NCBI GenBank assembly: GCA_017620375.1
Contig: JAFZQN010000080.1
Location: forward strand, 8,130-72,129
Length of the DNA stretch: 64,000 bases
Reading direction: 5' to 3'
DNA from: Lachnospiraceae bacterium
GTDB lineage: Bacteria; Bacillota; Clostridia; Lachnospirales; Lachnospiraceae
Shown: positions 1-64,000 of the stretch, piece by piece
How positions within the stretch are numbered: the stretch's first letter is position 1
How the letters are laid out: each line of letters opens with the position of its first letter
Made by a program: the position numbers and the translations under genes
Notes under the pieces: model-generated
Databases searched by the model: none
Told to the model about the DNA's origin: nothing
What the model saw: the letters and a program-made list of their open reading frames with translations, nothing else

Positions 1-1463
1 AGTGTGGTCTGTATACCTTTGGGCAGGGACATGACCTTATCATATGCTCCGGAGAGCTTCAGTGCGTCGCATACCTTTTGTTCCTGTTGCTCTTTGGGGA
101 CGTTTTCTCCCATTATTACGTTATCAAGTACGGACATGGAAAACATTCTGTGGTCCTGGAATGCCGTGGCAAAAAGTGCACGGTATTTTTTTAGGTCATA
201 CTCACGGATATCCCTTCCGTTAAGTAAGATGGTACCTTCCGTTGGATCGTAGAACCTTAGTAGGAGCTTGATAAGTGTGGTCTTCCCCGCACCGTTATGT
301 CCGACTAAAGCATAGGTCTTTCCGCCTCTAAATTCCATATTAAGGTGGGAGAGTACTTCCTTATCTTTATAGGAAAAAGATACATCTCTGAATTCTATAG
401 ACTTGATGGTATTTCCGGGATCGGCACCTTCCATATCCTCCGGGATCTTTTCCTTATACTCGAGGAAGGTCCTTAAGTATTCGATAAAGAGTCCGTTTTT
501 AAAGAGGTTGGTCAATGAATCGGTAAATCCTATCAGAATCCAGGTGGTGGATACCATCATGCTCGTGATAACTGCCAGCTGCGACAGGCTCATGGTCTGG
601 CTGACCAGAGTTCTGTATGCACCGTATATCAGCAGACCTTCAAAGATAAAGGTGAAGGTGAACATGACGTAGAGCCAGTGGTTGATCATAGCCTTTTTGG
701 TATACTTCTGGGTAACATCGGAAAGGCCCTGTATAGATTCCCTGTAATGTTGTTTCATAAGGGAAAAGACATTTGTCAATCGCATTTCCTTAGCATATTC
801 GGGAAGGTACATAACACGGTTGATATAAGCTATCCGCCTGTTATAGGGCGCCATGTCCTTATTTCTTACGTAATCAAGCTTGCTGTTTTTCCTGTTGAAC
901 ACGAAATTACCGATGATCGGGAACAGGATGAACAAAACGGAGAGCTTATCTACCTGGAACATAAAGATAAATGCACATATGCTGGCGATAAATCCGAATA
1001 CGGTACCGAATACTACCTCGACAGTCTGGATCAGACGGTCATCCGCTTTTTCCATAGCCAGAGTGTATTTGTCGTAAAAGTCACTGTTTTCAAAGCATTC
1101 CAGTTCAACATTTCTGGATTTCTTAAAAAGCTTTGAGTACAGCCCTTTATTTACTACAGCCCGGCTTATGGGATACACTCTTCCGTTTAGGATACTGTCG
1201 TACAGCGACATACTGCTGAATACTATGACTACGATGATAATGAATGTCAGTATCCTTCCAAAGCTTTCGCCGGTCTCCAAAGAATTGATCACGTACCTCA
1301 TAAAGAATGCACTGTAGAACAGCCATTCAAAATACCCCAGAAAACGGGATACACCCTCATGTACAACCAGCTTGGGGCATAACCGCATTAGTAACCCGCA
1401 GGCAAAAAAGTTGTTTTTCAGGGCTCTGGTACGTTTGATCTTACTGCTTTTCTTTTCTTCCAC
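1..1463 (-). CDS. ABC transporter, fused membrane domain + ATP-binding domain (MdlB/MsbA-like exporter); the C-terminal end lies beyond the left window edge
   Basis: Absent from the ORF track because it is truncated by the edge. My minus-strand translation from GTG at 1463 (RBS GGAGG = complement of 1471-1475, 7-nt spacer) gives VEEKKSSKIKRTRALKNNFF..., then a long hydrophobic region, then the Walker A motif 'GKTYALVGHNGAGKTTLIKLL' (about 270-325). Confidence 0.85.
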   Translation of the reverse strand, partial: MEEKKSSKIKRTRALKNNFFACGLLMRLCPKLVVHEGVSRFLGYFEWLFYSAFFMRYVINSLETGESFGRILTFIIIVVIVFSSMSLYDSILNGRVYPISRAVVNKGLYSKLFKKSRNVELECFENSDFYDKYTLAMEKADDRLIQTVEVVFGTVFGFIASICAFIFMFQVDKLSVLFILFPIIGNFVFNRKNSKLDYVRNKDMAPYNRRIAYINRVMYLPEYAKEMRLTNVFSLMKQHYRESIQGLSDVTQKYTKKAMINHWLYVMFTFTFIFEGLLIYGAYRTLVSQTMSLSQLAVITSMMVSTTWILIGFTDSLTNLFKNGLFIEYLRTFLEYKEKIPEDMEGADPGNTIKSIEFRDVSFSYKDKEVLSHLNMEFRGGKTYALVGHNGAGKTTLIKLLLRFYDPTEGTILLNGRDIREYDLKKYRALFATAFQDHRMFSMSVLDNVIMGENVPKEQQEQKVCDALKLSGAYDKVMSLPKGIQTT

Positions 1464-1482
1464 ACTTTCACCTCCTTGATAC

Positions 1483-1575
1483 GTCATCACTGCTTCGCAG
1501 TGATGACAGTCGGTTCGCGCGACGCCTGGCGCGATCCATCAAAGAAAACTCGTAATGTAATGGAGAGTTTTCTTC
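1483..1575. repeat. GC-rich three-hairpin intergenic repeat, family A, copy 1
   Basis: Three hairpins: gtcatcactgc-ttc-gcagtgatgac; tcgcgc-gacgcctg-gcgcga; gaaaactc-...-gagttttc. The core 'tgacagtcggttcgcgcgacgcctggcgcgatc' recurs inverted at 8716-8747. Confidence 0.7.
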
Positions 1576-1608
1576 AATAAAAAACCACCTGCCGGTAGGA
1601 CAGGTGGT
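1576..1608 (-). terminator. Rho-independent terminator-like hairpin on the minus strand, inside the leader of the ABC exporter gene
   Basis: Minus strand reads accacctg-tcctaccgg-caggtggt followed by TTTTTTATT. Confidence 0.6.
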
Positions 1609-1654
1609 CATTATCATGAACCATATCAAACATACAAGGCATGTTTGACAGACC

Positions 1655-1762
1655 CTATCTCATCCGCGCTAAATCCCGATACACAAAAACACATCTATGA
1701 ATACGATATGACTTCATAGACTGATCACAAGTATATACGGTTGCAGCATACAGATTACGCAT
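1655..1762 (-). CDS. Candidate 35-aa leader/small peptide ORF (MRNLYAATVYTCDQSMKSYRIHRCVFVYRDLARMR)
   Basis: My own translation. ATG at 1762 is preceded by GGAAAGGAGGA, and the stop TAG is the complement of 1655-1657. The ORF is followed by the 1576-1608 terminator and then the ABC gene. No homology recognised. Confidence 0.2.
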   Translation of the reverse strand: MRNLYAATVYTCDQSMKSYRIHRCVFVYRDLARMR

Positions 1763-1924
1763 ATGGGTCCTCCTTTCCTTGGCAAATTGAAAAATATAGT
1801 ACGTAATATACTACTTTGAGGTATAAATGTCAACTACTTTTTAGAATATTGGGAAATTTTCCGAATAAAAACTTCTACTTGATTTTTCATTAACAAAGTA
1901 ATAAAATCACAAAGGTTTATTATT

Positions 1925-2887
1925 TTGAAAGGAATTAAAGACATGACCTGGGTATTACTGGTGCTCGCATACGGACTGATCAAGGGTATGCGGGAGGTAT
2001 TAAAGAAAAAAGCATTGGAAAAGAACACTACTTTGGAAGTGCTTTTTCTGTATACCCTTTTGTCATTCATCATAGTAATACCTGAAATACGGGGTGCCTT
2101 TAATGAAGAAGCTTCAACTCTTGTCGTTGTAGCGTTTAAATCTCTTGCGATATTCTTAGCCTGGATATTTAGTTTTAACTCCATCCGATATATCCCTATC
2201 AGTCTGTACGGTATCCTTGATCTTTCCAGAGTCCTTTTTGCTACACTATTTGGTGTTTTGATCATGAAAGAAACACTTGGAACCGGACAGCTTCTGGGTC
2301 TTTTTCTGGTAGCTCTTGGTTTATTGCTTCTAAAAGCCGAACCCCACAAAAAAGCAGAACACACAGATGACAAAAATATACCTGCCATCCATGTTTTCCT
2401 GTTGTTTTTATCCTGCATGCTCAATTCCGTATCGGGAATACTCGATAAAGTCCTGATGACATTTACTTCCATATCGGAAGGACATCTTCAGTTCTGGTAC
2501 ATGCTTTACTTAGTAATATATTATAGTATATATGTTGTAGCGGTTATTGTTATAAATAATAAAAAGAGTGAAAAACTTTCTTCTAATGACAATGCTCCCA
2601 TAGCTGTACATTCAGCCGAAAAAACACCGGTATTCAACTTAAAGTCAGCCCTTAAAAACTACTGGATATGGCTGCTTGCCATTCTTTTTGTTATTGCCGA
2701 CCGCTGCCTGTTTATAGCAAATGCGGATCCGGACAGCAAAGTTACCGTTATGACGCTTATTAAGCAGTCCTGCTGTTTTGTCACCATACTTGCCGGTAAG
2801 TTCATATTCCATGAGAAAAAGATCTTGCACAAGTTCATATGTGCATGCATAATTGTTGCCGGAATCATAGTATCTGTGCTGTTATAA
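1925..2887 (+). CDS. EamA/DMT-family membrane transporter
   Basis: 320-aa polytopic hydrophobic protein with two EamA-like halves. Confidence 0.6.
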   Translation: MKGIKDMTWVLLVLAYGLIKGMREVLKKKALEKNTTLEVLFLYTLLSFIIVIPEIRGAFNEEASTLVVVAFKSLAIFLAWIFSFNSIRYIPISLYGILDLSRVLFATLFGVLIMKETLGTGQLLGLFLVALGLLLLKAEPHKKAEHTDDKNIPAIHVFLLFLSCMLNSVSGILDKVLMTFTSISEGHLQFWYMLYLVIYYSIYVVAVIVINNKKSEKLSSNDNAPIAVHSAEKTPVFNLKSALKNYWIWLLAILFVIADRCLFIANADPDSKVTVMTLIKQSCCFVTILAGKFIFHEKKILHKFICACIIVAGIIVSVLL

Positions 2888-2983
2888 ACAATTCGTTTGC
2901 AGAGTATTATCGGATATGACATGGACAAACATGCAAGGGAATGGTATACTTTGTAAAGAGGAACGGTTGAAAGGAATACTATA

Positions 2984-3454
2984 ATGAATGACTTAGAGAT
3001 AATGCAGCTTGGAATAGAGGAAGCCGATAAAACAATGAGGATGAATATCGGAGGACCTTTTGGGGCAGTAGTGGTGAAGGACGGAGAGATAATATCTGTT
3101 GCAAGTAATCATGTACTAGCCAATAACGATCCGACAGCTCATGCAGAGGTTGAGGCTATAAGAGCGGCAGGAAAGAAATTAAACACCCATGACTTAAGCG
3201 GCTGTGAGATATATGCGACCGGATTTCCCTGTCCCATGTGCCTGTCAGCGATCATGTGGGCGAATATAAAGAGAGTATATGTCTGCGGTCTTCCGGAAGA
3301 TGCGGAAATAATAGGGTTTAGAGATGACTTTATATATAAATATATCCAGGATAAAATGCAGGATAAAGATGTATTACAGATCATTGAACTTGACCGAAAG
3401 CCGGCACAGGATCTGTATGCAGAGTATGCAGATCTGGATAAAGCGATATATTGA
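2984..3454 (+). CDS. guaD: Guanine deaminase (CDA-fold, GuaD-type)
   Basis: 156 aa with the zinc motifs 'DPTAHAEVEAIR' and 'PCPMCLSAIMW', plus 'GGPFGAVVVKDG' and 'DDFIYKYI', as in Bacillus GuaD. Sits beside the purine operon. Confidence 0.75.
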   Translation: MNDLEIMQLGIEEADKTMRMNIGGPFGAVVVKDGEIISVASNHVLANNDPTAHAEVEAIRAAGKKLNTHDLSGCEIYATGFPCPMCLSAIMWANIKRVYVCGLPEDAEIIGFRDDFIYKYIQDKMQDKDVLQIIELDRKPAQDLYAEYADLDKAIY

Positions 3455-3472
3455 TAACAATGATTTAAAAAG

Positions 3473-3500
3473 AACCCCGAACTGTAAAAAGTTCGGGGTT
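3473..3500. terminator. Bidirectional rho-independent terminator between convergent guaD and purL
   Basis: aaccccgaac-tgtaaaaa-gttcggggtt, flanked by A-run/T-run on both sides. Confidence 0.8.
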
Positions 3501-3517
3501 TTGATTATAGTGATAAA

Positions 3518-6500
3518 TTATGCAAAGTATTTAGCGGCAGCCTTGAACATATTGATCTCGTAGTTACCTGCTACGTTCTTGTACAGACCCTTATCGTAAC
3601 GCTCGCTGTGGCCCATCTTACCGAAGATCCTACCGTCGGGAGAGGTGATACCCTCGATAGCGAATGCTGAATTGTTCGGGTTGAAGAGGATGTCCGAAGT
3701 AGGTGTGCCTGTAAGGTCTACGTACTGGGTAGCGATCTGTCCGTTAGCGGCAAGCTTTCTGATCTGAGCTTCATCACAGAAGAAGCGGCCCTCACCATGT
3801 GAGATTGCTACATTATATACATCACCGATCTTGGTATCGGCAAGCCAAGGTGACTTTGTTGAACATACGCGGGTTCTTACTATCTTAGACTGGTGACGTC
3901 CGATGGTATTGAACGTAAGTGTTGCGCTGTTTTCATCGGTCTCGATGATGTGTCCGTAAGGCAGCAGGCCTGACTTTAATAATGCCTGGAAGCCGTTACA
4001 GATACCGCACATAAGTCCGTCGTTCTTGTAAAGTAAGTTCTCAACTGCCTCAGTAACCTTAGGATTACGAAGGAATGCGATGATGAACTTAGCTGATCCG
4101 TCAGGCTCGTCTCCGCCGGAGAAACCGCCGGGAAGGAAGATTGCCTGTGCATCCTTAGCTGCATTTGCAAAGTAGTTAACAGAATCGGTGATAGCGTCAG
4201 CTGTTAAGTTCTTGATAACGATGATCTCGGGATCAAAGCCGGCATCCCTTGAAGCCTTTGCGGAATCAAACTCGCAGTTTGTTCCGGGGAATGCAGGGAT
4301 AAGAATCTTAGGCTTAGCATTATTAAGTGCGGGGCCGTTATAGCTGATTCTTTCAACGTTCTCGTTGTAATCAAATTTCTCGTAAGCTTTCTTTTCTACA
4401 GAAGCTGTTTCCATAGGAAATACTTTCTCAAGCTTTCCGTTGTAAACCTTAAGCAGATCCACAAGCTCTAATTTCTCTGTGCCAAAGAAGATTGCTTCTT
4501 CTTCCTCTGTACGACCCAGGATCTTTGCATTTTCTGTGAGATCGGAAAGAAGACCCTTTCTCTCTAATGCATCACTTACTTCTATAATAAATGAACCATA
4601 ACTGTAGGAGAAGATATCGTCTTCTGTTACGGAGTCGGCGTATCTGAAGCCGATGCTGTTACCGAAGCACATCTTCATAACAGCTTCAGCTATACCGCCG
4701 ATACCGGGTGTGTACATAGCCTTGATACCGCTGAGCTGGTTGCATTTTTCAATGATAGCGAAGTTCTTCTTCATGGAATCCGGAGTAGGGATGCCATGCT
4801 TATCTCTCTCGGGCTCTAAAAGGTATACGTTGTTAAGTGCAGCCTTGAATTCGGGTGAGATGATGTTGCCGATCTTGGTGGTGGTAACTGCAAAGCTTAC
4901 AAGTGTGGGCGGAACATCAAGCTTTTCGAAGGAACCGCTCATGGAGTCTTTTCCGCCGATGGCAGCAGCTTCATAGTCAAGCTGAGCCTTTAATGCGCCA
5001 AGGAGTGCACATAAGGGCTTGCCCCAGCGCTTGCTTTCCTTCATGGGCTTCTCAAAGAACTCCTGGAAGGTTAAGTAGATGTCCTTATACTTAGCACCGG
5101 TAGCGATAAGCTTAGCGATCGACTCAGCTACTGCAAGGTAAGCTCCGTGATAAGGGGACTTTTCTGTAATGAAAGGATTGTAGCCCCATGACATAAGTGA
5201 ACAGGTATCGGTATGCTTCTTTTCAACGGAGATCTTCTGAACCATAGCCTGGATAGGTGTTATCTGGTTCTTTCCGCCGAAAGGCATAAGTACTGTGCCT
5301 GCACCGATGGTGGAGTCAAATCTTTCGGATAAGCCCTGCTTTGAGCAGACATTAAGGTCGCCGGCAAGGGTGTTATATTTTTCCTTGAAGCTTAACTTTG
5401 AAGGATCCGCAGTTAAGTCAACAGGTGTAATAGCGGGATTGGTAAGACTCTCCTTTGTATAGAGAGGATAGGTCTTTTCAAAATCTGCTGCAGAAGCTGT
5501 CTCAATATCGATATGCTTCTCTGCGCCGTTTGAATTAAGGAATTCTCTGGAGATATCAACGATGGTTGCATCATTCCAGTGCATTCTTAAGCGCTTCTCT
5601 TCGGTAACCACAGCTACCTTTGTAGCCTCAAGGTTCTCTTTTGCACAGAGCTCCATGAACTTATCCATATCTTCAGCGGCTACGACTACAGCCATACGCT
5701 CCTGGGATTCAGAAATGGCAAGCTCTGTTCCGTCAAGACCGTCATATTTCTTGGGTACTGCGTTAAGGTTGATATCAAGACCGTCTGCTAATTCTCCGAT
5801 AGCTACGGATACTCCGCCGGCACCGAAGTCATTACAACGCTTGATAAGACGGGATGCGGTTTCGTTTCTGAAAAGTCTCTGAAGCTTTCTTTCCTCGGGA
5901 GCATTACCCTTCTGAACCTCAGCACCGCAGGTGGTAAGGGACTCTAAAGTATGCTTCTTTGAAGAACCAGTAGCTCCGCCACAGCCGTCACGACCGGTAC
6001 GGCCGCCAAGCAGGATAACGATATCGCCGGGCTCGGGACACTCACGACGTACGCATCTTTCGGGAGCGGCTGCGATAACAGCACCGATCTCCATACGCTT
6101 TGCCTGATAGCCGTCATGGTAGAGCTCGTCTACGATACCTGTAGCCAGACCGATCTGGTTACCGTATGAGCTGTATCCTGCTGCCGCAGTATATGTAAGC
6201 TTTCTCTGGGGAAGTTTACCGGAAAGTGTCTCGCTGATAGGTCTTAAGGGGTTCGAAGCACCGGTCACACGCATAGCACCGTATACATAGGAACGACCCG
6301 AGAGCGGATCACGGATAGCACCGCCGATACATGTAGCGGCACCACCGAAAGGCTCTATCTCGGTAGGATGGTTATGTGTTTCATTCTTAAATAAAAGGAG
6401 CCATTTCTCGGTCTCGCCGTCTACATCAACGTCGATCTTAACTGTACATGCATTGATCTCATCGGACTCGTCAAGCTTTGAGAGCTTACCCTTAGCCTTT

Positions 6501-7336
6501 AAGTAACGGGCCCCGATGGTGGCGATATCCATCAGGTTGATGGGCTTTGTACGTCCGAGCTCCTTACGGATGTTTACGTAGTTTGTATATGCCTCCTGCA
6601 ATTCCTTATCCTCGAAACTTACGCTATCAATAGTGGTAAGGAATGTGGTATGGCGGCAGTGATCAGACCAGTAAGTATCGATCATTCTGATCTCAGTGAT
6701 GGTAGGATTTCTCTTTTCCTTTTTGAAATACTCCTGACAGAAAGCAATGTCATCAAGGTCCATTGCAAGCCCGAGTCTCTTTACCATAGCATCGAGACCG
6801 TCTCTGTCAAGATCTATAAAGCCGTCCATGGTTTCAACGGTGGTGGGGCATTCATATACAACCTTCAAGGTTTCAAATGTATCAAGCTTTGCTTCCCTAG
6901 CCTCTACGGGGTTGATAACGTGATGCTTGATAGCTGCGAATTCGTCGTCCGAGATGCTGCCCGTAAGTACATAAACTCTTGCGGTATGTATAGCGGGACG
7001 CTCCTGTTGGGAGATGATCTGAATACACTGTGCAGCTGAATCGGCACGCTGATCAAACTGTCCGGGAAGGTACTCTACCGCAAAAATACGGTCTGCGTTT
7101 GCCTTGATACCTGCAAAATCTTCCTCTGAGAAGATATCATCGAGCTGGGGCTCAGCAAATACTGTCTTACAGCTCTTGCCAAACAGTTCTTCGGAAAGAC
7201 CTTCTGCATCATAACGATTGAAAAGTCTTACCTTTTTAACACCCTTGATCTGAAGAAGTGCATCGATATCCGATTTAAGTGACTTTGCTTCAAGGTCAAG
7301 TCCTGTTTTCTTTTCTACATAAACTCTGTAAACCAT
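3518..7336 (-). CDS. purL: Phosphoribosylformylglycinamidine (FGAM) synthase, single-chain large type with C-terminal glutaminase domain
   Basis: 1272-aa ORF with an AIR-synthase-like repeat domain and a C-terminal type-1 glutamine amidotransferase ('GICNGFQAL', 'SHGEG'). Confidence 0.95.
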   Translation of the reverse strand: MVYRVYVEKKTGLDLEAKSLKSDIDALLQIKGVKKVRLFNRYDAEGLSEELFGKSCKTVFAEPQLDDIFSEEDFAGIKANADRIFAVEYLPGQFDQRADSAAQCIQIISQQERPAIHTARVYVLTGSISDDEFAAIKHHVINPVEAREAKLDTFETLKVVYECPTTVETMDGFIDLDRDGLDAMVKRLGLAMDLDDIAFCQEYFKKEKRNPTITEIRMIDTYWSDHCRHTTFLTTIDSVSFEDKELQEAYTNYVNIRKELGRTKPINLMDIATIGARYLKAKGKLSKLDESDEINACTVKIDVDVDGETEKWLLLFKNETHNHPTEIEPFGGAATCIGGAIRDPLSGRSYVYGAMRVTGASNPLRPISETLSGKLPQRKLTYTAAAGYSSYGNQIGLATGIVDELYHDGYQAKRMEIGAVIAAAPERCVRRECPEPGDIVILLGGRTGRDGCGGATGSSKKHTLESLTTCGAEVQKGNAPEERKLQRLFRNETASRLIKRCNDFGAGGVSVAIGELADGLDINLNAVPKKYDGLDGTELAISESQERMAVVVAAEDMDKFMELCAKENLEATKVAVVTEEKRLRMHWNDATIVDISREFLNSNGAEKHIDIETASAADFEKTYPLYTKESLTNPAITPVDLTADPSKLSFKEKYNTLAGDLNVCSKQGLSERFDSTIGAGTVLMPFGGKNQITPIQAMVQKISVEKKHTDTCSLMSWGYNPFITEKSPYHGAYLAVAESIAKLIATGAKYKDIYLTFQEFFEKPMKESKRWGKPLCALLGALKAQLDYEAAAIGGKDSMSGSFEKLDVPPTLVSFAVTTTKIGNIISPEFKAALNNVYLLEPERDKHGIPTPDSMKKNFAIIEKCNQLSGIKAMYTPGIGGIAEAVMKMCFGNSIGFRYADSVTEDDIFSYSYGSFIIEVSDALERKGLLSDLTENAKILGRTEEEEAIFFGTEKLELVDLLKVYNGKLEKVFPMETASVEKKAYEKFDYNENVERISYNGPALNNAKPKILIPAFPGTNCEFDSAKASRDAGFDPEIIVIKNLTADAITDSVNYFANAAKDAQAIFLPGGFSGGDEPDGSAKFIIAFLRNPKVTEAVENLLYKNDGLMCGICNGFQALLKSGLLPYGHIIETDENSATLTFNTIGRHQSKIVRTRVCSTKSPWLADTKIGDVYNVAISHGEGRFFCDEAQIRKLAANGQIATQYVDLTGTPTSDILFNPNNSAFAIEGITSPDGRIFGKMGHSERYDKGLYKNVAGNYEINMFKAAAKYFA

Positions 7337-7377
7337 GGTGTGCTCCTTATATGTTATTGTTCAGAAAAATATTGTTC

Positions 7378-8655
7378 TTATTTTAATGCCTTTAAAGCTC
7401 TTGCTCCGATATCGTTACGATAGAAGCCGCCGTCAAACTTGACTTTCTTTGTAAGAGCATATGCTTTATCAACTGCCTCTTTTAAGGTATCAGCAACTGC
7501 TGTTACACCAAGTACACGTCCGCCGTTGGAGAGGAGAGAACCGTCCTCCGCCTTCTTGGCACCGGCTACGTAAATATAGGAATCAGCGTCTGTCTCGGGA
7601 AGCTCCATAGGAAGCCCTTTTTCATATTTCTCGGGATAGCCCTTTGTAGCATATATAACGCAGCAGGCAGACTTGTCTGAGAACTTAACTTCTGTCTCGG
7701 CTAATTTTCCGTCAGCGGTAGCTACCATGATCTTAAAGAGATCGGACTCTAAAAGGGGAAGTACTACCTGTGTCTCGGGATCACCGAAACGGCAATTGTA
7801 TTCGATAACCTTCGGACCCTTGGGAGTGATCATCAGTCCGAAGTAGAGGCATCCCTTAAAGGTTCTGCCTTCAGCGTTCATAGCCTTGATGGTGGGAAGG
7901 AAGATCTTCTCCATACACTCTTTAGCTACGTCATCTGTATAGTAAGGATTGGGAGCAACAGTTCCCATACCGCCGGTATTTAAACCTTCATCGTTATCAT
8001 GTGCACGCTTGTGATCCATGGAAGAGATCATGGGGATCACAACATTGCCGTCGGTAAAGGAGAGTACCGTTACCTCGGGACCGGTCATAAACTCTTCGAT
8101 GACAACCTTGGCACCGCTGGCACCGAACTTGCCGCCGTCCATCATTTCTTTCACAGCTTCTATAGCTTCGTCCAAGGTCTCGGCGATGATAACACCCTTT
8201 CCGAGAGCAAGGCCGTCCGCCTTTATAACGATGGGCATATCCTGTGTCTTAAGATATTCTATAGCTTTTTCAGACTCGGTAAATACCTCATAAGCAGCAG
8301 TAGGGATGTTGTATTTCTTCATCAGATTCTTTGAAAAAATCTTGCTGCTCTCAATGATAGCGGCATTTTTCTTAGGACCGAAACATTTGAATCCGGCTTC
8401 GTTTAATGCATCTACAGTACCTATTGCCAGCGGATCGTCAGGTGCGACGATCACGAAGTCAGGCTTCTTTTCCTTGCAGAAATCAACTATTTTTGCGGTT
8501 TCCATAACACCGATGCTTACACATTCTGCATCTGCTGCGATCCCGCCGTTTCCGGGAAGACAATAAATCTTAGAAACCAGAGGACTTTTCTTAATAGCTT
8601 TGATGATGGCGTGCTCTCTGCCGCCTGAGCCGATAACGGCAACTGTCTGTGACAT
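7378..8655 (-). CDS. purD: Phosphoribosylamine--glycine ligase
   Basis: Sequence 'MSQTVAVIGSGGREHAIIKAI...'. I place the start at the ATG at 8655 (RBS AAGGAG, complement of 8663-8668), not the track start at 8772, which reads through a repeat element. Confidence 0.93.
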   Translation of the reverse strand: MSQTVAVIGSGGREHAIIKAIKKSPLVSKIYCLPGNGGIAADAECVSIGVMETAKIVDFCKEKKPDFVIVAPDDPLAIGTVDALNEAGFKCFGPKKNAAIIESSKIFSKNLMKKYNIPTAAYEVFTESEKAIEYLKTQDMPIVIKADGLALGKGVIIAETLDEAIEAVKEMMDGGKFGASGAKVVIEEFMTGPEVTVLSFTDGNVVIPMISSMDHKRAHDNDEGLNTGGMGTVAPNPYYTDDVAKECMEKIFLPTIKAMNAEGRTFKGCLYFGLMITPKGPKVIEYNCRFGDPETQVVLPLLESDLFKIMVATADGKLAETEVKFSDKSACCVIYATKGYPEKYEKGLPMELPETDADSYIYVAGAKKAEDGSLLSNGGRVLGVTAVADTLKEAVDKAYALTKKVKFDGGFYRNDIGARALKALK

Positions 8656-8679
8656 ATTTTTCTCCTTGTTATTATGATA

Positions 8680-8766
8680 GAAACCCTCCGCTTTGCTACG
8701 GGTTTCCTTTGAATGACCGCGCCAAGCGTCGCGCGGACCGACTGTCAAACGCCGCATAGCGGCATT
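8680..8766. repeat. GC-rich three-hairpin intergenic repeat, family A, copy 2 (inverted relative to copy 1)
   Basis: The reverse complement reads 'tgacagtcggtccgcgcgacgcttggcgcggtc', flanked by hairpins gccgc-tat-gcggc and gaaaccc-...-gggtttc. The outer stems differ from copy 1 but still pair. Confidence 0.7.
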
Positions 8767-8775
8767 CGACAATAT

Positions 8776-8850
8776 GTAACTCCATTTTGCTTCGCAAAAC
8801 GGAGCCGTAGCACCAGGACTCTTCCCACTTCGCTCCGCGAAGCGGGCCCC
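8776..8850. repeat. Additional GC-rich hairpin cluster adjoining family A copy 2
   Basis: Hairpins ctccattttgc-ttc-gcaaaacggag and cttcgc-tcc-gcgaag. GC-rich in an otherwise AT-rich spacer. Confidence 0.5.
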
Positions 8851-8859
8851 TCCTCATGC

Positions 8860-9120
8860 TCAACCGTGTAATCCTTTTGACTGACGTATCATATCTTCAA
8901 CTACTATGTCATATATTTCGCCGATGGAAGCGCAGTACTCTAAGAGCTTCCAGGGCTCATTTGTGTGGAAATGTACCTTTATCAGGTCTTCGTCACCTAC
9001 TGCAAGTAAGCAGTCACCTACTAAATTGGCGGTGATGTAATCGGTGATAACGTCCTCATCAAGGTCTTTTCCTTCGATAAGGAGCTGTGTGTCATAACGG
9101 AACTCGATTTCTTCTGCCAT
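8860..9120 (-). CDS. Small DAK2/FakA(YloV)-like domain protein, 86 aa (stand-alone fragment-sized)
   Basis: '...LLAVGDEDLIKVHFHTNEPWKLLEYCASIGEIYDIVVEDMIRQ' resembles an internal segment of YloV/FakA-type proteins. RBS AGGGGG precedes the ATG at 9120. Confidence 0.5.
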   Translation of the reverse strand: MAEEIEFRYDTQLLIEGKDLDEDVITDYITANLVGDCLLAVGDEDLIKVHFHTNEPWKLLEYCASIGEIYDIVVEDMIRQSKGLHG

Positions 9121-9134
9121 TTGAAATACCCCCT

Positions 9135-10571
9135 TTATACGTTTAATACGCTTTCAACCGGTGCTTCATAGATCCTGTCAAGTACGGGCTTTACAAAATC
9201 AGCCAGGAATTCTTCAACCTGGGAAACGGAACGTCCGGTATACTTTGCAGGATCGAGGTTAGAGCGGAGCTCTTCGTCACTTAACTTAAATGCAGGATCG
9301 GCTGCGATACGATCGATAAGGTCGCAAGCCTTTCCTTCAAGCTTAACACCTGCGGCAGCAGCATGAGAATGAACACGGAGTCTCTCATGAAGCTCCTGAC
9401 GGTCGCCGCCACGCTTAACGGATTCCATCATGATGTTTTCGGTAGCCATGTAAGGAAGCTTTTCCATAACTCTGCGGGTGATGACCTTATCATATACAAC
9501 AAGTCCTGAGGAGATGTTGATGTAGATGTTTAAGATCGCATCAACTGCGAGGAATGCTTCTGCTACACTGATCCTCTTGTTAGCGGAGTCATCCAGAGTT
9601 CTTTCAAACATCTGGGTAGCTGCGGTCATGGCGGGGTTAAGTGAATCTATAATGACGTAACGGGCAAGTGCATCGATACGTTCACTTCTCATAGGATTTC
9701 TCTTGTAAGGCATAGCCGATGAACCGATCTGGGTGCTCTCGAAAGGCTCTTCCATTTCTTCGAAGGACTGAAGGATACGGAGATCCTGAGTAAACTTATA
9801 TGCACTCTGTGCAAAGCCGGAGAGTACATTTAAGAAGAATGAGTCGAGCTTTCTTGAATATGTCTGTCCGGATACAGGCATGCATGCTTCAAATCCGAGA
9901 TCTGCTGCGATAAGAGCCTCAAGCTCTTTTACCTTAGCCTCATCATTCTCAAAAAGCTCCATGAAGCTTGCCTGTGTACCTGTGGTACCCTTTGATCCGA
10001 GAAGCTTAAGTCTACCCATCTGGAACTCAAGGTTTTCAACGTCCATAAGGAGTTCGTTGAGCCAGAGAGTAGCACGCTTTCCGACGGTGGTCAGCTGAGC
10101 GGGCTGAAGGTGGGTATATGCGAGGCAGGGAAGTGCTTTATACTTTTCAGCAAACTCGGAAAGGTTCTTTATAACCTGGCCGGCTTTCTTAAGAACGAGT
10201 TTTGAAGCCTCTCTTAAAACGATAACATCGGTATTGTCCGTTACATAGCAGGAGGTAGCTCCCAAGTGGATGATGGGCTCTGCCTTCGGGCACTGAAGTC
10301 CGTATGCGTAAACATGGCTCATAACATCATGACGTACAATCTTTTCTCTGGCTTTTGCTTCATCAAAGTTGATGTCGGTAGCATGAGCTTCAAGCTCGGC
10401 TATCTGCTCGTCAGTGATATTAAGTCCTAATTTCTGCTCAGATCTTGCAAGTGAGATCCAAAGCTTTCTCCATGTACGGAATTTAAATTCCTCGCTGAAA
10501 ATGTACTGCATATCGTCGCTGGCATAACGTGTTGAAAGCGGGGATATGTATTTTGTTCTGTCCTCTGACAT
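9135..10571 (-). CDS. purB: Adenylosuccinate lyase
   Basis: 478-aa fumarate-lyase superfamily protein ('GSSAMPYKRNP' signature). Confidence 0.93.
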   Translation of the reverse strand: MSEDRTKYISPLSTRYASDDMQYIFSEEFKFRTWRKLWISLARSEQKLGLNITDEQIAELEAHATDINFDEAKAREKIVRHDVMSHVYAYGLQCPKAEPIIHLGATSCYVTDNTDVIVLREASKLVLKKAGQVIKNLSEFAEKYKALPCLAYTHLQPAQLTTVGKRATLWLNELLMDVENLEFQMGRLKLLGSKGTTGTQASFMELFENDEAKVKELEALIAADLGFEACMPVSGQTYSRKLDSFFLNVLSGFAQSAYKFTQDLRILQSFEEMEEPFESTQIGSSAMPYKRNPMRSERIDALARYVIIDSLNPAMTAATQMFERTLDDSANKRISVAEAFLAVDAILNIYINISSGLVVYDKVITRRVMEKLPYMATENIMMESVKRGGDRQELHERLRVHSHAAAAGVKLEGKACDLIDRIAADPAFKLSDEELRSNLDPAKYTGRSVSQVEEFLADFVKPVLDRIYEAPVESVLNV

Positions 10572-10604
10572 ACGGCCTCCTAATTTGATATCTTGATTTT
10601 CTAT

Positions 10605-10657
10605 TTAAGGCTTCCCCTCAGAGGGGAAGCTGTCAGCGTAAGCTGACTGATGAGGTG
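10605..10657. repeat. GC-rich two-hairpin intergenic repeat, family B, copy 1
   Basis: cttcccctcagaggggaag, then tcagc-gtaa-gctga, then gatgaggtg, abutting the purN stop codon. An inverted copy lies at 52965-53017. Confidence 0.65.
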
Positions 10658-11263
10658 TTAAGCCTCGCTAAGTTTCTTTGCCACAATTTCGGCAGCCTGC
10701 GGAAGTATGATCCACTCGGCCTGTTCCATTACTCTTTTTTGTAAAACTTCCGGGGTATCACCGTCTAACACATCTACGGCCTTCTGAAGGATGATCTTGC
10801 CGCCGTCGGTCACTTCGTTTACGAAATGAACGGTAGCGCCGGTTACCTTTACTCCGTAGTTTAATACTGCTTCATGTACATGCAGCCCGTAGAATCCGTC
10901 TCCACAGAAGGAGGGGATAAGAGCGGGGTGTACATTTATGATCTTATCGGGATACTGCTTTACAAAGTCTGCCGAAAGCACCAGCATGAAGCCGGCCAGG
11001 ATTATCATCTGTATCCCGTTTTCATCCAGAGTCTTTTTAAGGTCTGCCTCAAAGGAGGGCTTGTCGGGATATTTCTTCCTTTCGACTACTACTGACTTGA
11101 TACCTGCTTTTGCAGCACGCTCTAAAGCAAACACTCCGGGTTTGCTGGCAACCACCAGGGCTATCTCACCGTGGGGTATCTTTCCTGCCTTTTCGGCATC
11201 TATAAGTGCCTGCAGGTTTGTTCCGCCACCGGAAACGAAAACTGCGATCTTGGTTTTATTCAT
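10658..11263 (-). CDS. purN: Phosphoribosylglycinamide formyltransferase
   Basis: 201 aa with 'IAVFVSGGGTNLQALID' and 'IINVHPALIP'. Confidence 0.93.
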   Translation of the reverse strand: MNKTKIAVFVSGGGTNLQALIDAEKAGKIPHGEIALVVASKPGVFALERAAKAGIKSVVVERKKYPDKPSFEADLKKTLDENGIQMIILAGFMLVLSADFVKQYPDKIINVHPALIPSFCGDGFYGLHVHEAVLNYGVKVTGATVHFVNEVTDGGKIILQKAVDVLDGDTPEVLQKRVMEQAEWIILPQAAEIVAKKLSEA

Positions 11264-11310
11264 GAGAGTTCCTTTCTTTTCAATCAGAGAACTTTCCCTC
11301 TGATTGAAAT

Positions 11311-12351
11311 TTATACCAACTCAACTCCATCGATACCCTCAACAAGTTCACCGATGACATATGCATCAACATCGTTAGCTTTAAGATTTGCGATAGCCTT
11401 GTCCACATCCTCGGGAGCTACGATAACGCTCATGCCTACACCCATGTTGTAGGTGTTGAACATATCATGCTCATCGATCTTACCTTCTTTTGCAAGGAGG
11501 TTGAAGATGGGAAGAACTCTTACGTCTGACTTCTTTATGCGAGCGCCCAAGCCCTTCTTTATGCTTCTCGGGATATTCTCATAGAAGCCGCCGCCTGTGA
11601 TATGGGAGATACCCTTAACCTTAACTTCGTCGATGAGCGCCAGGATGGGCTTTACATAGATCTTGGTAGGAGTAAGAAGTGTCTCGCCAAGACCCTTGCC
11701 GCCGAGCTCGGGGATCGGGATGGTAAGATTGGTATGCTCTATATTGAATACTTTTCTAACGAGTGAAAAACCATTTGAATGAACACCTGTTGAAGGAAGG
11801 GCGATAACTACGTCGCCTGCTTTCTGTGTTGAGGTGTCGATAACGTTTGCCTTATCAACGATACCTACAGAAAAGCCTGCAAGGTCATATTCTTCCTCGG
11901 GCATAAGTCCGGGATGCTCAGCAGTCTCGCCGCCGATAAGTGCACAGCCTGCCTGAACACAGCCTTCAGCCACACCGCCTACGATGGTAGCTATTTTCTC
12001 GGGGATGTTCTTGCCGCATGCGATATAGTCAAGGAAAAACATGGGACGTGCGCCGCAGCAGATGATGTCGTTTACACACATAGCTACGCAGTCAATACCT
12101 ACGGTATCATGCTTATCCATCAGGAATGCCAGCTTGATCTTTGTACCAACACCGTCGGTACCGCTGACGAGTACGGGCTCCTTCATACCGGCGATATTGG
12201 GAACAAAGAGTCCTCCGAAACCTCCGATATCAGGGGTGCTTTCAGATGTTTTGGTCCTGGCGATGCTGCTCTTCATGAGCTCCACTGCCTTGTAGCCTGC
12301 GGTGATGTCAACACCGGCTGCTTTGTAGCTTTCGCTGAAACTGTTGTTCAT
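11311..12351 (-). CDS. purM: Phosphoribosylformylglycinamidine cyclo-ligase (AIR synthetase)
   Basis: 346 aa with 'YKAAGVDI', 'GTDGVGTK' and 'GGETAEHPG'. Confidence 0.93.
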
Positions 12352-12421
12352 GGTTTTCCTCCGTTTGTAAGCTTTGGTTTATAGTATTTTATTGCATTTA
12401 CTTTGTATTTATAAAACACCA

Positions 12422-12454
12422 AGAAGTTGTCATGGTTAAACCATGGCAACTTCT
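12422..12454 (-). terminator. 14-bp stem hairpin enclosing the purE stop codon (weak intra-operon terminator or processing/stability element)
   Basis: agaagttgtcatgg-ttaaa-ccatggcaacttct. On the minus strand it is followed by TGGTGTTTTAT. Confidence 0.3.
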
Positions 12455-12921
12455 GTATTTGCCTGTAAAACTTTTTCTGAATTGGCCTTTCGTTCTTTAT
12501 CCAATTTATCTGCAAGGGTATCATCATTAAGCGATAAGATTTCTATAGCAAGCAGTGCTGCATTGCTCGAACCGTCTATACCAACGGTCGCAACCGGTAT
12601 GCCGGAAGGCATCTGTACCGTAGAAAGGAGAGCATCCATACCGCCTAAGGAAGATGCATTTACGGGTATGCCGATAACGGGTATGGTGGTATTGGCTGCA
12701 ATGGCTCCTGCCAAGTGTGCTGCCATTCCGGCAGCGGCTATGATAACTCCAAATCCGTTGGCTCTGGCGTTAACGGAGAAGTCTCTTGCCTCTACAGGCG
12801 TCCTGTGTGCTGAAAACACATGTATTTCATAAGGAACCTCAAATCTCTTTAAGATATCTACTGCCTTTTCGAGCTTGGGAAGATCGCTCTTGCTTCCCAT
12901 GATGATGCCTACTTTTTTCAT
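12436..12921 (-). CDS. purE: N5-carboxyaminoimidazole ribonucleotide mutase (class I PurE-like)
   Basis: 161 aa with 'IIMGSKSDL' and 'AGMAAHLAG'. Confidence 0.9.
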   Translation of the reverse strand: MKKVGIIMGSKSDLPKLEKAVDILKRFEVPYEIHVFSAHRTPVEARDFSVNARANGFGVIIAAAGMAAHLAGAIAANTTIPVIGIPVNASSLGGMDALLSTVQMPSGIPVATVGIDGSSNAALLAIEILSLNDDTLADKLDKERKANSEKVLQANTEVAMV

Positions 12922-12985
12922 TTTGAACCTCTTAATGCTTTTCTACCTATATAAATGTCGGTTGTCCTAAAAAAAGAACAAAATC

Positions 12986-13014
12986 ATTGTAGCATAGAGT
13001 TTGTGGCAAGTCAA
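12986..13014 (-). promoter_or_regulatory. Sigma-70-type promoter candidate for the pur operon
   Basis: Minus strand: TTGACT, 17-nt spacer, TACAAT, about 65 nt upstream of the purE ATG. Confidence 0.55.
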
Positions 13015-13106
13015 TATGGGTAAAATGACGAAAGAAAAAATATTTTTGCTTTATAATATAGTAACTTTTTTGTCCGGAAGGATTTTTGATAATCAAACAC
13101 CATATA

Positions 13107-13151
13107 TCAGTTTTAAAACTGACAGATCGTAAACTGGCAGTTTTAAAACTG
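13107..13151. promoter_or_regulatory. Two copies of a perfect palindrome CAGTTTTAAAACTG, 30 bp centre to centre (candidate operator pair)
   Basis: TCAGTTTTAAAACTGA at 13107-13122 and CAGTTTTAAAACTG at 13138-13151. Confidence 0.5.
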
Positions 13152-13251
13152 ATAAAAATGCTATTTGGTTAACTTCTCGGAGCGGGTTTATAAAAGAAGT
13201 AACGGGTATTAATAATCTGGGTCTGATATTGATAGAAGGGTTATGAGATCT

Positions 13252-13287
13252 TAAAAACAAAGAGCTACAGAATCACTGCAGCTCTTT
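13252..13287 (-). terminator. Rho-independent terminator downstream of precursor P1
   Basis: Minus strand: aaagagctgcag-tgatt-ctgtagctcttt followed by GTTTTTAA. A second weaker hairpin (aaaaccc/gggtttt) directly abuts the P1 stop. Confidence 0.65.
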
Positions 13288-13380
13288 GTATATCTTGATT
13301 TAATTACACGTTCTTCGATTATGCTGAGATCCCTAACCTGCTTAGGAAGCTCGACAAAACCCAAGTAGATAGTGGGGTTT

Positions 13381-13602
13381 TTAGAACCAAGGCCAAAACC
13401 ACCAACTCTTCTTTTTGTAATGGACCGTCTTCATACCAGTATATCCACCACATACATTTTTCGGTTGTTCTACTTCTTCATAACCGATAACCTCACCGGT
13501 AGAAGAAAGAATCTCCTTGGGTGTGGGAGGATTGTAAGGTATACATTCAGTTGCAGAAAATGTAAGAACCTCAACCTCTGGAGTTACATATGCCTTCTTC
13601 AT
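13381..13602 (-). CDS. Lasso-type precursor-like peptide P1 (73 aa) with Trp-rich C-terminus
   Basis: MKKAYVTPEVEVLTFSATECIPYNPPTPKE...HYKKKSWWFWPWF. I take the ATG at 13602 (RBS GGAGG, complement of 13611-13615) rather than the track's GTG at 13611. The leader has the YxxPxVxxL...T motif shared with P2-P5. Confidence 0.6.
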   Translation of the reverse strand: MKKAYVTPEVEVLTFSATECIPYNPPTPKEILSSTGEVIGYEEVEQPKNVCGGYTGMKTVHYKKKSWWFWPWF

Positions 13603-14365
13603 TTGTTTCACCTCCGTTCTTATTTAAAATGAATTTATTGTTAATTATAGTATTGTAAACTACTTGAGCCGCTTCTGGATCCATATTACATTCAAGTTTG
13701 TAAAAGGGAAGGCTTCCAACCAATTTAAGATATAAATTCATGACTAGAGCTTTTTGACTAGGATTTGTTGGTACATGAGTACGCTTCATTAACATGTCCA
13801 ACGATTCTTTAACTCCGAGCGGTTTAACTTGGTTTTCTGTAGCTCTTTCAAGTTTTACTATCGCTTTTAGTGGTGCAGCAATGTTGTTGCTAAGATGATG
13901 CTTTCCGTTCCATGGAGTACCATAGACTTTCATTTCATCAACACGGATCAGAGGCTTGTCGTCATTGATCATCTGAACTCTTGAACCGAATACTTCTCGC
14001 CAAAGTCTGGTGTGAGTACTTTTCCCGGTGCCGCTTTTGGCGGTAAAGATTATTCCTTTGCCATCTATGGCAAGCGCGGATCCGTGAAGCATTATTGCGT
14101 TATACTCGCTTAATTTGTCTGCAATTAGAATATGAATTGCATTGTTTTCTAGAAAACTTTTAGGATAAGCGACCTTTGGACTTCCTTCTGACTCATTTAA
14201 GACATCAAAATCCGCTTGAACACCAATAATGGTCTCTTCGTCAGGTTCAACCGAAAAAGCAGGTTTTTTTGAAGTATAATATCCTGTAAAAAATGTCTTA
14301 TTCTCTTCATACTTGCATTTGACATTTATAGGAATGCCGGCAAGTTCAATACTAAAATCTTCCAC
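13571..14365 (-). CDS. HPr-kinase-related P-loop kinase, divergent from the three PadeK-like paralogs
   Basis: 264 aa with 'MLHGSALAIDGKGIIFTAKSGTGKSTHTRLW'. GTG start with RBS AGGAG. Its 3' end overlaps the P1 start by 32 nt. Confidence 0.6.
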   Translation of the reverse strand: MEDFSIELAGIPINVKCKYEENKTFFTGYYTSKKPAFSVEPDEETIIGVQADFDVLNESEGSPKVAYPKSFLENNAIHILIADKLSEYNAIMLHGSALAIDGKGIIFTAKSGTGKSTHTRLWREVFGSRVQMINDDKPLIRVDEMKVYGTPWNGKHHLSNNIAAPLKAIVKLERATENQVKPLGVKESLDMLMKRTHVPTNPSQKALVMNLYLKLVGSLPFYKLECNMDPEAAQVVYNTIINNKFILNKNGGETNEEGICNSRG

Positions 14366-14453
14366 AGAAGCTCCTGATAACTAATTCTTTTGTATAAAAA
14401 CTCAAGTCGAAATAATATATCCCAAATGAATTAACGATTATTTTCATTAGTAT

Positions 14454-14481
14454 ATTATATTATCAACATGCATTTGTGCAA
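14454..14481 (-). promoter_or_regulatory. Promoter candidate for the kinase-P1 unit
   Basis: Minus strand: TTGCAC, 16-nt spacer, TATAAT. Confidence 0.4.
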
Positions 14482-14650
14482 GACTTCTAACAGAATTGTA
14501 ATAAATTTACCTATGAAACAATACTCAAAGTGATTAGGGATATGAAGATGACGAAGATCAAAGACGCCGGCTATATTCCCTTCTATATTAGGACAAGAGT
14601 TACAGACAGCCGACAAAAATGGTAGATTTTAACACAGTCTATGAGATAGT

Positions 14651-14701
14651 AAAGAATAAAGCCCCCAAAGCCCTTGTTATACAAGGATTTAGAGGGCTTT
14701 T
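14651..14701 (-). terminator. Terminator-like hairpin downstream of the module-1 cyclase
   Basis: Minus strand: aaagccct...ccttgt-ata-acaagg...gcttt, followed by a G/T-rich tail (gggggctttattcttt). Confidence 0.4.
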
Positions 14702-14816
14702 GACTTCAAAAATTGTCAAAAACAGGGTATTAAAAGTGATTGCAAGTATTTTGACAGAGTTATTAAGAAAGCGATCAGTTAAGGAGTAACCGAGAAAGAT
14801 CATTAATGAGAACTTT

Positions 14817-16727
14817 TTATAATGATAGGGAAATTTCTCTGGTTTTTTTGAGAGTCTGTTGTGCACTGATCAAGTTATTTAGGCAGTTAATGGTTCTTAT
14901 ATCTTGTATACTTTCTTCATAAGTTGGTTTTTCTTTATTGACAAAGTTTCTTAGTTTGTTAAAATCTATGTATTTACCCCAGGTTGCTTCATCAAGTTTG
15001 GAAACAACTGCATTCTTCATAGATAAGTACTTATCATACCAGTTTGGATCATTAGGAAGATTTTTTTTGCTGGTAGTTGACTTTTCAACTAATTTATATA
15101 ATGAAGGGGGCATAATATCCTTAAAAGCTTCACGAAAGATACTGCGATTTTGACCCGGCTTCAAAAATTGCTGCCTCGGAATGGATACGGCATAATCAAT
15201 TACACGATAATCCAGATATGGGATTAAATATCTTACATCACAAAATGCACCTTGTAGCGATACATTGTCTAATCGATTTCGACTTCCGCCGGTCAAAATA
15301 TACTTTTTTGTATCAATATTAAAGTATAGTTTTGAAGGGGCATCCTTTTTATGTTCTTGTGAAAAAACGTCATTAATTAATCCTTTTGCATTGATTGGGC
15401 AAGAAAAAGGGTTACGAAGACTTTTCTTCCCGCTGGCAATATTATTTCTGATGCTCTTTATCGTCCTTATAAGTCGGCGTGGCTGTCCGCTTAATCGCGC
15501 ATACATATATTTGAAATAATCAAAATATTCATGACTATGATACATTTCAAACGGATCAGCACGATGACTGACGCCTTCGTCACCGCCATGTCCTGTAAAG
15601 ATAGCTTTTATCCCATAATAGTTCATAAAAAGGCTTGTTTCGGTGATTTTGATCGTATTAATGTACGGCGGGGTAACAAAGTCATCTTCTGAGAGATTAT
15701 CGGTTGTTATTTCATTGCATATCTTATAATTATTTTGGAGAGGCATAGTCATATCAGGGATAAAATGCCTGTAATTACAAGTTATTTTTTCCTGATCGCA
15801 AATATCTTTTATTACTAATCTTTCATCATCGTCAGAGTATGGCAGATTATCAGGAGAATCTGACCACGAAAAGTAATAGCATTTTCTGCCAAGTTTATGA
15901 ATTAAAATGCTGATCACACCCGAATCAAGACCTCCGGATAGTTCAGCGCCTACATCTCCGGTAATCACATCCAGTCTCCGTTTTATGGAGTCGGTGATTA
16001 ATTCTTTAAGGTTATTCTTGTATTGAAGGTCGCTGTTAAACTTGATTTTTTTCTTACCTAATTCCCAGAATTTTATGGATGACTGATCAAATTTGCCATT
16101 ATTAAACTTTATCGTCAGACAGGTTCCTGGTTTGACACAAAAAATGTTAGAATATTCGGTATCCTCGAGGCCTAAAGTTTTGTATCCCATAATGCTTCTA
16201 AAAATCCATTGTTCATTAAGAGTTATATTTGCACGTTGAATACCGGTAAGACCTCTGATATCGGTGGAGAAAGCAATAAAATCATTCTCGATGCAATAGA
16301 ATAAGGGTCTAATCCCCATATGATCTCGGAATAGGGTAAGTTCTTTTTTTTCAGAATTATAGATGGCTCCTGAGAAATCTCCGTTAATATTTTTGAGTGC
16401 AGAGAGTCCTCTTGCGGTTATATAGGAAATTAATAATTGTTCATCAGATACAGTGGGAGGAACTGAACAATCTTCTAGCAGTTCAGATCTATTGTATATT
16501 AATGCATCAATGGCATATATCCGGCTATTGTTACTTATCACTGGTTCACTAGTATCAATGCTTTGATTGATTCTATCTTGACAGCAACCGATATAGTAAT
16601 CCTTTGATTGAATGATTTTATTATTGTATTTTCCATAAGGGAGATTCCAGGATTGCATCCCTTTTATCTCTTTATCGATTTCCATGGAAAAAGTGTACTT
16701 GTTTATCAGACCAAAAATGCTACTCAT
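14817..16727 (-). CDS. Asparagine-synthetase-like lasso cyclase (C protein), module 1
   Basis: 636 aa. The N-terminus 'MSSIFG' lacks the Cys2 glutaminase nucleophile of true AsnB. PP-loop 'AELSGGLDSGV'. Adjacent to precursor and kinase genes. Confidence 0.8.
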   Translation of the reverse strand: MSSIFGLINKYTFSMEIDKEIKGMQSWNLPYGKYNNKIIQSKDYYIGCCQDRINQSIDTSEPVISNNSRIYAIDALIYNRSELLEDCSVPPTVSDEQLLISYITARGLSALKNINGDFSGAIYNSEKKELTLFRDHMGIRPLFYCIENDFIAFSTDIRGLTGIQRANITLNEQWIFRSIMGYKTLGLEDTEYSNIFCVKPGTCLTIKFNNGKFDQSSIKFWELGKKKIKFNSDLQYKNNLKELITDSIKRRLDVITGDVGAELSGGLDSGVISILIHKLGRKCYYFSWSDSPDNLPYSDDDERLVIKDICDQEKITCNYRHFIPDMTMPLQNNYKICNEITTDNLSEDDFVTPPYINTIKITETSLFMNYYGIKAIFTGHGGDEGVSHRADPFEMYHSHEYFDYFKYMYARLSGQPRRLIRTIKSIRNNIASGKKSLRNPFSCPINAKGLINDVFSQEHKKDAPSKLYFNIDTKKYILTGGSRNRLDNVSLQGAFCDVRYLIPYLDYRVIDYAVSIPRQQFLKPGQNRSIFREAFKDIMPPSLYKLVEKSTTSKKNLPNDPNWYDKYLSMKNAVVSKLDEATWGKYIDFNKLRNFVNKEKPTYEESIQDIRTINCLNNLISAQQTLKKTREISLSL

Positions 16728-16762
16728 TATAAAACCTCATGTTATGGGGGAATAGTTAATAG

Positions 16763-16796
16763 TAAAAAAATAACCCTTGTCATAAATGACAAGGGT
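16763..16796 (-). terminator. Strong rho-independent terminator between precursor P2 and its cyclase
   Basis: Minus strand: acccttgtca-ttta-tgacaagggt followed by TATTTTTTT. Confidence 0.75.
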
Positions 16797-16812
16797 ATGA
16801 GCCGGAAAACAA

Positions 16813-17025
16813 TTATGATCTTGCACCTGTGGTTGCTTCTTCTTTACCATACTCGGTAGTAGCCTGCTGCTGATTCTGAGGAAGTGCACACTGCCATGTA
16901 GCTGCTTCCTGAACATAGCCATAAAGAGTACCATCGGACTTTATTTCCTGATAAACATTAAAATCACCATTAGCGGTCTCGCCAATGTTAAGAACTACAA
17001 CTTCTGCATTTTTCCAAGTCTTCAT
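16813..17025 (-). CDS. Lasso-type precursor-like peptide P2 (70 aa), C-terminal Ser
   Basis: MKTWKNAEVVVLNIGETANGDFNVYQE...EEATTGARS. RBS GGAGG 8 nt upstream. Leader motif WxxAxVxxL...T(-2). Confidence 0.65.
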   Translation of the reverse strand: MKTWKNAEVVVLNIGETANGDFNVYQEIKSDGTLYGYVQEAATWQCALPQNQQQATTEYGKEEATTGARS

Positions 17026-17083
17026 TATTTATTCCTCCAAAAATATAATAAAAATTCTATGCTTCACATAGTTTTCTTGTTTA

Positions 17084-17112
17084 ATAATACAGATTAATGA
17101 AATGGTTTTCAA
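17084..17112 (-). promoter_or_regulatory. Dedicated promoter candidate for precursor P2
   Basis: Minus strand: TTGAAA, 17-nt spacer, TATTAT. Confidence 0.5.
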
Positions 17113-17161
17113 GGTTTCTAACAAATATGATAGAAATTAATTATATAAATTAATAGGCCTG

Positions 17162-18067
17162 TTAAATCAAGGATAGAACCTTGTGATATATTTCGTCTAG
17201 TGTATCTTTGTTCTCGGGTCTTATAATAAGGTATATCTTAAATTTTGAGGCTGTTTTCATACACATATCAATAACTTCCTTTGAATTCTCCCATGACCCT
17301 TTAAGACGGTGTAAGAACAGATTATCCCGTATGGACATAAAACATTCGAATCCGCTTAACTTTCGTATAGTTAGTTCTTCTACAGGGGCCTTAATAATAT
17401 AAAAAAAAGAATTTGCTTTTTGAGGATTGTATTCGAAAATATCGTTAACAGGAACAAGATATTTGTCTTTATCTTCGTTTATGTAAATAAGATTTTTTTT
17501 ATCAAGTCCTCTTTTTTCAATCTCATTTGAACAAAGCTTTTGGAAAGGGAAAGCGGGATATACCAGACATTCATCATTGCTAAAGCGAATACCGGCTACA
17601 TCGTCTGCTAACAGTCTTAGTCTGGTTTCCAATAATTTTCCGGCAAGGGAAGACTTCCCTGCTCCAGGGGTACCCGAAATTAGAACAGCCCCTTCTTTTG
17701 TTGATACAGCACTGCAATGAATGGTTAATACGCCTCTTTGTAAGAGTGCGATGGAAAGACAAAACCCTGTAATCCATACAGAAATCGTATCATAATCGTA
17801 ACCTTCTTTTATTTTGACCCAAATTTCGTTGCCGTTTTGTATCAGATAGAACCCACCCCTGTTATAAAAAGCGGATTTATTAAGGCCTATTTCATATAAT
17901 TTTTCTACGGCATCATGTTCCGCCAAAAAACGGATAACATCAGTTTCAACATCTCTTTCTCTTACTGTTATCACATCTTGCACTGTATCTGAATCTCCTG
18001 CCGGAACGAGAAGATTCAATTCAAATTCAGACTCCAATATAATACCATAAATTTTATATCTGTGCAT
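17162..18067 (-). CDS. HPr-kinase-like P-loop kinase (PadeK-type lasso precursor kinase candidate), module 1
   Basis: 301 aa with 'YKIYG' N-terminus, 'IHCSAVSTKEGAVLISGTPGAGKSSLA' and 'YPAFPFQKLC'. Paralogous to 40987-41910 and 48586-49518. Confidence 0.75.
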   Translation of the reverse strand: MHRYKIYGIILESEFELNLLVPAGDSDTVQDVITVRERDVETDVIRFLAEHDAVEKLYEIGLNKSAFYNRGGFYLIQNGNEIWVKIKEGYDYDTISVWITGFCLSIALLQRGVLTIHCSAVSTKEGAVLISGTPGAGKSSLAGKLLETRLRLLADDVAGIRFSNDECLVYPAFPFQKLCSNEIEKRGLDKKNLIYINEDKDKYLVPVNDIFEYNPQKANSFFYIIKAPVEELTIRKLSGFECFMSIRDNLFLHRLKGSWENSKEVIDMCMKTASKFKIYLIIRPENKDTLDEIYHKVLSLI

Positions 18068-18182
18068 TTATAACTTTATCCTTTTTTATCTATTTTTCTT
18101 AAATTATAACTTTTTTGTTAAAAATACACAAGAGAAATATATTTTGTGGTATGCTGTTTCTCTGAATTTATTAAAAAAAGAA

Positions 18183-18212
18183 TTAGCATATGTGCTCAAG
18201 TTGTGGTATAAT
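18183..18212 (+). promoter_or_regulatory. Promoter candidate for the EPS operon (extended -10)
   Basis: TTAGCA, 18-nt spacer ending in TGG, then TATAAT. About 100 nt upstream of 18317. Confidence 0.4.
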
Positions 18213-18316
18213 AATAAATTGAAAAAGTATGAATTAAATTTTCGATATTATACCAAAAAAGATGGGAGAGCATACCGATTCATAACGGATTATTATGTCG
18301 GTAGCGTGTTGCGATC

Positions 18317-19705
18317 ATGAGGGGCAGTCACAGACATGCTAATATAAATATTGCGTATATGTGCTTTGATGTACTGTTTGGTATTTTGGCATATATTATC
18401 GCGTCGGCTATAGATAAGGGCAAGAGTTTTGCAAATATAGATTACCTATTGGTATGTACAAGCTCAGTATTACTTATCATTGTATTTAATAAAAACAAGA
18501 GACTTTATGATACGACCTTATTCTTTTATATAGACAGATGGCTTAGTTATTTGACCAGGTCATTTATTGCTGCGAATCTGGTTGTAACAATACTTGCTTT
18601 TTATGTTGGGCATTGTGGAGTAGAAACCAGGTTTTATGTTGTATTTCTTGTAACAGAGTATCTTCTGTTAATTACTAGTGCTTTTTTTACAAGATGGGTG
18701 CTCAGAAGAACAAGGATGTATGCTGTTAGGACACTGCTTGTAGGCACTAAGACAGATTACGAGAGAGTAATACGTTTCTTAAAGCACAATAGTATGAGTG
18801 CTGAGGTTATAGGATATATATCCGAGACAACAACATATCCTGAGGGAGATGATACACCGTTCCTCGGGACTATAGACGATCTTGAAGAAGTAGTCCATAA
18901 GAATTCCATAGATCAGGTATTCTTTATGCAGCACAGAAAAAACCCGGTAAACCTTGAGAAACATGTTGAGTTGTGTATGGAACTGGGTTTGGTGGCTCGT
19001 GTCTTGGTACACCCGTATCGTATAGGTCGTGCCCATTCTGTTATATGCAGTATAGGAACATATCCTGCCGTAACATATCATAACGTAGTGTTGAACGTGT
19101 ATGCAAAAGCGGCAAAGAGGATATTTGATGTTATATTCAGCATAGTCGGTATAATAGTGTTTGCAATACCGATGCTGATCACAGCTATCGCTATAAAGCT
19201 TGATTCAAAAGGCCCTGTTATATTTAAACAGACAAGAGTAGGGCTTAACGGCAGACATTTTAAGATGTTTAAATTCAGAAGTATGGTACAGGATGCCGAA
19301 GCAAAAAAGAAAGAGCTGATGGAAAAAAATAAAGTATCCGGCGGCTTGATGTTTAAAATGGATGATGACCCCAGGATCACTAAGGTAGGTAAATTTATAC
19401 GTAAGACATCGATAGATGAGTTGCCACAGTTCTTTAACGTTTTGTTCGGTACTATGAGTTTGGTAGGTACCCGTCCGCCCACAGTGGATGAGGTATCAAA
19501 GTATGATACAAGGCATTGGAGAAGGCTTTCAGTTAAGCCCGGTATAACCGGCATGTGGCAGACTAGCGGTAGAAGCGAGATAACGGATTTTGAAGAAGTA
19601 GTTGCTCTTGATAAGGAGTATATAGACAACTGGAGTATGTGGCTGGATATCAAGATCCTTTTCAAGACTGTAATTCAGGTATTTATGAGAAAGGGAGCAT
19701 GTTAA
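18317..19705 (+). CDS. Initiating polyprenyl-phosphate sugar phosphotransferase (WbaP/EpsL-type bacterial sugar transferase)
   Basis: 462 aa with N-terminal TM helices and the C-terminal motifs 'KRIFDVIFS...GPVIFKQTRVGLNGRHFKMFKFRSM...DELPQFFNVLFGTMSLVGTRPP'. Confidence 0.85.
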   Translation: MRGSHRHANINIAYMCFDVLFGILAYIIASAIDKGKSFANIDYLLVCTSSVLLIIVFNKNKRLYDTTLFFYIDRWLSYLTRSFIAANLVVTILAFYVGHCGVETRFYVVFLVTEYLLLITSAFFTRWVLRRTRMYAVRTLLVGTKTDYERVIRFLKHNSMSAEVIGYISETTTYPEGDDTPFLGTIDDLEEVVHKNSIDQVFFMQHRKNPVNLEKHVELCMELGLVARVLVHPYRIGRAHSVICSIGTYPAVTYHNVVLNVYAKAAKRIFDVIFSIVGIIVFAIPMLITAIAIKLDSKGPVIFKQTRVGLNGRHFKMFKFRSMVQDAEAKKKELMEKNKVSGGLMFKMDDDPRITKVGKFIRKTSIDELPQFFNVLFGTMSLVGTRPPTVDEVSKYDTRHWRRLSVKPGITGMWQTSGRSEITDFEEVVALDKEYIDNWSMWLDIKILFKTVIQVFMRKGAC

Positions 19706-19717
19706 AGCTATAATACA

Positions 19718-20701
19718 ATGATTTCTGTAGTGGTTCCTATATACAAAGTAGAAAGATTCTTAAACAAATCTATAGAAAGTTTGTTAAATCAGACATATAA
19801 GGATTTTGAATTAATCCTTGTAGATGATGGTTCGCCGGATAATTGTCCCCAAATATGTGATGACTGGGAGAAAAAAGAACCTAAGATAAAGGTTTTTCAC
19901 AAAAAAAATGAAGGTTTGTCTTCTGCTCGGAACAGCGGTATCGAACACGCAAGTGGAGAGTATATTATTTTCCCGGATCCCGACGATTGGGTGGAACCGG
20001 ATTATTTAGAAAGGTTGATAAACCTTAGAGAAGAATTTAAAGCGGATTTAAGCATTTGCGGTCATTATCATGGTACAAATATATATGATCCTGAAGCTGA
20101 ATTGATAGTTCTGACAATGGAGGAAGCACTCGAAAAACTGATGATGCCACACTCTTTCTGTGGGTATACATGGAATAAACTATATAACTTGGATATCATT
20201 AAAAGAAATCAGCTTCGATTTGATGTTGAATTAGGAATGGTTCAGGATTTACATTTTAATGTTCGGTATTTTCAGTATTGTGAGAAAATAGTTTATGATC
20301 CGGTTCCTTTATATCACCATACGATAGAAAATGGGGTAACATCGCGCAATACTCCGCTAACAACACGAAAAATAAGCGGATTATTAACTTATAAGAAAAT
20401 TGCAGACATGACTCACGGAAATTATCCGAATATTGAGCGAATATCTTACTGTTCTCTTTGTAAAATGTGTCTTGATTATGTTGATATATACTATAAAACC
20501 AAGATGAATTCAAAAGAAATACTTAATCTTTTACAGAGCAATTTTGTAAAATATAAAAAGTATTTTTATAATGGTAAAGCATTTTCTGTTAGATTTAAAC
20601 GTTTTTCAAGACTTATGGTAATACATCCACGATTATACTGGTATGCCCGCCGTTTTTATTGGCGCTTCTTGGTACCAAATAAAAAGAAAGACACAACATG
20701 A
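19718..20701 (+). CDS. Family 2 glycosyltransferase
   Basis: 'ISVVVPIYKVERFLNKSIESLLNQTYKDFELILVDDGSPD'. Confidence 0.85.
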   Translation: MISVVVPIYKVERFLNKSIESLLNQTYKDFELILVDDGSPDNCPQICDDWEKKEPKIKVFHKKNEGLSSARNSGIEHASGEYIIFPDPDDWVEPDYLERLINLREEFKADLSICGHYHGTNIYDPEAELIVLTMEEALEKLMMPHSFCGYTWNKLYNLDIIKRNQLRFDVELGMVQDLHFNVRYFQYCEKIVYDPVPLYHHTIENGVTSRNTPLTTRKISGLLTYKKIADMTHGNYPNIERISYCSLCKMCLDYVDIYYKTKMNSKEILNLLQSNFVKYKKYFYNGKAFSVRFKRFSRLMVIHPRLYWYARRFYWRFLVPNKKKDTT

Positions 20702-21822
20702 AGATAATTATATATAATAATCTCATCTATAGCGGAGGCGTGGAAAGACTTTTTCCGTTACTGGCAGAAAGTTTAAGACAGAGAGGACATGAGATTACGG
20801 TATTAGCCTCATCTGGAAGTAAGGAAGAGTTTGATACAGCGTTTTCTACAGAAATACGTTGTATTTGTACGGGATTGCCTTGTAAGAAGTTTGACAGCAA
20901 GTTAAAATCAGGATTATATTTTTTAAAAAGAAAGGCATACAAAATAATCCTACTTTTTAGAGGACTGATAAAAAAATATGATGTTGTAATTGCTTTTAAA
21001 GAAGGGCATGTTATAAAGAATGCATTAAAAATCAGAGCAAAGAGGAGATATGCCTGGATTCATGCGGATCTAACTATTTTCTGCAATACTTTAGGATTTA
21101 CAAAACCATTTTCAAGCATTGAAGATTTTAAAAAGTGTCTGGAAAAGTATGATAAAGTTGTATGTGTCTCTGAAACTACAAGAAGAAGTGTTATAGAGAT
21201 GGTCGGAGATACTGGGAATTTGTGTGTAAGATATAATCCTATAGATTGGCAAAGAATACGCACACAGGCACAGACAAAAGCGGAAATTACTAAAAATCAA
21301 AATTGTCCTTTAATTGTTTCTGTCGGAAGGCTTGATCCGATAAAAAATTATATGCTGCTATTAGAAGCTGGTAAAATCCTTTATGAAAAACAAGAGTTTG
21401 AAATGTGGATATTAGGGGAAGGACCCGAGAGAAATAAAATTGAGAAGTATATACAAGATAATAACTTGGAGTTTGTCAGGTTATTAGGCTTCCAACATAA
21501 TCCGTTTCCGATTTTAAAACAAGCAGATCTGTATGTAAGTACATCGCTTAGTGAGAGTTATGGACTTTCAGTTCAAGAAGCCTTAATTCTTGGAGTTCCT
21601 GTTATAGCAGTAAAGTGTCCCGGGATACTTGAAGCATGGGATCCCGGATTCGGAAAACTGATTGATAACTCCGCGGAAGAATTAGCAGATACCATATATC
21701 AGTTATTTAATAATACTGAGCAATTAGAGAGTTATCGCAAGACGATAGAAGATAAATATCCTTTAAAGCAGGTGTTTGAACAAAGGGTAGATGAAATATG
21801 TAGATTAATAGAAGAATTATAA
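20698..21822 (+). CDS. GT-B glycosyltransferase (GT4/Glycos_transf_1 type)
   Basis: 374 aa with C-terminal 'SLSESYGLSVQEALILGVPVIA'. Confidence 0.8.
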   Translation: MKIIIYNNLIYSGGVERLFPLLAESLRQRGHEITVLASSGSKEEFDTAFSTEIRCICTGLPCKKFDSKLKSGLYFLKRKAYKIILLFRGLIKKYDVVIAFKEGHVIKNALKIRAKRRYAWIHADLTIFCNTLGFTKPFSSIEDFKKCLEKYDKVVCVSETTRRSVIEMVGDTGNLCVRYNPIDWQRIRTQAQTKAEITKNQNCPLIVSVGRLDPIKNYMLLLEAGKILYEKQEFEMWILGEGPERNKIEKYIQDNNLEFVRLLGFQHNPFPILKQADLYVSTSLSESYGLSVQEALILGVPVIAVKCPGILEAWDPGFGKLIDNSAEELADTIYQLFNNTEQLESYRKTIEDKYPLKQVFEQRVDEICRLIEEL

Positions 21823-21857
21823 GAATAACGCAAATATAAGTATTCTTGGAGAGAAGT

Positions 21858-22862
21858 ATGTGGAAGCCTAGCGTGAGTGTCATTGTTCCGGTATACAATA
21901 CGGAGAAATATCTTAGGAAGTGTTTGGATTCTTTGGCAGATCAAACATTAAAAGATATTGAGATAATAATTATTGATGATGGGTCAACGGATTCATCTCC
22001 GGTGATCATTAAAGAATATACAGAGAAAGATTCGAAAAGATTTATAAGCCTGGCTCAGGAAAACAGCGGGCAAGCAGTTGCCAGAAACAAAGCCTTAAAA
22101 ATGTGTACCGGTGAGTATATCGGTTTTTTGGATTCTGATGATTTTGTTCGTACGGATATGTTTGAACGTATGTACAATGCGGCCGTGGCTGAAGATGCTG
22201 ATTATGTGGCATGCGGATATACAGATATAACCTATGATGAAGCTGGTAATGAGATAGAATTGGAGCATTATGTACACTCAAAACTTGCTTATAAGACTAA
22301 GGATATGTTTTTTGGAGCACTCGCTTCTCCGTTTCTTCATTTATATAAGAAAGAAGTGCTTATTGAATCCGGTGCGGATTTCCCGGAAGGGGTGGTTTAT
22401 GAGGATACGGCATTTTATCTGAATATTATACCTTATATTAAAAAGCTTGCAGTAATAGATGAACCGTTGGCGTACAGAGTAAGACGCAGTAATTCTACTA
22501 TGTCAACATTTAAAGCTGCTAAGGTAAGACAGATTTTTAAGGTACTTGATTATTCGCTGGATTATTATAAGAAAAAAGGGTTTTATGAAGAATATCAAAA
22601 AGAGATGGAGTATTTCTGTGTAAGAGTATTGCTCTGTAGCTCTATGCAACGCATCTGTAAAGTTGAAGACAGTAAAGAAAGAAAAGCTCTTCAAAATGAA
22701 ACTCTTGATTACCTTTATCGTAATTTCCCGAACAGAAAATCTAACAAATATTTTAAGGGCGGCTTTCAACATTTATATATGAAGACATTTAACAAATTGA
22801 CAGCGCCTTTTTATGCATGGTTGTTAAGAAAAAAAGCACGTAGGGAAAGAGAGTATATCTGA
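21858..22862 (+). CDS. Family 2 glycosyltransferase
   Basis: 'VSVIVPVYNTEKYLRKCLDSLADQTLKDIEIIIIDDGSTD'. I prefer the ATG at 21858 (RBS GGAGAG) over the track's TTG at 21846. Confidence 0.85.
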   Translation: MWKPSVSVIVPVYNTEKYLRKCLDSLADQTLKDIEIIIIDDGSTDSSPVIIKEYTEKDSKRFISLAQENSGQAVARNKALKMCTGEYIGFLDSDDFVRTDMFERMYNAAVAEDADYVACGYTDITYDEAGNEIELEHYVHSKLAYKTKDMFFGALASPFLHLYKKEVLIESGADFPEGVVYEDTAFYLNIIPYIKKLAVIDEPLAYRVRRSNSTMSTFKAAKVRQIFKVLDYSLDYYKKKGFYEEYQKEMEYFCVRVLLCSSMQRICKVEDSKERKALQNETLDYLYRNFPNRKSNKYFKGGFQHLYMKTFNKLTAPFYAWLLRKKARREREYI

Positions 22863-23806
22863 TGGATAATGTTAAAATCTCCGTAGTTATAGCATCATAT
22901 AATGGGGCAGATTATTTGGTTGAGCAACTGGAATCAATTCGTACCCAGACTTTACCTCCAGATGAACTTATCATATGCGATGATCGTTCAAAGGACAACA
23001 CGGTTGAGGTGGCTGAAGAATATATAAAGGAGCATAAACTTGAAGGTTCATGGCGGATAACAGTCAATGAACAAAATCTGGGATATGCGGATAATTTTGA
23101 TCATGCCGCTAAACAGGCAAAAGGAGAGCTTATATTCTTCTCTGATCAGGACGATGTCTGGAATTCTGACAAAATCGAGATCATGACTAAAATAATGGCA
23201 GAACATCCTGAGTGTAAAGTGCTCTGCACCGACTACGTGCCTTGGTATACCGGGGAAAATGCTCCCCAAGCTCCAAAGAGTGTCATGGACAGAATGCCGG
23301 ATAACGGGGTATTGGAAACAGTCAAATTGAAGAAAAAAAGTGTGTATATAGGAGCTCTTGGCTGCTGTATGTGCGTAAGACGAGAATTTTACACAGATAT
23401 CAGTTCTTATCGATTCTCTGGTTGGGCGCAGGACGACCGCATGTGGAAGATGGCACAGTGTGAACCCGGAGGATGTTTGATATTACACAGAAACCTTATA
23501 AAACACAGGATCCACGGAAACAATACTTCTACTTATGGGAAGTACCACACAGTGGAACGAAGGGTTAAACTATTCAGCGAAATGCTCGAAGCGGAAAAAC
23601 AGATGCTTAAATATCTTGAAGATAAAAAAGCAGAAAAAACAGATATTAAACTGATCATTAAGCATATACACATGATGGAAAAAAGAATAGACCTGATCAA
23701 GAACAGAAAACTGCTTAAGACAGTACCGTTAATCGGGTACATCTCGTATTATGAAAGAAAAAAGTCATACCTTGTAGAATTGTATATGGCAGTTAAAGGA
23801 AAGTAA
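22862..23806 (+). CDS. Family 2 glycosyltransferase
   Basis: 'ISVVIASYNGADYLVEQLESIRTQTLPPDELIICDDRSKD' and 'FSDQDDVW'. Confidence 0.8.
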   Translation: MDNVKISVVIASYNGADYLVEQLESIRTQTLPPDELIICDDRSKDNTVEVAEEYIKEHKLEGSWRITVNEQNLGYADNFDHAAKQAKGELIFFSDQDDVWNSDKIEIMTKIMAEHPECKVLCTDYVPWYTGENAPQAPKSVMDRMPDNGVLETVKLKKKSVYIGALGCCMCVRREFYTDISSYRFSGWAQDDRMWKMAQCEPGGCLILHRNLIKHRIHGNNTSTYGKYHTVERRVKLFSEMLEAEKQMLKYLEDKKAEKTDIKLIIKHIHMMEKRIDLIKNRKLLKTVPLIGYISYYERKKSYLVELYMAVKGK

Positions 23807-23835
23807 CATTTTATTAGTGTCGGGAGGTGATAAGT

Positions 23836-25968
23836 ATGAAGAACTACAAATATAAAAAAACAAATTTTTTTGTAATGATTCTTTTGAGTATCTTCTTAAT
23901 TATTTCCGGCGGTTTTTTTATAAATAAGTATGTTTTTTCAAGTGCCGAAGATGATTTAGCGGCTGTTGAAACAAATGTGAAGGATAATGGAACGGAGGTA
24001 TTACTCGAAAAGCAGGGAACGGAACCCATAGAGTATTCAAATACAGATGGTTTGAATACATATACGCCTGTTTCAGAAATCCCGATATCGGAGAATCCGG
24101 TATCTGAACCTATTATCACCGAGAATCCGGTATTCGACTCTGTTATTACTGAGAATCCGGTAAATGAAACTCCTGTAAACGATACATCAGTAATAGATAA
24201 GGCGCTGATTGATAATCACATATCAGAAGATCCGGAGTTAGAACCATCTGTAACGGGAATAACGGTATCGGACGCTCCTGTCGATAAATCGCCAGCAACT
24301 GAGGCTGTAAAGCAGGAAAAATTGATTGTTCAGACGGATGCGGATTACCATGTTATACCGGACAAATACAATACCGGATGTTCAGGTAAGCTTGAAAAAG
24401 TAACCGGCACCTTTTTTGCGGGCGAGATAGAACTCAGAGAAAGTGGCGGTAAGATAACATTTGATTTCTTTTATAGGAATAAAAATGCATCCGGTACATA
24501 TGTGATAGAAAACTACGACTTTTCTAATTTTGGGTTGGCATTTAACTCTGAAGGTAAAGTATCGGGAAAAAAAATAAATATTGTTTTTAATAATTGTAAG
24601 TTCAGTACGATCAACACTATGAGACCTAGTTCTGACGTATTTACTTATACGTTTAATGACTGTACTATAAGACAGTTTTTGGGATCCAATAGTACATTTA
24701 ACAGGTGTAAGTTTGGAGATTCGTACAGTGATTGTATAATTCCATTCAATAATATTATTGTAAATGATTGTTATTTTTCAAATCTTGCATCCAATGATCC
24801 TGCGGGAAATGGAAAACATTCAGATGGTACCCAGATATATGGATATTCGGACGCAATGGTTCAGAATGTTTTGTTTTCCAATTGCAGATTTGAAATCCCT
24901 GCGGTTAAAACCACTCAAAGCACAGCGGCGGTTAATGCATGTGTTACGTTAGGACTTGAGTACAATAATGCTAAAAATGTAAAAGTTGAGAACTGCATAT
25001 TAAATGGTGGTGGATATACAATATATGCGACAAAGAAATATGATCATTTATCTATGACGGAAGTATACTTTACAAATATCAAAGTGGGCGATGCAAAACT
25101 TTTTGGTAGCATTTATCCGTCTGTAGCTGAGAATGTTACATTTAAAAATGTAGCTGATCAGGATTCTCTTTATGTTTCTTCGGTTTGGTATGACGGGGGA
25201 AAAACCCATGTTATAGTCAGCAATGATACTTCAAAAGAACGTATATTGAGAGTGGTCACAGGAACAACATCAAAGGAATATACTATAAAAGCTTGCTTGG
25301 GCGGATCGGCACTCAGATATGATAATTTTGATATGTCGTTTGATGAATTTCCGTTTGATATAGATATAAGCATTGATGCAAAAAAAGACTATGTGCTTTG
25401 CTTTGATGTGACAGATGGGATTGAAAAACAGATAAGATATGTTTCTTTTGATAATAAACCAACGTATTATGCAGTTGATGAAAACACAGAACCGATATTA
25501 AACGGAGCTTCTGGGATGTACCTTACTGAAGGCAAATGTGGAAATGATATCACTTATACACTTGATAAGGAAGGGACGCTTAAAATAGAAGGCAAAGGTG
25601 CTATATTTGATTATGATAGTAAAAAACCGGCACCATGGTCGGAATATGCAACATCTGTTGTTAATGTAGAATTATCTGAAGGGATTACTCATATAGGTAC
25701 TCAGGCGTTTAGAAAAATGATAAACATTCAGAGCATAAAACTACCAAAGACTTTAACCAAGATTGGATCAAATGCTTTTATCGGATGTGGCGGATTAAAG
25801 TACCTCACTTTCTATTCGGGTGTAACAAATATTGGAAAGTATGCTTTTAACGGAACAAAGTTGATCAAGTGCAATTATTATGGCAGTGAAGATGAATGGA
25901 ATTCCATTACCATAGAGGCCAACAATAATCCATTACTTAACTGCGAAAGGATATATGAAAGTAATTAA
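23836..25968 (+). CDS. Membrane-anchored/secreted protein with an ENPV-repeat linker, a parallel beta-helix-like middle region and C-terminal BspA-type leucine-rich repeats
   Basis: N-terminal hydrophobic anchor. Repeated 'NC.F/DC.F' turns and 'HSDGTQIYG'. C-terminal 'ITHIGTQAF...LTKIGSNAF...VTNIGKYAF'. ATG at 23836 (RBS GGGAGG) preferred over the track's GTG at 23827. Confidence 0.55.
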   Translation: MKNYKYKKTNFFVMILLSIFLIISGGFFINKYVFSSAEDDLAAVETNVKDNGTEVLLEKQGTEPIEYSNTDGLNTYTPVSEIPISENPVSEPIITENPVFDSVITENPVNETPVNDTSVIDKALIDNHISEDPELEPSVTGITVSDAPVDKSPATEAVKQEKLIVQTDADYHVIPDKYNTGCSGKLEKVTGTFFAGEIELRESGGKITFDFFYRNKNASGTYVIENYDFSNFGLAFNSEGKVSGKKINIVFNNCKFSTINTMRPSSDVFTYTFNDCTIRQFLGSNSTFNRCKFGDSYSDCIIPFNNIIVNDCYFSNLASNDPAGNGKHSDGTQIYGYSDAMVQNVLFSNCRFEIPAVKTTQSTAAVNACVTLGLEYNNAKNVKVENCILNGGGYTIYATKKYDHLSMTEVYFTNIKVGDAKLFGSIYPSVAENVTFKNVADQDSLYVSSVWYDGGKTHVIVSNDTSKERILRVVTGTTSKEYTIKACLGGSALRYDNFDMSFDEFPFDIDISIDAKKDYVLCFDVTDGIEKQIRYVSFDNKPTYYAVDENTEPILNGASGMYLTEGKCGNDITYTLDKEGTLKIEGKGAIFDYDSKKPAPWSEYATSVVNVELSEGITHIGTQAFRKMINIQSIKLPKTLTKIGSNAFIGCGGLKYLTFYSGVTNIGKYAFNGTKLIKCNYYGSEDEWNSITIEANNNPLLNCERIYESN
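24091..24180 (+). repeat. Intragenic 3 x 30-bp tandem repeat (each unit begins gagaatccggta)
   Basis: Units start at 24091, 24121 and 24151 and encode ENPVSEPIIT / ENPVFDSVIT / ENPVNETPVN. Confidence 0.8.
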
Positions 25969-26049
25969 TTGTTGATTAATAAGATATTATATGTTAGTAT
26001 ATCATTCTTGGGGAATTTTAATAAAAATATAGATTAGGAGTATAGCCGG

Positions 26050-26814
26050 ATGAATATCGAAAAGATAAATTTATATGAAATTGAAAACCAGTTGTTATAT
26101 GCAGCTATCGACAAGATAACTGTTGAAATAATCAATAAACAAAAAAACGAGGGAGCACATGTTATTGCATTAACAGGTTGTTCTCCTCTGGCAGGAACCA
26201 CATCTACTGCGATCAGTATCGCTATAGCGATGGCAGCGTCATCTCGAAAAACCGTTTTGGTTGATTGTGACTTAAGAAAATCAGGCGAATATAAGAAATT
26301 AAATGATAGAATTCAAAAAGGGCTGGCTGATTATGTATCGGTGAAATCTGATATTGCTATGACCGCAGATGATCTGATTTATCCTACAAATGTTGATAAT
26401 CTGTTTTATATACCGGGAGGGAAAACAGACGAGAATGCCACTCGGGTATTATGTTCCGAAAAGGTGAATATATTGATAGAAGAGCTTAGAAATACTTATG
26501 AGTGTATCATTTTGGATTGCCCTTCTATAAGCGTAGTTCCGGATGCTCAGATCATATTTAAAAAGGTAGATGGAATAATTGTTGTGTCAGCGCTGGGAGA
26601 GACCAAACGTTCTCAGATAAAGGATTCCAGGCTGCTGATGGAGAATTATAAGGATAAGTATTACGGGATGATAGTCAATAAGATTCCTCGGGATATTTAT
26701 AAGAAGAATGTTAAAAATGCGGATTATTATTTGACAGATAAAAAAGGAAAGCAGAGATTTGCAAAGAACAAAGCATTTAAGAAGCGAAAAGTAGAAAATG
26801 ATGCAAATGATTAA
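26050..26814 (+). CDS. CpsD/CapB-like BY-kinase-family ATPase with degenerate Walker A
   Basis: 254 aa with 'VIALTGCSPLAGTTSTAISIAIAMA...VLVDCDLRK...ECIILDCPS'. The usual G-x-G-K-[ST] lysine is absent, and there is no C-terminal Tyr cluster. Confidence 0.6.
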   Translation: MNIEKINLYEIENQLLYAAIDKITVEIINKQKNEGAHVIALTGCSPLAGTTSTAISIAIAMAASSRKTVLVDCDLRKSGEYKKLNDRIQKGLADYVSVKSDIAMTADDLIYPTNVDNLFYIPGGKTDENATRVLCSEKVNILIEELRNTYECIILDCPSISVVPDAQIIFKKVDGIIVVSALGETKRSQIKDSRLLMENYKDKYYGMIVNKIPRDIYKKNVKNADYYLTDKKGKQRFAKNKAFKKRKVENDAND

Positions 26815-26857
26815 GATGATTATTCTGAAAGAATAAATTAAAAGAGAGGAAAAAACA

Positions 26858-27778
26858 ATGAAAAAAAGAATAAAAATCCTGTTAACCTTGCTTCTTACTT
26901 GCATGGTAATAATATTTGAGACAGTAGGTCCAGCTTGGGCAGCAGAAGATGGAACAGAAGATGGAACAGAATATGAGCCTTTTATTGTAGTTTCTTCCTA
27001 CAGAGTAACAGATGATATTATTACTCCGGGAAAAAAATTTGATCTGATAATAGAAGTAGAAAATACTGATACTAAAGTAGCTACCCGAGGTTCTATCGTT
27101 ACGATAAATTTTCCTGAAGGAATAAGCACTTCCTATGGATCTTCCAATCAGATGTACTTAAAATCTCTTAAGCCCGGTGAAAAAAGAGAAATTACTTTTG
27201 AACTGTATGCATCACCTTATTATTCACGTTCATCTGTTCCTTTTGGAATAAATATTTCTTCGGAATTAAGAACAAGCAGTGCTACTATTTATGCTCCTCT
27301 TCTTCTTGACTTAAGTGCCTTTAAGGTTGTTTCTCAAACTATTCCTGAAGAAGCCGGTATAGGAGAGAAAATAGCAGCCTCACTTTCTTTTAAATCTCTT
27401 ATGCAAGAGAAATTAAGTAATGTAGTTCTTTCGGTTTATGTAGATGATGATACGAAACCGGTAGCCACAGCGAATATAGGTAATATCTCTGCGGAGGCAT
27501 CAAAAACTCAAAATATCACCTTTTTTATAAATGAGAAAGGGCAGCATTCAGTTAGATTTGAGCTCTCTTATAGTTTTGCAGAAGGAGATTATTCCTCCGC
27601 TGAGTTGTATTCAGGAACAATACAGATAAATGATTCTGTTGATGATAATGAACTTTTGGCAAACAGCATTCAGGAAGAAAAATTGTCAGGGCAGGACAAA
27701 CTGATAATCGGGGGATGTTTAGGACTATCTTTGCTTTTGGGCATTGGAATAGTTTTGATAGTTAAAAAATATAACTAA
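26858..27778 (+). CDS. Secreted, C-terminally membrane-anchored protein of unknown function
   Basis: Signal peptide '...TVGPAWA' and C-terminal TM 'LIIGGCLGLSLLLGIGIVLIV-KKYN'. Confidence 0.4.
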   Translation: MKKRIKILLTLLLTCMVIIFETVGPAWAAEDGTEDGTEYEPFIVVSSYRVTDDIITPGKKFDLIIEVENTDTKVATRGSIVTINFPEGISTSYGSSNQMYLKSLKPGEKREITFELYASPYYSRSSVPFGINISSELRTSSATIYAPLLLDLSAFKVVSQTIPEEAGIGEKIAASLSFKSLMQEKLSNVVLSVYVDDDTKPVATANIGNISAEASKTQNITFFINEKGQHSVRFELSYSFAEGDYSSAELYSGTIQINDSVDDNELLANSIQEEKLSGQDKLIIGGCLGLSLLLGIGIVLIVKKYN

Positions 27779-27789
27779 GGAGACAGGCT

Positions 27790-28509
27790 ATGAATTCAGA
27801 AATCAAAGAGATGGAAATAACAGATTATAATATTCTCCGTAACATTGTTTCTGCATTATACAGAACATGGAAAATGAAGTGGATCATCGTTTTTGCCACT
27901 TTAATTGGAGGTTTGCTTGCGGTAGCCTTTGTTAAATATAAAGGGGATAAGTTTTCTTATTATTCTACAGCTGCTATTTATAGTGCAGTATATGGTTCTT
28001 ATTCTGAAACTGCAAGCGGTGTATCGCTTATGAATACCTATGCCAGTGTACTTGGTACCAGCCGTGTATGTGAGCGAGCTGCCGCTGAAATAGATGATTC
28101 GAGAGTTACCGCTAACTATCTTATGAATCTTGTTGCATCGGGAGCTGTTTCCCTGGGAGGAGCAAGTAGTGATTCAAAAAAATATGGATATCGAATAGTA
28201 ATACAGACTATGTTGGATATCCCGGATAATGTTGTAGAGATTACAAATGCCATGGCAGATGCATATGCTTCTGAAATTAATGACCTTTTAGGTGCCGACA
28301 ACCTGCAGGTTTTTGAGAAAGCCACAACTACAGGCAGGATAAAATCAGTATCTAATTATTTGATTGTAGCCATATTTGCCGGAGTGGCACTTTTCCTTTC
28401 CGCAGTTATTATTTTTATGAAAGAATTCTTTTCTTCTAAGGTATATATTGTATCGCAGTGTTCAAGTGATAAAAGTATGATTTTAGGTTTATTACCATAT
28501 ACAAAGTGA
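27790..28509 (+). CDS. Wzz/CpsC-like chain-length determinant protein
   Basis: 239 aa with two terminal TM helices flanking a soluble loop. Operon context. Confidence 0.55.
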   Translation: MNSEIKEMEITDYNILRNIVSALYRTWKMKWIIVFATLIGGLLAVAFVKYKGDKFSYYSTAAIYSAVYGSYSETASGVSLMNTYASVLGTSRVCERAAAEIDDSRVTANYLMNLVASGAVSLGGASSDSKKYGYRIVIQTMLDIPDNVVEITNAMADAYASEINDLLGADNLQVFEKATTTGRIKSVSNYLIVAIFAGVALFLSAVIIFMKEFFSSKVYIVSQCSSDKSMILGLLPYTK

Positions 28510-28520
28510 GGCTGTAAGTA

Positions 28521-28976
28521 ATGAAGTTGCTCTTTGCTGCTTCTTCAGGGGGACATTTTGAGCAAATAATGATGCTAAAGCCTCTTATGAAGAAGTATGA
28601 TAGTGTATTGCTCACCGAAAAGACTGATTACGGTATGGGCGATAATGGGGTTAGGACAATATATGTACCCCAGATAAATCGTAAAGGTATTTTATTTATC
28701 CCCAAATTGATATCAAATACTTTCAGGGCTATAAAGATATATCATAAGGAAAAACCGGACATAATGATAACGACAGGGGTACTTGCTATAGTACCTTTGG
28801 CACTTATCGTAAAACTTCATCGTAGAAAACTGGTATATATAGAGTCATTTGCCAAAGTTACGTCTAAAACTTTAAGCGGTAAACTGTTATATAAGTTTGC
28901 CGATCAGTTTTATGTTCAGTGGGAGTCCATGCTTAAGCTCTATCCGAAGGCTATATACAAAGGTGGTATATACTAA
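28521..28976 (+). CDS. Alg14-like membrane subunit of a split glycosyltransferase (PssD/Cps14F-like)
   Basis: 151 aa with 'LFAASSGGHFEQ', immediately followed by the Alg13-like partner. Confidence 0.65.
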   Translation: MKLLFAASSGGHFEQIMMLKPLMKKYDSVLLTEKTDYGMGDNGVRTIYVPQINRKGILFIPKLISNTFRAIKIYHKEKPDIMITTGVLAIVPLALIVKLHRRKLVYIESFAKVTSKTLSGKLLYKFADQFYVQWESMLKLYPKAIYKGGIY

Positions 28977-29464
28977 TGATTTTCGTTACAGTAGGTTCTC
29001 AAAAATTTCAGTTCAACAGACTTTTAAAAAAGATAGATGAACTGATAGATGAAGGTGTTATCACAGAAGAAGTGTTTGCTCAGACGGGTGCGAGTGACTA
29101 TATTCCCAAAAACTATTCTTATGAACCGTTTTTGGACAGGGAGACATTTGCTCAAAAGATATCTGAATGTGATAAGGTAATAACTCATGGTGGTACCGGA
29201 GTTATAATCGGTTCGGTAAAAAAAGGGAAAAAGGTGCTTGCTACACCAAGATATGCTAAGTACGGCGAGCACGTAGATGACCATCAGCTACAACTTTTAC
29301 AGCAGTTTGATGACTTAGGGATCATAATAGCTTGTTATGATCTGGATAAACTTGGAGATAAGTATAAAGAGCTTTGTACTGCGAAACTGAATCCTTATAC
29401 TTCAAATACCCATGAATTAATTGATTCTATCGAGGACTTTATAAAGAGTAACATTAAGGAGTAA
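28976..29464 (+). CDS. Alg13-like catalytic subunit (Glyco_tran_28 C-terminal type; PssE/Cps14G-like)
   Basis: 162 aa with 'MIFVTVGSQKFQFNRL' and 'ITHGGTGVIIG'. Its start overlaps the preceding stop. Confidence 0.65.
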   Translation: MIFVTVGSQKFQFNRLLKKIDELIDEGVITEEVFAQTGASDYIPKNYSYEPFLDRETFAQKISECDKVITHGGTGVIIGSVKKGKKVLATPRYAKYGEHVDDHQLQLLQQFDDLGIIIACYDLDKLGDKYKELCTAKLNPYTSNTHELIDSIEDFIKSNIKE

Positions 29465-29470
29465 AGTTTT

Positions 29471-30256
29471 ATGCCCGGTAAAGCAAGACGCGTTATCCGA
29501 AAATATTATGAGTATCTTACCACAAAGGTAAAATTGGTTTTTAGCCAGAAAAAGTTTAAAAGCGGAGACGTTACGCTGAAATATATATTGAAGAAGAACC
29601 CGGAGTCAAAGGATCTTGTGGTCGTTTTTTCTTCCTGTACCAGAAGAGGTATCAAGGCAAGATATAATTATATGCGTACTTTGGCAAAAGTAAATGCAAA
29701 CAAGCTTTTTATCCTGGATGATTTTGCGACAGATCACAGGGGATCATATTATCTTGGGTACGACCAGACTTATTCTGAGGAAAAAGCTACTATCGAGCTG
29801 ATAAATTATGTTAAAAAAAATCTGGAAATTGATAAACTTATATGTTGCGGATCCAGCAAGGGAGGGTATTCTTCCATAAATTTTGGACTGCAGTATGAGG
29901 ACAGTTATATAATAGCAGGCGGGCCGCAGTACTACCTTGGACAATACCTGGTTGCATCACAAAACACAGAGTGTTTGGAGCATATTGTCGGTAACATAAC
30001 TGATGAAAAAGTTAAAAAACTTGATACAAGGTTAAAAGAACGCATAGAAAGTAAAAAATGCGGAAATAAACAAAAGATATATATGCATTTTTCTGATAAA
30101 GAACATACATATTCGGAGCATATAAAAGATCTGCTAGAGTGTCTTAAAGAAAATGAATATAACGTGGAATGCGATATAGCTGATTATACAAATCATTCAG
30201 ATATCAGTTATTATTTTCCTGATTATCTGACAAATACGATAAAACAGATACTGTAA
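29471..30256 (+). CDS. Alpha/beta-hydrolase-fold protein (GxSxG), possible polysaccharide esterase/acyltransferase
   Basis: 'LICCGSSKGGYSSINFG' nucleophile elbow. Loosely Asp2-like. Confidence 0.35.
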   Translation: MPGKARRVIRKYYEYLTTKVKLVFSQKKFKSGDVTLKYILKKNPESKDLVVVFSSCTRRGIKARYNYMRTLAKVNANKLFILDDFATDHRGSYYLGYDQTYSEEKATIELINYVKKNLEIDKLICCGSSKGGYSSINFGLQYEDSYIIAGGPQYYLGQYLVASQNTECLEHIVGNITDEKVKKLDTRLKERIESKKCGNKQKIYMHFSDKEHTYSEHIKDLLECLKENEYNVECDIADYTNHSDISYYFPDYLTNTIKQIL

Positions 30257-30279
30257 AAATTTTTAAGGAGGGAAACGCT

Positions 30280-31665
30280 TTGGAAAACCAGGCAAAAGCA
30301 GTAAAGGTTGAAGAAATAAAAAAGCATTATGATGCCCTTCTTGATAAACCTGAATTACAAGGATTAAAGCTTCTATTTGGAATCAATATGTTCCTTCTGA
30401 TCGCCCTGATAGTTATGCCACAATATTTCGGTATACATTTAGGGTATGATATAACATGTTCTCGTTTTTCGAATATTCTTTTGATCATATATGCATTACT
30501 CCAGTATAGAGTATTGAATCTGTTTATTAAGAACTTCTTAAAATGTTCTATTACAATTCCTCTTATGATATATCTGTTTGTAACTATTTATACCATGATA
30601 TATCGTATTAATATCAATGCGTTTATGCTTGTTTTTTTTGAGCTGTTAACTATGTATATGCTCATTTTTGCTATCAGATATGTAATTGGGATCAGAAAAA
30701 CAATTAAAATAATCATTGGATGCTCATACTTCCTGGGAGTATATGGCTTTGTCGAATTTGTAGCCGGACACTCATTAATGCTTCAGTTTTTAAGTACTGT
30801 TCCTAATAATGTAAAGAATTGTTATAGATCCGGCTATTACAGAATAATGGGACCTTGTGGGCATCCCTTAGGATATGGACTATTATTAGTATTACTAATT
30901 GCTATCGCATGTTATGATTATAAGAAGGAAGAGATATTTCTATATAAACGACCATTTTTGTTGTTTATTCTGATAGCAAATGTTTTTTTGACAGGTTCAA
31001 GATCATCCCAGGGTATTGCGCTTGTAGAAGTATTTATAATAATGCTTTTGAGCAATAGGAAAAATTTTAAGAAAACCATTTTCTATTCTTTATTGCTTTT
31101 GGGAGGCATGGCTTTTTTCTTAGCATTAACTTATAAAACAAAAATTGGTAATTATCTTTTAATGCAGATTACGGTTTTGGTTGATCATGTATTAGGGACG
31201 GAGATTTCGGTTAATTTTGGGGCAGATATAACAACACTTCAAAACAGTGAAGGATATAGAGAGTATCTTCCATTGATCTTCAAATTGGACTGGTTGAATC
31301 CGCTTATCGGAAGAGGCGTTCAAAAAACATTTGGTGCTGAGGTTGTTGGATCTAATGGTGAGATAGTTTATATTGGCTCTGTTGATAATTACTACATAGT
31401 TCAATATATAAAATATGCTTATCCAGGTATGGTTAGTTATTTGATGTATATTGTTACGTGTATTATCACCATGGTCAGAAACGTCTTTAAAAACAGATCA
31501 GAGCTCACGAAAATATTACTGATCAGTTTTTGTTGTTATTACATTAATTTGTGGTGGGTAGATTCTATACAGACACTGAAATTTATATATTTATTTGTTG
31601 CTTTATTTTTTGCTGAAGCATTTTGGAAAAAAGACAGGGACAAGGCAGAAAAACAAATAAAATAG
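30280..31665 (+). CDS. Wzy-type polymerase / O-antigen-ligase-like polytopic membrane protein
   Basis: 461 aa with many TM helices. TTG start with RBS AAGGAGGG 7 nt upstream. Confidence 0.6.
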   Translation: MENQAKAVKVEEIKKHYDALLDKPELQGLKLLFGINMFLLIALIVMPQYFGIHLGYDITCSRFSNILLIIYALLQYRVLNLFIKNFLKCSITIPLMIYLFVTIYTMIYRININAFMLVFFELLTMYMLIFAIRYVIGIRKTIKIIIGCSYFLGVYGFVEFVAGHSLMLQFLSTVPNNVKNCYRSGYYRIMGPCGHPLGYGLLLVLLIAIACYDYKKEEIFLYKRPFLLFILIANVFLTGSRSSQGIALVEVFIIMLLSNRKNFKKTIFYSLLLLGGMAFFLALTYKTKIGNYLLMQITVLVDHVLGTEISVNFGADITTLQNSEGYREYLPLIFKLDWLNPLIGRGVQKTFGAEVVGSNGEIVYIGSVDNYYIVQYIKYAYPGMVSYLMYIVTCIITMVRNVFKNRSELTKILLISFCCYYINLWWVDSIQTLKFIYLFVALFFAEAFWKKDRDKAEKQIK

Positions 31666-31684
31666 ATTAAGAGGATTATACGGA

Positions 31685-32581
31685 ATGAGTGAATTGACAT
31701 TGAAGCAGACGACCAATGTTGAGGACATAAGGGGAATAAGTCCAGACAAAGGTAATAAAATACCTAAAATAATACATTATTGCTGGTTTGGTGGAAAGCC
31801 GTTACCTAAAGAATTAGAGGAATGTCTTAAAACATGGGATAAACTTAAAGATTATACTGTAATGAGATGGGATGAGACTAATTGCAGTTTTGATGAGAAT
31901 GAGTTTATCAAACAGGCCAATAAAGATAAACAATTATGTTTTATATGTGATTATTATCGTCTTAAAGCATTGTATGAGTATGGTGGAATATATTTTGATA
32001 CTGATGTAAAGGTGTACAAGAGTTTTGACCCGTTACTCCATCATAATGTTTTTTTGAATTTTAACTATGACTGTTGTGTAGGAACAGCTATTATTGCTGC
32101 TCAAAAAGGAGATTCTTTGATAAAGAGTCTGATAGATATGTATGATAATACAGTTATTTGTTCCCAAAATAAAAAAGGAAAGAACTTTTATTGGGAAGAT
32201 GGAAAACTATACACAAAAGGTTATTTTACAAATAATTATTATTTTACATATTATATTTTAAAACACTATCCGAATTTTAAACTGAATAATAAATATCAGG
32301 ATATGGGAGATTTTGTTATATATCCAAAAGAAAAATTTGAAATCGGTTCAATATTTGGAAAATATTATGCTATACATATTAATGCTGGTGCTTGGAGAAA
32401 AAAGTATAAAGGGTCTGGTGAAGATAATAAGATAAAAAACTTACTAAAAAAATTTCCCAGGTTGTATGATTATATACAAATAATAGTTAGGAAGCGCAGA
32501 TATAAAGTATTAAATAAAAAAATCCCATTTTATCAATACTCTCTGGCTCAAAAAAAAGGAATACAAATCCCGGAATTATAA
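31685..32581 (+). CDS. GT32-like glycosyltransferase (DXD-containing)
   Basis: 'IPKIIHYCWFGGKPLP' and 'GGIYFDTDV'. Confidence 0.65.
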   Translation: MSELTLKQTTNVEDIRGISPDKGNKIPKIIHYCWFGGKPLPKELEECLKTWDKLKDYTVMRWDETNCSFDENEFIKQANKDKQLCFICDYYRLKALYEYGGIYFDTDVKVYKSFDPLLHHNVFLNFNYDCCVGTAIIAAQKGDSLIKSLIDMYDNTVICSQNKKGKNFYWEDGKLYTKGYFTNNYYFTYYILKHYPNFKLNNKYQDMGDFVIYPKEKFEIGSIFGKYYAIHINAGAWRKKYKGSGEDNKIKNLLKKFPRLYDYIQIIVRKRRYKVLNKKIPFYQYSLAQKKGIQIPEL

Positions 32582-32619
32582 AGAAATTCGCAAAGGGATA
32601 TCAGAGTTGAGGTTTTATT

Positions 32620-33780
32620 ATGAAAATAGTATTACTTGGGTTAGAATTTGCCAATCCCAATCTGGGTTGTCAGGCTTTAGCATATTCTTTTATAGAGATA
32701 ATTGAAGAAGTTGCAAAGCGGAACAATATTGAATGTGAATACATGTCCGTAGTTTTTTACCAGTTTGACCCCATTAAATTATATGATTCAAATAGTAGAA
32801 TTACCAGTAAAAAAATAAACTATAAAAGCTTAAAGTTTTGGAGTAGCTTAAAGAAAGACTTTAAGAAGAGTGATCTGATCGTAGATTTTACAGGGGGAGA
32901 CAGTTTCTCTGATATCTATGGAAACAAAAGATTTCGTCTTGCAACTTTGGTAAAGTATTACGCTGTAAGATCTAAAACACCTTTGTTATTAGGACCGCAA
33001 ACATATGGGCCTTTCAAATCAAAACTAAATCAAAAGTTTGCCGGATATATAATAAAAAAGGCGAAATGGGTATTTGCAAGAGATTTAGCTTCTGAAAAAC
33101 TCGCAAAAGAGATATCCGGCAGAGACGTGGATGTAAGTGTAGATGTTGCTTTTAGTCTGCCTTATAAAAAAGCAGAACTTAAAAAGACAGATAAGATACG
33201 TGTTGGTATCAATGTGTCCGGATTCCTTTGGGAGGGAGGATATGCAAATATCAACAATCCCATTAAAGTTGAGTATAGAAAATACTGCCATCAACTGATA
33301 GAGTATCTAAATGCGCACGATAAATATCAGATTTATCTGATTCCACACGTCGGCACTACAAGTACAGAGGGTATCGAAAATGATCTTGCAGCTTGTTTGA
33401 GATTAAAAGAAGAGTATCCCGACACTATTGTTGTAAAAGATATAAAAACTCCAATGGATGCTAAGGGTATTATTTCTGCCATGGATATTTTTATCGGAGC
33501 GAGAATGCATGCTACGATAGCGGCAATTTCAACAGGCGTAGCAACTATTCCGTTTTCATATAGCAGGAAGTTTGAGGGATTGTTTAGTTTTCTTAATTAT
33601 CCGTATGTGGTTTCAGGGACAACAGATACTACTGAAAAAGCAATAAATACAACTGTTAAGTGGATAGAGAACATAGGGGAGGTTAAGCTTTCTGCTGAAA
33701 AAAGTCAAGAAATAATACAGACTAAGAAAAAAGAATTTTTAAATACAGTCTCAATAATACTAAATGAAATCTGCAAGTAA
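32620..33780 (+). CDS. Polysaccharide pyruvyl transferase (WcaK/CsaB family)
   Basis: 386 aa with 'GGDSFSDIYG' and 'IGARMHATIAA'. Confidence 0.7.
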   Translation: MKIVLLGLEFANPNLGCQALAYSFIEIIEEVAKRNNIECEYMSVVFYQFDPIKLYDSNSRITSKKINYKSLKFWSSLKKDFKKSDLIVDFTGGDSFSDIYGNKRFRLATLVKYYAVRSKTPLLLGPQTYGPFKSKLNQKFAGYIIKKAKWVFARDLASEKLAKEISGRDVDVSVDVAFSLPYKKAELKKTDKIRVGINVSGFLWEGGYANINNPIKVEYRKYCHQLIEYLNAHDKYQIYLIPHVGTTSTEGIENDLAACLRLKEEYPDTIVVKDIKTPMDAKGIISAMDIFIGARMHATIAAISTGVATIPFSYSRKFEGLFSFLNYPYVVSGTTDTTEKAINTTVKWIENIGEVKLSAEKSQEIIQTKKKEFLNTVSIILNEICK

Positions 33781-33811
33781 AGATAACGGGTATAAAAAGG
33801 AATGAGATATA

Positions 33812-34990
33812 ATGAATGTGACAAATGCAGTAGGTAAAATGTGTATAGGATGTGGATTATGTCATTCAGAATATGGGGTGGAGTTTAAACACAATGATAA
33901 AGGGTACTTAGTATTAAATGACACACTATCTTTAGAATGTCAGCGTTTTATTGAACAAGTTTGTCCTATTATGGGTGGGGCTTATACTGATAATTCTCAC
34001 AAAGATATTTGGGGAGAACGTATAGGTATTTATGAAGGTTTTTCAAATAATAGGGATATCAGAAAAAAAGCTTCCAGTGCCGGAATTGTAACAACTATAG
34101 GGCTCTATTTATTGGATAAAGGGTTGATAGATGGAGTTATCCATATAGGTGTTGACGAAAAAACAGTGTATAAAACTAAGACGATTGTCTCATATGACAA
34201 GAAAAACATAATTGAGAACTGCGGCTCAAGATATTGTATTTCTTCGCCATGGTATGATTTAAAAGAAATTATCGACCCCGAAAAGAAATATATGGCGGTT
34301 GGAAAGCCGTGTGATATTACTGCTTTGAAACATGCAAAAGAAAAATTTCATCTGTATGAAAACATAATTTATTTAGTTTCATTCTTCTGTGCGGGACTTC
34401 CCAGTGACAGTGCTAACAGAAATTTGTTACGAGAATTGGGTTGTAAAGAGGCAGATTGTACAGATCTTCGATATAGGGGAAATGGTTGGCCGGGATATAC
34501 TACGGCAACGGACAAAGAAGGAAAAAAGTATAAACTTGAATACAGTAAAGCCTGGGGAGGTATTTTGGGAAGAGATGTACATAAATTTTGTCGCCTTTGT
34601 ATAGACGGAATTGGACTAAACTCGGATATAGTATGTGGGGATTTATGGTATTTAGATAATGATAGCCCTGATTTTTCTGAACGAGAAGGTAGAAATATTA
34701 TTATTTCCAGAACGTATACAGGCGATGCTTTGTTAAAACAAATAACAGAAGATGGATACATAACATGTAGAGAATGGAACAATCTTGAAGATTTAAAAAA
34801 GATACAAAAGCACCAGTATACACGACGGGCTACGATGAAGGCAAAAATGCTTGCCAACAAGATTTTCTTTCGGACAGTACCTAATTATAATAAAAAAATG
34901 ATATCAGAATATTCTAAAATGATACCGTTTTCTGAAAGACGAAAAGTGTTTTTGGGGACTATAAAAAGAATTATCAGGAAAAAATATTAA
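33812..34990 (+). CDS. Coenzyme F420 hydrogenase/dehydrogenase beta-subunit-like Fe-S protein (FrhB family)
   Basis: 392 aa with an N-terminal 'CIGCGLCHS' cluster motif. This family is commonly paired with pyruvyl transferases in EPS loci. Confidence 0.6.
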   Translation: MNVTNAVGKMCIGCGLCHSEYGVEFKHNDKGYLVLNDTLSLECQRFIEQVCPIMGGAYTDNSHKDIWGERIGIYEGFSNNRDIRKKASSAGIVTTIGLYLLDKGLIDGVIHIGVDEKTVYKTKTIVSYDKKNIIENCGSRYCISSPWYDLKEIIDPEKKYMAVGKPCDITALKHAKEKFHLYENIIYLVSFFCAGLPSDSANRNLLRELGCKEADCTDLRYRGNGWPGYTTATDKEGKKYKLEYSKAWGGILGRDVHKFCRLCIDGIGLNSDIVCGDLWYLDNDSPDFSEREGRNIIISRTYTGDALLKQITEDGYITCREWNNLEDLKKIQKHQYTRRATMKAKMLANKIFFRTVPNYNKKMISEYSKMIPFSERRKVFLGTIKRIIRKKY

Positions 34991-35009
34991 ACAGGAAATA
35001 TTTGATACA

Positions 35010-36440
35010 ATGAATACGGAAAAAGCAAAAGGCCCGGGCAAAGTAGCAAAAGCCGGAGCGGGTTATGTTATTGGTAATTATTTACTTAAGGGTATCACCT
35101 TTTTGTCAGCCCCTATATTTACCAGACTTCTTACAACGGCTGATTTCGGTTTGTACAGTACATATACGGCTTATTGGTCTATTTTTTATATTATATTAGG
35201 CTTGGCCTTACATTCAAGTATAGCTACTGCAAAATATAAATATAGTGGAAAACTGGAGAGCTTTATTTCGTCAATAATACTATTGATGTTATTTAGCACT
35301 TGTGTATGGACTGTGCTTGGCAACCTTTTCTTTAAAGCGTTTGAAGAATGGTTTGGTTTTGACAGGGTTATTTTAAATTGTTTAATTTTGCACTCATTGG
35401 GAGATGCACTGATTCAGGTTTTCACAAGTTATGTGAGCTTGAATTATAGCGTGAAAACCTTTTTTAAGATGTCAGCATTTAATGCGATTTTTAATTTGCT
35501 GGGATCTATCGTTTTGATCATTACCGTATTTAGTGAGGAGCGTTATATTGGACGAATAATAGGCTCATTTATTCCTATGGGTACTATAGGGTTGTTTATT
35601 ATTATATATTTCTTTAGAAAGGCCCGACCCAAGTATAATGGAGAATATTGGAAATTTTCGCTTAAATATAGTCTTCCCATAATACCACACGGAATAGCCC
35701 AGGTCATTCTTGGAACATTTGATCGTATCATGATTAAAAATATGGTTAGTCCGGATGCAGCGGGATTATACAGTTTTGCATATACCGTTAGCACTTTGTT
35801 TACGGTGGCATCAGCATCTTTAGATAAAGTTTGGCGACCCTGGGGTTATGAAAAGATGCATGAAAAAGACTATGAGGCCATGAAGGATCGGGCAAATAAA
35901 TATGCATTTGGGATGGCTGTGTTCGCCGCAATGATAATTATGGTTTCGCCGGAAATAATAAAAGTACTGGGAGATAGAGACTATTGGGAATCAACATCCT
36001 GCGTGATTCCGGTTATTATAGGTGCATACTTTATTTTTCTGTACAGTTTACCGGCCTTGGTTGAATTTGTCCATGAAAAAACAGGATTTATTGCTATAGG
36101 TTCAGTAAGTGCTGCAGTCATAAATATTATTCTTAATTATATTTTTATTCCTATATTTGGTTATGTTGCTGCCGCATATACCACTATGATAACTTATGGG
36201 ATGTCTTGCATCTTTCATTATATTATCGCAGTTAAAGTTCAAGGATTTTCTATTTATGATACAAAAAAATTAATAATTATATCTTTAATGCTGGGATTAC
36301 TAGGGGGATGCGCCCTATTACTGGAGAACCAGTGGTATATCAGATGGTTGTTGGAAATTTTGCTTATTATAGGAGCCTATTTCTGGGCAGACCGTAATTT
36401 TGGTGTACGAGATTTTATTAGAAAAAAATTAAATCGATAA
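35010..36440 (+). CDS. Wzx-type oligosaccharide flippase (MOP superfamily)
   Basis: 476-aa polytopic protein. Confidence 0.7.
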   Translation: MNTEKAKGPGKVAKAGAGYVIGNYLLKGITFLSAPIFTRLLTTADFGLYSTYTAYWSIFYIILGLALHSSIATAKYKYSGKLESFISSIILLMLFSTCVWTVLGNLFFKAFEEWFGFDRVILNCLILHSLGDALIQVFTSYVSLNYSVKTFFKMSAFNAIFNLLGSIVLIITVFSEERYIGRIIGSFIPMGTIGLFIIIYFFRKARPKYNGEYWKFSLKYSLPIIPHGIAQVILGTFDRIMIKNMVSPDAAGLYSFAYTVSTLFTVASASLDKVWRPWGYEKMHEKDYEAMKDRANKYAFGMAVFAAMIIMVSPEIIKVLGDRDYWESTSCVIPVIIGAYFIFLYSLPALVEFVHEKTGFIAIGSVSAAVINIILNYIFIPIFGYVAAAYTTMITYGMSCIFHYIIAVKVQGFSIYDTKKLIIISLMLGLLGGCALLLENQWYIRWLLEILLIIGAYFWADRNFGVRDFIRKKLNR

Positions 36441-36476
36441 TTTATAGATAGAGGGTTACATTAAGGGGATAGGTTG

Positions 36477-37433
36477 ATGAAGGAAAAAATAAGTGTTGTT
36501 GTAGCTGCATACAATGTGGAAAAGTATTTGAAACAGTGCATTGATAGTATATTGGCTCAGACTTACCCTGCTTTTGAGATAATATTAATAGATGATGGTT
36601 CTGTTGATAGTACAGGAAAGATCTGTGATCAATATGCTTCAGATAATCCGCAGATAAAAGTAATCCATCAGAAAAATCAAGGTGTATCTGCAGCTAGAAA
36701 TGCAGGCATTGAGTATGCTCAAGGAGACTACATTTCAGTTATAGATAGTGACGATTATTTAAAAACTGATATGTATGAAAAGTTAATAAAGGGTATTGTT
36801 CAAAATGATGCAGATATTATAGTTTGTAATTATGACAAGGTATCTGAAGATGGAAAAACTATTATAATGGATGATAAATACGCTCGTGATGAGTGCGTTT
36901 CTTCTAGGGAAGCATTACGATGGTTTGAGCGTGAACATTCATGGACATATACTTTTCCATGGAATAAGTTGTACAAACGAGAGCTTTTTAAAGACACAAA
37001 ATATCCTGTTGGAAAAAAATTTGAAGATGATTTTATCATCCATAGACTTTTTATGAACAGCAATAAGATTGCATCTATAAGCGATTCTTTGTATTGTTAC
37101 AGAGATAATCCGACCAGCATTATGAGAACGCTAAAATATAAAATGGATAGGATTGACGATTTTGATGCAGTCTATGACAGATATTGTATATATGTTAATA
37201 AAGGTTATTCAGAATTATATAGGGGAACAATAGAAAGAGCAAAATATACTCTGCAATATGTCAATAAGTTTGATGTGTCAACGGAAGAAGATAAAAAGCG
37301 TATAGACAATATGATCAACTGCTTTAAGCAAATGGTAAAGAGTGCCGGAAAAAATGCAGGATTGCTAAATAAGATTATTGCACTTTCACCGAGGACATAT
37401 TATAGGATCAGAGGATTAATTAAAAGAAGATAA
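36477..37433 (+). CDS. Family 2 glycosyltransferase
   Basis: 'ISVVVAAYNVEKYLKQCIDSILAQTYPAFEIILIDDGSVD'. ATG at 36477 preferred over the track's TTG at 36474. Confidence 0.85.
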   Translation: MKEKISVVVAAYNVEKYLKQCIDSILAQTYPAFEIILIDDGSVDSTGKICDQYASDNPQIKVIHQKNQGVSAARNAGIEYAQGDYISVIDSDDYLKTDMYEKLIKGIVQNDADIIVCNYDKVSEDGKTIIMDDKYARDECVSSREALRWFEREHSWTYTFPWNKLYKRELFKDTKYPVGKKFEDDFIIHRLFMNSNKIASISDSLYCYRDNPTSIMRTLKYKMDRIDDFDAVYDRYCIYVNKGYSELYRGTIERAKYTLQYVNKFDVSTEEDKKRIDNMINCFKQMVKSAGKNAGLLNKIIALSPRTYYRIRGLIKRR

Positions 37434-37445
37434 TGGTGGGGGATT

Positions 37446-38618
37446 ATGACGACTATACAGAATTATTTGGCTGAACTTGTTCTTGCTCAACTAAATGGCA
37501 GGAAACCGGTAAATATTCCTGAAAACATAACTACTGATGAAATAATCGACATTGCCGGACGTAATCATATGATTTATCCTCTTTTAGGTGCGTTGATAAA
37601 GACGGATAATGTTCCTGAGGAGAAGGTAAACGATCTGCGCTTTAAAATTCAGAATAGTATATTAATGACATTGGCACAGGTAACTGAACTAAATATACTT
37701 GTAACCGCCCTTGAAAATGCCGGGATCAAGAACCAGCCCATGAAAGGGTCATGCATGAAGTTTATGTATCCATCTCCTGAACTACGAGAAATGAGTGATA
37801 TTGATATCCTTATAGCCGGAGAACAGATGGATGCTGCAGGTAAGGTTATGCTTGAACTGGGATACACCCTTGCGCAGTCGATCAAGCATCATGATATTTA
37901 TATGAAAAAACCGTTTATGGTTGTTGAAATACATCGTGCAATGTACGATAAGACAGTTGACGGTAATCAGTTTGATTATTTTAAGAGTTTTGAAAAGGCT
38001 GTTTTACGAGAAGGAAAAAAGTATACATATGACTTTAATAAAGAAGATTTTTATGTATATATGATCGCACACATGGCAAAACATTTTTATGCTATGGGGT
38101 GTGGTATACGTAATCTTTTAGATGTATATATTTATTTAGAAAAATATGGAAAGGAATTAGATCGTTCTTATCTTGATAGAGAATTAAAAAAATGCGGCAT
38201 TTATGATTTCGCGGTTAATGTAGAGGAACTGGCTTATATCTGGCTCGGTGGAAAAAAGGGCAGTCAATTCTATGATGACCTGTTTCAATATATGGTTGAC
38301 TGCGGTATATATGGTAAAGACGAGAATGGAATATGGCATAAATTTGCAGAAGAAAAGCTTGATGGTAAAGAGGTTACACGAGGAAAGCTTAAAAAATGGT
38401 ACTATTTTCCGCCGCTTTTTTATATGGCAGAGTACTATCCGTGGCTTGAAAAGTTTCCTTTCCTGCTCCCTGTAGCATGGTGTATTCGTGCATTTCGAGG
38501 TATATTTATGAAGAAGGGTATACAAAAAAGAGAAATGTTGAATGTGATAGATGGAGATAAGGCGAAAACATACCAAAATATTTATAAACAGATGAAACTA
38601 AAGTTTAAACATAAATAA
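37446..38618 (+). CDS. Nucleotidyltransferase-fold protein (NTP_transf_5 type) typical of Firmicutes lasso clusters
   Basis: 390 aa with 'MKGSCMKFMYPSPELREMSDIDILI'. Starts 12 nt after the GT2 stop. Confidence 0.7.
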   Translation: MTTIQNYLAELVLAQLNGRKPVNIPENITTDEIIDIAGRNHMIYPLLGALIKTDNVPEEKVNDLRFKIQNSILMTLAQVTELNILVTALENAGIKNQPMKGSCMKFMYPSPELREMSDIDILIAGEQMDAAGKVMLELGYTLAQSIKHHDIYMKKPFMVVEIHRAMYDKTVDGNQFDYFKSFEKAVLREGKKYTYDFNKEDFYVYMIAHMAKHFYAMGCGIRNLLDVYIYLEKYGKELDRSYLDRELKKCGIYDFAVNVEELAYIWLGGKKGSQFYDDLFQYMVDCGIYGKDENGIWHKFAEEKLDGKEVTRGKLKKWYYFPPLFYMAEYYPWLEKFPFLLPVAWCIRAFRGIFMKKGIQKREMLNVIDGDKAKTYQNIYKQMKLKFKHK

Positions 38619-38632
38619 GGGATTTACAGAGA

Positions 38633-39121
38633 ATGGCTAACGAATCAGATAATACTGAAGCAAAAAAAGGTTTTTGGTATAATTGTATATTAGCAAGAGG
38701 ATTCAGGTTTATAAAGTATAACAAAGCCAAGAAGCTTACTGCGCGTGCGATTTTTCTTTCAGCGTATTACAGACTATGCATATTGTTGGTAAAACCCAAG
38801 AAACTTCATAAACGATGGGGTGTGGAAGGTGAAGAGACAAGTATGGATGATGTAATGCCCTGGCAGTACAGATATTCTTACTGGGTTTCCTATGCAGTTG
38901 ATAAGGTGTGTTCAAGGACAGCCTGGGAGAGTAAATGTCTTGTGCGTGCTCTTACTGCCCAGCATCTGTTAAAAAAGAAAGGAATTCCTTCCACTATGTA
39001 CCTTGGGTGTAAAATGGAAGAAGGAAAGATGGTAGCCCATGCTTGGCTTAGGGTAGGAAAATATTATGTTACCGGGGGAAATGGAGAAGGGTATTCTATT
39101 GTTGACCGGTTCCGTACATAA
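38633..39121 (+). CDS. Lasso peptide leader peptidase B2 (transglutaminase-like Cys protease)
   Basis: 162 aa with 'WESKCLVRALTAQHLL' (Cys) and 'VAHAWLRVG' (His). Confidence 0.8.
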   Translation: MANESDNTEAKKGFWYNCILARGFRFIKYNKAKKLTARAIFLSAYYRLCILLVKPKKLHKRWGVEGEETSMDDVMPWQYRYSYWVSYAVDKVCSRTAWESKCLVRALTAQHLLKKKGIPSTMYLGCKMEEGKMVAHAWLRVGKYYVTGGNGEGYSIVDRFRT

Positions 39122-39148
39122 TTAATTTGATAGTTATGAGGTATTGAA

Positions 39149-40957
39149 ATGTCTGCTATATGGGGAGTTGTTGATTTTAACGGAAAAGCCATAGGAAATG
39201 ATATAAAAGAAAAAATGAAAGAGAGTTTTTCCGAATGTAAGATTGATAAGGTGCAAGATATACATAAGGATAATTATTATCTGGCAACAGGTATCCAGAA
39301 TATTGTAGAAGAGGCTCAATTGGAACAGTTTCCCTATACATATATTGATGGCAAAGTGATGGTAGCGGATGCTATAATAGACAATCGTACCGAAATGCTT
39401 ACGGAGTTTAAACTTAAAAATGAACTAAGTTTGAAAGAAATAGATGGAAGTATACTATATGAGTCAGTTGCTGGAAACTTAAGACAATCATTGGAAAAAC
39501 TATGTGGGGCATTTGCATTTGTAGAATATGATGAAAATGAGAAGACGATTTATGTAGCAAATGATGTTGTTGGAACCAGATCCATATATTATTCCTTTTG
39601 TAACGGACGCTTCGTTTTTTCTTCACTTATAAAAACAATCCTTCCCTTTATGCCGACTGTAGAAGTGGAAGAAAAATGGCTCTCACAGTTTATCGACAAT
39701 GACAACTTGTTAATAGTAGACAGTCCTTCGGCCACTCCATATAAAGAAATATATCGTTTAGAGCCCGGAGAATTGCTAATTATAAAAAAAGCAGGGGTAG
39801 AGCATATAGCTTATTGGGATCCGCGGAAAAAAGTTAAGAATTTAAAACTGAAAACCGATGAAGGATATAAAGCTCTTGTTTTGGATACTTTTAAAAAATG
39901 TGTAGAATCAGTTATTCGTACTCCGGGAGAAATTGGAATACTTTTAAGTGGAGGGTTGGATTCTAACGCAGTAGCAGCATATGCTGCACCGTTTTTAAAA
40001 AAAGCCGGAAAAAGACTTTTATCGTATACTTCTGTTCCAAATGATAAGATTGAACCAATTCCCAAGCGATCATATTACGTAAGCAATGAGAGGATTTATA
40101 TAGAAAAATTAAGAGAATACCATTCAAATCTGGAACCACACTTTATTGACGTCTCAAAGATAGATGTAATGAAGGACTTTGAGATAGTTTCCGAAATGAT
40201 TGAATCGCCAGTAAAAACAGTTGTAAATATGTCTTGGATATATGAATTGGTAAAACAGGCAGAATCGGATGGCTGTAAGATCCTTTTGGGAGGTCAATAC
40301 GGTAATATAACGATATCCTACGGATTTCTATATAACCTTTTTGCCACATATAAATATTCTGGTAGATTTATAAAACTGATAAAAGCTGTTAACACATATG
40401 GAAAAAAATATAAAAGAAACAGAAAAAGAGTGCTGAAATATGCATTACAAATAGAGAAAGTGCATTCCTTAAAAAAAGGAAGAACAAAGATGTATGACAA
40501 GGAGGCATTACGTCAAACCGGAGAGACGGAAATGCATGAATCCTTGGCATCAGGTCTGATATTCAGAGATCCCACCAGGGACCGAAGGCTTATTGAACTA
40601 GTGCTTTCTCTTCCTATCAAATGTTTTGTTGATGCTGAAACTGACCGAAGAATGGTTAGAGTATATATGAAAGATATAATTCCGGATATTATATGCTCCG
40701 ACCAATTTCATCGTGGATCTCAAGGGACTTCAGGATTTGATCAGATAAGAAATGACTGGGAAACAATAAAAAGTGATCTTATCCGGAAATATGGTCTTGC
40801 TTCCGGGAAAAAGTATCTGTCAAAAATGAATCTTTGTGAATGGATCGAGAAGATAGACGAAAAAGATAAATCTAATGAATTTAATTTGATGAAGGCTATT
40901 TATCTGGGTTATTTGTGCCAGTATCTTGAAAAAATGAATTCAACTGAAAAGAAGTAA
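39149..40957 (+). CDS. Asparagine-synthetase-like lasso cyclase (C protein), module 2
   Basis: 602 aa with 'MSAIWGV' (no Cys2) and PP-loop 'LLSGGLDSNA'. Confidence 0.85.
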   Translation: MSAIWGVVDFNGKAIGNDIKEKMKESFSECKIDKVQDIHKDNYYLATGIQNIVEEAQLEQFPYTYIDGKVMVADAIIDNRTEMLTEFKLKNELSLKEIDGSILYESVAGNLRQSLEKLCGAFAFVEYDENEKTIYVANDVVGTRSIYYSFCNGRFVFSSLIKTILPFMPTVEVEEKWLSQFIDNDNLLIVDSPSATPYKEIYRLEPGELLIIKKAGVEHIAYWDPRKKVKNLKLKTDEGYKALVLDTFKKCVESVIRTPGEIGILLSGGLDSNAVAAYAAPFLKKAGKRLLSYTSVPNDKIEPIPKRSYYVSNERIYIEKLREYHSNLEPHFIDVSKIDVMKDFEIVSEMIESPVKTVVNMSWIYELVKQAESDGCKILLGGQYGNITISYGFLYNLFATYKYSGRFIKLIKAVNTYGKKYKRNRKRVLKYALQIEKVHSLKKGRTKMYDKEALRQTGETEMHESLASGLIFRDPTRDRRLIELVLSLPIKCFVDAETDRRMVRVYMKDIIPDIICSDQFHRGSQGTSGFDQIRNDWETIKSDLIRKYGLASGKKYLSKMNLCEWIEKIDEKDKSNEFNLMKAIYLGYLCQYLEKMNSTEKK

Positions 40958-40986
40958 ACGGGGGAAGTTGCTCGCGGAGAGAATAG

Positions 40987-41910
40987 ATGAAAAAATATCG
41001 TTATAAAATATATGGTCTTATAGTTGAATCTGAATTGGAAATAGCACAAGCAACATCACTTTCAGTTGATAGGAAATCTTTAGAAAATGATGTTGAAATA
41101 GTATTTGGTGAAATACCCGAAAGATTAAGAAAAGCAGGAGAAGAAGGGTATGGATCATGGATCAACGGGTTTAAGGCTGCATGGTTTAATACGAAAGGTA
41201 CGGCACAATACCTTATTACCGGAGGAAATAAGATCGTAGTCCGTCCTTATCCTGATCCGGATGAAAAGTTGATGGTCTCAATGATACTCAGCGCAGGAAT
41301 GTCATTGATCCTTCTTCAAAGAAATGAGCCTGTTTTTCATGGAAGCGTTATAGAAAAAGAAGGATATGCATATATAATATCAGGTACCAGTGGAGCCGGA
41401 AAATCAACAGTAACTATGGAACTGTTAAAAGACAATGCTTGGCTGTTTATGGCTGATGATACCGTGCGATTGTCATTGGATAATGGGAAAATTCATTGTT
41501 ATCCAACATATCCACAACAAAAAGTATGTCGTGATCTGGCCTGCCGCATGGGGCTTGACTTAAGCGATATGATTTATATCGATGAGGGAAGAGATAAATT
41601 TGCATACAAAAGAACGGACAGATATTATGATCATACTGCAGAGCTGAAGAGTATATATATAATTAACAAAAGTAAAAATGTCTGTGAAGTAAAATATGAG
41701 AAATTACAGGGAATGGATTATGTTCATGCGTTTATAAATAACTTGTACCTTTCGGATAATTATAAACGAGATACGGGAGTTCCGAATGAATTTATGAAAC
41801 TGATAAATCTATTATTTCATCAGGCAGATATTTATCTTATTACTCGCCCTGAAGAAGGGGATACCGTAAAAAATGTTGTAGATACAATAAGATTCTTACA
41901 AAGTTGTTAG
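40987..41910 (+). CDS. HPr-kinase-like kinase (PadeK-type), module 2
   Basis: 307 aa with 'YKIYG', 'FHGSVIEKEGYAYIISGTSGAGKSTVT' and 'YPTYPQQKVC'. Confidence 0.8.
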   Translation: MKKYRYKIYGLIVESELEIAQATSLSVDRKSLENDVEIVFGEIPERLRKAGEEGYGSWINGFKAAWFNTKGTAQYLITGGNKIVVRPYPDPDEKLMVSMILSAGMSLILLQRNEPVFHGSVIEKEGYAYIISGTSGAGKSTVTMELLKDNAWLFMADDTVRLSLDNGKIHCYPTYPQQKVCRDLACRMGLDLSDMIYIDEGRDKFAYKRTDRYYDHTAELKSIYIINKSKNVCEVKYEKLQGMDYVHAFINNLYLSDNYKRDTGVPNEFMKLINLLFHQADIYLITRPEEGDTVKNVVDTIRFLQSC

Positions 41911-41915
41911 AAAGA

Positions 41916-41944
41916 TTTACTTTTTTTAATCAACGGTGTATTAT
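41916..41944 (+). promoter_or_regulatory. Promoter candidate in front of the tandem precursors
   Basis: TTTACT, 17-nt spacer, TATTAT. Confidence 0.3.
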
Positions 41945-41997
41945 TACAGCGATAGTTAAGGAATTACATTAACAGATTAATTAAGGAGGAAAAAAAA

Positions 41998-42183
41998 ATG
42001 AAGACATGGACAAGTCCTGTAGTAGAAGAACTTGATGTTAAGGTTACTGAGTATGATCCCAATGGTGGTACTAGACCCGATGCATTTCTTAAAGATGAGC
42101 ATACAGGAGAAATAACAAAGTACTTATATGGACCTTCTGCAGGAGATGCAGGTGATCCTACAATTGTTGGTACAGAGGCATAA
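41998..42183 (+). CDS. Lasso-type precursor peptide P3 (61 aa)
   Basis: MKTWTSPVVEELDVKVTEYDPNGGTRPDAFLKDEH...IVGTEA. RBS AAGGAGG. Confidence 0.75.
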   Translation: MKTWTSPVVEELDVKVTEYDPNGGTRPDAFLKDEHTGEITKYLYGPSAGDAGDPTIVGTEA

Positions 42184-42205
42184 TTTTATTTTTTGGAGGT
42201 CAAGT

Positions 42206-42394
42206 ATGAAGAAGTGGGAAAACCCTGAGATGGTTAAACTTAACATTAATATGACAGCATATGGTGATGATACAAGTAAGGAGCCTGATTGGACTATTTA
42301 TTCAATCGGCGGAGATAAGATTCTTGATCAGACATTTGGACCTTCAGGATCAGAACATCCTGCAGATGCTGTTGTTAAACAGACACAGCCTTAA
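42206..42394 (+). CDS. Lasso-type precursor peptide P4 (62 aa)
   Basis: MKKWENPEMVKLNINMTAYGDDTSKEPDW...VVKQTQP. This is an internal ATG of the 88-aa track ORF, with RBS GGAGG 5 nt upstream. Confidence 0.75.
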   Translation: MKKWENPEMVKLNINMTAYGDDTSKEPDWTIYSIGGDKILDQTFGPSGSEHPADAVVKQTQP

Positions 42395-42412
42395 TATGGT
42401 ATATATTTAAAG

Positions 42413-42452
42413 GAAAAGAATCCGAAGTTTTTACTTCGGATTTTCTTTTGTT
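42413..42452 (+). terminator. Rho-independent terminator after the precursors and before B1/exporter
   Basis: gaaaagaatccgaagt-tttt-acttcggattttcttt followed by TGTTT. Confidence 0.75.
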
Positions 42453-42517
42453 TGCATTTATACTTTATATATGATAAAATAACCTAGAATATGTATTAAT
42501 ATTTTGGGAGGTTTACG

Positions 42518-42781
42518 ATGGACAAAGATACAAAAATAGTATTAAAAAAGAAACTTAATGTTACAGATCTTGCCGGTGAGAAGGTAATGGTAGATTTTGA
42601 TAGTGGTAAGTATTTCCTTATTAAGGGTGTCGGAAACGATATATGGGAGATGATCCAGAATGAAATTACCCCCAACGAGATAATAGACAAACTGCTTTCT
42701 GAGTACGATGTAAACAGGGAGGAATGTGAGAAGTCTGTTATGGAATTCCTTAAGAAAATGGAAGGCTATAATTTTATTTAA
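42518..42781 (+). CDS. PqqD-family leader-recognition protein (lasso B1 / RRE)
   Basis: 87 aa with 'VTDLAGEKVMVDFDSGKYFLIKGVGNDIWEMI...EECEKSVMEFLKKM'. Confidence 0.8.
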   Translation: MDKDTKIVLKKKLNVTDLAGEKVMVDFDSGKYFLIKGVGNDIWEMIQNEITPNEIIDKLLSEYDVNREECEKSVMEFLKKMEGYNFI

Positions 42782-42793
42782 CTGGTATAAAAA

Positions 42794-44473
42794 ATGGGAA
42801 AACTGAAAGAAGCATGGAAAGACAGGGATAACCAATATAAATATGCTAAATGGCTGATGAAGTATTCTAAGCCATATATGGGTCGTATTACACTTATGAT
42901 GGCGTTTAGCATTATTTCAACGGTGGTCTCTCTATGGATGGTGCAGATATCCAAAAATATTATAGATAATGCTACCGGTGGCAATAAGTTTGTCACTCTG
43001 CTTATTGTATATTTTTGTTTAATGATCGCTATGCAAGTAGTGGGTATAGTATCTACACTATTATCAGCGATACTTAGTGAGAAATTCTCATTTGGTATTA
43101 GGAAGCAGATATATGATAAGATTATCAGATCGCATTGGATGGATGTAAAGAGGTATCATACGGGCGATCTTATGACCAGGCTTACCAGCGATGCAGGAGC
43201 TATAGCAGATGGTATCATTGGAACAATACCCAATATCATAATCTTGTTTGTAGAACTGTTGATGGTGTTTGTTACATTATTTATTTATTCACCGTTACTT
43301 GCAGTATTTGCAATGCTTGTTGCACCTGTTGCGGCTTTGGTATCCTTCTTCCTGGGAAAGAAGCTGAAAAAGCTGCAAATAAAGGTTCAGGAATCGGAAT
43401 CTAATTATCGCTCATTCCTTCAGGAAAGTTTGGCAAATCTTCTCGTGGTAAAATCATTTGCAAATGAGGACTATTCTGTTGACAGGCTTACTACTCTTAG
43501 AGAAGAACGTTTCAAATGGGTCTTTAAAAAGACCAAGATGAGTATAGCCAGTAGTACTGTGATGTCTATGACATTTCAGCTGGGATATATTGTAGCCTTT
43601 GCCTATGGAGCATGGCAGATTTCTACCGGACAGATCACATATGGTACCATGACGGTGTTTCTTACTTTGGTAAACAGGGTACAAAGTCCGATAATCGGTT
43701 TGGCGCAACAGATTCCGAGAGTAGTATCGGTACTAGCTTCAGCGGGACGAGTTATAGAGTTACAGAATATTCCCGTAGAGGAACGTTTACCGGAAGTAGT
43801 GACCTCTGACAAGATCGGTGTGGATATAGAAAATCTTACTTTTGGATATACAGATGAGATCGTACTTGATAATGTGTCCTTAAATATCAAGCCGGGTGAA
43901 TTTGTTGCAATTATCGGTGAATCCGGCATAGGAAAAACTACTTTGCTGCGTATTATTATGTCTTTCATGGGTAATTATACAGGAAAAGTGGACTTCTTTG
44001 ATGAGAATGGGTTAACGGACCCTGCAAATGCCAATACAAGAAGATTTATATCGTATGTACCTCAGGGTAATACCTTATTCAGCGGTACAGTCAGAGAAAA
44101 CATACGCATGGGTAAACTTGATGCTACGGATGAAGAAATGTGGGATGCATTGAAGCTTTCCGCAGGATATGACTTTGTCAAGGAGTTACCTAACGGTCTT
44201 TATACTGTCATAGGTGAGAGAGGACATGGTATCTCGGAAGGTCAGGCACAGCGTATAGCTATAGCGAGAGCTTTTGTACGAAAAGCTCCGCTGCTTATCC
44301 TGGATGAAGCTACATCTGCTCTTGATGAGAATACTGAGAAGGAAGTAATAAAAGGTCTTCAGCAGCTTGAGCCGCGTCCGACCTGTATAGTTGTTACTCA
44401 TAGAAAGAGTATACTTACTTATTGTGACCGAGAGATCAAGATTGAGAACAAAAACATGGAAGAGATACAGTAA
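42794..44473 (+). CDS. ABC exporter, fused TMD-NBD (McjD-like lasso export/immunity candidate)
   Basis: 559 aa with Walker A 'GESGIGKTTL', signature 'ISEGQAQRIAIARA' and Walker B 'LLILDEATS'. No C39 peptidase domain. Confidence 0.85.
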   Translation: MGKLKEAWKDRDNQYKYAKWLMKYSKPYMGRITLMMAFSIISTVVSLWMVQISKNIIDNATGGNKFVTLLIVYFCLMIAMQVVGIVSTLLSAILSEKFSFGIRKQIYDKIIRSHWMDVKRYHTGDLMTRLTSDAGAIADGIIGTIPNIIILFVELLMVFVTLFIYSPLLAVFAMLVAPVAALVSFFLGKKLKKLQIKVQESESNYRSFLQESLANLLVVKSFANEDYSVDRLTTLREERFKWVFKKTKMSIASSTVMSMTFQLGYIVAFAYGAWQISTGQITYGTMTVFLTLVNRVQSPIIGLAQQIPRVVSVLASAGRVIELQNIPVEERLPEVVTSDKIGVDIENLTFGYTDEIVLDNVSLNIKPGEFVAIIGESGIGKTTLLRIIMSFMGNYTGKVDFFDENGLTDPANANTRRFISYVPQGNTLFSGTVRENIRMGKLDATDEEMWDALKLSAGYDFVKELPNGLYTVIGERGHGISEGQAQRIAIARAFVRKAPLLILDEATSALDENTEKEVIKGLQQLEPRPTCIVVTHRKSILTYCDREIKIENKNMEEIQ

Positions 44474-45320
44474 ATGTAGTGCCTTGACCTAAAGTACTTT
44501 CGGCATTTATAGTTCCTCCGTGCCGTTCCACTATAGCGCGTGCGATGGAAAGACCGAGACCGCTGCCGGAGGTTTCTCCGGGGGTACGGGCATTTGAAAC
44601 AGTATATGTTCTGGTAAATATATGGGGTAGTGCTTCGGGCGCTATCCCATTTCCATTATCAGATACGGATATTATAAGTTGTGCGCTGGAAGGTGAAAAA
44701 ACACTAGGATTCTCTACGTTATTCTTAGAACTAGGTTTATAGATATGAGCACTAAGTCGAATGTAGGTTGCCTTTTCTCCGGCATATTTAGCTGCGTTTG
44801 TAAGTAAATTATCAAGGACGCGTACGATTTTCTGTGGTTCGATATTTATAACGCAGTTTAAATCTGCAGGGACGTCCAGTAGCATGTCAAACCGGTCATA
44901 TCGGGAATCTATGATAGCATCATAGTAGTATTCTTCCAGAAATGTACAGGCATCAACAGATTGAATCTTTAATGGACGGGCTTCATCTTCGACATTGAAA
45001 AGATAATACATATCGTTGATGAGTTCCTCTAAAGAGGATGTACGTCTGTCAATAAGCGAAAAAAGTTTCCTGCTTTCATCAATGGAAAGATTATCGGAGG
45101 TCAATGCCAAATCTATTGCACTGCGGATGGCAGTGATCGGAGCTCTTAAGTCATGAGAGATATTGGCAAGCATCATTTCTCTTTCTTTCTGGAGAGTCCG
45201 GAGCCTGGAATGAGCCTCTAACAATTCACTTGTCAATTCTTCTACGGATTTTGTTTCAAGGTTTGGTGATTGGAAAGCTTTGCTCATTTTTCGTATCATG
45301 CCGCAGACATGCTTACACAT
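44436..45320 (-). CDS. Histidine kinase core (DHp + HATPase) without recognisable sensor or TM region
   Basis: 294 aa with H-box 'ISHDLRAPITAI', 'DNGNGI' and 'GSGLGLSIA'. No RBS at the ATG at 45320. The 3' end overlaps the convergent exporter gene by 38 nt. Confidence 0.65.
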   Translation of the reverse strand: MCKHVCGMIRKMSKAFQSPNLETKSVEELTSELLEAHSRLRTLQKEREMMLANISHDLRAPITAIRSAIDLALTSDNLSIDESRKLFSLIDRRTSSLEELINDMYYLFNVEDEARPLKIQSVDACTFLEEYYYDAIIDSRYDRFDMLLDVPADLNCVINIEPQKIVRVLDNLLTNAAKYAGEKATYIRLSAHIYKPSSKNNVENPSVFSPSSAQLIISVSDNGNGIAPEALPHIFTRTYTVSNARTPGETSGSGLGLSIARAIVERHGGTINAESTLGQGTTFTVSLPCFCSQS

Positions 45321-45402
45321 CGGGGTCGTGCCTGGAGCGACACCGATGGAAGTTTGAAAATGTAACTCTCAAACTTTATCTCCTAAGAAAAAACAGTATG
45401 GC

Positions 45403-46095
45403 TCACTTTACTATGAATTTATACCCTTTTGACCAAACAGTTTCGACCATGTTATATAGGGTATAATCAATATTCATTTTTTTGCGGAGCCTACTTACAT
45501 TTACCATTATCGTACGTCTGTCAAGTTCGCTGTATGTTCCGAATAGAGACTTACCAAGTTCTTCGAAGGTGATGGTCTGGTTCGGATGAGAGCAGAAATA
45601 CATTAGAATATCATAATCGCGATTGGTGAGTTCCAAGTCTTTATCCATATAAAAAGCCTTATGAAGAGCCATGTCAATCTTGAGATCGCCGAAAACAAGA
45701 GTGTTTTGGTCGGTTTTTGGGGCGGTGAGCATACCTGCGCGCCTTAATTGAGCGTCTATGCGGGCTTTAAGCTCTTTTAGGCTAAAGGGTTTAATGATAT
45801 AATCGTCGCCACCGGTTACAAGTCCTTTTATTTTGTCATCTTCGGATACTTTACCTGTGAGGAATATGATAGGGATGGCGGAAAATTGTCTGATCCTGCT
45901 ACATAGTTCATATCCATCCATGCCGGGCATCATAACATCAAGGACTATAAGGTCCGGATGTTTGGCCTTTGCGATATTAAGACCCAGTAGGGGATTTGAA
46001 GCGGTATAAACTTTAAAATCCTGCGAAACAAGGTATTTTTTGTTCATCTCCAAAACTGCAGCATCATCATCAATCAGTAAAAGTGTGGCAGCCAT
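45403..46095 (-). CDS. OmpR/PhoB-family response regulator
   Basis: 230 aa with 'LLLIDDD', 'DLIVLDVMMPGMDG' and a C-terminal winged helix. Confidence 0.88.
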   Translation of the reverse strand: MAATLLLIDDDAAVLEMNKKYLVSQDFKVYTASNPLLGLNIAKAKHPDLIVLDVMMPGMDGYELCSRIRQFSAIPIIFLTGKVSEDDKIKGLVTGGDDYIIKPFSLKELKARIDAQLRRAGMLTAPKTDQNTLVFGDLKIDMALHKAFYMDKDLELTNRDYDILMYFCSHPNQTITFEELGKSLFGTYSELDRRTIMVNVSRLRKKMNIDYTLYNMVETVWSKGYKFIVK

Positions 46096-46239
46096 ATGGT
46101 CCCCCTTTTGTATAGACTATAGGAAAAGTAACTTAAGTATTTCTAATTATAACATACAAGGTATTCAATCGCAAATGCTATTTCGTAGCAAATTGGCAAA
46201 AACTGTACAGATTTGCTTATAATTGAATTATATGGAAAT

Positions 46240-46286
46240 AAAAGACAAAAACAGGTGATCCATGCTTTATGACACGTATCACCTGT
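46240..46286 (-). terminator. Rho-independent terminator downstream of precursor P5
   Basis: Minus strand: acaggtgat-...-atcacctgt followed by TTTTGTCTTTT. Confidence 0.65.
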
Positions 46287-46322
46287 CTGCGATCAATTAT
46301 TTTTCTTAAGAAACAACTTATA

Positions 46323-46535
46323 TTATTGTTCTCCCCATCCGCCTGTCCAAAAAGGATTATTCTCTTTAACTTCTTTTTCTGATTTACCATTTCCTTCCCA
46401 ATAGGGGTTATGGCATCTTCCGAGGTCTTCATCATATTCTTCATAACTTTCTTCGTTAGTATCTACCCAATAAATACCATTTGTTGTATCTTTAACATTG
46501 ATCTCATCTAAAACAGGTTTCTTCCACTCTTTCAT
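46323..46535 (-). CDS. Lasso-type precursor-like peptide P5 (70 aa)
   Basis: MKEWKKPVLDEINVKDTTNGIYWVDTNEE...FWTGGWGEQ. RBS GGAG 9 nt upstream. Confidence 0.65.
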   Translation of the reverse strand: MKEWKKPVLDEINVKDTTNGIYWVDTNEESYEEYDEDLGRCHNPYWEGNGKSEKEVKENNPFWTGGWGEQ

Positions 46536-46624
46536 TTAGATACACTCCAATCTTTATCATATTTTAAAAACTATTTAAAGTTTATCACAGGCATATAAAA
46601 AAGAAAAGAATTATAACAAAAATG

Positions 46625-48574
46625 TTACCTTTTGCAGGTCTGATATAAGATGCAATTATATATCGCAATCACGTATTTTAAGAAACTTCGTTGTCTTTTG
46701 TCATTAAAATCCATGTTTTTCAGGTAATCCGGAATCAATTTAAGGTTAATTGATTTTGCTAAGTTTTTTGGAACATCTTTAAAGGTTTCCGATAATAACG
46801 GACAAAGCGCTCCCCAATCTCTTTGTATGCGGTTGACATAGTCGGTATTTAAGTAAGCATGCTGCTGCCGGTTTTCCAGTATTGAAGGAGGCAATAAATT
46901 GCGAAAACCATGGCGGGTGAGCCATCTTGTTTCTCCGTTAAAAGCAAAATAGGAATAAGGTAACCTCTTGCAAAAATCGATGATCCTGATATCTTTTGTC
47001 GGATCGCGCAATATCATATTGTGAGCAAGCCCCATTTTTGTCTCGAACGCACCCAGATACATAAGCAGAGCTTTACTTTGCAGATATTCCGGATAAAATA
47101 CATGATCTATGAACTGCCTGCTCAACGTCCGTTTATCAACGGTAAACCGCTTTTCTAACTGATAGTTTTCAAGGATATAAGGTAATAAAAACGGATTCTG
47201 AGGTACAAACGAGGATGGATCAAAGCTTGCCGGAGCATAGTTTGAAAACATTGAAAGACATTTCCTGAGAGCCTTTTCAGGTTCAATAGTCTGATGTTGG
47301 CAATATTTATCCAGATAGGAAATGAGATGTTCCAGGTCTTTAGCCATATATAAGTCATATAATATATGATGTAATTCTCCAAAGGAGACGGTGGAATTAC
47401 CGAAGATTCCATTAAGTATGATGCGACAGTTTTTCTTCCCCGCTTCTTTACAGATTTCAAGGTGGTTGGGAATAGCACCGCTTTTATATGGCATTTCGAG
47501 AATAATCAGGCATTCTGATACGTCTTCAAAGCAGTTTTTTCCTTGATTTGACAAAAATTCGGGTTTGATATTCGGGTACATGTTACACAAGTCCAGGACG
47601 GGTTGTGACTCATCGAAAAGGACATTCGTATCATGCACCGTAGTTGTTTTTAATGCAGGATGAGGCGTGAAAGTAAAGGAATACAGATTCTTCCCGTACC
47701 CGGCAAGGTTTTGACTTGCAAGTATAGCGATACCGGAGGAATCCAGACCGCTGCTTAATGCAATCCCGACTTCTCCGGTGGTATTAACAGCATCACTTAT
47801 ACAAGTACGATAGAGCTCCATAAACATGTCAGAACAAAGTTCGGGATCTTCCGGCATTTTGGAATTAACATCAATATTATTGTATTCTTTTGCACAAGTT
47901 GTATCCCCGGAAAAATATTTTATTGTTCCTGGAGGCATCATATATATGTTCTTATAGGGCGTCTCTTGCGGAACAATATAGATCAGGGACGGATCTGACA
48001 AAAGAAAGTCTTTGAAATAATCCTCGTTGTATTCTGTTTTGTAATCTGTTTCCGATTCCAGAAAAAGCCTGATTGGGTTTAAAAGGGTTGAAAATACTAT
48101 TACATCAGGAGTCTGGGTATAATACAGACAACGGGCACTTACAGGGTCACTGATCAGAGACAATCTGCTTGTAGTTTTATCAAAGATGGCTATGCTATAG
48201 AGTCCTGTGAAATGGGAGAAAGCTTCTTCGCCCAAAGTTAGATATGCTCTGTACATCAGTTCATCATCAGAGATCTTTTTTAGATCGTTAACGGAATCTG
48301 AAGTGTTCAGAAGACTGTATATTTCGTCACGGTTATCCAGCAGGCAGTCGGCGGCGAAGATAAGATGCTTATCTGTATCCCGGATGGGAGAGAGGGGAGA
48401 AGGGGATTCTGTAATATGTTGAATGCCACAGCCCACATAGATGTCTTTTGAGAGAAAATGAGCGTAACTGTCAACCTTACAGCTATTACTGTAAGCATTT
48501 AAAAAGATTTCATGTATGCGGTCTGTAAGATGGATCTTGTTATTCTTGGGTATAACTCCCCAAATAGCTGACAT
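46625..48574 (-). CDS. Asparagine-synthetase-like lasso cyclase (C protein), module 3
   Basis: 649 aa with 'MSAIWGV' (no Cys2) and PP-loop variant 'ALSSGLDSSG'. RBS AAGGAG. Confidence 0.8.
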   Translation of the reverse strand: MSAIWGVIPKNNKIHLTDRIHEIFLNAYSNSCKVDSYAHFLSKDIYVGCGIQHITESPSPLSPIRDTDKHLIFAADCLLDNRDEIYSLLNTSDSVNDLKKISDDELMYRAYLTLGEEAFSHFTGLYSIAIFDKTTSRLSLISDPVSARCLYYTQTPDVIVFSTLLNPIRLFLESETDYKTEYNEDYFKDFLLSDPSLIYIVPQETPYKNIYMMPPGTIKYFSGDTTCAKEYNNIDVNSKMPEDPELCSDMFMELYRTCISDAVNTTGEVGIALSSGLDSSGIAILASQNLAGYGKNLYSFTFTPHPALKTTTVHDTNVLFDESQPVLDLCNMYPNIKPEFLSNQGKNCFEDVSECLIILEMPYKSGAIPNHLEICKEAGKKNCRIILNGIFGNSTVSFGELHHILYDLYMAKDLEHLISYLDKYCQHQTIEPEKALRKCLSMFSNYAPASFDPSSFVPQNPFLLPYILENYQLEKRFTVDKRTLSRQFIDHVFYPEYLQSKALLMYLGAFETKMGLAHNMILRDPTKDIRIIDFCKRLPYSYFAFNGETRWLTRHGFRNLLPPSILENRQQHAYLNTDYVNRIQRDWGALCPLLSETFKDVPKNLAKSINLKLIPDYLKNMDFNDKRQRSFLKYVIAIYNCILYQTCKR

Positions 48575-48585
48575 TGAATGACTCC

Positions 48586-49518
48586 TTAACTTTCATTGAC
48601 GATTTTTTCAATCAGTTCCGCTATCCCTTCAGTGGAATCTGAGTTGTTTCTTCTTACAATCTGGTACATAGGACAAAGAGAAGAAAAACGAAGCGTGGGT
48701 TCAGCCAGTTCTTTTTCATGCAGATTTTCTATCAGGCAGGCATGCAGAAAAAGAGCTTGTTTACATGCTTCCCATGTGGTGATACCCTGTAGTTTACACC
48801 ATGCAAATGCCGGAGGGGTTTGAAGATGGTCACCATCTATTGGGAGTGTATAGGATACTGCCAGATGGATCATGGCATGGACCGGTGCCTCTTTTTCATA
48901 AAAAGAAGGTGCCGGGACCAGATATTTATCTTTCTTTTCATTAATATATTCTAAGTTGTTCTTATCAAGTTTTTGAGATTCTATCACATTTCGGCAGAGC
49001 TTTTGGTAAGGAAATGCAGGATAGGCCATAGGGCGATCGGGGTGAAAAGGATCGACCACGGTCATATCGTCGGACATGAGTCTGAATCCTTTTTTTAACA
49101 GCGCGTTTGTGATAGTGGATTTACCGCTCCCGCTTGGACCTCCGATCAAAACGGCACGCCCGCCCTTTGTGATACAGGAACAGTGAAAGGCCAGTTGTTT
49201 ACGTTGCAAGAACAGCATGGCCATTCCGAATCCCAGGATATAGGAAACAAGAGATTTGGAATATGGATGCGGTTTGGGCTGATATATTATTTTCTTGCCG
49301 TTTAAGATCAATAAATTGCAACCGTCGTTTGAAAGGAAACCGATATCGGAAGAATAATGATAGGATTTACCGGGCATTTGATCATAGGGTGCAGGCATGC
49401 TGCCCAGCATAACATATATGGCCTGATCCTCAGCACAATCCGTTGGTTCTGTTTTTTGTAATATCGGCATTGCGAGGTCTGATATTACAGACTGCCCGTA
49501 TATCTTATAATAATACAT
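48586..49518 (-). CDS. HPr-kinase-like kinase (PadeK-type), module 3
   Basis: 310 aa with 'YKIYG', 'FHCSCITKGGRAVLIGGPSGSGKSTIT' and 'YPAFPYQKLC'. Confidence 0.78.
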   Translation of the reverse strand: MYYYKIYGQSVISDLAMPILQKTEPTDCAEDQAIYVMLGSMPAPYDQMPGKSYHYSSDIGFLSNDGCNLLILNGKKIIYQPKPHPYSKSLVSYILGFGMAMLFLQRKQLAFHCSCITKGGRAVLIGGPSGSGKSTITNALLKKGFRLMSDDMTVVDPFHPDRPMAYPAFPYQKLCRNVIESQKLDKNNLEYINEKKDKYLVPAPSFYEKEAPVHAMIHLAVSYTLPIDGDHLQTPPAFAWCKLQGITTWEACKQALFLHACLIENLHEKELAEPTLRFSSLCPMYQIVRRNNSDSTEGIAELIEKIVNES

Positions 49519-49676
49519 CGGTTTTCCTCATCTTTCTGAAACGTTACGGGATAATTATACCATATATTTTCGCATATAGAAAGGAAAAAGATGCTTATAT
49601 TTTGCGTTGCGAATTGGCAAGGATAGTGGTATAGTAATATGGTATCGTACTAAAGTAAGGAAACCAGGGGACTATC

Positions 49677-51206
49677 ATGAAAATAGAACGTACGAAAAAC
49701 GCTACACGAAATATAATGTTCAACGGAATGTCGCAGATGATGAATATGCTCGTTCCGTTTATTATGCGTTCCATAATACTGAATTTCCTGGGAATGGAAT
49801 ATTTGGGACTGGGAGGATTGTTCAGATCGATACTTTCTATCCTGAATCTTGCTGAGCTTGGTGTAGGCAGTGCCATGGTGTTCAGTATGTATAAGCCGAT
49901 AGCAGAGGATGATACGGAAACTATCTGTGCATTGATGAAGCTGTACAGAAAGTTTTATCGTTTAATCGGTCTGTTTATCCTTAGCGTGGGTATGGTACTG
50001 ACACCTTTCCTTTCCAAACTTATCAATGGAGAGGTTACAGCGGATGTAAATCTGTATGTGCTGTATTTTATGAATCTGGGAAGTACGGTACTTTCATACT
50101 GGCTTTTTGCATATAAAAACTGCTTGTTAAGTGCACATCAACGTGGAGATATTGCCAGTAAAGTGACAATGATAGTGCATTTTACGGAATATCTTTTGAA
50201 AATACTCGTGCTGATATTGTTTAGAAATTATTATGTATATCTGGCTATTCAGATACTGTCACAGATAGCAAATAATGTTTTTGTGGCATTAAGGGTAAAC
50301 AAACTTTATCCTCATTATTCCCCCAGAGGAGAGCTACCAAAAGAAAAAGTACGCAGTATAGCAACCCGTGTCAGGGACCTGTTTACATCCAACTTTTCTT
50401 ATGTAATATCGAATTCTGCGGATACATTGGTCATTTCGTCGTTTTTGGGAATAGTTGTACTTGCCGTATATCAGAATTACTTTTTCATTATAACTTCTCT
50501 TAAAACCATGATAGAGGTAATAGTAGGAGCCTGTATAGCAGGTATCGGCAATAGCTTGGTTACGGAAAGTGCAGAGAAAAATTACAAAGACTTCAAGAAG
50601 ATGACTATCCTGTTCGGATGGCTTATGAGTGTAGCCGGCTCGATGCTGCTCTGTATGTATCAGCCATTTATGCATATCTGGATGGGTGAAGAAAATATGC
50701 TGGAGTTCGGATATGTTATCTGCTTTGTTATTTATTTCTATTCTATAGGAATGAATAAGCTGACCAGTATGTTTAAGGATGCGGCCGGAATATGGAAGAT
50801 AGATAAATGGAGACCATTAACAGCAGCATTTGTCAATCTTGCTCTGAATCTGGCCACGGTTAATTGGATCGGACTGTACGGAGTATTGTTATCCACGGTT
50901 ATTTCAATTGTGTTCATACAGATTCCGTGGATATTTCACAATCTTTTTAAGGTCGTATTTCCTCATGAACACCTGTGGGAATACGTGCGAATGTTTAGCG
51001 GTATAGTGGTAATAGAGATTATATGCTGTGTGGTATCTTGGTTTGCCTGCTCATTTATCCATTTGGGAGTTTGGCCAACACTTATCATAAATGCGGGGAT
51101 AAGTTTTGTAATACCTAATATCATATTCTTCGCCATATTTGGAAGAAACAGTATGTTTAAAGAGTCAGTAGCACAGATAAAAAGGGTAGTATTAAGGAGA
51201 AAATAA
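49677..51206 (+). CDS. MOP-superfamily polysaccharide flippase (Wzx/SpoVB/MurJ-like)
   Basis: 509-aa polytopic membrane protein. Confidence 0.65.
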   Translation: MKIERTKNATRNIMFNGMSQMMNMLVPFIMRSIILNFLGMEYLGLGGLFRSILSILNLAELGVGSAMVFSMYKPIAEDDTETICALMKLYRKFYRLIGLFILSVGMVLTPFLSKLINGEVTADVNLYVLYFMNLGSTVLSYWLFAYKNCLLSAHQRGDIASKVTMIVHFTEYLLKILVLILFRNYYVYLAIQILSQIANNVFVALRVNKLYPHYSPRGELPKEKVRSIATRVRDLFTSNFSYVISNSADTLVISSFLGIVVLAVYQNYFFIITSLKTMIEVIVGACIAGIGNSLVTESAEKNYKDFKKMTILFGWLMSVAGSMLLCMYQPFMHIWMGEENMLEFGYVICFVIYFYSIGMNKLTSMFKDAAGIWKIDKWRPLTAAFVNLALNLATVNWIGLYGVLLSTVISIVFIQIPWIFHNLFKVVFPHEHLWEYVRMFSGIVVIEIICCVVSWFACSFIHLGVWPTLIINAGISFVIPNIIFFAIFGRNSMFKESVAQIKRVVLRRK

Positions 51207-51848
51207 TTGAGCGGATTATACTTAAATGTAATGTATTTTTGTGGAAAATATGATTTTGATGCAGAATGGGATTTTGCTTGGCGACATATAGGCGGCATGA
51301 TGAATTCGCATTTTTATGATGTGATAACATATGCAAGTGCTTTGACGGCCTGCGTGGTTATGTTTTTTATCAAAAAGCATATCAAGTATAAATGGGTTAA
51401 TATATTAATGGCATCATTTATGTCTTTTGGGATTTATGGTATTTGTGCTATATATTCTTACAGATTGAGAATGAACAGTATATGGTCCTTTATTGCCTTT
51501 GTAGCTCCCATGGCTTATCTCACGATCATCGGGCTACTCCGAAGAGAGTGGATATACCGTGTTATAGTATATAGTTCTGCACTGTTTATCGCCACATATA
51601 ATTACATATATTGCATTATAAATGAGGACCATCATAAGATGTGTTATTCATTGAAATTATTTATTCTTGCTTTCGGTATAGGTGGTTATGTAAAAAATAT
51701 TGTTGCGGATGTAAAAAGAAAGAAGAGTGCAGCAAATATAGTAACGACAAATAGTACACCGGAAAACACAACAGAAATTGTTGTTGAAGTTACTCCCAAA
51801 AATGAAAAATCCGGAGAAGCAGATACCTCTCCGGAACAAGAATCATAA
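51207..51848 (+). CDS. Polytopic membrane protein of unknown function with a charged C-terminal tail
   Basis: 213-aa ORF with a TTG start 6 nt after AAGGAGA. A later ATG start is possible. Confidence 0.4.
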   Translation: MSGLYLNVMYFCGKYDFDAEWDFAWRHIGGMMNSHFYDVITYASALTACVVMFFIKKHIKYKWVNILMASFMSFGIYGICAIYSYRLRMNSIWSFIAFVAPMAYLTIIGLLRREWIYRVIVYSSALFIATYNYIYCIINEDHHKMCYSLKLFILAFGIGGYVKNIVADVKRKKSAANIVTTNSTPENTTEIVVEVTPKNEKSGEADTSPEQES

Positions 51849-51853
51849 TTTAA

Positions 51854-52939
51854 TTATTTAACTAACTTCCCGAACAGCCTGGAGAAAAATCCTTTGGGCT
51901 GTTCTTTTATTTCTTCTTCGGCTTTAGGCTGTTCCTGTTTGAATTGCTCATATTCCGCATCGAGGTTAAAGTCGTCGGCGGTAAAGCCTTCGCCGTAAGC
52001 GGGAGTGGAGTTCTCTAACGCATCCTGCTCTTCAGGAGAGAGCCTGTCAAATTCTTCCTGAGTCATCATGCCCTGCTTAGCTACGGGCTTATTACCGTGG
52101 TTACCTGACTTTTTGCCCTTTTTATGAGAACGTTTTGTGGTAAATACGACACCGGGGTTTTCGCCGGGACGGTTTACACGTATTACGGGTTCGGGAGCTT
52201 TGGGCGGTGCGGGGTATTCGTCCTCATATGTCTCGGAATCTGAGGAATTGCTGCCTGTACTTGCGGAAGCACCGGCCTTTTTATTATTACCGGCATTTCC
52301 AGACTTAGTATTTTTTCCGGATGCAGAAGCATTCCCTGTTTTTACTGCCTCAGCAGTTTTGCTGTCAGAAGCACCTGCATTATCTGCATCGTCACCTGTT
52401 TCTACTTCTTTACCTTCCTCTATCTCCCTTAATCTTTCTTCTTCTTTTTCCGCTTCTCGTTCGGCACGTACATCCTCGAGTACTTTTAAGTAGTTTTCGC
52501 TGTCGTTTAATTCCGCTAAGCTTTCCTTAAGCTGTGCACGGTTTTCCTTTAACGCTTCCTGCTTCTCATCCATAGCTGCAAGGAATTCCAAGTACTGTGT
52601 ACGGATACTCTGTGTAGTGGTATCGATAAGAGCTGCAAGCTCGTCGATGGCTGAGTCGGTAAATGTAAGTGAAGCTGCCTGTACGTCTTCAGCGCCTTTT
52701 TTAGCTTCGGCTATGATCTCGGAAGCCTGACGTTCTGTCTCTAAGCGGGCCTTTTCCTTTGCACGTGTCGTAGCCTCATATTTGTCAAGTACCTCATATA
52801 TGGCTTCGTTCAGCTGCTCGAGCAAAGTGAACATCTCGGTTTTGGAAAGTACCACAAGATCGGGTGAATTCTGGTAGGCTTCACTCTTGGCAAATAAAAT
52901 ATGGATTTTTTTGACGATTTCTTCAACACGTGTAGGCAT
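51854..52939 (-). CDS. Coiled-coil protein with a low-complexity Gly/Ala/Ser/Asn- and Lys-rich C-terminal half
   Basis: 361 aa with heptad-like charged N-half. RBS AGGAG. Confidence 0.45.
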   Translation of the reverse strand: MPTRVEEIVKKIHILFAKSEAYQNSPDLVVLSKTEMFTLLEQLNEAIYEVLDKYEATTRAKEKARLETERQASEIIAEAKKGAEDVQAASLTFTDSAIDELAALIDTTTQSIRTQYLEFLAAMDEKQEALKENRAQLKESLAELNDSENYLKVLEDVRAEREAEKEEERLREIEEGKEVETGDDADNAGASDSKTAEAVKTGNASASGKNTKSGNAGNNKKAGASASTGSNSSDSETYEDEYPAPPKAPEPVIRVNRPGENPGVVFTTKRSHKKGKKSGNHGNKPVAKQGMMTQEEFDRLSPEEQDALENSTPAYGEGFTADDFNLDAEYEQFKQEQPKAEEEIKEQPKGFFSRLFGKLVK

Positions 52940-52964
52940 GTGAGTCTCCTAAAAATGTAATATG

Positions 52965-53017
52965 CCACCTCATCCGGCACTTCGTGCCACCTTCCCCTCG
53001 AGGGGAAGGCTAAGGTG
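52965..53017. repeat. GC-rich two-hairpin intergenic repeat, family B, copy 2
   Basis: cacctcatc, then ggcac-ttc-gtgcc, then ccttcccctcgaggggaagg, then ctaaggtg, abutting the stop codon of the response regulator gene. Confidence 0.65.
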
Positions 53018-53707
53018 TTAGATTTTAAACCTGTACCCTGCGCCCCAGATGGTCTCGATGTACTGAGGGTTAGAGGTACTGATCTCTATCTTTTCCCTGA
53101 TCTTCTTGATATGTACGGTTACCGTAGCAATATCACCTATGAGGTCTGCATCCCATATCTCTGCAAAGAGTTCTTCTTTGGAGAATACTCTGTTGGGATG
53201 CTCTGCGAGGAAGGTAAGAAGATCGAACTCCTTAGTGGTAAATTGTTTTTCCTCATCGTTAACATATACCCTTCTGGCAGTTTTGTCAATACGCAATCCT
53301 CTGATCTCGATGATCTCGTTGGGAGTTCTGGGTGCACCGACCAGTCTTTCATAACGGGCGAGATGTGCCTTTACACGTGCTACAAGCTCGCTGGGGCTGA
53401 AGGGTTTTGTCATATAGTCATCGGCGCCTAACCCTAAGCCGCGTATCTTATCGATGTCGTCCTTTTTGGCAGATACAATGATTATGGGCAGATTCTTATG
53501 CTCACGGATATTTTTACATATCTCAAATCCGTCCATGCCGGGAAGCATAAGGTCCAGTATCATGAGGCTGAAATCCTCTTCAAGGGCACGCTTTAATCCC
53601 TTTTCGCCGGTGTTTTCTATTGCTACTTCAAAATCGGAAAGTTCTAAGTAATCCTTTTCAAGCTCTGCAATCTCATTTTCGTCTTCAATGATCAGTATTT
53701 TTTCCAT
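53018..53707 (-). CDS. OmpR/PhoB-family response regulator
   Basis: 229 aa with 'ILIIEDE' and 'LMILDLMLPGMDG'. Confidence 0.9.
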   Translation of the reverse strand: MEKILIIEDENEIAELEKDYLELSDFEVAIENTGEKGLKRALEEDFSLMILDLMLPGMDGFEICKNIREHKNLPIIIVSAKKDDIDKIRGLGLGADDYMTKPFSPSELVARVKAHLARYERLVGAPRTPNEIIEIRGLRIDKTARRVYVNDEEKQFTTKEFDLLTFLAEHPNRVFSKEELFAEIWDADLIGDIATVTVHIKKIREKIEISTSNPQYIETIWGAGYRFKI

Positions 53708-53732
53708 ATATATAGTCCTTTCTTTACTTTTA

Positions 53733-54920
53733 TCAGGGTTTTATCTTAGCGGCCACATCCAGGATCTTCCAAGGTTTCTTTCGGATCCCTGTATCCTCTA
53801 TCTCTCCGAGCTCCAGCGAAGCATTGGGAGAGCCTTCTTTAAGAAGTGTAAAGGAGATGGAAGTACCTTTTCCCGGAAAACTTTTTGCGGATATGGTTCC
53901 GTTGTGGTCTTCGATGATCTTTTTGGTAATGGCGAGTCCGAGTCCCGTACCGCCCTTTTTGGAGTTACGGGATGAGTCTGCTCTGTAAAAACGGTCGAAG
54001 ATGAACGGGATATCCTTTTCGTCTATACCGCTTCCGTTGTCCTGAACACTTATCTTTACGCTGTCTCCGATATCCTCGGCAAGTATTACGATGGAACCTT
54101 CTTCCTTATCCATGTACTTTACGGAGTTGCCTATGAGGTTGTTCATGACACGGCGCAGCTGCTCTAAGTCAGCTATGATACACTGGTCGGGCTTAAGTTT
54201 GCTTATATAATCAAGCGTAACATTTTTTACCTCGGTATCCAGTGACATTTCCTCAACGCAGTCATTAAAGAAATTATCAGCATTGATGATCTTGAAATTA
54301 TAAGGAACGATATTGGTATCGATCTTGGAGAAGAAGGAGAGCTCGTCTACCAGAACTGCCATATCGGCAGCCTTTGTATATATGGTCCTTAAGTACTTCT
54401 TCTGTTTTTCCGGAGTATCGGCAACACCGTCAAGTATTCCCTCCGTATATCCCTTTATAGCGGTAAGGGGGGTTTTAAGGTCGTGGGAAATGTTGCTTAT
54501 AAGTTCTATGGTATCCTGTTCATATTGCAGTCGTGTATCAATCTGTTTTTTCAGCTGAACACGCATCTCCTCAAAGTCCTCGCACAGCTGCTCAAGCTCG
54601 TCGGTAGATTCGGGCTCGGTAGGCAGGGTAAAGTCAAGATCTCCGTCCTTTATCCTGTTGGTGGCTATAGTCAGAAGGTTAAGCGGTCTGATGATGCTTC
54701 GGTACAGCCATATGATAAGGACAAGGTCGGTTACGATGATGATCATGACAAGAGTTGTAAGTGCCTGTATGATCGAAACCTGTACCATGCCATCCGGCAT
54801 TCCGCCGAAATGCTGTTCGTCAATTAACTGTCTGGTAACAAAAGTCAATGCGGCGAACATGACGATCGGGAGTATGAGCAAAAGCAGGAACGTAACTATC
54901 AGTCGTTTTTTTAAGCTCAA
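53733..54920 (-). CDS. Sensor histidine kinase (2 TM, short outer loop, HAMP, HisKA, HATPase)
   Basis: 395 aa with 'ISHDLKTPLTAI', 'DNGSGI' and 'GTGLGLAI'. TTG start with RBS GAGGTG. Confidence 0.85.
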   Translation of the reverse strand: MSLKKRLIVTFLLLLILPIVMFAALTFVTRQLIDEQHFGGMPDGMVQVSIIQALTTLVMIIIVTDLVLIIWLYRSIIRPLNLLTIATNRIKDGDLDFTLPTEPESTDELEQLCEDFEEMRVQLKKQIDTRLQYEQDTIELISNISHDLKTPLTAIKGYTEGILDGVADTPEKQKKYLRTIYTKAADMAVLVDELSFFSKIDTNIVPYNFKIINADNFFNDCVEEMSLDTEVKNVTLDYISKLKPDQCIIADLEQLRRVMNNLIGNSVKYMDKEEGSIVILAEDIGDSVKISVQDNGSGIDEKDIPFIFDRFYRADSSRNSKKGGTGLGLAITKKIIEDHNGTISAKSFPGKGTSISFTLLKEGSPNASLELGEIEDTGIRKKPWKILDVAAKIKP

Positions 54921-54962
54921 ATTATCACCTCGAAAGTAATCATTATCATGATTATACTATTC

Positions 54963-55005
54963 AAAAAAAAAGTACGCAATACAGAAATGATCGTTTATGC
55001 GTACT
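54963..55005 (-). terminator. Rho-independent terminator after yaaT
   Basis: Minus strand: agtacgc-(21-nt loop)-gcgtact followed by TTTTTTTT. Confidence 0.55.
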
Positions 55006-55057
55006 TTTAATATTCTTTTAATGGTTTATACAGAGCTTTTTTAGTTTAAAAGGAAGA

Positions 55058-55972
55058 TCAGTCATCCAGGTGGCTTCCGGCTTCCTTCTTTTCAAGAGCT
55101 TCCAAAGCTCTCAGCTCTCTCATTTCATCGGGAGTAGCAGTCTTTTCGTGATGCTTGCGGGCCTTAAATATCAGATCTTCAGCCTTATAATCTTTTGCTT
55201 CCCTGTCGCCGTTGGCATCGGTAAAGATGATCTTTACTATCTGTTTTAAAACGCTTACACTGTGTACTTCACCCTCTAAGCCGTCTCTGGTGGTCACATG
55301 GTCACCTACGTTTGGAAGATTGGAGTTAAGATACTCATAGGCTTCTTCTTCATTATTTAAACAGCACATAAGTCTGCCGCAGGTACCGGATATCTTGGCA
55401 GGGTTAAGAGAAAGATTCTGTTCCTTTGCCATCTTTATGGAAACGGGGCAGAAGTCTGAAAGATAAGTGGAGCAGCAGAGCGGACGTCCGCATATGCCTA
55501 AGCCGCCTAAAGCCTTGGTCTCGTCTCTTACACCGATCTGACGGAGCTCTATACGGGTCCTGAATACTGCAGCCAGGTCCTTTACAAGCTCTCTAAAGTC
55601 GATCCTGCCGTCAGCGGTGAAGTAGAAGAGTACCTTGTTGTTGTCGAAGGTGTATTCACACTCTATAAGCTTCATTTCTAAGCCGCGGTTGGCAATCTTT
55701 TCAAGACAGATATTAAAAGCTTCCTTCTCTTTTACACGGTTAGCTTCATTGGTTGCGATATCCTCGGGAGTGGCCTTACGGATAACGGGCTTTAAGGGTT
55801 GTACTACCTTATCGTCCTCTACTTCCCTCGGGTCAAGCACTACTGTACCGAACTCGATACCGCGTGCTGTCTCTACTATAACATAATCATCCTTGTGGAA
55901 ATCAAGCCCTATCGGGTCAAAATAATATATCTTTCCGACTCGTCTGAATCGTACTCCTATAACTTTGATCAT
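55058..55972 (-). CDS. yaaT: PSP1-domain protein (stage 0 sporulation protein YaaT/RicT family)
   Basis: 304 aa with 'VIGVRFRRVGKIYYFDP' and the Cys-rich 'GICGRPLCCSTYL...CGRLMCCL'. Confidence 0.85.
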   Translation of the reverse strand: MIKVIGVRFRRVGKIYYFDPIGLDFHKDDYVIVETARGIEFGTVVLDPREVEDDKVVQPLKPVIRKATPEDIATNEANRVKEKEAFNICLEKIANRGLEMKLIECEYTFDNNKVLFYFTADGRIDFRELVKDLAAVFRTRIELRQIGVRDETKALGGLGICGRPLCCSTYLSDFCPVSIKMAKEQNLSLNPAKISGTCGRLMCCLNNEEEAYEYLNSNLPNVGDHVTTRDGLEGEVHSVSVLKQIVKIIFTDANGDREAKDYKAEDLIFKARKHHEKTATPDEMRELRALEALEKKEAGSHLDD

Positions 55973-56069
55973 TTGTCAGTCCTCATGTTTCTTTTTTTAC
56001 ATCGCAGACCATTATATAAAAAATATAACAATTCGTCAAATAAAAAAACTTTATTACTTTGGCGGGGAT

Positions 56070-57062
56070 TTAGTGATCCCTCATATTAAGGAAGAGCAGC
56101 TGCATAGCCGTATCAAAATTGACATTGGCATTTAAACGGTCCTGCAGGGTATAGAACGCGTCAAGTATCCTGCCCAAAGATTCGAAGCCGTACCTTGATG
56201 CCTGGCGTTTTATGGTCATGAGCTCATCTAAAAAGACCAGACGGTTTGCATCCTGAGTAGCCTTAAACATAAGGATATCCCTGAACCAGAGATGCATAAG
56301 ATCTATGTAGGTGTTGATATCCGTCTTTTTTGTTGAAAGATCGGCTACTGCATCCGTTATCGCATCTATGGTGATGGAATCGATAGAACGCATCAGATCG
56401 AGTACTTCGTTCTTTATCTGCTCAAATTCACTGTTTTTGGTAAACTTTAATGCCTGCCCAAGACTTCCGCCGGAAAATGATGCACAGAGTTTGGCAAAAT
56501 AATCAGGAAGCTTCTCATGCGTCATCAGATAATCGGTGATCAGTTTACTAGGCAGGGGTTTAAACTGCAGGGTGATACATCTCGAAAGAATGGTCTGCAG
56601 GAAAGCACCCGTATTGGTGGTGATAAGTATTATGACGGCATAAGCCGGAGGTTCTTCGAGGGTCTTAAGCAGTGCATTCTGTGCCTGCTCGGTCATACGC
56701 TCAGCCTCATCCATTATATATACCTTGAAGGGAGCGCTGAAGGGTTTGATAGCTATATCGTCTATCAGGGTATTTCTTATATCGTCGACACCTATGCGTG
56801 ATTTCTCGTGAGTAATGTAAATGATATCGGGATGGTTGTGTGATGCAGCCTGCATACACGCCATGCACATACCGCACGGTTTTGCGACATCATCCGCTCC
56901 CTGACAGCAAAGAGCTGCAGCAAAAGCCTCGGCCACGGTCTTGCGTCCGCTGCCGGTCTCGCCGTTAAAGATATAGGCATGCGACGGCTTACCTGAAGCT
57001 ATCGCAGCTTTCAGGTGCTGTTTTATGCTTTCATGTCCTAAGATATCATTAAACCCCAACAT
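56070..57062 (-). CDS. holB: DNA polymerase III subunit delta-prime
   Basis: 330 aa with 'HAYIFNGETGSGRKT' and 'CGMCMACMQ'. Conserved yaaR-holB-yaaT synteny. Confidence 0.85.
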   Translation of the reverse strand: MLGFNDILGHESIKQHLKAAIASGKPSHAYIFNGETGSGRKTVAEAFAAALCCQGADDVAKPCGMCMACMQAASHNHPDIIYITHEKSRIGVDDIRNTLIDDIAIKPFSAPFKVYIMDEAERMTEQAQNALLKTLEEPPAYAVIILITTNTGAFLQTILSRCITLQFKPLPSKLITDYLMTHEKLPDYFAKLCASFSGGSLGQALKFTKNSEFEQIKNEVLDLMRSIDSITIDAITDAVADLSTKKTDINTYIDLMHLWFRDILMFKATQDANRLVFLDELMTIKRQASRYGFESLGRILDAFYTLQDRLNANVNFDTAMQLLFLNMRDH

Positions 57063-57107
57063 AGTATCATCCCTCCCCCAAATTAGGTATGAATTCCGTT
57101 AAGTCAG

Positions 57108-57548
57108 TTAAGTCAGTATATCTAACAGAAGGCCTCTGATCTCATCTATACTGTTCATGATCATGAGAGCATCCTGTTCGTCTTTTATAAGTTCTTCTGC
57201 CAAGGCGTCGAGTTTTTCGTCCACAAGCCGTATCATGCCGTATACTCTGTGGCGTCCTCGGCGGTCTAAGAAGTTTTCTCTTGAAAACTTATGTGAACGG
57301 TTTACGATCTCGTTCATGAAGTCCTTGATAAGGCTTCTGTACTTACGCATGTCCGTGATATCACGGCGTTTTTTTATCTTTTCGCCCTGTCCGGTGATCT
57401 CATCAAGCAGACCTGACAGCTTTTCCGCAAGAGCAGCTTCTCCGATGCTGCTTATAAGAGTAAACTTAAAATTCCCGTCAGTCTGTGCAGGTGCTTTTAC
57501 CTGGTCCGGCTGCTGTATCTGCTGTATCTGGTTTATTTTTAAGTCCAT
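57108..57548 (-). CDS. YaaR (DUF327)-family protein
   Basis: 146 aa, in the synteny position upstream of holB. Confidence 0.6.
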
Positions 57549-57572
57549 AACCTGTCACCTGCCTCCTTTGTT

Positions 57573-59213
57573 TTATAGATCGTTTATTATTTCGTTTGTG
57601 GTTTCCTCGAGGTCTACATTCAGGTAGCGTTTATTTATCCCGAGTTCTTCTAGCTTGTCGTCGGAAAAATCTTCTTCATCCGCAAGGAATCTTCTGCAAA
57701 GCTCCGCATATTTCGGTGAATGCTGCTTTCTTTCGCGTTCGACGGCGCGGGAAAGGCGCAGACCTGTCTCTACTTCTATATATATCGGCAAAACTCTGTC
57801 TTTTCCAAAGTATTTTTGGAGATTCTTATAACCTTCGGGAGTCATGATGAGAAGATAATCGTTTTCATAAAGGTCGATCTGACCGTCATCCGCGGTAAAA
57901 TAATACCAGTCGCCATGTATGGTGTGATAGCATCTGTATTCTATGACCTTGTCCTCGTCCCGCATCTTCTCAAATCCGGGTACGGTTACAAAATGATACT
58001 CCACGCCGTCGGTTTCACCATCCCTTATCGGGCGGGTGGTGTAGGAGACTATGGTCTTAAACCTGTCACCGGTCTTTTCAAGGATTTTCTTATATATAGT
58101 ATCCTTACCCGAGGAACTTTTCCCCATTATGCAATATATTTTCCCTTTTATTAACTCTTTAAGTGCTTTTATGAGCACATTGGCTGCTTTTTCGTGCTCC
58201 GATTCTAACGGATGGTAATTGGCTCCGTAGCCTGCTTTCGGATCCTGCTCCGGAAGATGGACGGTAGTAATGCGGCAGTCCCCGGTACTTTCCGAGTAGG
58301 TTTTTACCGCATCGCATATGGTGGGGTAGAGTCTGTCGCCCATCAGACCGAAAGCGCAGACGATATATGCTTTTTCATTGTACTTTCTTACAGTCTTAAG
58401 GAACTTTATATATTCCGAAGCGTACCAGGCCTGTTTTTCCTTATCGTCCTGGCAGTAGCTGTCATCATTGGTGCCTAAGTTAAGCACTACGATGTCGGGT
58501 ACATATTTTGTAAAGTCCCATTTGATATCCTGGGACTTGGGTATCCCCTCCAGTTTATCATAGCTAAGTCCCATGGATTCATAAAAATCAGGGATGAGCT
58601 GGTCAGCATGTCTTTCCGCCGGATCGGGGGTATATCCCGAGATGATACCGTATCCGCTGATGGAGAACATGCTGTGGTCCGCGTCTAGAGCTTTGGCAGT
58701 CTTGTATGCAAAGGCTCTTGTTACATTCTCCGTACCTGTCTTAAAGTCATGTAAAGGATCCGGATCTTCTACACCGTAACCGCAGGTGATGGAGTCGCCG
58801 ATAAACTCGATCTTTAAAGACTTATCGGGGGTGGGCTTTACGGTATCACCTTCCGATACCTCCAAAGGTTTGATACCTACCAGTGACATGGCGCATTCGG
58901 AAAGCTTAAGTACGCGTATGACAGAACTTTCTCTACCCGGCAGGATAGCATCTCCCATATGAACGGTAAGCTCTTGTTGGTTAAGCAGGAAATCCTTAAT
59001 TATCATCCCATCCACGTATATGGCGATACGGGCATAGTTGACATCATTGTTTTCTGATGCTGCTGCCTCTCCGCCTATGAACGTGATATCAAAGGCCTTT
59101 CCCGTATATTCAAACTCTATGCCTGAGCCCGAAAGTGACAGGAGCAGGGTATCATCAAAAAGCATCGATCTTCCGATCAGTTTAACATTTTTATCTGTCA
59201 GTTCTATCCTCAT
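57573..59213 (-). CDS. Fusion protein: CE2-like N-terminal domain + SGNH/GDSL esterase + C-terminal guanylate-kinase-like domain
   Basis: 'EFIGDSITCGYG' (SGNH block I), then 'IMGKSSSGKDTIY...VSYTTRPIRDGETDGVEYHFV' (Gmk-like). Start uncertain: ATG at 59213 or the track start at 59240. Confidence 0.6.
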   Translation of the reverse strand: MRIELTDKNVKLIGRSMLFDDTLLLSLSGSGIEFEYTGKAFDITFIGGEAAASENNDVNYARIAIYVDGMIIKDFLLNQQELTVHMGDAILPGRESSVIRVLKLSECAMSLVGIKPLEVSEGDTVKPTPDKSLKIEFIGDSITCGYGVEDPDPLHDFKTGTENVTRAFAYKTAKALDADHSMFSISGYGIISGYTPDPAERHADQLIPDFYESMGLSYDKLEGIPKSQDIKWDFTKYVPDIVVLNLGTNDDSYCQDDKEKQAWYASEYIKFLKTVRKYNEKAYIVCAFGLMGDRLYPTICDAVKTYSESTGDCRITTVHLPEQDPKAGYGANYHPLESEHEKAANVLIKALKELIKGKIYCIMGKSSSGKDTIYKKILEKTGDRFKTIVSYTTRPIRDGETDGVEYHFVTVPGFEKMRDEDKVIEYRCYHTIHGDWYYFTADDGQIDLYENDYLLIMTPEGYKNLQKYFGKDRVLPIYIEVETGLRLSRAVERERKQHSPKYAELCRRFLADEEDFSDDKLEELGINKRYLNVDLEETTNEIINDL

Positions 59214-59400
59214 AATCCACCGCCGCATAATTACAAACATTCTTCTGATTATATCTTATCATAAAAGGGGTGGTATTACAACAAAATTAAAAACTTACCG
59301 ATGTGCGTAAAAAGTAGTTGATTGAAAGACAAAAAAATGATATTTTTAAAAAAGTTAAAGATTTTTCTGAAGGAATAGATCGGTCACAGGAGATACAGGT

Positions 59401-60666
59401 ATGTCAGACGTTTTTATCAGTCACAGCTCGAAAGACAAGGAAATAGCCGACAAAGTTGTACAGTACTTTGAGGACAAAGGACTAAGCTGCTGGATATCAT
59501 CAAGGGATATAGTCCCCGGTGCTGAATGGGCAGCCGCCATAAGTACTGCGATCACAGCTTCAAAGGTTTTTTTGCTCATATATACGGAAAACAGTGCGGC
59601 CTCCGAGCAGGTAGTCAGGGAAGTCAGTCTTGCGGAGCACAAAAAAGGTGTTTATGTAGTGCCGTATAAGACCGATGAGACACCGCTCAAGGGTTCGTTT
59701 GAATACTACCTTTCGGCTTCCCATTTCATATATGCCGATTATTCACAAAATGAATATAAGCTTGAAGAACTGTATGATTTCGTAGCGGGCATAGTCGGAA
59801 AGAATATCAGGAATATAACAAACAATACATATATAGATAATGTCGAAAACCTGAACATTAAAGCTTCAGGGAATCTGTCGGAAGGGGTATCTAAAAAACT
59901 ACCGTTGTACATAGGTGTGGTAGCGGCCATAGTAGCGGTTATAGTGATACTTATCCTGTTGTTAAACCACGGAAATGAAGATGAGCCTAAGGGTGATAAA
60001 CTCACCCAGACCCCGCCGGCTACAGAAGCGGTTACACCCACCACGGATGTAAGCGAGCCTACAGCTACACCGGATCCTACCGTATCCCCCGAACCCTCTT
60101 CCTCTGACAAAAAGCCGGTATCATATGAAGGCAGTGAAACTCAGGTCGCTTTAATGACTTATATCAATACCTACGGCAACCATTTTGAAAATGATAAGGG
60201 AGAATATTATTCGATAAAGCATTCGTACGGGCCCGTGACAATCACCAGGAACGGGGAAGAAAGGACCATAGAAAACTCGAGGATATACCTTACTTCAAGA
60301 TATGAGACTTCGGCAGAACCGGATACGCCGCTGGAGCTCGGGGTATATAACGGAGACCTTCTTCTAAACGTATGGCTGTACTATAATATCAAAACCAAAG
60401 GTTATGAGCTGGATGCATACGAGGATGAAGAAAAAGGCAGAAGTAAAGGTGTTATAAAGGTTAAACTTAACGATAGCTTTACCGGAAAGATCGCGGAAGA
60501 AGATATTTATGAATATAATGGATCCGGTTGGTTCGAAAAGGATGAGTTTATCGCTAACGTGGAGGATCTTTTAACGGTACTTCTTAAAGGTCTGGAAACC
60601 GATTTAGAGGACATGGATAATGAGGTATCGTTAGATACTCTCGGACTCGGCAATATAATAAAATGA
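59401..60666 (+). CDS. TIR-domain protein: N-terminal TIR, single TM, Pro/Thr-rich linker, unknown outer domain
   Basis: 421 aa with 'DVFISHSSKDKEIADKV...SCWISSRDIVPGAEW...SAASEQVVREVSLAE', TM 'LPLYIGVVAAIVAVIVILILLL' and linker 'TQTPPATEAVTPTTDVSEPTATPDPTVSPEP'. Confidence 0.8.
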   Translation: MSDVFISHSSKDKEIADKVVQYFEDKGLSCWISSRDIVPGAEWAAAISTAITASKVFLLIYTENSAASEQVVREVSLAEHKKGVYVVPYKTDETPLKGSFEYYLSASHFIYADYSQNEYKLEELYDFVAGIVGKNIRNITNNTYIDNVENLNIKASGNLSEGVSKKLPLYIGVVAAIVAVIVILILLLNHGNEDEPKGDKLTQTPPATEAVTPTTDVSEPTATPDPTVSPEPSSSDKKPVSYEGSETQVALMTYINTYGNHFENDKGEYYSIKHSYGPVTITRNGEERTIENSRIYLTSRYETSAEPDTPLELGVYNGDLLLNVWLYYNIKTKGYELDAYEDEEKGRSKGVIKVKLNDSFTGKIAEEDIYEYNGSGWFEKDEFIANVEDLLTVLLKGLETDLEDMDNEVSLDTLGLGNIIK

Positions 60667-60676
60667 CGCAGAAACG

Positions 60677-60706
60677 GCCCTTCCCGTAGTGGGGAGGGCT
60701 TTTCCT
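60677..60706 (+). terminator. Rho-independent terminator between the two TIR genes
   Basis: gcccttccc-gtagt-ggggagggc followed by TTTTC. Confidence 0.6.
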
Positions 60707-60720
60707 GTTCGAGAAAAAAA

Positions 60721-60749
60721 TTGACGAAAAATCGTTATGATGTTAAAAT
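60721..60749 (+). promoter_or_regulatory. Promoter candidate for the second TIR gene
   Basis: TTGACG, 17-nt spacer, TAAAAT. Confidence 0.5.
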
Positions 60750-60788
60750 AAAAAGTTGATGGAAAATCGTTTCACAGGAGACAGGAAA

Positions 60789-62687
60789 ATGGCAGACGTT
60801 TTTATCAGCCACAGTTCTAAGGATAAGGAGATAGCTGAAAAAGTACTTAACTACTTTGAGGAAAGAGGCCTTAGCTGTTGGATAGCTCCGAGGGATATAG
60901 TACCCGGGACGGAGTGGGCAGCGGCCATAAATGCAGCTATTACCGCGTCAAAAGTATTTTTGATCATATATACTGCAAACAGTGCAGGATCAAGCCAGGT
61001 TTCAAGGGAGATCAGTCTCGCCGAAACAAAACCCGGTGTTTTTGTCGTGCCTTATAAGACGGATGATACACCTCTTGTTGGTTCTTTTGAGTATTATCTG
61101 GTAGGATCCCATTTTATCTCGGCTGATTATGCGAAAAAAGATTATAAACTGGAAGAACTGTATACCCATGTGACCGATATAGTGGGAGGCGCCGAGCCGC
61201 AGCCTGAATGGAATCCTCCTGTTAAAGAAGAGATGCCGGTTAAGGTATCGGAACCTATTATTACTACAGTAGAGACCGGTGACGGATCGAAACAGAACCC
61301 GGAATATGACAGGACCAAGCTTCCACTGATAATAGGTATAGCAGCTGCCGCAGTCGTAGTGATCGTGATAGTCCTTATCATCGTGCTGGGACCTCGGAGT
61401 GAGGATGAAGACGGATCCGAAGGTAATCTGACCGCGGAAAATCCCACATCTGTTGAAACTGAACCGACCGGCACAGATATAGTTACACCGACCATAACTC
61501 CGGACGAACAGACACCTACACCGGTTGAAATAACACCTACGCCGGATGATCCCACTCCCACAGACATCCCGACAGAGGTGCCCTTAGAACAGAAAGAGAT
61601 AAAAGACCTTAATATACAGTTTTTGTCCCATGACTGTACCGGTGATTACAAAGGATATGTTAACGGATCGGGAGAGCCTGAAGGAGAAGGAACTTTTATC
61701 GGTTCGTTTTATGTGGATTATTCGGAAGTCCGTATGACTTATGTCGGTCTGTTTGAAAACGGTATCGCAAACGGCAAAGGTGTATCGACAGAGACTTTTG
61801 TGGACGGATATGTAAGAGAATACGAGGGTGATTTTGTTAACGGTGTATTTGAAGGAGAAGGCACTGAGAGAAGTACTTCGGTAGCCGGTGACAGGATCGA
61901 ATATATAGGTGAGTTTAAGGACGGAAAATATAACGGTAAAGGTATTAAGACCTGTAACAATAAAACGGATAATATTGTAAAACAGGTATATGACGGAACC
62001 TGGGAAGACGGAGTGTTCAAGGGAGAGAACAATACTTATACCCTCACATACTGGGACGGAAAAACGGAAATAACAGAAGGAAAGTTCGACGGAGATCTGA
62101 TCTCGGGGACTAAGACCGTATATGATGCAGACGGGAATATGATCCTGCACGAAAACTTCAAAGAGAAGAACGCCAAGGAAGTATTGTATGAATACTTAAA
62201 AGAACATGGAACCTATTATCCGGACGAAGCCTGTTATTATATAGAAAACACGTATTATGAGTTGTCCTCAAAGATACTTGATACGGAAGTAACAGTATAT
62301 GATACTAAGGTCCGGCTCAATGTTTCCTCGTCTGAAGGCAGTAAATATCCTTTAAAGTTTTATATATTTAATGATCAGCTTAATATGAAGATCCTGATAT
62401 ATTATGACAACACCGAGGAAGAGTATTATATTGAGGCTTCGGAACGGGGATATGACGGAACATATAATGTTGTCATAATGGGATCATTAAAAGACTACCT
62501 CAACGGACCGGTTGATGTCCTGTTTAATATCCCCTCTGAGCGATACAGCAGGGATGAGGTTGCGGAATATACAGGTCTTATGGTTGATCTATTGTATTGG
62601 AAGCTCACAGAGATGTTAGAAGTGATGGACAATGATGTGACACTTGGAACATTGGGACTTGGTTACTGGGAAGATTTCCAAGATTAA
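60789..62687 (+). CDS. TIR-domain protein paralog: TIR, single TM, Pro/Thr-rich linker, MORN-like repeats, then the C-terminal domain shared with the first paralog
   Basis: 'DVFISHSSKDKEIAEKV...SCWIAPRDIVPGTEW...SAGSSQVSREISLAE'. MORN-like 'YVGLFENGIANGKG...YEGDFVNGVFEGEG...YIGEFKDGKYNGKG'. I take the ATG at 60789, with the same 'cacaggaga.acagg' leader as the first paralog. Confidence 0.8.
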   Translation: MADVFISHSSKDKEIAEKVLNYFEERGLSCWIAPRDIVPGTEWAAAINAAITASKVFLIIYTANSAGSSQVSREISLAETKPGVFVVPYKTDDTPLVGSFEYYLVGSHFISADYAKKDYKLEELYTHVTDIVGGAEPQPEWNPPVKEEMPVKVSEPIITTVETGDGSKQNPEYDRTKLPLIIGIAAAAVVVIVIVLIIVLGPRSEDEDGSEGNLTAENPTSVETEPTGTDIVTPTITPDEQTPTPVEITPTPDDPTPTDIPTEVPLEQKEIKDLNIQFLSHDCTGDYKGYVNGSGEPEGEGTFIGSFYVDYSEVRMTYVGLFENGIANGKGVSTETFVDGYVREYEGDFVNGVFEGEGTERSTSVAGDRIEYIGEFKDGKYNGKGIKTCNNKTDNIVKQVYDGTWEDGVFKGENNTYTLTYWDGKTEITEGKFDGDLISGTKTVYDADGNMILHENFKEKNAKEVLYEYLKEHGTYYPDEACYYIENTYYELSSKILDTEVTVYDTKVRLNVSSSEGSKYPLKFYIFNDQLNMKILIYYDNTEEEYYIEASERGYDGTYNVVIMGSLKDYLNGPVDVLFNIPSERYSRDEVAEYTGLMVDLLYWKLTEMLEVMDNDVTLGTLGLGYWEDFQD

Positions 62688-62704
62688 TAGGGAAGCGGGA
62701 GATT

Positions 62705-64000
62705 ATGAATAAAAAACGCGTAATACAGATAATAGTATCGATAGTGGCATTTTATCTTATACTTATGCTGCTGCTTTTTGCAGTGGAGTCGATCCCGAAG
62801 GATAATCCCAGCAGCATAGACAGTCTTGGGGACGCTGCATGGTATGTGCTTGCCACACTTACGACCGTCGGCTACGGAGATGTTACGCCCGTATCCTTCC
62901 CGGGTAAGGTGATCGGTGCGATCATGATGATATCCAGTGCAGGAGTACTTACATTCCTGCTCGGTCTGGTATTTACCGTACTTTTCGGAAGGCTGCTCCC
63001 GACATTTACTCTGTGGAGATATCGGAAAAAGGACTGGTATGTATTCTCATCGGTCGATGAGAGGAGTCAGCTTTTGGCAGAAGGGCTCTCTAAGGATGAT
63101 CCGAATGCCGCGTACATATTCTGCGGGAGCGAAGAGAACCTTTCCCAGGAGCATTATCCTGCCATGAAATACCATGTGATAACCGATACTCCCATGGAAG
63201 TGGTGATTAAAAAACAGGATCCTGCCGGAAAATGCTTTCTTTTCTTAGTAACGGAAAACAAGTGGGAAAACTATAATATAGGAAACAGTCTTCTTAACAA
63301 GATGAACAGGGAGAACCTCAAGGTCTACTGCGAAGCGGATCATACACCTGATCGTATGTCACATGCGCTTACTGTATTTAATAAGCCGGACTGTATCGCC
63401 AGAAAATACTGGAACGACAATCCTTTAAATATGGGTGAATCCGGTATAATCCTGATAGGTGACGGCAAGATTGCTCAAAAGCTCCTTGAAAGAGGCCTGC
63501 TCATAAATGTATTTCCTCCCGAGCAGACAATAGAATACCATGTATTCGGTGACTGGGATAATTTCAGGCATGATCACTACGAGCTGGAAAATATCGTAGG
63601 CATAAACGGACTTCTTCCGGATGATGACGGGATATTCTTTGAGAGTAAACCGTGGAATGCATCGGCTGAGCTTCTAAGAAGCGCATCACGTATCATAATA
63701 TGTGCGGATGACGAGGATAAAAATATATCGGTAGTGGAAGAACTTAAGGCGTTTTTCCCGACGAAGGCACGTATAGATGTATATACCGATGGGACGGATG
63801 AGTCCTTCAGGAGCTTTGGCGGGGATACGGGCATATTTACGAGAGAGATCGTTATGCATGAAAAGCTTAACCGTGTGGCGAGGATGCTTAACGAGATATA
63901 CCGTACAAAAACAGGGAGCGGACCTGCTTGGAACGAGCTTTCCGAGTTTAAGAGACAGTCCAATATAGCTGCTGCGGACCATATGCTGACAAAGATCAGG
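62705..64000 (+). CDS. K+ channel (TVGYGD filter) fused to a Rossmann-like (RCK/TrkA-N-like) region and a C-terminal RyR-like region; 3' end beyond the window
   Basis: Not in the ORF track (edge-truncated). My translation from the ATG at 62705 gives MNKKRVIQIIVSIVAFYLILMLLLFAVE...AAWYVLATLTTVGYGDVTP...IILIGDGKIAQKLLERG...WNELSEFKRQSNIAAADHMLTKIR, open for all 432 codons. Confidence 0.75.
   Translation, partial: MNKKRVIQIIVSIVAFYLILMLLLFAVESIPKDNPSSIDSLGDAAWYVLATLTTVGYGDVTPVSFPGKVIGAIMMISSAGVLTFLLGLVFTVLFGRLLPTFTLWRYRKKDWYVFSSVDERSQLLAEGLSKDDPNAAYIFCGSEENLSQEHYPAMKYHVITDTPMEVVIKKQDPAGKCFLFLVTENKWENYNIGNSLLNKMNRENLKVYCEADHTPDRMSHALTVFNKPDCIARKYWNDNPLNMGESGIILIGDGKIAQKLLERGLLINVFPPEQTIEYHVFGDWDNFRHDHYELENIVGINGLLPDDDGIFFESKPWNASAELLRSASRIIICADDEDKNISVVEELKAFFPTKARIDVYTDGTDESFRSFGGDTGIFTREIVMHEKLNRVARMLNEIYRTKTGSGPAWNELSEFKRQSNIAAADHMLTKIR

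Follow-up and report, generated by a model that had tools for sequence, protein, structure and literature searches.

Five precursor genes from a Lachnospiraceae branch of kinase-associated (paeninodin-type) lasso peptides

Gene content of the locus

ORF translation confirmed the presence of all five small precursor ORFs, designated P1–P5, in the window (the whole 64-kb stretch of DNA that was analysed, which derives from a Lachnospiraceae MAG; Table 1). The five peptides share a common leader of the form M-K-x-[W/Y]-x-x-[P/A]-x4-[LI]-x4-T, and a six-frame scan of the window for this motif returned no other plausible candidate. The RRE-binding motif [Y/W]xxPx[L/V/I/A/F] is found in P1 (YVTPEV), P3 (WTSPVV), P4 (WENPEM), and P5 (WKKPVL), while in P2 (WKNAEV) the Pro is replaced by Ala, a variant also seen in other family members. 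Each precursor has a cyclase of the Asn-synthetase type and an HprK-like kinase as neighbours. In all, three divergent cyclases, four kinase-like genes and five precursors are accompanied by only one B1/B2 pair. This layout may be read as one complete paeninodin-type lasso cluster (N-B2-C-K-P3-P4-B1-D) lying within a polysaccharide locus, together with two putative satellite modules, K-P2-C-ScmC-like-P1 and P5-C-K. No B1 or B2 was found in the satellite modules, where the intergenic gaps are too small and hold no candidate ORF.

Table 1. Features of the window, in order of position
Feature	Coordinates	Strand	Remarks
P1 precursor, 73 aa	13381..13602	-	YxxP-form leader; homologues found
ScmC-like/HprK-related P-loop protein, 264 aa	13571..14365	-	PF27840 ScmC; 3' end overlaps P1 start
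Lasso-type macrolactam cyclase, 636 aa	14817..16727	-	P2 module; PP-loop SGGLDS, no Cys2 nucleophile
Intrinsic-terminator-like hairpin	16773..16796	-	10-bp stem and T-run; between P2 stop and cyclase start
P2 precursor, 70 aa	16813..17025	-	Thr17 in leader; Glu acceptor at T+10; Ser at C-terminus
Promoter-like site TTGAAA-17-TATTAT	17084..17112	-	Upstream of P2; consensus match only
HprK-like kinase, 301 aa	17162..18067	-	P2 module; weak Hpr_kinase_C and HprK_rel_A matches
NTP_transf_5 protein (N)	37446..38618	+	PF14907, 1.7e-46; PsmN family
B2 leader peptidase, transglutaminase-like	38633..39121	+	NF033537, 71 bits vs cutoff 33; only B2 of the window
Lasso cyclase, 602 aa	39149..40957	+	Central cluster, for P3 and P4
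HprK-like kinase, 307 aa	40987..41910	+	Central cluster; P-loop GTSGAGKS
P3 precursor, 61 aa	41998..42183	+	Asp acceptor at T+11; conserved Ser 28 residues beyond T+2
P4 precursor, 62 aa	42206..42394	+	Asp acceptor at T+11
B1 PqqD-type RiPP recognition element	42518..42781	+	NF033536, 79.4 bits; PF05402; only B1 of the window
ABC exporter (D)	42794..44473	+	From translation; L020 orthologue with ABC_membrane and ABC_tran
Histidine kinase	44436..45320	-	Cluster flank; L020 orthologue HisKA/HATPase_c
Response regulator	45403..46095	-	Cluster flank; L020 orthologue Response_reg/Trans_reg_C
P5 precursor, 70 aa	46323..46535	-	Glu at T+11; conserved Trp/Gly-rich C-terminal ~35 aa
Cyclase, 649 aa	46625..48574	-	P5 triad; PP-loop variant SSGLDS
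HprK-like kinase, 310 aa	48586..49518	-	P5 triad

The gene set of the central cluster is borne out by an orthologous cluster in locus L020. According to the literature, PsmN adds a hexose to the phospho-Ser of pseudomycoidin, and two-component pairs are common in rumen lasso clusters. All three cyclases of the window contain Asn_synthase and GATase_7 domains and have their best NCBIfam match to NF033535 (149–199 bits, below the exception-level cutoff of 525). In each of them the PP-loop S[SG]GLDS is intact and the N-terminus, MS[AS]I[WF]G, is devoid of the Cys nucleophile. The cyclases share 75–82% identity with those beside orthologous precursors (82% in the case of P2, and 77% to the cyclase of L014 in the case of the P5 triad, whose identity to the cyclase of L018 is 40%), and only 21–25% with their paralogues in the window. 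Assignment of these proteins to glutamine-hydrolysing asparagine synthetase (AsnB) was rejected, as residue 2 is Ser in all three and the TIGR01536 scores (89–124 bits) stay under the cutoff of 267.

In the P2 module, a GGAGGA ribosome-binding site is located 8 nt ahead of the P2 ATG, and the hairpin downstream of P2 is likely an attenuator that gives a high precursor-to-enzyme ratio. The gene order around the kinase of this module is repeated at orthologous loci, and the overlap of the ScmC-like gene with P1 recurs at L025 and L026.

Precursor family and position of the ring acceptor

A full HMMER profile scan of 1.84 billion representatives yielded 203 distinct peptides that were kept as relatives, the family comprising at least 338 representatives at 50% identity (profile search, E ≤ 1e-3). 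The leader-motif position is occupied by Trp in 200 of the 203 relatives, and the Thr 13 residues past the W/Y is invariant in all of them and in P1–P5. Ten or eleven residues beyond this Thr (T+10 or T+11), an Asp or Glu is found in 195 relatives (96%), as compared with 2–14% at the neighbouring positions. The T+11 class (n = 136) carries Asp in 131 cases, and in the T+10 class outside Bacilli (n = 35) the acceptor is Glu in 28 peptides, T+3 is Gly in 32, and 26 end in Ser. Gly occupies T+3 in 64% of the census overall and in 58% of the T+11 class, where T+2 varies widely (Y, Q, L, A, H, F, N, K, G, E), with Tyr the commonest (34 of 136) and Gln found in 22. The acceptor-distance rule is obeyed by P2, P3, P4, and P5. 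A scan of a genome collection with the alignment of the three cyclases gave only 7 loci, mostly distant, and was of little use for the comparison of precursors.

The first-pass annotation had derived cores of 54, 52, 43, 44, and 52 aa for P1–P5, with E11, E9, D10, E8, and D7 as the first acidic residues, for a leader cut that leaves the Thr at position -2; recomputation gave the same values. Its remark that characterised lasso cores are shorter also holds (the largest known have 30–33 aa), and residue 1 is usually Gly, Ala, Ser, or Cys, as it had stated, Asn having been added since 2025. Counted from T+3, the cores of the 203 relatives have a median length of 39 aa, with 132 (65%) above 33 aa and 74 of at least 42 aa. 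The longest characterised lasso peptide has 33 aa, and the long core is thus a family trait. In this uncharacterised Lachnospiraceae branch, long cores and unusual first residues are the norm.

The core starts proposed previously (C, N, Y, Y, and N) are correct under Thr(-2), but hinge entirely on that assumed register. Similarly, the view that two of the five peptides lack an acid at positions 7–9 applies to P1 and P3 under Thr(-2), while by the T+10/T+11 rule only P1 is a genuine outlier: P3 has its acceptor Asp at T+11, as does most of the family, and would keep to the ring rule with the Thr at -3. The proposed ring residue E8 of P4 did not stand either, being Asn in the orthologue, where the Asp at T+11 is conserved instead.

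P2 (MKTWKNAEVVVLNIGET-AN-GDFNVYQE...GARS) belongs to a group of relatives that all read T-A-N-G-x6-E and end in Ser, with a tail of varying length between the ring and the C-terminal Ser. It is identical on 16 metagenome contigs, and comparison with an 80%-identical orthologue gave a dN/dS of 0.25 overall and 0.21 for the core, with purifying selection acting over its entire length.

P3 (...KVT-EY-DPNGGTRPD-AF...YLYGPS/AGDAGDPTIVGTEA, the slash marking the position after the conserved Ser) and P4 (...NMT-AY-GDDTSKEPD-W...TFGPS/GSEHPADAVVKQTQP) both have Tyr at T+2, followed at T+3 by Asp and Gly, respectively. Each consists of a 28-aa module ending in the conserved Ser and a poorly conserved, variable extension of 14–15 aa. 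The P4 orthologue keeps D(T+11) and TFGPSG, but neither E(T+9) nor the tail behind the Ser. In the T+11 class, an aromatic-x-Ser motif is found near core position 25 (IQR 24–27) in 119 of 137 peptides, 20 of which stop at the Ser and 99 of which run on; among the 112 extended peptides of all classes, 82 have Gly right behind the Ser. Among P1–P5, only P2 has a C-terminal Ser, which is conserved in its subfamily, the Ser of P3 and P4 being internal and P5 and P1 having none at the C-terminus.

P5 (...KDT-TN-GIYWVDTNEE...DLGRCHNPYWEGNG...NNPFWTGGWGEQ) belongs to a kinase-cyclase-precursor triad of the stand-alone type, in which the Trp/Gly-rich tail of the precursor is conserved. A core that starts at GNG... 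within this tail (G1–E8 ring) was rejected, as position 7 and position 8 are both Gln in the relative P0040. AlphaFold2 modelling with a P5-family alignment of 21 sequences (mean pLDDT 59, pTM 0.30) gave no fold beyond a short helix.

P1 (MKKAYVTPEVEVLTFSAT-EC-IPYNPPTPKEILSSTG...KKKSWWFWPWF) has no acid at T+10 or T+11 and is thus probably not a lasso substrate. A single-sequence (phmmer-type) search with P1 returned P1 only, and its homologues came to light only when metagenome contigs were scanned with a degenerate DNA pattern. The Thr-to-acid distances in P1 and its two homologues are 12, 7, and 13, and the YNPPTPKE segment, previously put forward as a Y1–E8 ring for P1, is wholly absent from one homologue. 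That ring is thereby refuted, and the three peptides, having no fixed acceptor, are probably not lassoed. P1 has the leader of the family without its ring logic, and is more likely a linear substrate of the overlapping ScmC-like kinase.

Proposed maturation and alternative readings

Based on these results, P1–P5 are genuine precursors, and they come from a branch of the kinase-associated (paeninodin-type) lasso family that is found in gut and rumen Lachnospiraceae. A maturation pathway can be proposed by homology in which B1 would bind the WxxP leader, and the HprK-like kinase would phosphorylate the conserved Ser of the linear precursor, which is C-terminal in P2 and ends the sequence Y/F-G-P-S in P3 and P4. 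B2 would then remove the leader beside the invariant Thr, and a cyclase dedicated to each precursor type would adenylate the Asp/Glu at T+10 (P2) or T+11 (P3, P4, and P5) and join it to the new N-terminus. Finally, the phosphate may receive a sugar from the NTP_transf_5 enzyme, and the product would leave through D. In characterised systems the kinase acts on the conserved Ser of the precursor, HprK-type kinases can also phosphorylate an internal Ser (Ser3 in linear polyphosphorylated peptides, LPP), and astexin-1, pandonodin, and some other lasso peptides tolerate C-terminal additions, up to whole fused proteins. As for the missing B proteins, PsmC can form a lasso on its own, and an A+C+K cluster that lacks them has been noted.

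The most parsimonious register for P2–P5 would be a cut after T+2, which places the Thr at -3. The predicted rings would then be G1–E8 in P2, D1–D9 in P3, G1–D9 in P4, and G1–E9 in P5, all canonical, and the majority (T+11) class would keep the 9-residue Asp ring of paeninodin. The D1–D9 ring (DPNGGTRPD) suggested earlier as a rescue for P3 agrees with this family register and is reasonable. The account as a whole, i.e., a paeninodin-type pathway with the Thr(-3) register, long cores, and P1 as the exception, is regarded as probable, with moderate confidence. Against it stand the Thr(-2) precedent, the NF033524 and NF033535 scores below cutoff, the satellite modules devoid of B proteins, the indels in the ring region of the P5 family, and six P5 relatives with no acid at T+10 or T+11. 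Of the two possibilities considered in the first-pass annotation, long-tailed lasso peptides are supported for P2, P3, and P4 by the complete paeninodin-type gene set, the conserved acceptor, and PP-loop cyclases without the glutaminase Cys, length being a general trait of the Lachnospiraceae branch, while a different amide ligation is left only for P1 and the P5-type family.

The register itself may be unchanged from paeninodin, with a cut after T+1 and the Thr at -2, in which case P2 would close a N1–E9 ring, P3 and P4 would close 10-residue rings (Y1–D10, from the T+11 acceptor), and two-thirds of the family would have 10-residue macrolactams with bulky or polar first residues. Paeninodin represents the only experimentally fixed register in the family (PMC5067487), and its sequence was checked by the agreement of the computed m/z values of 1209.50 and 963.85 with the published ones, the PadeB1/B2 product at m/z 1209.50 corresponding to AGPGTSTPDAFQPDPDEDVHYDS (PMC5067487). 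As the T+3 Gly of paeninodin is residue 2 and not residue 1, conservation of this Gly is no proof of position +1, and P2 would match paeninodin with a 9-residue ring and Gly2. The W/Y-to-Thr spacing of 13, common to the Bacilli and Lachnospiraceae peptides, argues for an unchanged protease register. Moreover, one B2 and one cyclase serve both P3 and P4, each of which has at T+2 the Tyr that is commonest in the T+11 class. Metanodin provides a precedent for Asn1, and a bulky phospho-glycosyl Ser or a long tail might keep the ring closed, in line with the proposal of Zyubko et al. that bulky C-terminal modifications help to retain the thread. On the other hand, reported lasso rings have 7–9 residues, a literature search for 10-residue rings found nothing relevant, and a change of ring size by one residue strongly reduced production in engineered systems. 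Asp/Glu falls at core positions 7–9 in P2–P5 under Thr(-3); under Thr(-2), it does so only in P2 and P5, and in P1 it does so in no register. The high variability of T+2 in the T+11 class next to the frequent T+3 Gly, the risk of pyroglutamate that we infer for the 22 peptides with Gln at +1, and the retention of the 9-residue Asp-closed ring in the majority class also speak against Thr(-2). Sabino et al. (2020) assumed Thr(-3)/Gly1 for the rumen homologues in silico (PMC7533575). Counting against Thr(-3), no characterised Thr(-3) lasso precursor, or any characterised member of this clade, was found in the literature searched. An unchanged register is considered less likely, though plausible.

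Another reading concerns the long cores of P3, P4, and about 100 relatives, in which the extension behind the Ser would be a follower peptide that is trimmed. The mature product, like paeninodin or pseudomycoidin, would then be about 25–28 aa long with a (poly)phosphorylated, glycosylated Ser at its end. The constant position of the Ser near core residue 25, with some peptides stopping there and others extending, usually by Gly, fits such trimming, as does the divergence of the post-Ser tail among P4 orthologues that agree upstream. The characterised kinases of the family act on a C-terminal Ser, and lasso tails are known to be cut by endogenous carboxypeptidases. However, the cluster has no dedicated protease gene, P3-type extensions are themselves conserved (GD[AS]GDP[TV]IV), and LppK, an HprK-type kinase, is able to act on an internal Ser. 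Trimming cannot account for the length of the P2-type peptides, whose cores have 27–57 aa even though the Ser is their last residue. On balance, trimming of P3 and P4 seems doubtful.

A non-lasso product of the Asn-synthetase homologue or the kinase, for instance a large lariat closed on the Asp that is invariant in D-L-G-x-C, or a linear, solely phosphorylated peptide, has to be weighed for the P5-type triads and P1. The triads stand alone among housekeeping genes with B1, B2, and D absent within 10 kb, and the P5 triad is an insertion relative to L020. Six P5-type relatives in the census have no acid at T+10/T+11, and in P0062, P0063, and P0135 ring positions 7–9 hold no acid in either register. 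The ring region of the P5 family contains indels, while its C-terminal ~35 aa, including one invariant Asp, are near-invariant; in the P1-type peptides, a common ILSSTG motif and the overlapping kinase gene are found despite the variable Thr-to-acid distance. Nevertheless, P5 and most of its close relatives have an acid at 7–9 under Thr(-3), the triad cyclases keep every lasso-cyclase hallmark, the leader is family-typical, the P5 tail has no confident AlphaFold fold, and B1/B2 could be supplied in trans or, as with pseudomycoidin, not be needed. Taken for the triads and P1 together, this reading is judged improbable.

That at least one of P1–P5 matures outside current lasso rules, through either Thr(-2) 10-residue rings or P5/P1 RiPPs made without B proteins, is a real if tentative possibility. 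The former route would entail Tyr-type bulky starts in P3, P4, and about two-thirds of the at least 338 representatives; in the latter, the Asn-synthetase homologue or kinase would act on the ~35-aa Trp/Gly-rich domain or on ILSSTG, without a 7–9-residue ring.

The reading of P1–P5 as chance frames or decayed remnants, to which the very few relatives of P1 and the failure of all five peptides to pass the NF033524 (paeninodin) cutoff of 27 bits might point (P3, 26.2; P5, 20.9; P4, 18.3; P2 and P1, no match; the 30-position model was built on Bacilli peptides and gives 57.1 bits for the paeninodin control), is effectively refuted by syntenic orthologues in other species, the P2 dN/dS value, the ribosome-binding, promoter-like, and terminator signals of P2, and the 338 representatives recovered by profile search.

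Relation to known systems and implications

The closest characterised counterparts are the class II systems of paeninodin and pseudomycoidin (Paenibacillus/Bacillus), which have the same split B1/B2, cyclase, HprK-like kinase, NTP_transf_5 protein, and ABC exporter, the same leader form [W/Y]xxPx4Lx4T, Gly at T+3, an acceptor Asp/Glu about 10 residues past the Thr, and a conserved Ser as the expected kinase target. The ...PDAF of P3 also occurs in paeninodin, as the first-pass annotation had pointed out, and the polysaccharide-locus setting is as noted for Bacilli by Popov et al. 2026 (PMC13381572). In contrast, their cores have 21–23 aa versus 42–54 aa here, the paeninodin acceptor is at T+10 and not at T+11 as in P3, P4, and P5, the Ser of P3 and P4 is internal with an extension behind it, and here three cyclases, four kinase-like genes, and five precursors go with one B1/B2 pair.

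Sabino et al. (2020) predicted, purely in silico, LasA precursors for rumen Lachnospiraceae, among them Butyrivibrio, Lachnospira, and Eubacterium cellulosolvens, with cores of 21–44 aa with Thr at -3 and Gly at +1 (PMC7533575). Their leader type (MKxWxxPxxxELxIxxTxx/G, cut at the slash), the Thr(-3)/Gly1/Asp8-9 reading, the conserved Ser in the C-terminal region, and the neighbouring HPr-kinase, nucleotidyltransferase, and two-component genes are the same, and the window peptides are further members of the clade catalogued there. P2, P5, and P1 (51–54 aa) exceed every peptide in that table, P3 has Asp and not Gly at T+3, and the catalogue describes no satellite modules without B proteins, no conserved tail of the P5 type, and nothing of the P1 type.

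The LPP systems (Popov et al. 2026, PMC13381572) resemble the present locus in their HprK-like kinase, NTP transferase, and RRE and in the [Y/W]xxP form of the leader. Their precursors are long (35–200 aa), with a core of 45 aa and a phospho-Ser at an internal position, and they too are set in a polysaccharide locus; they differ from P2–P5, which have WxxP/A leaders and dedicated cyclases. P1 resembles LPP in its YxxP leader form and in having no usable ring acceptor. Membership was assessed by a SipW-like signal peptidase I, a leader YxxPxVLxHQxIxFETxxS, and the absence of a cyclase. The Tyr-to-Thr spacing of P1 is 13, as in lasso leaders, versus 15 in the LPP consensus, and no SipW-like signal peptidase I was found among the scanned ORFs or modules, and P1 was therefore rejected as an LPP. 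Long tails or loops and C-terminal additions on a lasso fold are known from pandonodin (33 aa, with an 18-aa tail) and achromonodin-1 (30 aa), but these are proteobacterial, have no kinase, and are 10–20 residues shorter than the cores predicted here.

The literature searched contains no characterised lasso peptide from Clostridia or Lachnospiraceae, and more than 99% of those predicted for Firmicutes are untested. Because the acceptor position is fixed, a Thr at -2 and a 7–9-residue ring cannot both hold across the family. With three divergent cyclases and a single B1/B2 pair in one locus, the window lends itself to the study of enzyme-substrate specificity and of lasso formation independent of B proteins. 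A lasso from this locus may have to carry a tail of 30–45 residues, and an internal Ser may be a site of polyphosphorylation or glycosylation. Even if the products should turn out to be ordinary, the heuristics of precursor prediction for this Lachnospiraceae clade would still be corrected.

Precursor genes and their neighbourhood

A six-frame scan of the window revealed no plausible copies of the shared leader motif beyond the five precursor ORFs P1–P5, which are genuine genes. The P2 peptide has been called with identical sequence on 16 public contigs, and the NCBI annotation of a Lachnospiraceae MAG lists it as a hypothetical protein, J5372_05990 (P1 is J5372_05975). A GGAGGA site is located 8 nt upstream of the P2 ATG and is accompanied by a promoter-like site, while a strong terminator-like hairpin (10-bp stem and T-tail) separates the P2 stop from the start of the cyclase gene; it is likely an attenuator of the kind typical of RiPP operons in which the precursor is over-expressed. 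Comparison with an 80%-identical orthologue gave a dN/dS of 0.25 overall and 0.21 over the 50-aa core; thus, the long tail of P2 is coding and constrained.

Coordinates of the features discussed (window, unless a locus of another genome is named)
Feature	Location	Position	Strand
P1 ORF	window	13381-13602	-
P2 ORF (70 aa, MKTWKNAEVVVLNIGETANGDFNVYQEIKSDGTLYGYVQEAATWQCALPQNQQQATTEYGKEEATTGARS)	window	16813-17025	-
P3 ORF	window	41998-42183	+
P4 ORF	window	42206-42394	+
P5 ORF	window	46323-46535	-
Hairpin after P2	window	16773-16796	-
ScmC-like/HprK-related gene together with P1	window	13381-14365	-
Gap, cyclase stop to ScmC-like gene (450 bp)	window	14366-14816	
Promoter-like site in gap	window	14466-14437	-
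Purine biosynthesis operon	window	9135-12921	-
Satellite module 1	window	13381-18067	
Polysaccharide locus	window	18317-37433	+
Central lasso cluster	window	37446-44473	
Satellite module 2 (P5 triad)	window	46323-49518	-
P5-type cyclase	window	46625-48574	-
P5-type triad	L014	7019-10210	
P5-type triad	L018	6972-10219	
Syntenic region lacking the P5 triad	L020	13317-15697	
ScmC-like/HprK-related gene together with P1 homologue	L025	1738-2949	
ScmC-like/HprK-related gene together with P1 homologue	L026	951-1948	

Based on domain and family matches, the central cluster is a complete paeninodin-type lasso cluster with the gene order NTP_transf_5, leader peptidase B2 (NF033537), cyclase, HprK-like kinase, P3 and P4, RiPP recognition element B1 (NF033536) and ABC exporter, followed by a two-component system; an orthologous cluster of the same order is found in L020. 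Two satellite modules, kinase–P2–cyclase–ScmC-like–P1 and P5–cyclase–kinase, contain neither B1 nor B2. The first is set apart from the central cluster by ~19 kb of glycosyltransferase and polysaccharide genes, among them a Bac_transf priming transferase, several GT2 and GT4 enzymes, Wzz-like, AAA_31, Wzy and a flippase. In gene context, this setting mirrors that of paeninodin and LPP clusters of Bacilli, which are embedded in capsule loci (Popov et al. 2026, PMC13381572). The purine operon (PurB-, PurN-, PurM- and PurE-like ORFs), directly downstream of P1, marks the edge of a low-GC island (~35% GC at 13–44 kb vs ~47% at 4–12 kb). The gap preceding the ScmC-like gene contains no ORF >56 aa, and its promoter-like site is possibly a separate promoter for the ScmC-like gene and P1.

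The PP-loop S[SG]GLDS is intact in all three window cyclases, which start with MS[AS]I[WF]G and are therefore not glutamine-dependent AsnB enzymes. Their mutual identity is just 21–25%, whereas each is 75–82% identical to the cyclase beside the orthologous precursor in other genomes, which indicates one cyclase lineage per precursor type. In the P5-type cyclase and its L014 orthologue (77% identical), the usual SGGLDS is replaced by SSGLDS; the L018 enzyme (40% identical) has SGGLDS.

Ring acceptor and cleavage register

A starting profile of the five window peptides and published relatives recovered 63 peptides, and a full HMMER scan of 1.84 billion representatives gave 338 matches at E ≤ 1e-3, of which the 150 listed were pooled with the earlier 63 into a census of 203 distinct peptides. 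A Thr 13 residues past W/Y was required by the selection motif and is not an independent result; Trp occupies the leader motif in 200/203. Asp or Glu is found at T+10 or T+11 (counted from the conserved leader Thr) in 195/203, compared with 2–14% at adjacent positions, and the acceptor is absent from just eight peptides: P1, six P5 relatives and one other. The T+11 class has 136 census members (Asp in 131); the residue is Asp in P3 and P4, and Glu in P5. The T+10 class includes a Bacilli type (T-M-A-G...D; n = 12, all Ser-terminated, cores mostly 17–26 aa) and a Lachnospiraceae type (n = 35; Glu in 28, Gly at T+3 in 32, Ser-terminated in 26, cores mostly 27–57 aa). P2 is of the latter type, and T-A-N-G-x6-E is present in all its relatives.

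The published m/z 1209.50 of the PadeB1/B2 cleavage product equals AGPGTSTPDAFQPDPDEDVHYDS by mass, and the GP-PadeA ion at 963.85 likewise matches (values from PMC5067487). Thus, paeninodin is cut in the Thr -2 register, with Ala (T+2) as residue 1, the conserved Gly (T+3) as 2 and Asp (T+10) as 9. The first-pass annotation had applied this cut, one residue past the Thr, to P1–P5. Its core lengths (54, 52, 43, 44 and 52 aa), first residues (C, N, Y, Y and N) and first acids (E11, E9, D10, E8 and D7) are arithmetically right, but the anomalies that it read from them are largely products of this one assumption.

For the family, the Thr -3 register (Sabino et al. 2020, PMC7533575) is the likelier of the two. 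All four rings would then be canonical (P2 G1-E8, P3 D1-D9, P4 G1-D9, P5 G1-E9), and the majority class would retain the 9-residue Asp ring of paeninodin. T+2 is highly variable (22 Gln among them) and T+3 mostly Gly; according to the literature, altered ring sizes are poorly tolerated. The Thr -2 register appears less likely, although it is the sole one with experimental support, leader spacing is the same in both groups, and Tyr at T+2 is common to P3 and P4. It predicts P2 N1-E9, P3 Y1-D10, P4 Y1-D10 and P5 N1-D7; Asn1 has a precedent in metanodin, while the entire T+11 class, P3 and P4 included, would receive 10-residue rings, a size so far unknown. Under either register, two-thirds of the family would depart from one of the textbook rules. 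E8 of P4, counted earlier as fitting the ring rule, is not conserved: this Glu (T+9) is Asn in the L020 orthologue, which keeps Asp at T+11.

Core length and the Ser module

Counted from T+3, the median core length in the 203 census peptides is 39 aa, with 132 exceeding 33 aa and 74 of at least 42 aa. The census is biased to longer peptides because gene callers overlook very short ORFs; even so, great core length clearly characterises the family as a whole and is no oddity of this window. An aromatic-x-Ser motif occurs at core position ~25 (IQR 24–27) in 119/137 T+11-class peptides, of which 20 stop at the Ser and 99 run on. In extended peptides of all classes, Gly directly follows the Ser in 82/112. 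The sequences ...YLYGPS|AGDAGDPTIVGTEA of P3 and ...TFGPS|GSEHPADAVVKQTQP of P4 thus each consist of a 28-aa module and a 14–15-aa extension. In the alignment, this internal Ser falls on the last residue of paeninodin (the Ser of HYDS), which PadeK/ThcoK phosphorylate while the precursor is linear. In pseudomycoidin the corresponding Ser is glycosylated via PsmN, and the HprK-type kinase LppK is able to use an internal Ser as well.

The P1 and P5 types

A degenerate DNA scan yielded two P1 homologues; a further one is truncated at a contig end. The P1-type peptides form a small family, every one overlapping the 3' end of a ScmC-like/HprK-related gene. Common to them are the leader MKK[AT]YVTPE[VI]E, T-x-C, [DE]ILSSTG, and KKK with a Trp-rich C-terminus (KKKSWWFWPWF, KSKKKHGFMPFWPFW and KKKLIYVWPLGWISWPW). 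The Thr-to-acid distance in three of them is 12, 7 and 13, and the segment of the Y1-E8 ring suggested for P1 is missing from one homologue, which argues that P1 is probably not a lasso substrate. P1-type peptides have no fixed ring acceptor and may instead be linear phosphorylated or kinase-modified peptides with a lasso-type leader. Assignment of P1 as an LPP was rejected: its leader spacing differs from the LPP definition, and no SipW-like peptidase was found among the window ORFs scanned.

P5 relatives occur in kinase–cyclase–precursor triads amid housekeeping genes; B1, B2 and exporter (D) are all absent within 10 kb. Compared with L020, the window triad is inserted: the L020 region is otherwise syntenic, but its response regulator and polysaccharide synthase have no triad between them. 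The triad behaves as a self-contained cassette and, in other Lachnospiraceae genomes, stands alone amid unrelated genes. Lasso formation independent of B proteins has precedents in pseudomycoidin and a Stanieria A+C+K cluster. In the P5 family alignment, indels fall in the ring region, while the last ~35 residues (DLGxCHNPYWxGNG...NP[FY]WxGGWG) hardly vary; the tail comprises an invariant D-L-G-x-C and two repeats resembling NP[YF]WxGxG. The motif order is permuted in P0135 (GSWGSNGGWG first, YWVDTNxxES last), which suggests a modular or circularly permuted core architecture. P5 itself is compatible with a G1-E9 ring; its relatives P0062, P0063 and P0135 have no acid at positions 7–9 under either register, and a different ligation chemistry is possible in this subfamily. 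No confident fold of the P5 family was obtained with AlphaFold.

By sequence, P2–P4 add new members to a Lachnospiraceae branch of the paeninodin-type lasso family that had been catalogued before but is chemically uncharacterised; P5 probably also belongs to this branch, in which long cores are the norm. The window peptides represent no new kind of system; the locus is a compact, testable case, of interest for the conflict between Thr -2 cleavage and ring size, for what becomes of the extension beyond the Ser, and for the P1 type and the triads that have no B proteins.

Follow-up and report, generated by a model that had tools for sequence, protein, structure and literature searches.

Why do lasso-peptide genes stand directly behind an exopolysaccharide (EPS) operon, and are the products of the two pathways merely made together or also chemically joined? 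The question is raised by a 64,000-nt stretch of Lachnospiraceae DNA (hereafter the window), in which the gene for N, a nucleotidyltransferase-fold protein of the PsmN/LppN family, closely follows that of a glycosyltransferase (GT). The initial annotation of this DNA described the lasso module as fused to the 3' end of the EPS operon, and speculated that the peptides are glycosylated or glycan-linked, or else co-regulated with the glycan.

Operon architecture of the window

Between positions 18317 and 44473 lie 26 consecutive genes, all on the + strand, and the gap table computed from the list of open reading frames gives successive intergenic distances of 12, -4, 23, -1, 20, 81, 43, 11, 11, -1, 6, 23, 19, 38, 31, 19, 33, 12, 14, 27, 29, 87, 22, 123 and 12 nt, i.e. 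a range of -4 to 123 nt, as expected from the earlier description of a unidirectional array with short or overlapping junctions. Its first part is a polysaccharide block (18317-31665, +; Pfam and NCBIfam matches) encoding a priming sugar transferase, GT2, GT4 and two further GT2 enzymes, an LRR surface protein, a CpsD-like ATPase, a CARDB protein, a Wzz-like protein, an Alg14/Alg13 split GT, an Asp2/CpsF-like protein and a Wzy-like protein. Then comes a variable glycan cassette (31685-37433, +; Pfam) with a DXD sugar-binding GT, a pyruvyl transferase, an FrhB-like protein, a Wzx flippase and one more GT2. The priming phosphoglycosyl transferase (PF02397, 239.8 bits), the Wzx flippase (PF01943, 73.6 bits) and the GT set (four GT2, GT4, Alg14/Alg13 and the DXD GT) together point to a Wzx/Wzy-type locus. 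Matches for the Wzy, chain-length and BY-kinase candidates fall just below the cut-offs (PF04932, 26.4 bits against 31.7; PF02706, 21.9 against 25.5; PF13614, 26.1 against 27), and the order of these candidate genes is conserved across loci. The array itself encodes a single Wzx flippase (35010-36440) and, at 30280-31665, a single Wzy-like protein; of the two flippases originally counted there, the second is a flippase-like gene outside the array, x1 (49677-51206), which with the gene for the small membrane protein x2, likewise conserved, lies beyond the lasso genes (49677-51848, +). x1 codes for a polytopic Wzx-like protein with about 12 TM-like segments and a weak match to NF041503; its orthologues match PF01943, and it is 87% identical in the close relative L004.

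The last GT2 gene of the array (36477-37433, +; PF00535, 153 bits; stop codon 37431-37433), whose ATG at 36477 agrees with the gene call in L001, is separated from N (37446-38618, +) by the 12 nt TGGTGGGGGATT (37434-37445, +), which contain the ribosome-binding site GGTGGGGG and no hairpin; N thus starts at the ATG at 37446 with its own ribosome-binding site upstream. A terminator scan of this junction returned no terminator-like site, and the 81-nt junction RNA folds no better than its shuffles (-7.8 kcal/mol, z -0.5), which bears out the 12-nt, terminator-free spacing given in the initial annotation. The first intrinsic-terminator-like hairpin of the array is found 3' of precursor A2 (42417-42444, +), and is a strong one with a 12-bp stem and a T run (-18.8 kcal/mol, z -4.64). 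With a shared strand, a short gap and no terminator, GT2 and N have the sequence features of operonic neighbors, and a single RNA covering both is predicted from this layout. A candidate polysaccharide-operon promoter, recognized by consensus scan only, is situated at 18183-18212 (+; TTAGCA-18-TATAAT with a TG extension). The same type of scan gave 93 promoter-like sites against 78.7 +/- 8.3 in shuffles, an absence of enrichment that keeps it from settling whether N has its own promoter; as AT-rich DNA gives such matches everywhere, additional internal promoters may exist.

N is followed by B2, a transglutaminase-like lasso leader peptidase (38633-39121, +; NF033537, 71 bits against a cut-off of 33; PF13471), and by a variable cassette. 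This cassette encodes the asparagine-synthetase-like lasso cyclase C (39149-40957, +; PF00733, 66.6 bits against 21; PF13537), which shares no more than 27-33% identity with the cyclases found at most related loci, and the HPr-kinase-like peptide kinase K (40987-41910, +), whose PF07475 score of 28.4 bits is under the cut-off of 33.3. K also weakly matches TIGR04352 and TIGR00679 (E about 1e-7) in the P-loop region only, and its homologs recur adjoining cyclases in related loci. After the precursor genes A1 (41998-42183, +; 61 aa) and A2 (42206-42394, +; 62 aa; a gene call in L001) the conserved backbone resumes with the PqqD-like RiPP recognition element B1 (42518-42781, +; PF05402, 62.1 bits) and the ABC exporter D (42794-44473, +; PF00664, PF00005). 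A cyclase together with separate B2 and B1 agrees with a split-B, kinase-bearing (paeninodin-type) lasso cluster. Conserved beside D is a two-component system (44436-46095, -; Pfam) of a soluble histidine kinase, with no TM-like segment, and an OmpR-type response regulator, which are respectively 82% and 95% identical in L004; the order hk< rr< recurs in many loci. Two more lasso cassettes flank the array: Module A (13381-18067, -), with two precursor-like genes, two HPrK-like kinases and a cyclase, is divergent from the operon start, whereas Module C (46323-49518, -) has a precursor, cyclase and kinase and lacks its own B1, B2 and D.

Synteny and mosaic boundaries

We collected species-level Lachnospiraceae loci with N, counting upstream EPS genes where at least 8 kb was available upstream of N. 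In 43 of 50 such loci N is preceded by at least three same-strand EPS homologs. A gene on the same strand stops no more than 120 nt ahead of N in 54 of 58 loci, and the gap in front of N has a median of 18 nt. On the other side, the gene directly after N is B2 in 38 of 65 loci; among the 42 fully flanked ones, 37 have B2 and 30 a cyclase. The order EPS > N > B2 was recovered in Acetatifactor, Waltera, Agathobacter, Roseburia, Lachnospira, Blautia and Anaeromicropila, with N identity down to ~40%. The synteny check suggested at the outset is hence strongly positive: the juxtaposition is not strain-specific, and its recurrence in dozens of species-level genomes takes the EPS/lasso arrangement beyond chance. 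It is accordingly very improbable that a mobile lasso cluster landed, recently and in one strain only, 3' of an unrelated EPS operon. Such an event would sit well with the block at 13-52 kb being a low-GC island relative to its flanks, and with Module C being an insertion missing from all six close relatives (L004, L083-L089), but it is contradicted by recurrence across these genera and by the lack of a compositional seam at the GT2/N junction. Codon usage of the EPS genes diverges from that of lasso module B by a JS value of 0.0100, against 0.0105 between the two halves of the EPS set, and both differ from the core flanks (0.076-0.088). A recent insertion of the lasso module was rejected on codon usage and synteny.

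Homology to the window's own proteins left most direct upstream neighbors of N unlabeled, and a Pfam scan of 64 of them was added, in which half proved to be CotH-kinase proteins. There is no CotH-kinase protein in the window, and these neighbors therefore do not account for its GT2/N junction. A different proposal is that N is a polysaccharide gene which adds a phosphodiester-linked substituent to the repeat unit, that the lasso module starts at B2, and that the adjacency of N to lasso genes is historical. We consider this quite unlikely. In its favor is locus L058 (CotH-kinase > N > flippase > GT2-pyruvyltransferase > GH5 > GT2 > GT2), where N stands among EPS genes with no lasso gene. In addition, 12 of 65 loci have a flippase gene immediately after N, a CotH kinase occurs without an HPrK-like kinase in 9 of the 42 fully flanked loci, and the fold of N weakly resembles that of FKRP, a CDP-ribitol phosphotransferase with glycan substrates. 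This proposal has to contend with the frequent direct succession of N and B2, the co-variation of N with B2, B1 and D, and two Paenibacillus loci (L078, L080; distant PF14907 members) with a kinase and ABC exporter near N and no homolog of the window's EPS genes within 10 kb. Moreover, psmN belongs to the psm lasso cluster and its product modifies the peptide (PMC6993621), and Popov et al. class the NTP transferase as a core RiPP gene (PMC13381572). Still, N lacks a cyclase or kinase within 10 kb in 11 of the 42 fully flanked loci, and any lasso gene whatever in four, so it may also have a peptide-independent role.

DNA homology with six close relatives (L004, L083, L085, L087, L088 and L089) delimits the parts of the locus. 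It is patchy over 19717-23815 and continuous from ~24460 to ~31650 (from 26049 against L004 and 24918 against L083, and fragmented in L089), and breaks at about 31650 except in L085 and L087, which share the first gene of the glycan cassette, gtS, and run on to 32579. Homology resumes at 37427-37444 in L004, L083 and L088, i.e. within ~20 nt of the junction, and at 37455-37539, 9-93 nt inside N, in L089, L085 and L087. Between Wzy and N the close relatives have 0-5 other GT genes instead of the window's cassette. The GT2/N junction is thus a mosaic boundary, and N-B2 forms a conserved 1.7 kb island between the variable GT slot and the variable cyclase-kinase-precursor cassette: N, B2, B1 and D are 87, 93, 93 and 96% identical in L004, as against 27 and 26% for C and K. 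The conserved backbone consists of N, B2, B1, D, the two-component system and the flippase, and the slots that vary among close relatives are Wzy-N, occupied by GT genes, and B2-B1, occupied by cyclase-kinase-precursor cassettes.

These boundaries modify the picture of a module attached to an operon end. The tight junction stands, but since a conserved flippase lies beyond the lasso genes, as do further GTs in relatives, the lasso module is nested in the polysaccharide locus rather than appended to it; a second lasso cassette also abuts the polysaccharide operon start. Likewise, of the co-transcription envisaged for the whole array, the conserved part is EPS > N > B2, while a single 26-gene transcript is not conserved: all six close relatives carry C and K on the other strand, which leaves N and B2 as the only lasso genes that could belong to the EPS transcript there, and the precursor genes in these relatives appear to form a separate unit with B1-D.

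Predicted chemistry of N and its candidate peptide substrates

N (PF14907, 159.2 bits against a cut-off of 31.2) is predicted to be soluble, with no TM-like segment, and has an intact metal-binding DxD in the motif S117-D118-I-D120, of which S-D-x-D is invariant in 17 homologs. A sequence-profile search against PDB yielded nothing meaningful and NCBIfam has no model for it. With its AlphaFold model (pLDDT 84.5), the top Foldseek matches were ANT(2'')-Ia (5kqj, E 7e-4) and LnuA (4fo1, E 2.8e-3), members of the pol-beta nucleotidyltransferase fold; both E (about 1e-3) and TM (0.25-0.33 on the query) mark these as weak matches. The model accordingly places N in that fold, nearest to ANT(2'')/LnuA, enzymes with sugar-hydroxyl acceptors.

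Precursors of such lasso clusters are expected to have a [Y/W]xxPx[L/V/I] leader, a conserved Thr at the penultimate leader position and an Asp/Glu at core position 7-9. A1 and A2 both have WxxP leaders and tails of 40+ aa, containing GPSAG and ending in ...GTEA in A1, and containing GPSGS and ending in ...QTQP in A2. Among nine related precursors W4, P7, T17 and D28 are invariant; as D28 lies 11 residues after T17, either the Thr is at -3 with a 9-residue ring or it is at -2 with a 10-residue ring, the latter being to our knowledge unprecedented. Ser is the last residue of one Module A peptide (16813-17025), and peptides ending in '...LS' are encoded at many related loci; A1 and A2 lack the C-terminal Ser phosphosite, and their recurrent internal x-S-G motif is the likelier target of modification.

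These observations limit what can be borrowed from pseudomycoidin. The initial annotation gave an accurate account of that system: PsmN is needed for the addition of hexoses (162/324 Da) to the phosphorylated C-terminal Ser, and a D134A/D136A mutant, equivalent to the DxD of N, is inactive (PMC6993621). Since A1 and A2 are without a C-terminal Ser, the only proven acceptor, this chemistry does not transfer to them as stated.

We instead tentatively favor, at slightly below an even chance, a composite EPS-lasso locus inherited as a unit by Lachnospiraceae, in which N joins a sugar to a phosphopeptide. The Wzx/Wzy-type surface-polysaccharide operon runs straight into N and B2, which would be transcribed as its tail, so that production of the glycan would always bring with it that of the peptide-maturation backbone. 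The HPrK-like kinase is predicted to phosphorylate a Ser in the precursor tail, internal (x-S-G) here and C-terminal in the '...LS' peptides of related loci. N could then link a sugar hydroxyl to the peptide phosphate as a phosphodiester, a role suggested by its being a soluble pol-beta-fold enzyme whose nearest structural relatives all act on sugar hydroxyls. The surrounding pathway might supply the sugar or oligosaccharide, and the ABC exporter would release the phosphoglycosylated lasso peptide. Given that dozens of related species have kept the arrangement, the peptide and the sugar coat are probably made together; they may also be chemically joined, glycosylation of the peptides or their linkage to the glycan being put forward purely by inference.

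A more elaborate version, which we rate as unlikely, has the kinase building a mono- or polyphosphate on the tail Ser, giving a peptidyl-phosphoanhydride that mimics an NTP or CDP-alcohol. The hydroxyl of an undecaprenyl-linked repeat unit, or of another locus-specific sugar, would attack it via N, and the lasso peptide would end up tethered to the surface polysaccharide by a phosphodiester, as a peptide-decorated capsule. Were this true, the glycan and peptide slots, each varying independently of the other, would jointly define a combinatorial surface or competition determinant.

The principal competitor to the composite-locus account is co-regulation alone, i.e. that the lasso genes accompany the polysaccharide operon because peptide and polysaccharide are needed in the same state (stationary phase, biofilm or competition), that any modification uses ordinary cytoplasmic sugars, and that the peptide is bound to the polymer neither chemically nor physically. 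This is a serious possibility, though somewhat less likely than the composite-locus account. PsmN-dependent hexosylation proceeds in E. coli without EPS genes, hence ordinary sugars may suffice. A two-component system is conserved beside D, the precursor genes have their own 3' hairpin, and a separate B1-D unit is apparent in the relatives. In Paenibacillus alginolyticus DSM5050, the system of Popov et al. 2026, EPS and lasso genes are co-induced, with pbaB1, lppB and an eps gene responding synchronously, and the authors speculate only on biofilm (PMC13381572). What co-regulation leaves unexplained is why N is the invariant neighbor of the glycan cassette, why it occurs in EPS loci without a cyclase or kinase, and why LppN is silent in a host without the surrounding genes. 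For this inactivity of LppN in a heterologous host, its authors propose that a partner outside the core cluster is probably needed, and they raise the possibility that neighboring glycan genes modify the peptides (PMC13381572).

The locus narrows the search for such a partner: N is a fixed hinge between a variable GT slot and a variable peptide slot across Lachnospiraceae, making its immediate neighbors the candidate partner genes of LppN-type enzymes. Cultured carriers, viz. Lachnospira multipara ATCC 19207 and LB2003, L. pectinoschiza M83, Waltera spp., Blautia celeris NSJ-34 and Anaeromicropila herbilytica TB5, make the EPS-lasso arrangement experimentally accessible. If peptide and glycan are joined, abundant commensals of gut and rumen would possess a conjugate of a new class; failing that, the locus still plainly shows a RiPP pathway tied to capsule expression, with the two diversifying in parallel.

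Comparison with known systems

Serotype-variable Wzx/Wzy capsule loci of Gram-positive bacteria comprise a priming transferase, a CpsC/CpsD-like pair, GTs, a polymerase and a flippase, with a variable central GT block between conserved flanks. The present locus has a corresponding gene set, with candidates for the polymerase and the CpsC/CpsD-like pair, and likewise a variable GT block between conserved flanks; here, however, the 3' conserved flank is a RiPP tailoring gene and a leader peptidase, and not housekeeping or sugar-nucleotide genes. The psm cluster of Bacillus pseudomycoides (Zyubko et al. 2019, PMC6993621) shares the set C, A, K, B1, B2, N and D; its N also has the catalytic DxD, and those authors too inferred an ANT(2'')-like fold. 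It differs in that psmN is placed between psmB2 and psmD, that the paper describes no polysaccharide genes in the cluster, and that the acceptor is the C-terminal phospho-Ser missing from A1 and A2; N of the window is only ~25-30% identical to the Bacilli-type (Paenibacillus) members recovered.

A precedent for sugars on a lasso-peptide Ser is given by the davasins (Sun et al. 2025, PMC11912497), which the iterative GT IgtG glycosylates. In contrast to the chemistry proposed above, this is direct O-glycosylation of the mature lasso by a dedicated GT, and the abstract of that work mentions no kinase, NTase-fold enzyme or polysaccharide operon. Of the same organism family and cluster type are the lasso clusters of rumen Firmicutes such as Butyrivibrio and Lachnospira (Sabino et al. 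2020, PMC7533575; Hungate1000 survey, PMC13289728), for which co-occurring kinases (85%), GTs (36%, with GT2 and EpsH among them) and an uncharacterized nucleotidyltransferase (30%) are reported. Their GTs are treated as tailoring or accessory genes, and in the passages searched neither a full Wzx/Wzy operon nor the N seam and cassette mosaic is described. A literature search joining lasso peptides with polysaccharide biosynthesis and nucleotidyltransferase, or CotH with exopolysaccharide, found nothing relevant.

The nearest parallel is that of Popov et al. 2026, who found paeninodin-like (pba) and LPP (linear polyphosphorylated peptide) clusters lying within the capsule loci of Bacilli, and state the biological roles of paeninodin-type lasso peptides to be unknown (PMC13381572). 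LPP clusters are defined there by a SipW-like archaeal-type signal peptidase I, next to which stand an RRE, a kinase, an NTP transferase and an exporter. For the present locus, reading the kinase and N genes as an LPP cluster was rejected, as no SipW-like peptidase, nor any other signal-peptidase family, was matched by those ORFs of the 13-52 kb island that were scanned. The present locus differs from those of Popov et al. in belonging to Clostridia/Lachnospiraceae and not Bacilli, and in that neither a SipW-type peptidase nor an LPP cluster was found. It further differs in the 12-nt joining of N to the last GT, in the use of one N-B2-B1-D backbone to serve several swappable cyclase-kinase-precursor cassettes, and in precursors with WxxP leaders and long tails without a C-terminal Ser. 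The general association of lasso peptides with polysaccharide genes has thus been published before, for Bacilli (PMC13381572) and, in part, for rumen Firmicutes (PMC7533575); what is new with respect to Popov et al. is its conservation over dozens of species and the cassette boundaries documented here.

Polysaccharide operon, lasso module and their junction

By Pfam, the + strand genes in 18317-37433 make up a polysaccharide pathway of the Wzx/Wzy type. The priming enzyme is a Bac_transf protein; the glycosyltransferases (GTs) are four of family GT2, one GT4, a split Alg14/Alg13 enzyme and a DXD GT; and the pyruvyl transferase is accompanied by an FrhB-like protein. Also encoded are Wzx, proteins resembling CpsD, Wzz and Wzy, a surface protein with LRRs and a CARDB-domain protein. 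Where the initial annotation had counted two flippases, the array has a single Wzx (35010-36440, +) plus a Wzy-like protein (30280-31665). The latter is conserved and shows a Wzy_C domain at a score below the cut-off; this domain also occurs in O-antigen ligases and in protein O-oligosaccharyltransferases of the PglL/WsaB type. Conceivably, the Wzy-like protein could add glycan to a peptide Ser extracellularly. Mid-operon, 23827-27778 encodes two proteins that related loci keep at the same place: the LRR protein (713 aa), which combines a hydrophobic N-terminal segment, a Pro-rich extensin-like stretch and LRRs of the BspA type, and the CARDB-domain protein, with a hydrophobic segment at each end.

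The six-frame ORF list bears out the previously described unbroken + strand array from 18317 to 44473, which comprises 26 genes once two short precursor genes are counted, with gaps of -4 to 123 nt. The last glycosyltransferase gene (PF00535, 153 bits; ATG at 36477, stop at 37431-37433, +) is followed by the spacer TGGTGGGGGATT and, at 37446, by the ATG of N (PF14907 'uncharacterised nucleotidyltransferase', 159 bits, +). A terminator scan gave no site at this GT2/N junction, as had been claimed, and its RNA fold is no more stable than shuffles (z -0.5). From 37446 the + strand order is N, the leader peptidase B2 (lasso_biosyn_B2, 71 bits), an Asn-synthetase-like cyclase, an HPrK-like kinase, the precursors A1 (41998-42183) and A2 (42206-42394), a hairpin, the PqqD-like recognition element B1 and the ABC exporter D. 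Directly 3' of the second precursor gene, this hairpin (42417-42444; -18.8 kcal/mol, z -4.64) is the first convincing one on the + strand. Convergent with the module, 44436-46095 (-) encodes a soluble histidine kinase and a response regulator. The histidine kinase gene (44436-45320, -), in whose product neither a TM-like segment nor a Pfam sensor domain was found, has a 38-nt convergent 3' overlap with the exporter gene; the pair is kept beside the exporter in many loci, several of which then have another priming sugar transferase.

Compositionally, the block at 13-52 kb (13000-52000) is a low-GC island (GC 0.35-0.37, GC3 0.30-0.32) between purE and other purine-biosynthesis genes (GC3 0.49) and a two-component system/PSP1/holB region. 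Codon usage differs as little between the polysaccharide genes and the lasso module (Jensen-Shannon 0.0100) as between the two halves of the polysaccharide operon (0.0105), against 0.076-0.088 between either set and the flanks, and this comparison revealed no compositional seam at the GT2/N junction.

We tentatively favor a functional coupling of the two pathways, at a probability somewhat short of even for its four steps taken jointly: N and B2 would be expressed as the 3' part of the polysaccharide operon, the kinase would put a phosphate on a tail Ser of the precursor, N would join a locus-supplied sugar to that Ser phosphate, and D would export the resulting product. All functional statements here are inferred from sequence, synteny and two published Bacilli systems. 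The main competing account, co-regulation with no chemistry between peptide and glycan, is a doubtful but serious possibility, to which the precursor-proximal hairpin and the activity of PsmN in E. coli lend weight.

Recurrence of the arrangement across Lachnospiraceae

The region is present as identical copies in metagenome assemblies, and N has 574 homologues, the few with source names being assigned to Lachnospiraceae or Acetatifactor. Scanning one genome per GTDB species with the N alignment yielded 79 loci, mostly MAG contigs with 10 kb flanks, whose ORFs were labeled by phmmer against the window proteins; 69 are of the Lachnospiraceae type. The counts below apply to N-containing loci and are not shares of all Lachnospiraceae lasso clusters. 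Among the 50 loci with at least 8 kb upstream, 43 have at least three, and 34 at least five, same-strand polysaccharide gene homologues upstream of N. A same-strand gene ends within 120 nt of N in 54 of 58 loci, the median gap being 18 nt (some gaps come out negative because each ORF was called from its first start codon). Directly 3' of N lies B2 in 38 of 65 loci and a flippase in 12/65. The fully flanked loci (n=42) contain B2 in 37 cases, B1 in 27, and cyclase, kinase and D in 30 each, where missing cyclase or kinase genes may be an effect of the 10 kb flanks; four of the 42 lack any lasso gene.

The arrangement recurs in Acetatifactor, Waltera, Agathobacter, Roseburia, Lachnospira, Blautia and Anaeromicropila, with N identity down to ~40%. 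The synteny check proposed in the initial annotation excludes a strain-unique juxtaposition, and chance placement is essentially eliminated as an explanation. In the sole Butyrivibrio locus N stands beside lasso genes with no same-strand polysaccharide gene directly upstream. Two Paenibacillus loci with distant PF14907 members have a kinase and an exporter nearby and no homologue of the window's polysaccharide genes within 10 kb of the PF14907 gene.

Directly upstream of N, 32/64 related loci (L012, L022, L034-L073 and others; e.g. L058:7735-9987) encode a protein with a CotH-kinase domain, accompanied in most cases by CHB_HEX_C_1 and Fn3_assoc domains; no CotH gene was found in the window. 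At least one of the two kinase types, HPrK-like or CotH, occurs in 39 of the 42 fully flanked loci. That N might instead modify the polysaccharide is suggested by L058, where the CotH-kinase gene and a flippase gene flank it and lasso genes are absent, and by the 9/42 loci with CotH but no HPrK-like kinase. Such a role is nonetheless unlikely, given the adjacency of N and B2, the way N co-varies with B1 and D, and psmN genetics, by which the addition of one or two hexoses to a phosphorylated C-terminal Ser depends on that gene (Zyubko et al. 2019, PMC6993621). In L005 (9298-12924), L006 and L007, N, B2, B1 and the exporter are retained with a DXD glycosyltransferase in the cassette's place and two small membrane proteins upstream of N; no cyclase, kinase or precursor was found within 10 kb.

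A conserved backbone with exchangeable cassettes

Identities to the window sort the genes into two classes. In L004, the closest species representative, N (87%), B2 (93%), B1 (93%), D (96%), the response regulator (95%), the Wzx-like flippase x1 (87%), Alg14 (97%), Alg13 (93%) and E12 (93%) are close to their window counterparts, whereas the cyclase (27%), the kinase (26%) and the GT upstream of N (34%) are not. DNA comparison with L004 and five relatives obtained by exact-protein look-up (L083, L085, L087, L088 and L089; N identity 75-89%) placed the breaks alike in all six: homology ends at ~31650, the Wzy end (32579 in two relatives sharing the next GT), restarts at 37427-37539, at or slightly inside the N start, breaks at 39105-39112, at the B2 end, restarts at 42433-42518, shortly before B1, and continues through B1, D, the histidine kinase and the response regulator to 46096-46183; after a gap at 46184-49597, over module C (see below), it resumes at the flippase. 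Thus, the GT2/N junction is a recurrent mosaic boundary, and N-B2 is a conserved 1.7 kb island with a glycan-variable slot on one side and a peptide-variable slot on the other. The former holds five genes in the window, a GT2-GT4 fusion and a GT2 in L004/L083, a DXD GT and a GT2 in L085/L087, a single GT4 in L089 and nothing in L088. In none of the six relatives do cyclase and kinase share the strand of N; it is the window's own cassette that makes its layout fully co-directional, and what is conserved is polysaccharide genes, N and B2, in that order.

Beyond the response regulator, module C (46323-49518, -; precursor, cyclase, kinase) precedes the polytopic Wzx-like flippase and a small membrane protein (49677-51848). 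It is missing from all six relatives, where response regulator and flippase are adjacent, pointing to recent insertion or to loss in the relatives; its GC3 (0.41) is above that of the remaining island (0.30-0.32). In L085, L087 and L089 a GT2-GT4 fusion is encoded beyond the flippase, on the same strand as it in L085 and L089 and the opposite one in L087, and x1 is the only flippase within 10 kb either side of N in several relatives, which places the lasso genes nested within a polysaccharide locus. Divergent from the operon start, module A (13381-18067, -) contains HPrK-like kinase genes (13571-14365 and 17162-18067), a cyclase gene (14817-16727) and two precursor-like genes, one for a peptide with a C-terminal Ser (16813-17025), the other (13381-13602), overlapping its kinase gene's 3' end, for one with a YxxP leader and a C-terminal WWFWPWF. 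It lacks B1, B2 and exporter genes, and so presumably relies on the + strand module for these functions.

Precursors, the N enzyme and known systems

A motif search recovered many precursor-like genes beside cyclase-kinase pairs, in several families. One family ends in '...LS', i.e. with a C-terminal Ser, like paeninodin and pseudomycoidin; unlike these, the A1/A2 family lacks such an ending. Its leaders have WxxP; an invariant Thr is followed, 11 residues further on, by an invariant Asp, and its unusually long tails (about 40 aa) repeat an x-S-G motif (GPSAG, GPSGS, GPSSGNSG). The precursors of the six relatives are very different in sequence, yet show similar motifs (DGSGP, KSGSG, PSGN), and the x-S-G Ser is, judging from these motifs, the likely kinase target. 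Across the window's precursor genes (41998-42394) and those of L083-L089 the leaders read WxxP or WxxA; the Thr-Asp spacing of 11 is at odds with the usual Thr(-2) and 7-9-residue ring, and precursor sequences are hypervariable even among close relatives.

N has no detected TM-like segment, and its S-D118-x-D120 motif, invariant in 17 homologues, corresponds to the DxD of PsmN, mutation of which inactivates that protein (PMC6993621). The structure model of N is confident (pLDDT 84.5); its best structural matches are weak, namely ANT(2'')-Ia (E 7e-4) and LnuA (E 2.8e-3), with FKRP weaker still, and no PDB relative was found at the sequence level. In ANT(2''), LnuA and FKRP a carbohydrate hydroxyl attacks a phosphoanhydride, and N may, by analogy, use the same chemistry.

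Zyubko et al. 2019 (PMC6993621) left undecided whether PsmN itself is the transferase. Popov et al. 2026 (PMC13381572), who call the roles of these peptides unknown, described paeninodin-like clusters lying within capsule loci of Bacilli. They saw pbaB1, lppB and an eps gene induced jointly on entry into or during stationary phase, and for LppN, inactive in B. subtilis, they proposed a partner not belonging to the core cluster. A dedicated GT can O-glycosylate a lasso peptide directly (PMC11912497). Sabino et al. 2020 (PMC7533575) report kinases (85%), glycosyltransferases (36%) and a nucleotidyltransferase (30%) beside rumen lasso clusters, the Butyrivibrio glycosyltransferases including GT2 and EpsH, and a Hungate1000 survey (PMC13289728) figures the nucleotidyltransferase in these clusters with polysaccharide genes unmentioned in the passages searched. 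The association of lasso and polysaccharide genes as such is thus not new; new relative to these reports are how widely and how tightly the two sets are linked in Lachnospiraceae, that the lasso genes are nested, that several cassettes share one backbone and that the N junction falls on a cassette boundary.

Follow-up and report, generated by a model that had tools for sequence, protein, structure and literature searches.

Recurrence of TIR genes beside RyR domains in unrelated bacteria suggests a TIR-signal-gated K+ channel system

TIR genes recur beside genes for RyR-domain proteins in unrelated bacteria, other phyla included, and at the level of sequence this suggests a system in which a TIR-made signal gates a channel. 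In the 64,000-nt stretch of DNA analysed here (the window), which comes from a rumen Lachnospiraceae bacterium, the gene of a TIR protein, TIR2, runs almost directly into that of a K+ channel whose C-terminus carries an RyR (Repeat12-like) module. We put at about 0.55 the probability that the cluster to which they belong, with its four genes for TIR1, TIR2, the K+ channel and a 617-aa paralogue of the channel, is a TIR-based second-messenger module, and that it acts as a Thoeris-like system in which the TIR product gates the RyR-domain channels.

Genes, junctions and predicted proteins of the cluster

Both TIR genes, like all features located below, lie on the forward (+) strand. TIR1 (59401..60666, 421 aa) is recognised by Pfam TIR_2 (E 2.5e-21; 76.8 bits against a cut-off of 28), and TIR2 (60789..62687, 632 aa; start placed by its orthologues, at MADVFISHSS) by Pfam TIR_2 (E 9e-19; 68.6 bits, cut-off 28) and MORN (E 5e-12). 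TIR1 consists of an N-terminal TIR domain, a single TM helix (around residues 168-190, predicted by hydropathy on the near-identical copy at locus L001), a Pro/Thr-rich linker, and a C-terminal extracytoplasmic domain; TIR2 of an N-terminal TIR domain (residues 1-134), a TM helix (around residues 178-200, nt ~61320-61390), a Pro/Thr linker, MORN repeats, and a C-terminal domain. A PDB search with the full-length TIR2 profile matched only MORN4, so that a broader alignment of TIR domains was needed. E74 of TIR2 is invariant across an alignment of 16 diverse members and aligns with the Glu of the WxxxE motif in TIR-STING, Cat1, and TLR6, the Trp being replaced by Gln or Val here; TIR2 is probably an active signal synthase. 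PADLOC yielded only generic ThsB-like matches for the TIR proteins, and NCBIfam only weak generic matches to K-channels and TIR domains.

The terminator that the first-pass annotation had placed between TIR1 and TIR2 corresponds to a terminator-like hairpin (60676..60700; 11 pairs, 7 of them GC), with the T-rich tail TTTCCTGTTC directly on its 3' side; 5' of TIR2, a promoter-like site (60721..60749; TTGACG, 17 nt, TAAAAT, with a TG extension) is proposed from its consensus match only (10/12 positions). Between the TIR2 stop codon (TAA, 62685-62687) and the start codon of the channel (ATG, 62705-62707), direct reading gives a spacer of 17 nt (62688..62704, TAGGGAAGCGGGAGATT), with an RBS, GGGAG, at positions 62697-62701; a search of this junction for terminator-like sites gave none, and the RNA from 62630 to 62760 folds no more stably than shuffled sequences do (z +0.53), so that the short gap with an RBS and no hairpin, as first described, is borne out. 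The 17-nt spacing is kept at loci L001-L004 and L173, and is common to species that are ~81% identical at the nucleotide level (L004 being the locus of the related species). The sequence supports an operon-like junction of TIR2 and the channel.

The window holds the first 432 of the 524 codons of the channel gene (62705..64000), which is cut by the window edge. The encoded protein is 99% identical to P0001, a full-length conspecific orthologue of 524 aa, and the locus L173 runs colinearly with the window (98.8% nucleotide identity). The two-TM pore domain (62744..62983, residues 14-93) is found by Pfam Ion_trans_2 (E 3e-11; 43.3 bits, cut-off 22.5), with the TVGYGD filter (residues 54-59, 62864-62881) between its two TM helices; T54-D59 is invariant in 29 homologues and the channel profile matches KvAP and KcsA at E 5e-21, confirming the K+ pore of the first-pass annotation. 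Behind the pore, an AlphaFold model (pLDDT 88.5) and Foldseek place two tandem Rossmann (RCK-like) domains (63026..63830), the best PDB fold match of the model being the tandem-RCK K+ channel GsuK (E 6.5e-8), with the TrkA ring and Slo1 also matched. The segment GDGKIA (GxGxxA; residues 252-257, 63458-63475), earlier called Rossmann-like, falls in the second of these folds; it is Rossmann-like by fold, but Pfam TrkA_N gives no score on the channel itself, whereas related TIR-linked proteins do score. As judged from the fold of the model, RCK domains would thus follow the inner helix of the channel.

Outside the window, 1 nt after the channel stop (a gap seen in the conspecific loci L173 and L001), follows the gene of the 617-aa channel paralogue, the third gene from TIR2 on, with a pore-like TM domain, RCK, and RyR; it is this downstream RyR-bearing paralogue that is the conserved neighbour of the channel. 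BLASTP between channel and partner is weak (E 0.003), so that profile comparison is needed to reveal the relationship; by profile, homology of the partner with the TIR-linked TrkA_N-RyR family extends along 513 columns (99.7%, E 9e-26). PADLOC, which has no model for proteins of this kind, matched neither the channel nor the partner nor any of six further RyR proteins.

The RyR module of the channel

The window contains the start of the RyR (Repeat12-like) module (63857..64000), a degenerate first repeat (HEKLNRVARMLNEIY...WNELSEFKRQSNIAAADHMLTKIR) recognised by hhalign and Foldseek; the canonical second repeat occupies residues 458-524 and lies past the window edge, where the first-pass annotation had expected the domain to be cut. 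That annotation had called the C-terminal segment itself RyR-like. The in-window segment (residues 408-425) gives no RyR score alone, but it is homologous to the first half-module of TrkA_N-RyR proteins (hhalign 95.7%, E 1e-8), which in turn matches the canonical RyR repeat (97.9%, E 3e-13) and represents a shortened version of it. Compared directly by hhalign, the first half-module of the channel and the RyR repeat of the same protein show no significant match (E 0.11); the assignment as a degenerate first repeat works only transitively, through the TrkA_N-RyR family, and it is by this transitive evidence that the RyR call on residues 408-425 is right.

For the full-length channel P0001, the Pfam RyR model (PF02026) does find residues 471-512, yet at 26.5 bits it just misses the cut-off of 27.4; P0022 scores 33.1 bits, and a precomputed PF02026 match is present in most channel homologues. 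A profile of the C-terminal module, built from members of the channel family, TIR-linked RyR proteins, and the partner, matches all four repeats of RyR1 (E 3e-34). In Foldseek the channel model matches the two-repeat R12 domains 6uhi, 9ls7, and 9l9b, and the alignments to two-repeat R12 structures span ~170-190 columns. By sequence and model, the C-terminus of the channel is predicted to be a two-repeat, pseudo-symmetric R12 module with a degenerate first repeat.

Within the canonical repeat, H471, W474, and H496, which stand at the positions of the EHxRW and HP motifs, are invariant or nearly so, and the channel keeps the His of EHxRW and acidic residues of the LDD motif. Nanomolar binding of 2'/3'cADPR and cADPR has been shown for phage RyR domains, whose reported ligand-contact residues include a His/Trp pair and a further His (PMC13232231; 10.64898/2026.06.04.730250; two 2026 preprints); the published ligands of RyR/R12 domains are 2'cADPR, 3'cADPR, cADPR, and adenine nucleotides, the binding being known for phage and animal homologues. 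By analogy, we infer that the RyR module of the channel may bind the product of TIR2.

Recurrence of TIR-RyR neighbourhoods and its interpretation

The orthologous neighbourhood is not conserved, an outcome that the first-pass annotation had named as refuting its proposal, but TIR-RyR adjacency recurs. No TIR gene lies within 10 kb at most channel homologues (L005-L016, L019-L021), that is, in five channel+partner lineages (L005, L006/7, L008/9, L010, L021) and at all eight solo-channel loci (L011-L016, L019, L020). In three independent channel+partner lineages, TIR genes that are not orthologous to each other directly adjoin the pair: a TIR-MORN gene upstream of the channel at L001-L004 and L173, a TIR_2-LRR_5/LRR_8-DUF285 gene directly upstream at L017 (35% identity), and a TIR_2/ThsB_TIR-Sel1 gene directly downstream of the partner at L018.

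Metagenome loci were found with TIR2 orthologues as queries, which returned mostly distant TIRs. An RyR-module ORF is present in 12 of the 80 loci picked by a TIR2-like TIR, in nine of them ≤100 nt from a TIR ORF, and in none of 68 control loci (1.1 Mb), the controls being those of 80 genome-contig loci that match the generic TVGYGD pattern and not the family (the other 12 are true members of the channel family). The remaining 68 TIR2-like TIR-TM loci are without an RyR gene in the captured DNA, many of these contigs being short. The TIR ORFs show an N-terminal TIR followed by one TM helix in 74/89 cases, as in the window, and often come as 2-5 tandem paralogues; the RyR proteins are TM-TrkA_N-RyR or AAA-RyRx2. 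Sampling from the RyR side, an adjacent Pfam-scored TIR is found at three of five TrkA_N-RyR loci (L171, L172, L176); the other two have a DUF4062 neighbour (L178) or none (L170). The DUF4062 protein of L178 was considered as a TIR and rejected, as hhalign against the TIR profile was negative; DUF4062 neighbours, there and on an Arcobacter plasmid, are therefore not counted as TIR. The AlphaFold model of a TIR-linked TrkA_N-RyR protein matches GsuK (E 7e-12) and two-repeat R12 structures (TMt 0.61-0.68), including ADP/dantrolene complexes. RyR modules are found fused to a K+ pore, an AAA ATPase, or RelA_SpoT with a SLOG domain, and several RyR proteins per locus are frequent (L171, L172, L170).

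The proposal of the first-pass annotation, that the TIR product gates the channel, thus gains real support from the adjacency in three lineages, the enrichment of RyR genes, the TIRs met from the RyR side, and the binding of TIR-made cADPR isomers by phage RyR domains, if not from a conserved orthologous neighbourhood. In the mechanism we favour, TIR1 and TIR2 would be single-pass membrane proteins with the TIR domain in the cytoplasm and a variable, fast-evolving domain (of MORN type in TIR2) facing outward. Once triggered, the TIR domain would convert NAD+ to a nucleotide derived from ADP-ribose, for instance a cADPR isomer; the two-repeat RyR module, located behind the tandem-RCK ring of the channel and present also on its pore-loop-bearing paralogue, would bind this nucleotide, and binding would alter the gating of the K+-selective pore, and with it K+ flux and membrane potential. 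The direction of gating we leave to inference, as we do the purpose, which may be anti-phage defence or other outside-in signalling.

The genes could also be incidental neighbours, a reading that we consider possible if rather unlikely: channel and 617-aa paralogue would form an RCK/RyR-regulated K+ channel pair that serves K+ homeostasis by sensing ordinary adenine nucleotides or NAD(H), and the TIR-TM surface genes would have inserted upstream and be read through without a signalling link. The pairs and solo channels without TIR favour this, as does the absence of TIR1 from L004, which shows that a gene was gained at this site; PDB titles show the RCK domains of GsuK binding NAD+/ADP and R12 domains binding ATP/ADP, so that the channel could sense ordinary metabolites. 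Lachnospiraceae moreover carry many TIR-TM paralogues, which raises the chance of incidental adjacency, and the cluster is flanked by housekeeping and two-component genes instead of a defence island. Against this reading, different, non-orthologous TIR genes abut the pair in three independent lineages, other phyla show an enrichment of RyR genes next to TIR genes (12/80 against 0/68), the partner is of one family with the TIR-linked proteins, and the 17-nt spacing is kept between species as diverged as those of the window and L004. Regarding the origin of the region, GC content is uniform across it and the sole plasmid match is a distant C-terminal module, and a horizontal-transfer or plasmid origin was therefore rejected; one related module, on an Arcobacter plasmid, lies amid a type I RM system, an integrase, and recombinases.

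Two further readings accept a link between the genes or their products but change its nature. The link might run in reverse, with the RyR modules removing the TIR signal as a RyDEP-like glycosidase or sponge, so as to set a threshold or end signalling while the true effector lies elsewhere, or with the TIR depleting NAD+ and the RCK/RyR channel reporting its fall. RyDEP, which carries an RyR domain and a His/Asp dyad, does act as a glycosidase, and further homologues act as sponges (PMC13232231); the channel retains the EHxRW His and LDD acidic residues, and multiple RyR proteins at one locus could reflect buffering. We nevertheless hold this to be improbable, since just one tested phage homologue is catalytic (PMC13232231) and the fusion of RyR modules to output-type domains (K+ pore, AAA ATPase, RelA_SpoT with SLOG) has the layout of sensor-effector fusions and not of free sponges. 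Alternatively, the TIR-TM proteins may not be enzymes at all and act as surface or adhesion proteins, or as scaffolds whose TIR contacts the cytoplasmic ring of the channel. TIR domains of animals do serve as scaffolds, and MORN, LRR, Sel1, and DUF285 repeat ectodomains are typical of surface-binding proteins; but a catalytic-motif Glu that is invariant across 16 diverse members, and a recurring partner domain that is a nucleotide-binding R12 module and not a second TIR, make this very improbable.

Comparison with known systems

The cluster resembles Thoeris in its general layout, as its sequence points to a TIR gene in an operon with a signal-binding effector (17-nt and 1-nt junctions; R12 module). 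The first-pass annotation had seen in it no described system. Thoeris type X already pairs a TIR, ThsB, with an ion channel effector, ThsK, in anti-phage defence in Bacillus sp. BH32 (10.64898/2025.12.03.692087, Yirmiya et al., bioRxiv 2025), and the idea of a TIR-controlled channel thus has a precedent; a RyR sensor or a membrane-anchored TIR has not been described. The type X TIR belongs to a different clade, cluster 2598792572, in which type II TIRs also fall (the type II/VII/X cluster), and hhalign of the TIR2-type profile against the BH32 protein gives a probability of only 7.8%, which leaves TIR2 outside that cluster. Type X TIR domains are ~140 aa (Table S1), with no membrane anchor or ectodomain described, and the description of ThsK, on which the comparison here is based, speaks of no RyR, no RCK, and no second paralogue bearing an RyR. 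A tblastn search of plasmids with the type X TIR of B. cereus Q1 gave 10 records, of which the five inspected are without an ion channel; they represent type II Thoeris (a macro-domain gene being adjacent in four) or have no annotated effector gene. Thoeris types I, II, and V-VII and the membrane effectors of CBASS/Pycsar follow the same logic of a nucleotide-making sensor and a ligand-binding, often membrane-acting effector, but with SLOG, Macro, DUF2270, DUF6650, SLATT, or SAVED domains instead of RyR, and the usual view of their effectors is that they breach membranes and do not form a selective K+ pore.

The phage anti-Thoeris proteins RyDEP and RyR Tad share with the channel module the PF02026/Repeat12 fold and the positions of the EHxRW, HP, and KDR-type motifs, and they bind TIR-made 2'cADPR, 3'cADPR, and cADPR (PMC13232231; 10.64898/2026.06.04.730250); they are, however, small soluble viral proteins that form single-repeat dimers and cleave or sequester the signal against the host, whereas here two repeats per chain end cellular membrane proteins encoded beside TIR genes. 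RCK-gated channels of the GsuK/MthK/TrkA type have the same two-TM TVGYGD pore followed by tandem Rossmann RCK domains, but neither an RyR module nor TIR neighbours, and the RCK of the window channel is too diverged for Pfam TrkA_N. The literature that was searched, papers on conflict systems included, yielded no earlier description of cellular TIR-RyR systems.

TIR-derived nucleotides are an immune language common to bacteria, plants, and animals, and to our knowledge the receptor domains that read them are still few. If cellular RyR modules are such receptors, Thoeris-like signalling gains a new class of sensor and a selective K+ channel as output, and the phage RyR sponges and glycosidases become explicable as a captured host sensor; membrane-anchored TIRs with fast-evolving ectodomains would be the first hint of bacterial outside-in TIR signalling. 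In animals, the Repeat12 of ryanodine receptors is homologous to the module described here, as seen in the RyR1 match, and is likewise attached to a cation channel, although these are 5000-aa six-TM Ca2+ release channels and not two-TM K+ pores. SARM1, a TIR-type enzyme of animals, makes cADPR; we know of no established direct binding of cADPR to R12. Tentatively, and with more doubt than we attach to the gating itself, the system could be the bacterial counterpart, perhaps the evolutionary source, of the animal axis from TIR and cADPR to the ryanodine receptor: receptors of TLR topology would make a cyclic ADP-ribose-type messenger that a channel-fused Repeat12 reads directly, with the same sensor serving, in other phyla, AAA ATPase, WD40, and RelA_SpoT-SLOG outputs as a widespread, unnamed class. 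If cellular RyR modules do read TIR-derived nucleotides, the old debate over a direct action of cADPR on ryanodine receptors would gain a bacterial model that is easy to handle, namely a channel of 524 aa with a single R12 module.

The TIR2-channel junction

The stop codon of TIR2, the second of the two TIR genes upstream of the channel, occupies 62685-62687 and the channel ATG lies at 62705 (direct sequence reading), leaving a spacer of 17 nt (TAGGGAAGCGGGAGATT) with GGGAG at 62697-62701. Consensus scans find no terminator-like site at this junction; between TIR1 and TIR2, they find a terminator-like hairpin at 60676-60700 (11 bp, 7 GC pairs, T-rich tail), followed by a good promoter-like site at 60721-60749. 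Folded as RNA, 62630-62760 does not exceed shuffled sequence in stability (z +0.53), and promoter-like hexamers in the 3' end of TIR2 are not commoner than in shuffles (18 vs 11.7 +/- 3.5). The short gap with a ribosome-binding site and no hairpin, and the terminator between TIR1 and TIR2, are thus as the first-pass annotation described them. This makes putative co-transcription of TIR2 and the channel a reasonable reading.

Upstream, and on the reverse strand (57573-59240), one 555-aa ORF joins a GDSL/CE2-type lipase-esterase to a guanylate kinase; in a related locus, L004, the two are separate genes of 356 aa and 199 aa.

The channel, its C-terminal module and its paralogue

The window contains the first 432 codons of the channel ORF. 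The pore they encode matches Ion_trans_2 (Pfam) and the filter, TVGYGD at 62864-62881, is invariant in 29 homologues, in keeping with the annotation as a K+ channel with a canonical filter. A protein search yields a full-length conspecific orthologue, P0001 (524 aa, 99% identical), within a family of ~520-aa proteins, chiefly from Lachnospiraceae MAGs and mostly carrying a precomputed PF02026 (RyR) match; the family comprises ~420 clusters (50% identity, E <= 1e-30). In the AlphaFold model of P0001 (pLDDT 88.5), a two-TM pore leads into two Rossmann folds, then a helical region and finally an RyR repeat; the Rossmann-like segment noted earlier belongs to the second fold. The top Foldseek match is GsuK, a tandem-RCK K+ channel (E 6.5e-8); next come the TrkA ring, Slo channels and two-repeat RyR Repeat12 (R12) domains, including that of RyR3 with ADP and dantrolene.

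At the C-terminus, P0001 alone reaches 26.5 bits against Pfam RyR (residues 471-512), just below the 27.4 cut-off; a profile of the module, built from channel-family members, TIR-linked RyR proteins and the paralogue described below, matches all four RyR1 repeats (E 3e-34). The segment originally quoted as resembling the RyR signature, WNELSEFKRQSNIAAADH, covers residues 408-425, upstream of the repeat at 471-512, and alone gives no RyR score; its resemblance is transitive, as hhalign finds it homologous to the opening half-module of TrkA_N-RyR proteins (95.7%, E 1e-8), which is itself a shortened RyR repeat (97.9%, E 3e-13 vs the canonical repeat). By these two homologies the predicted C-terminus is a two-repeat R12-like module in a single chain, of which the window keeps the degenerate first repeat.

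Beyond the window edge the locus can be followed in L173, which runs colinear with the final 10 kb of the window (98.8% nucleotide identity). Just past the window end, 1 nt after the channel stop, begins a partner gene of 617 aa (L173:13493-15346; L001:5689-7542); it measures 614-618 aa and keeps this 1-nt spacing across L001, L173 and L002-L004. The partner has no Pfam match. By profile comparison it is a paralogue, matching the channel over residues 88-507 (E 5e-24) and the TrkA_N-RyR family over 513 columns (99.7%, E 9e-26). Its TM N-terminus has a pore-helix-like segment that lacks a K+ filter, and this is followed by two Rossmann domains and an RyR-type end. The channel is accompanied most often by this gene, and not by a TIR gene; the partner is present in L001-L010, L017, L018 and L021.

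TIR-TM proteins and their genomic association with RyR modules

TIR1 (59401-60666) matches TIR_2 and TIR2 (60789-62687) matches TIR_2 and MORN in Pfam. Both open with a TIR domain of ~130 aa, which is followed by a single hydrophobic helix, a linker rich in Pro and Thr and then a C-terminal domain; from this order, the TIR domain should be cytoplasmic and the variable part extracellular. E74 of TIR2 is invariant among 16 diverse relatives and aligns with the WxxxE Glu of TIR-STING, Cat1 and TLR6. TIR2 belongs to a large, mainly Lachnospiraceae family (proteins P0121-P0240; in the window, 60789-62687 and 59401-60666) in which the TIR comes first, followed by a single TM helix and an ectodomain that may be of MORN, LRR_5/LRR_8, FGE-sulfatase or NPCBM-associated type; the topology resembles that of Toll-like receptors, but in reversed order. 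Divergence is much faster in the TIR2 ectodomain than in the TIR domain or the channel (window 61190-62687 vs L004:2593-4494): between the two species, blastn aligns the TIR domain at 88% and the channel at 81%, leaving the ectodomain unaligned, and protein identity is 85% for the channel and ~56-62% for TIR2.

Scanning metagenomes with TIR2 orthologues as queries gave 80 loci, of soil, sediment and gut origin, that encode TIR2-like TIR domains. An HMM of the channel C-terminal module matches an ORF in 12 of these loci (~nine lineages), as against none of the 68 control loci (1.1 Mb) originally fetched for an unrelated reason; in nine of the 12, 100 nt or less separates the RyR-module ORF from a TIR ORF. 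By Pfam these RyR-module ORFs are TM-TrkA_N-RyR (~600 aa) or AAA-RyRx2 (~900 aa). The neighbouring TIR genes are laid out as in the window, the N-terminal TIR preceding a TM helix in 74 of 89 ORFs, and frequently occur as 2-5 tandem paralogues. A further ~600-aa membrane-protein ORF (~4550-6380, reverse strand) sits between TM-TrkA_N-RyR and 3-5 tandem TIR-TM genes in three soil metagenome loci (L108, L109, L112).

Approached from the RyR side, five members of the TrkA_N-RyR family that sit on long contigs show varied company: two TIR genes and an AAA-RyRx2 gene (L171); a TIR-TPR gene and a RelA_SpoT-TPR-LSDAT(SLOG)-RyR gene (L172); a 1227-aa N-terminal-TIR protein directly upstream (L176); a DUF4062 gene (L178); and WD40 and WD40-RyRx2 genes with no TIR (L170). 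DUF4062 neighbours are left out of the TIR counts because their TIR likeness is not confirmed. A related module on an Arcobacter plasmid (CP146529.1, 41484-55852) has a defence-island-like setting, its NAD-binding, RyR and DUF4062 genes lying between type I RM system/integrase and recombinase/transposase genes. For the L171 TrkA_N-RyR protein, the AlphaFold model (pLDDT 83) again matches GsuK, over a stretch that takes in the pore region (E 7e-12), and also two-repeat R12 domains (TMt 0.61-0.68). TrkA_N-RyR proteins follow the M1, pore-helix, loop, M2 plan of K+ channels (A5 consensus; ~26-119 in the protein P0319), with a conserved LQLFxLExGxxxxPxPWE loop instead of TVGYG; any ion selectivity is putative. 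A 203-234-aa gene with no significant Pfam match stands directly upstream of the TrkA_N-RyR gene in three unrelated loci (L170:6156-6860, L171:6384-7001, L178:6343-6954). Near TIR genes in other phyla, RyR repeats occur in fusions with AAA ATPase, WD40 and RelA_SpoT-TPR-LSDAT(SLOG) domains (L105:1754-4414, L106:12722-15583, L171:3714-6362, L170:3424-6111, L172:8778-11255), which suggests that RyR is a modular sensor with several outputs.

A Thoeris-like reading and its main rival

The best-supported reading of the locus is a Thoeris-like second-messenger module, in which membrane-anchored TIR proteins would produce an ADPR-derived nucleotide, to be read by the R12 modules of the K+ channel and of its paralogue with the pore loop. 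The TIR-signal-gated channel proposed at first pass draws on directly observed architectures, junctions, motif conservation and recurrent adjacency; we infer TIR activity, ligand identity, gating direction and biological purpose. Against it stands the scarcity of TIR genes beside channel homologues. Precomputed Pfam shows none in L005-L009 (homologues at 61%, 50% and 47% identity), and a broad TIR HMM none in L010 and L021 (channel and partner) or in eight solo-channel loci (L011-L016, L019, L020). The TIR neighbourhood is thus not conserved at the level of orthologues; what does recur is differing TIR genes abutting the channel-partner pair in three independent lineages, namely the MORN-type TIR2 and, in two distant channel-partner loci and both supported by Pfam, a TIR_2-PT-LRR_5/LRR_8-DUF285 gene directly upstream of the channel in L017 (35% identity) and a TIR_2/ThsB_TIR-Sel1 gene directly downstream of the partner in L018.

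The main rival, that TIR genes happen to lie beside an ordinary metabolite-sensing K+ channel pair, is still credible, since the majority of channel homologues have no TIR neighbour, the window surroundings are not a defence island, and TIR-TM paralogues are numerous in Lachnospiraceae, where such adjacency could be incidental.

For the Thoeris-like reading, ligand recognition has viral precedents. Phage PF02026 proteins (RyDEP) bind the 2'cADPR and 3'cADPR of Thoeris TIRs and cleave or sequester them (Lopez Rivera et al., PMC13232231, May 2026), and the RyR Tad sponge binds 3'cADPR with a KD of 43 nM through H129/W132, K147/H154 and K170/D171 (preprint 10.64898/2026.06.04.730250). In the channel family, H471 and W474 of the EHxRW motif are invariant and the following H496 nearly so; these motif positions are common to RyR repeats. 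Among cellular systems, the literature searched yielded no description of a TIR-RyR pair. The catalogue of Yirmiya et al. (10.64898/2025.12.03.692087) comprises 29 putative Thoeris types, with no mention of RyR or TrkA in the text and tables searched; the validated type X combines a TIR with an 'ion channel' effector, its signal unknown, and its TIR is of another clade than TIR2. The tie to the cADPR-ryanodine receptor question makes the system worth experimental follow-up. In kind it belongs with the known TIR signalling systems; its RyR sensor, selective K+ pore, paired paralogue and TIR-TM-ectodomain receptors are what is distinctive here.
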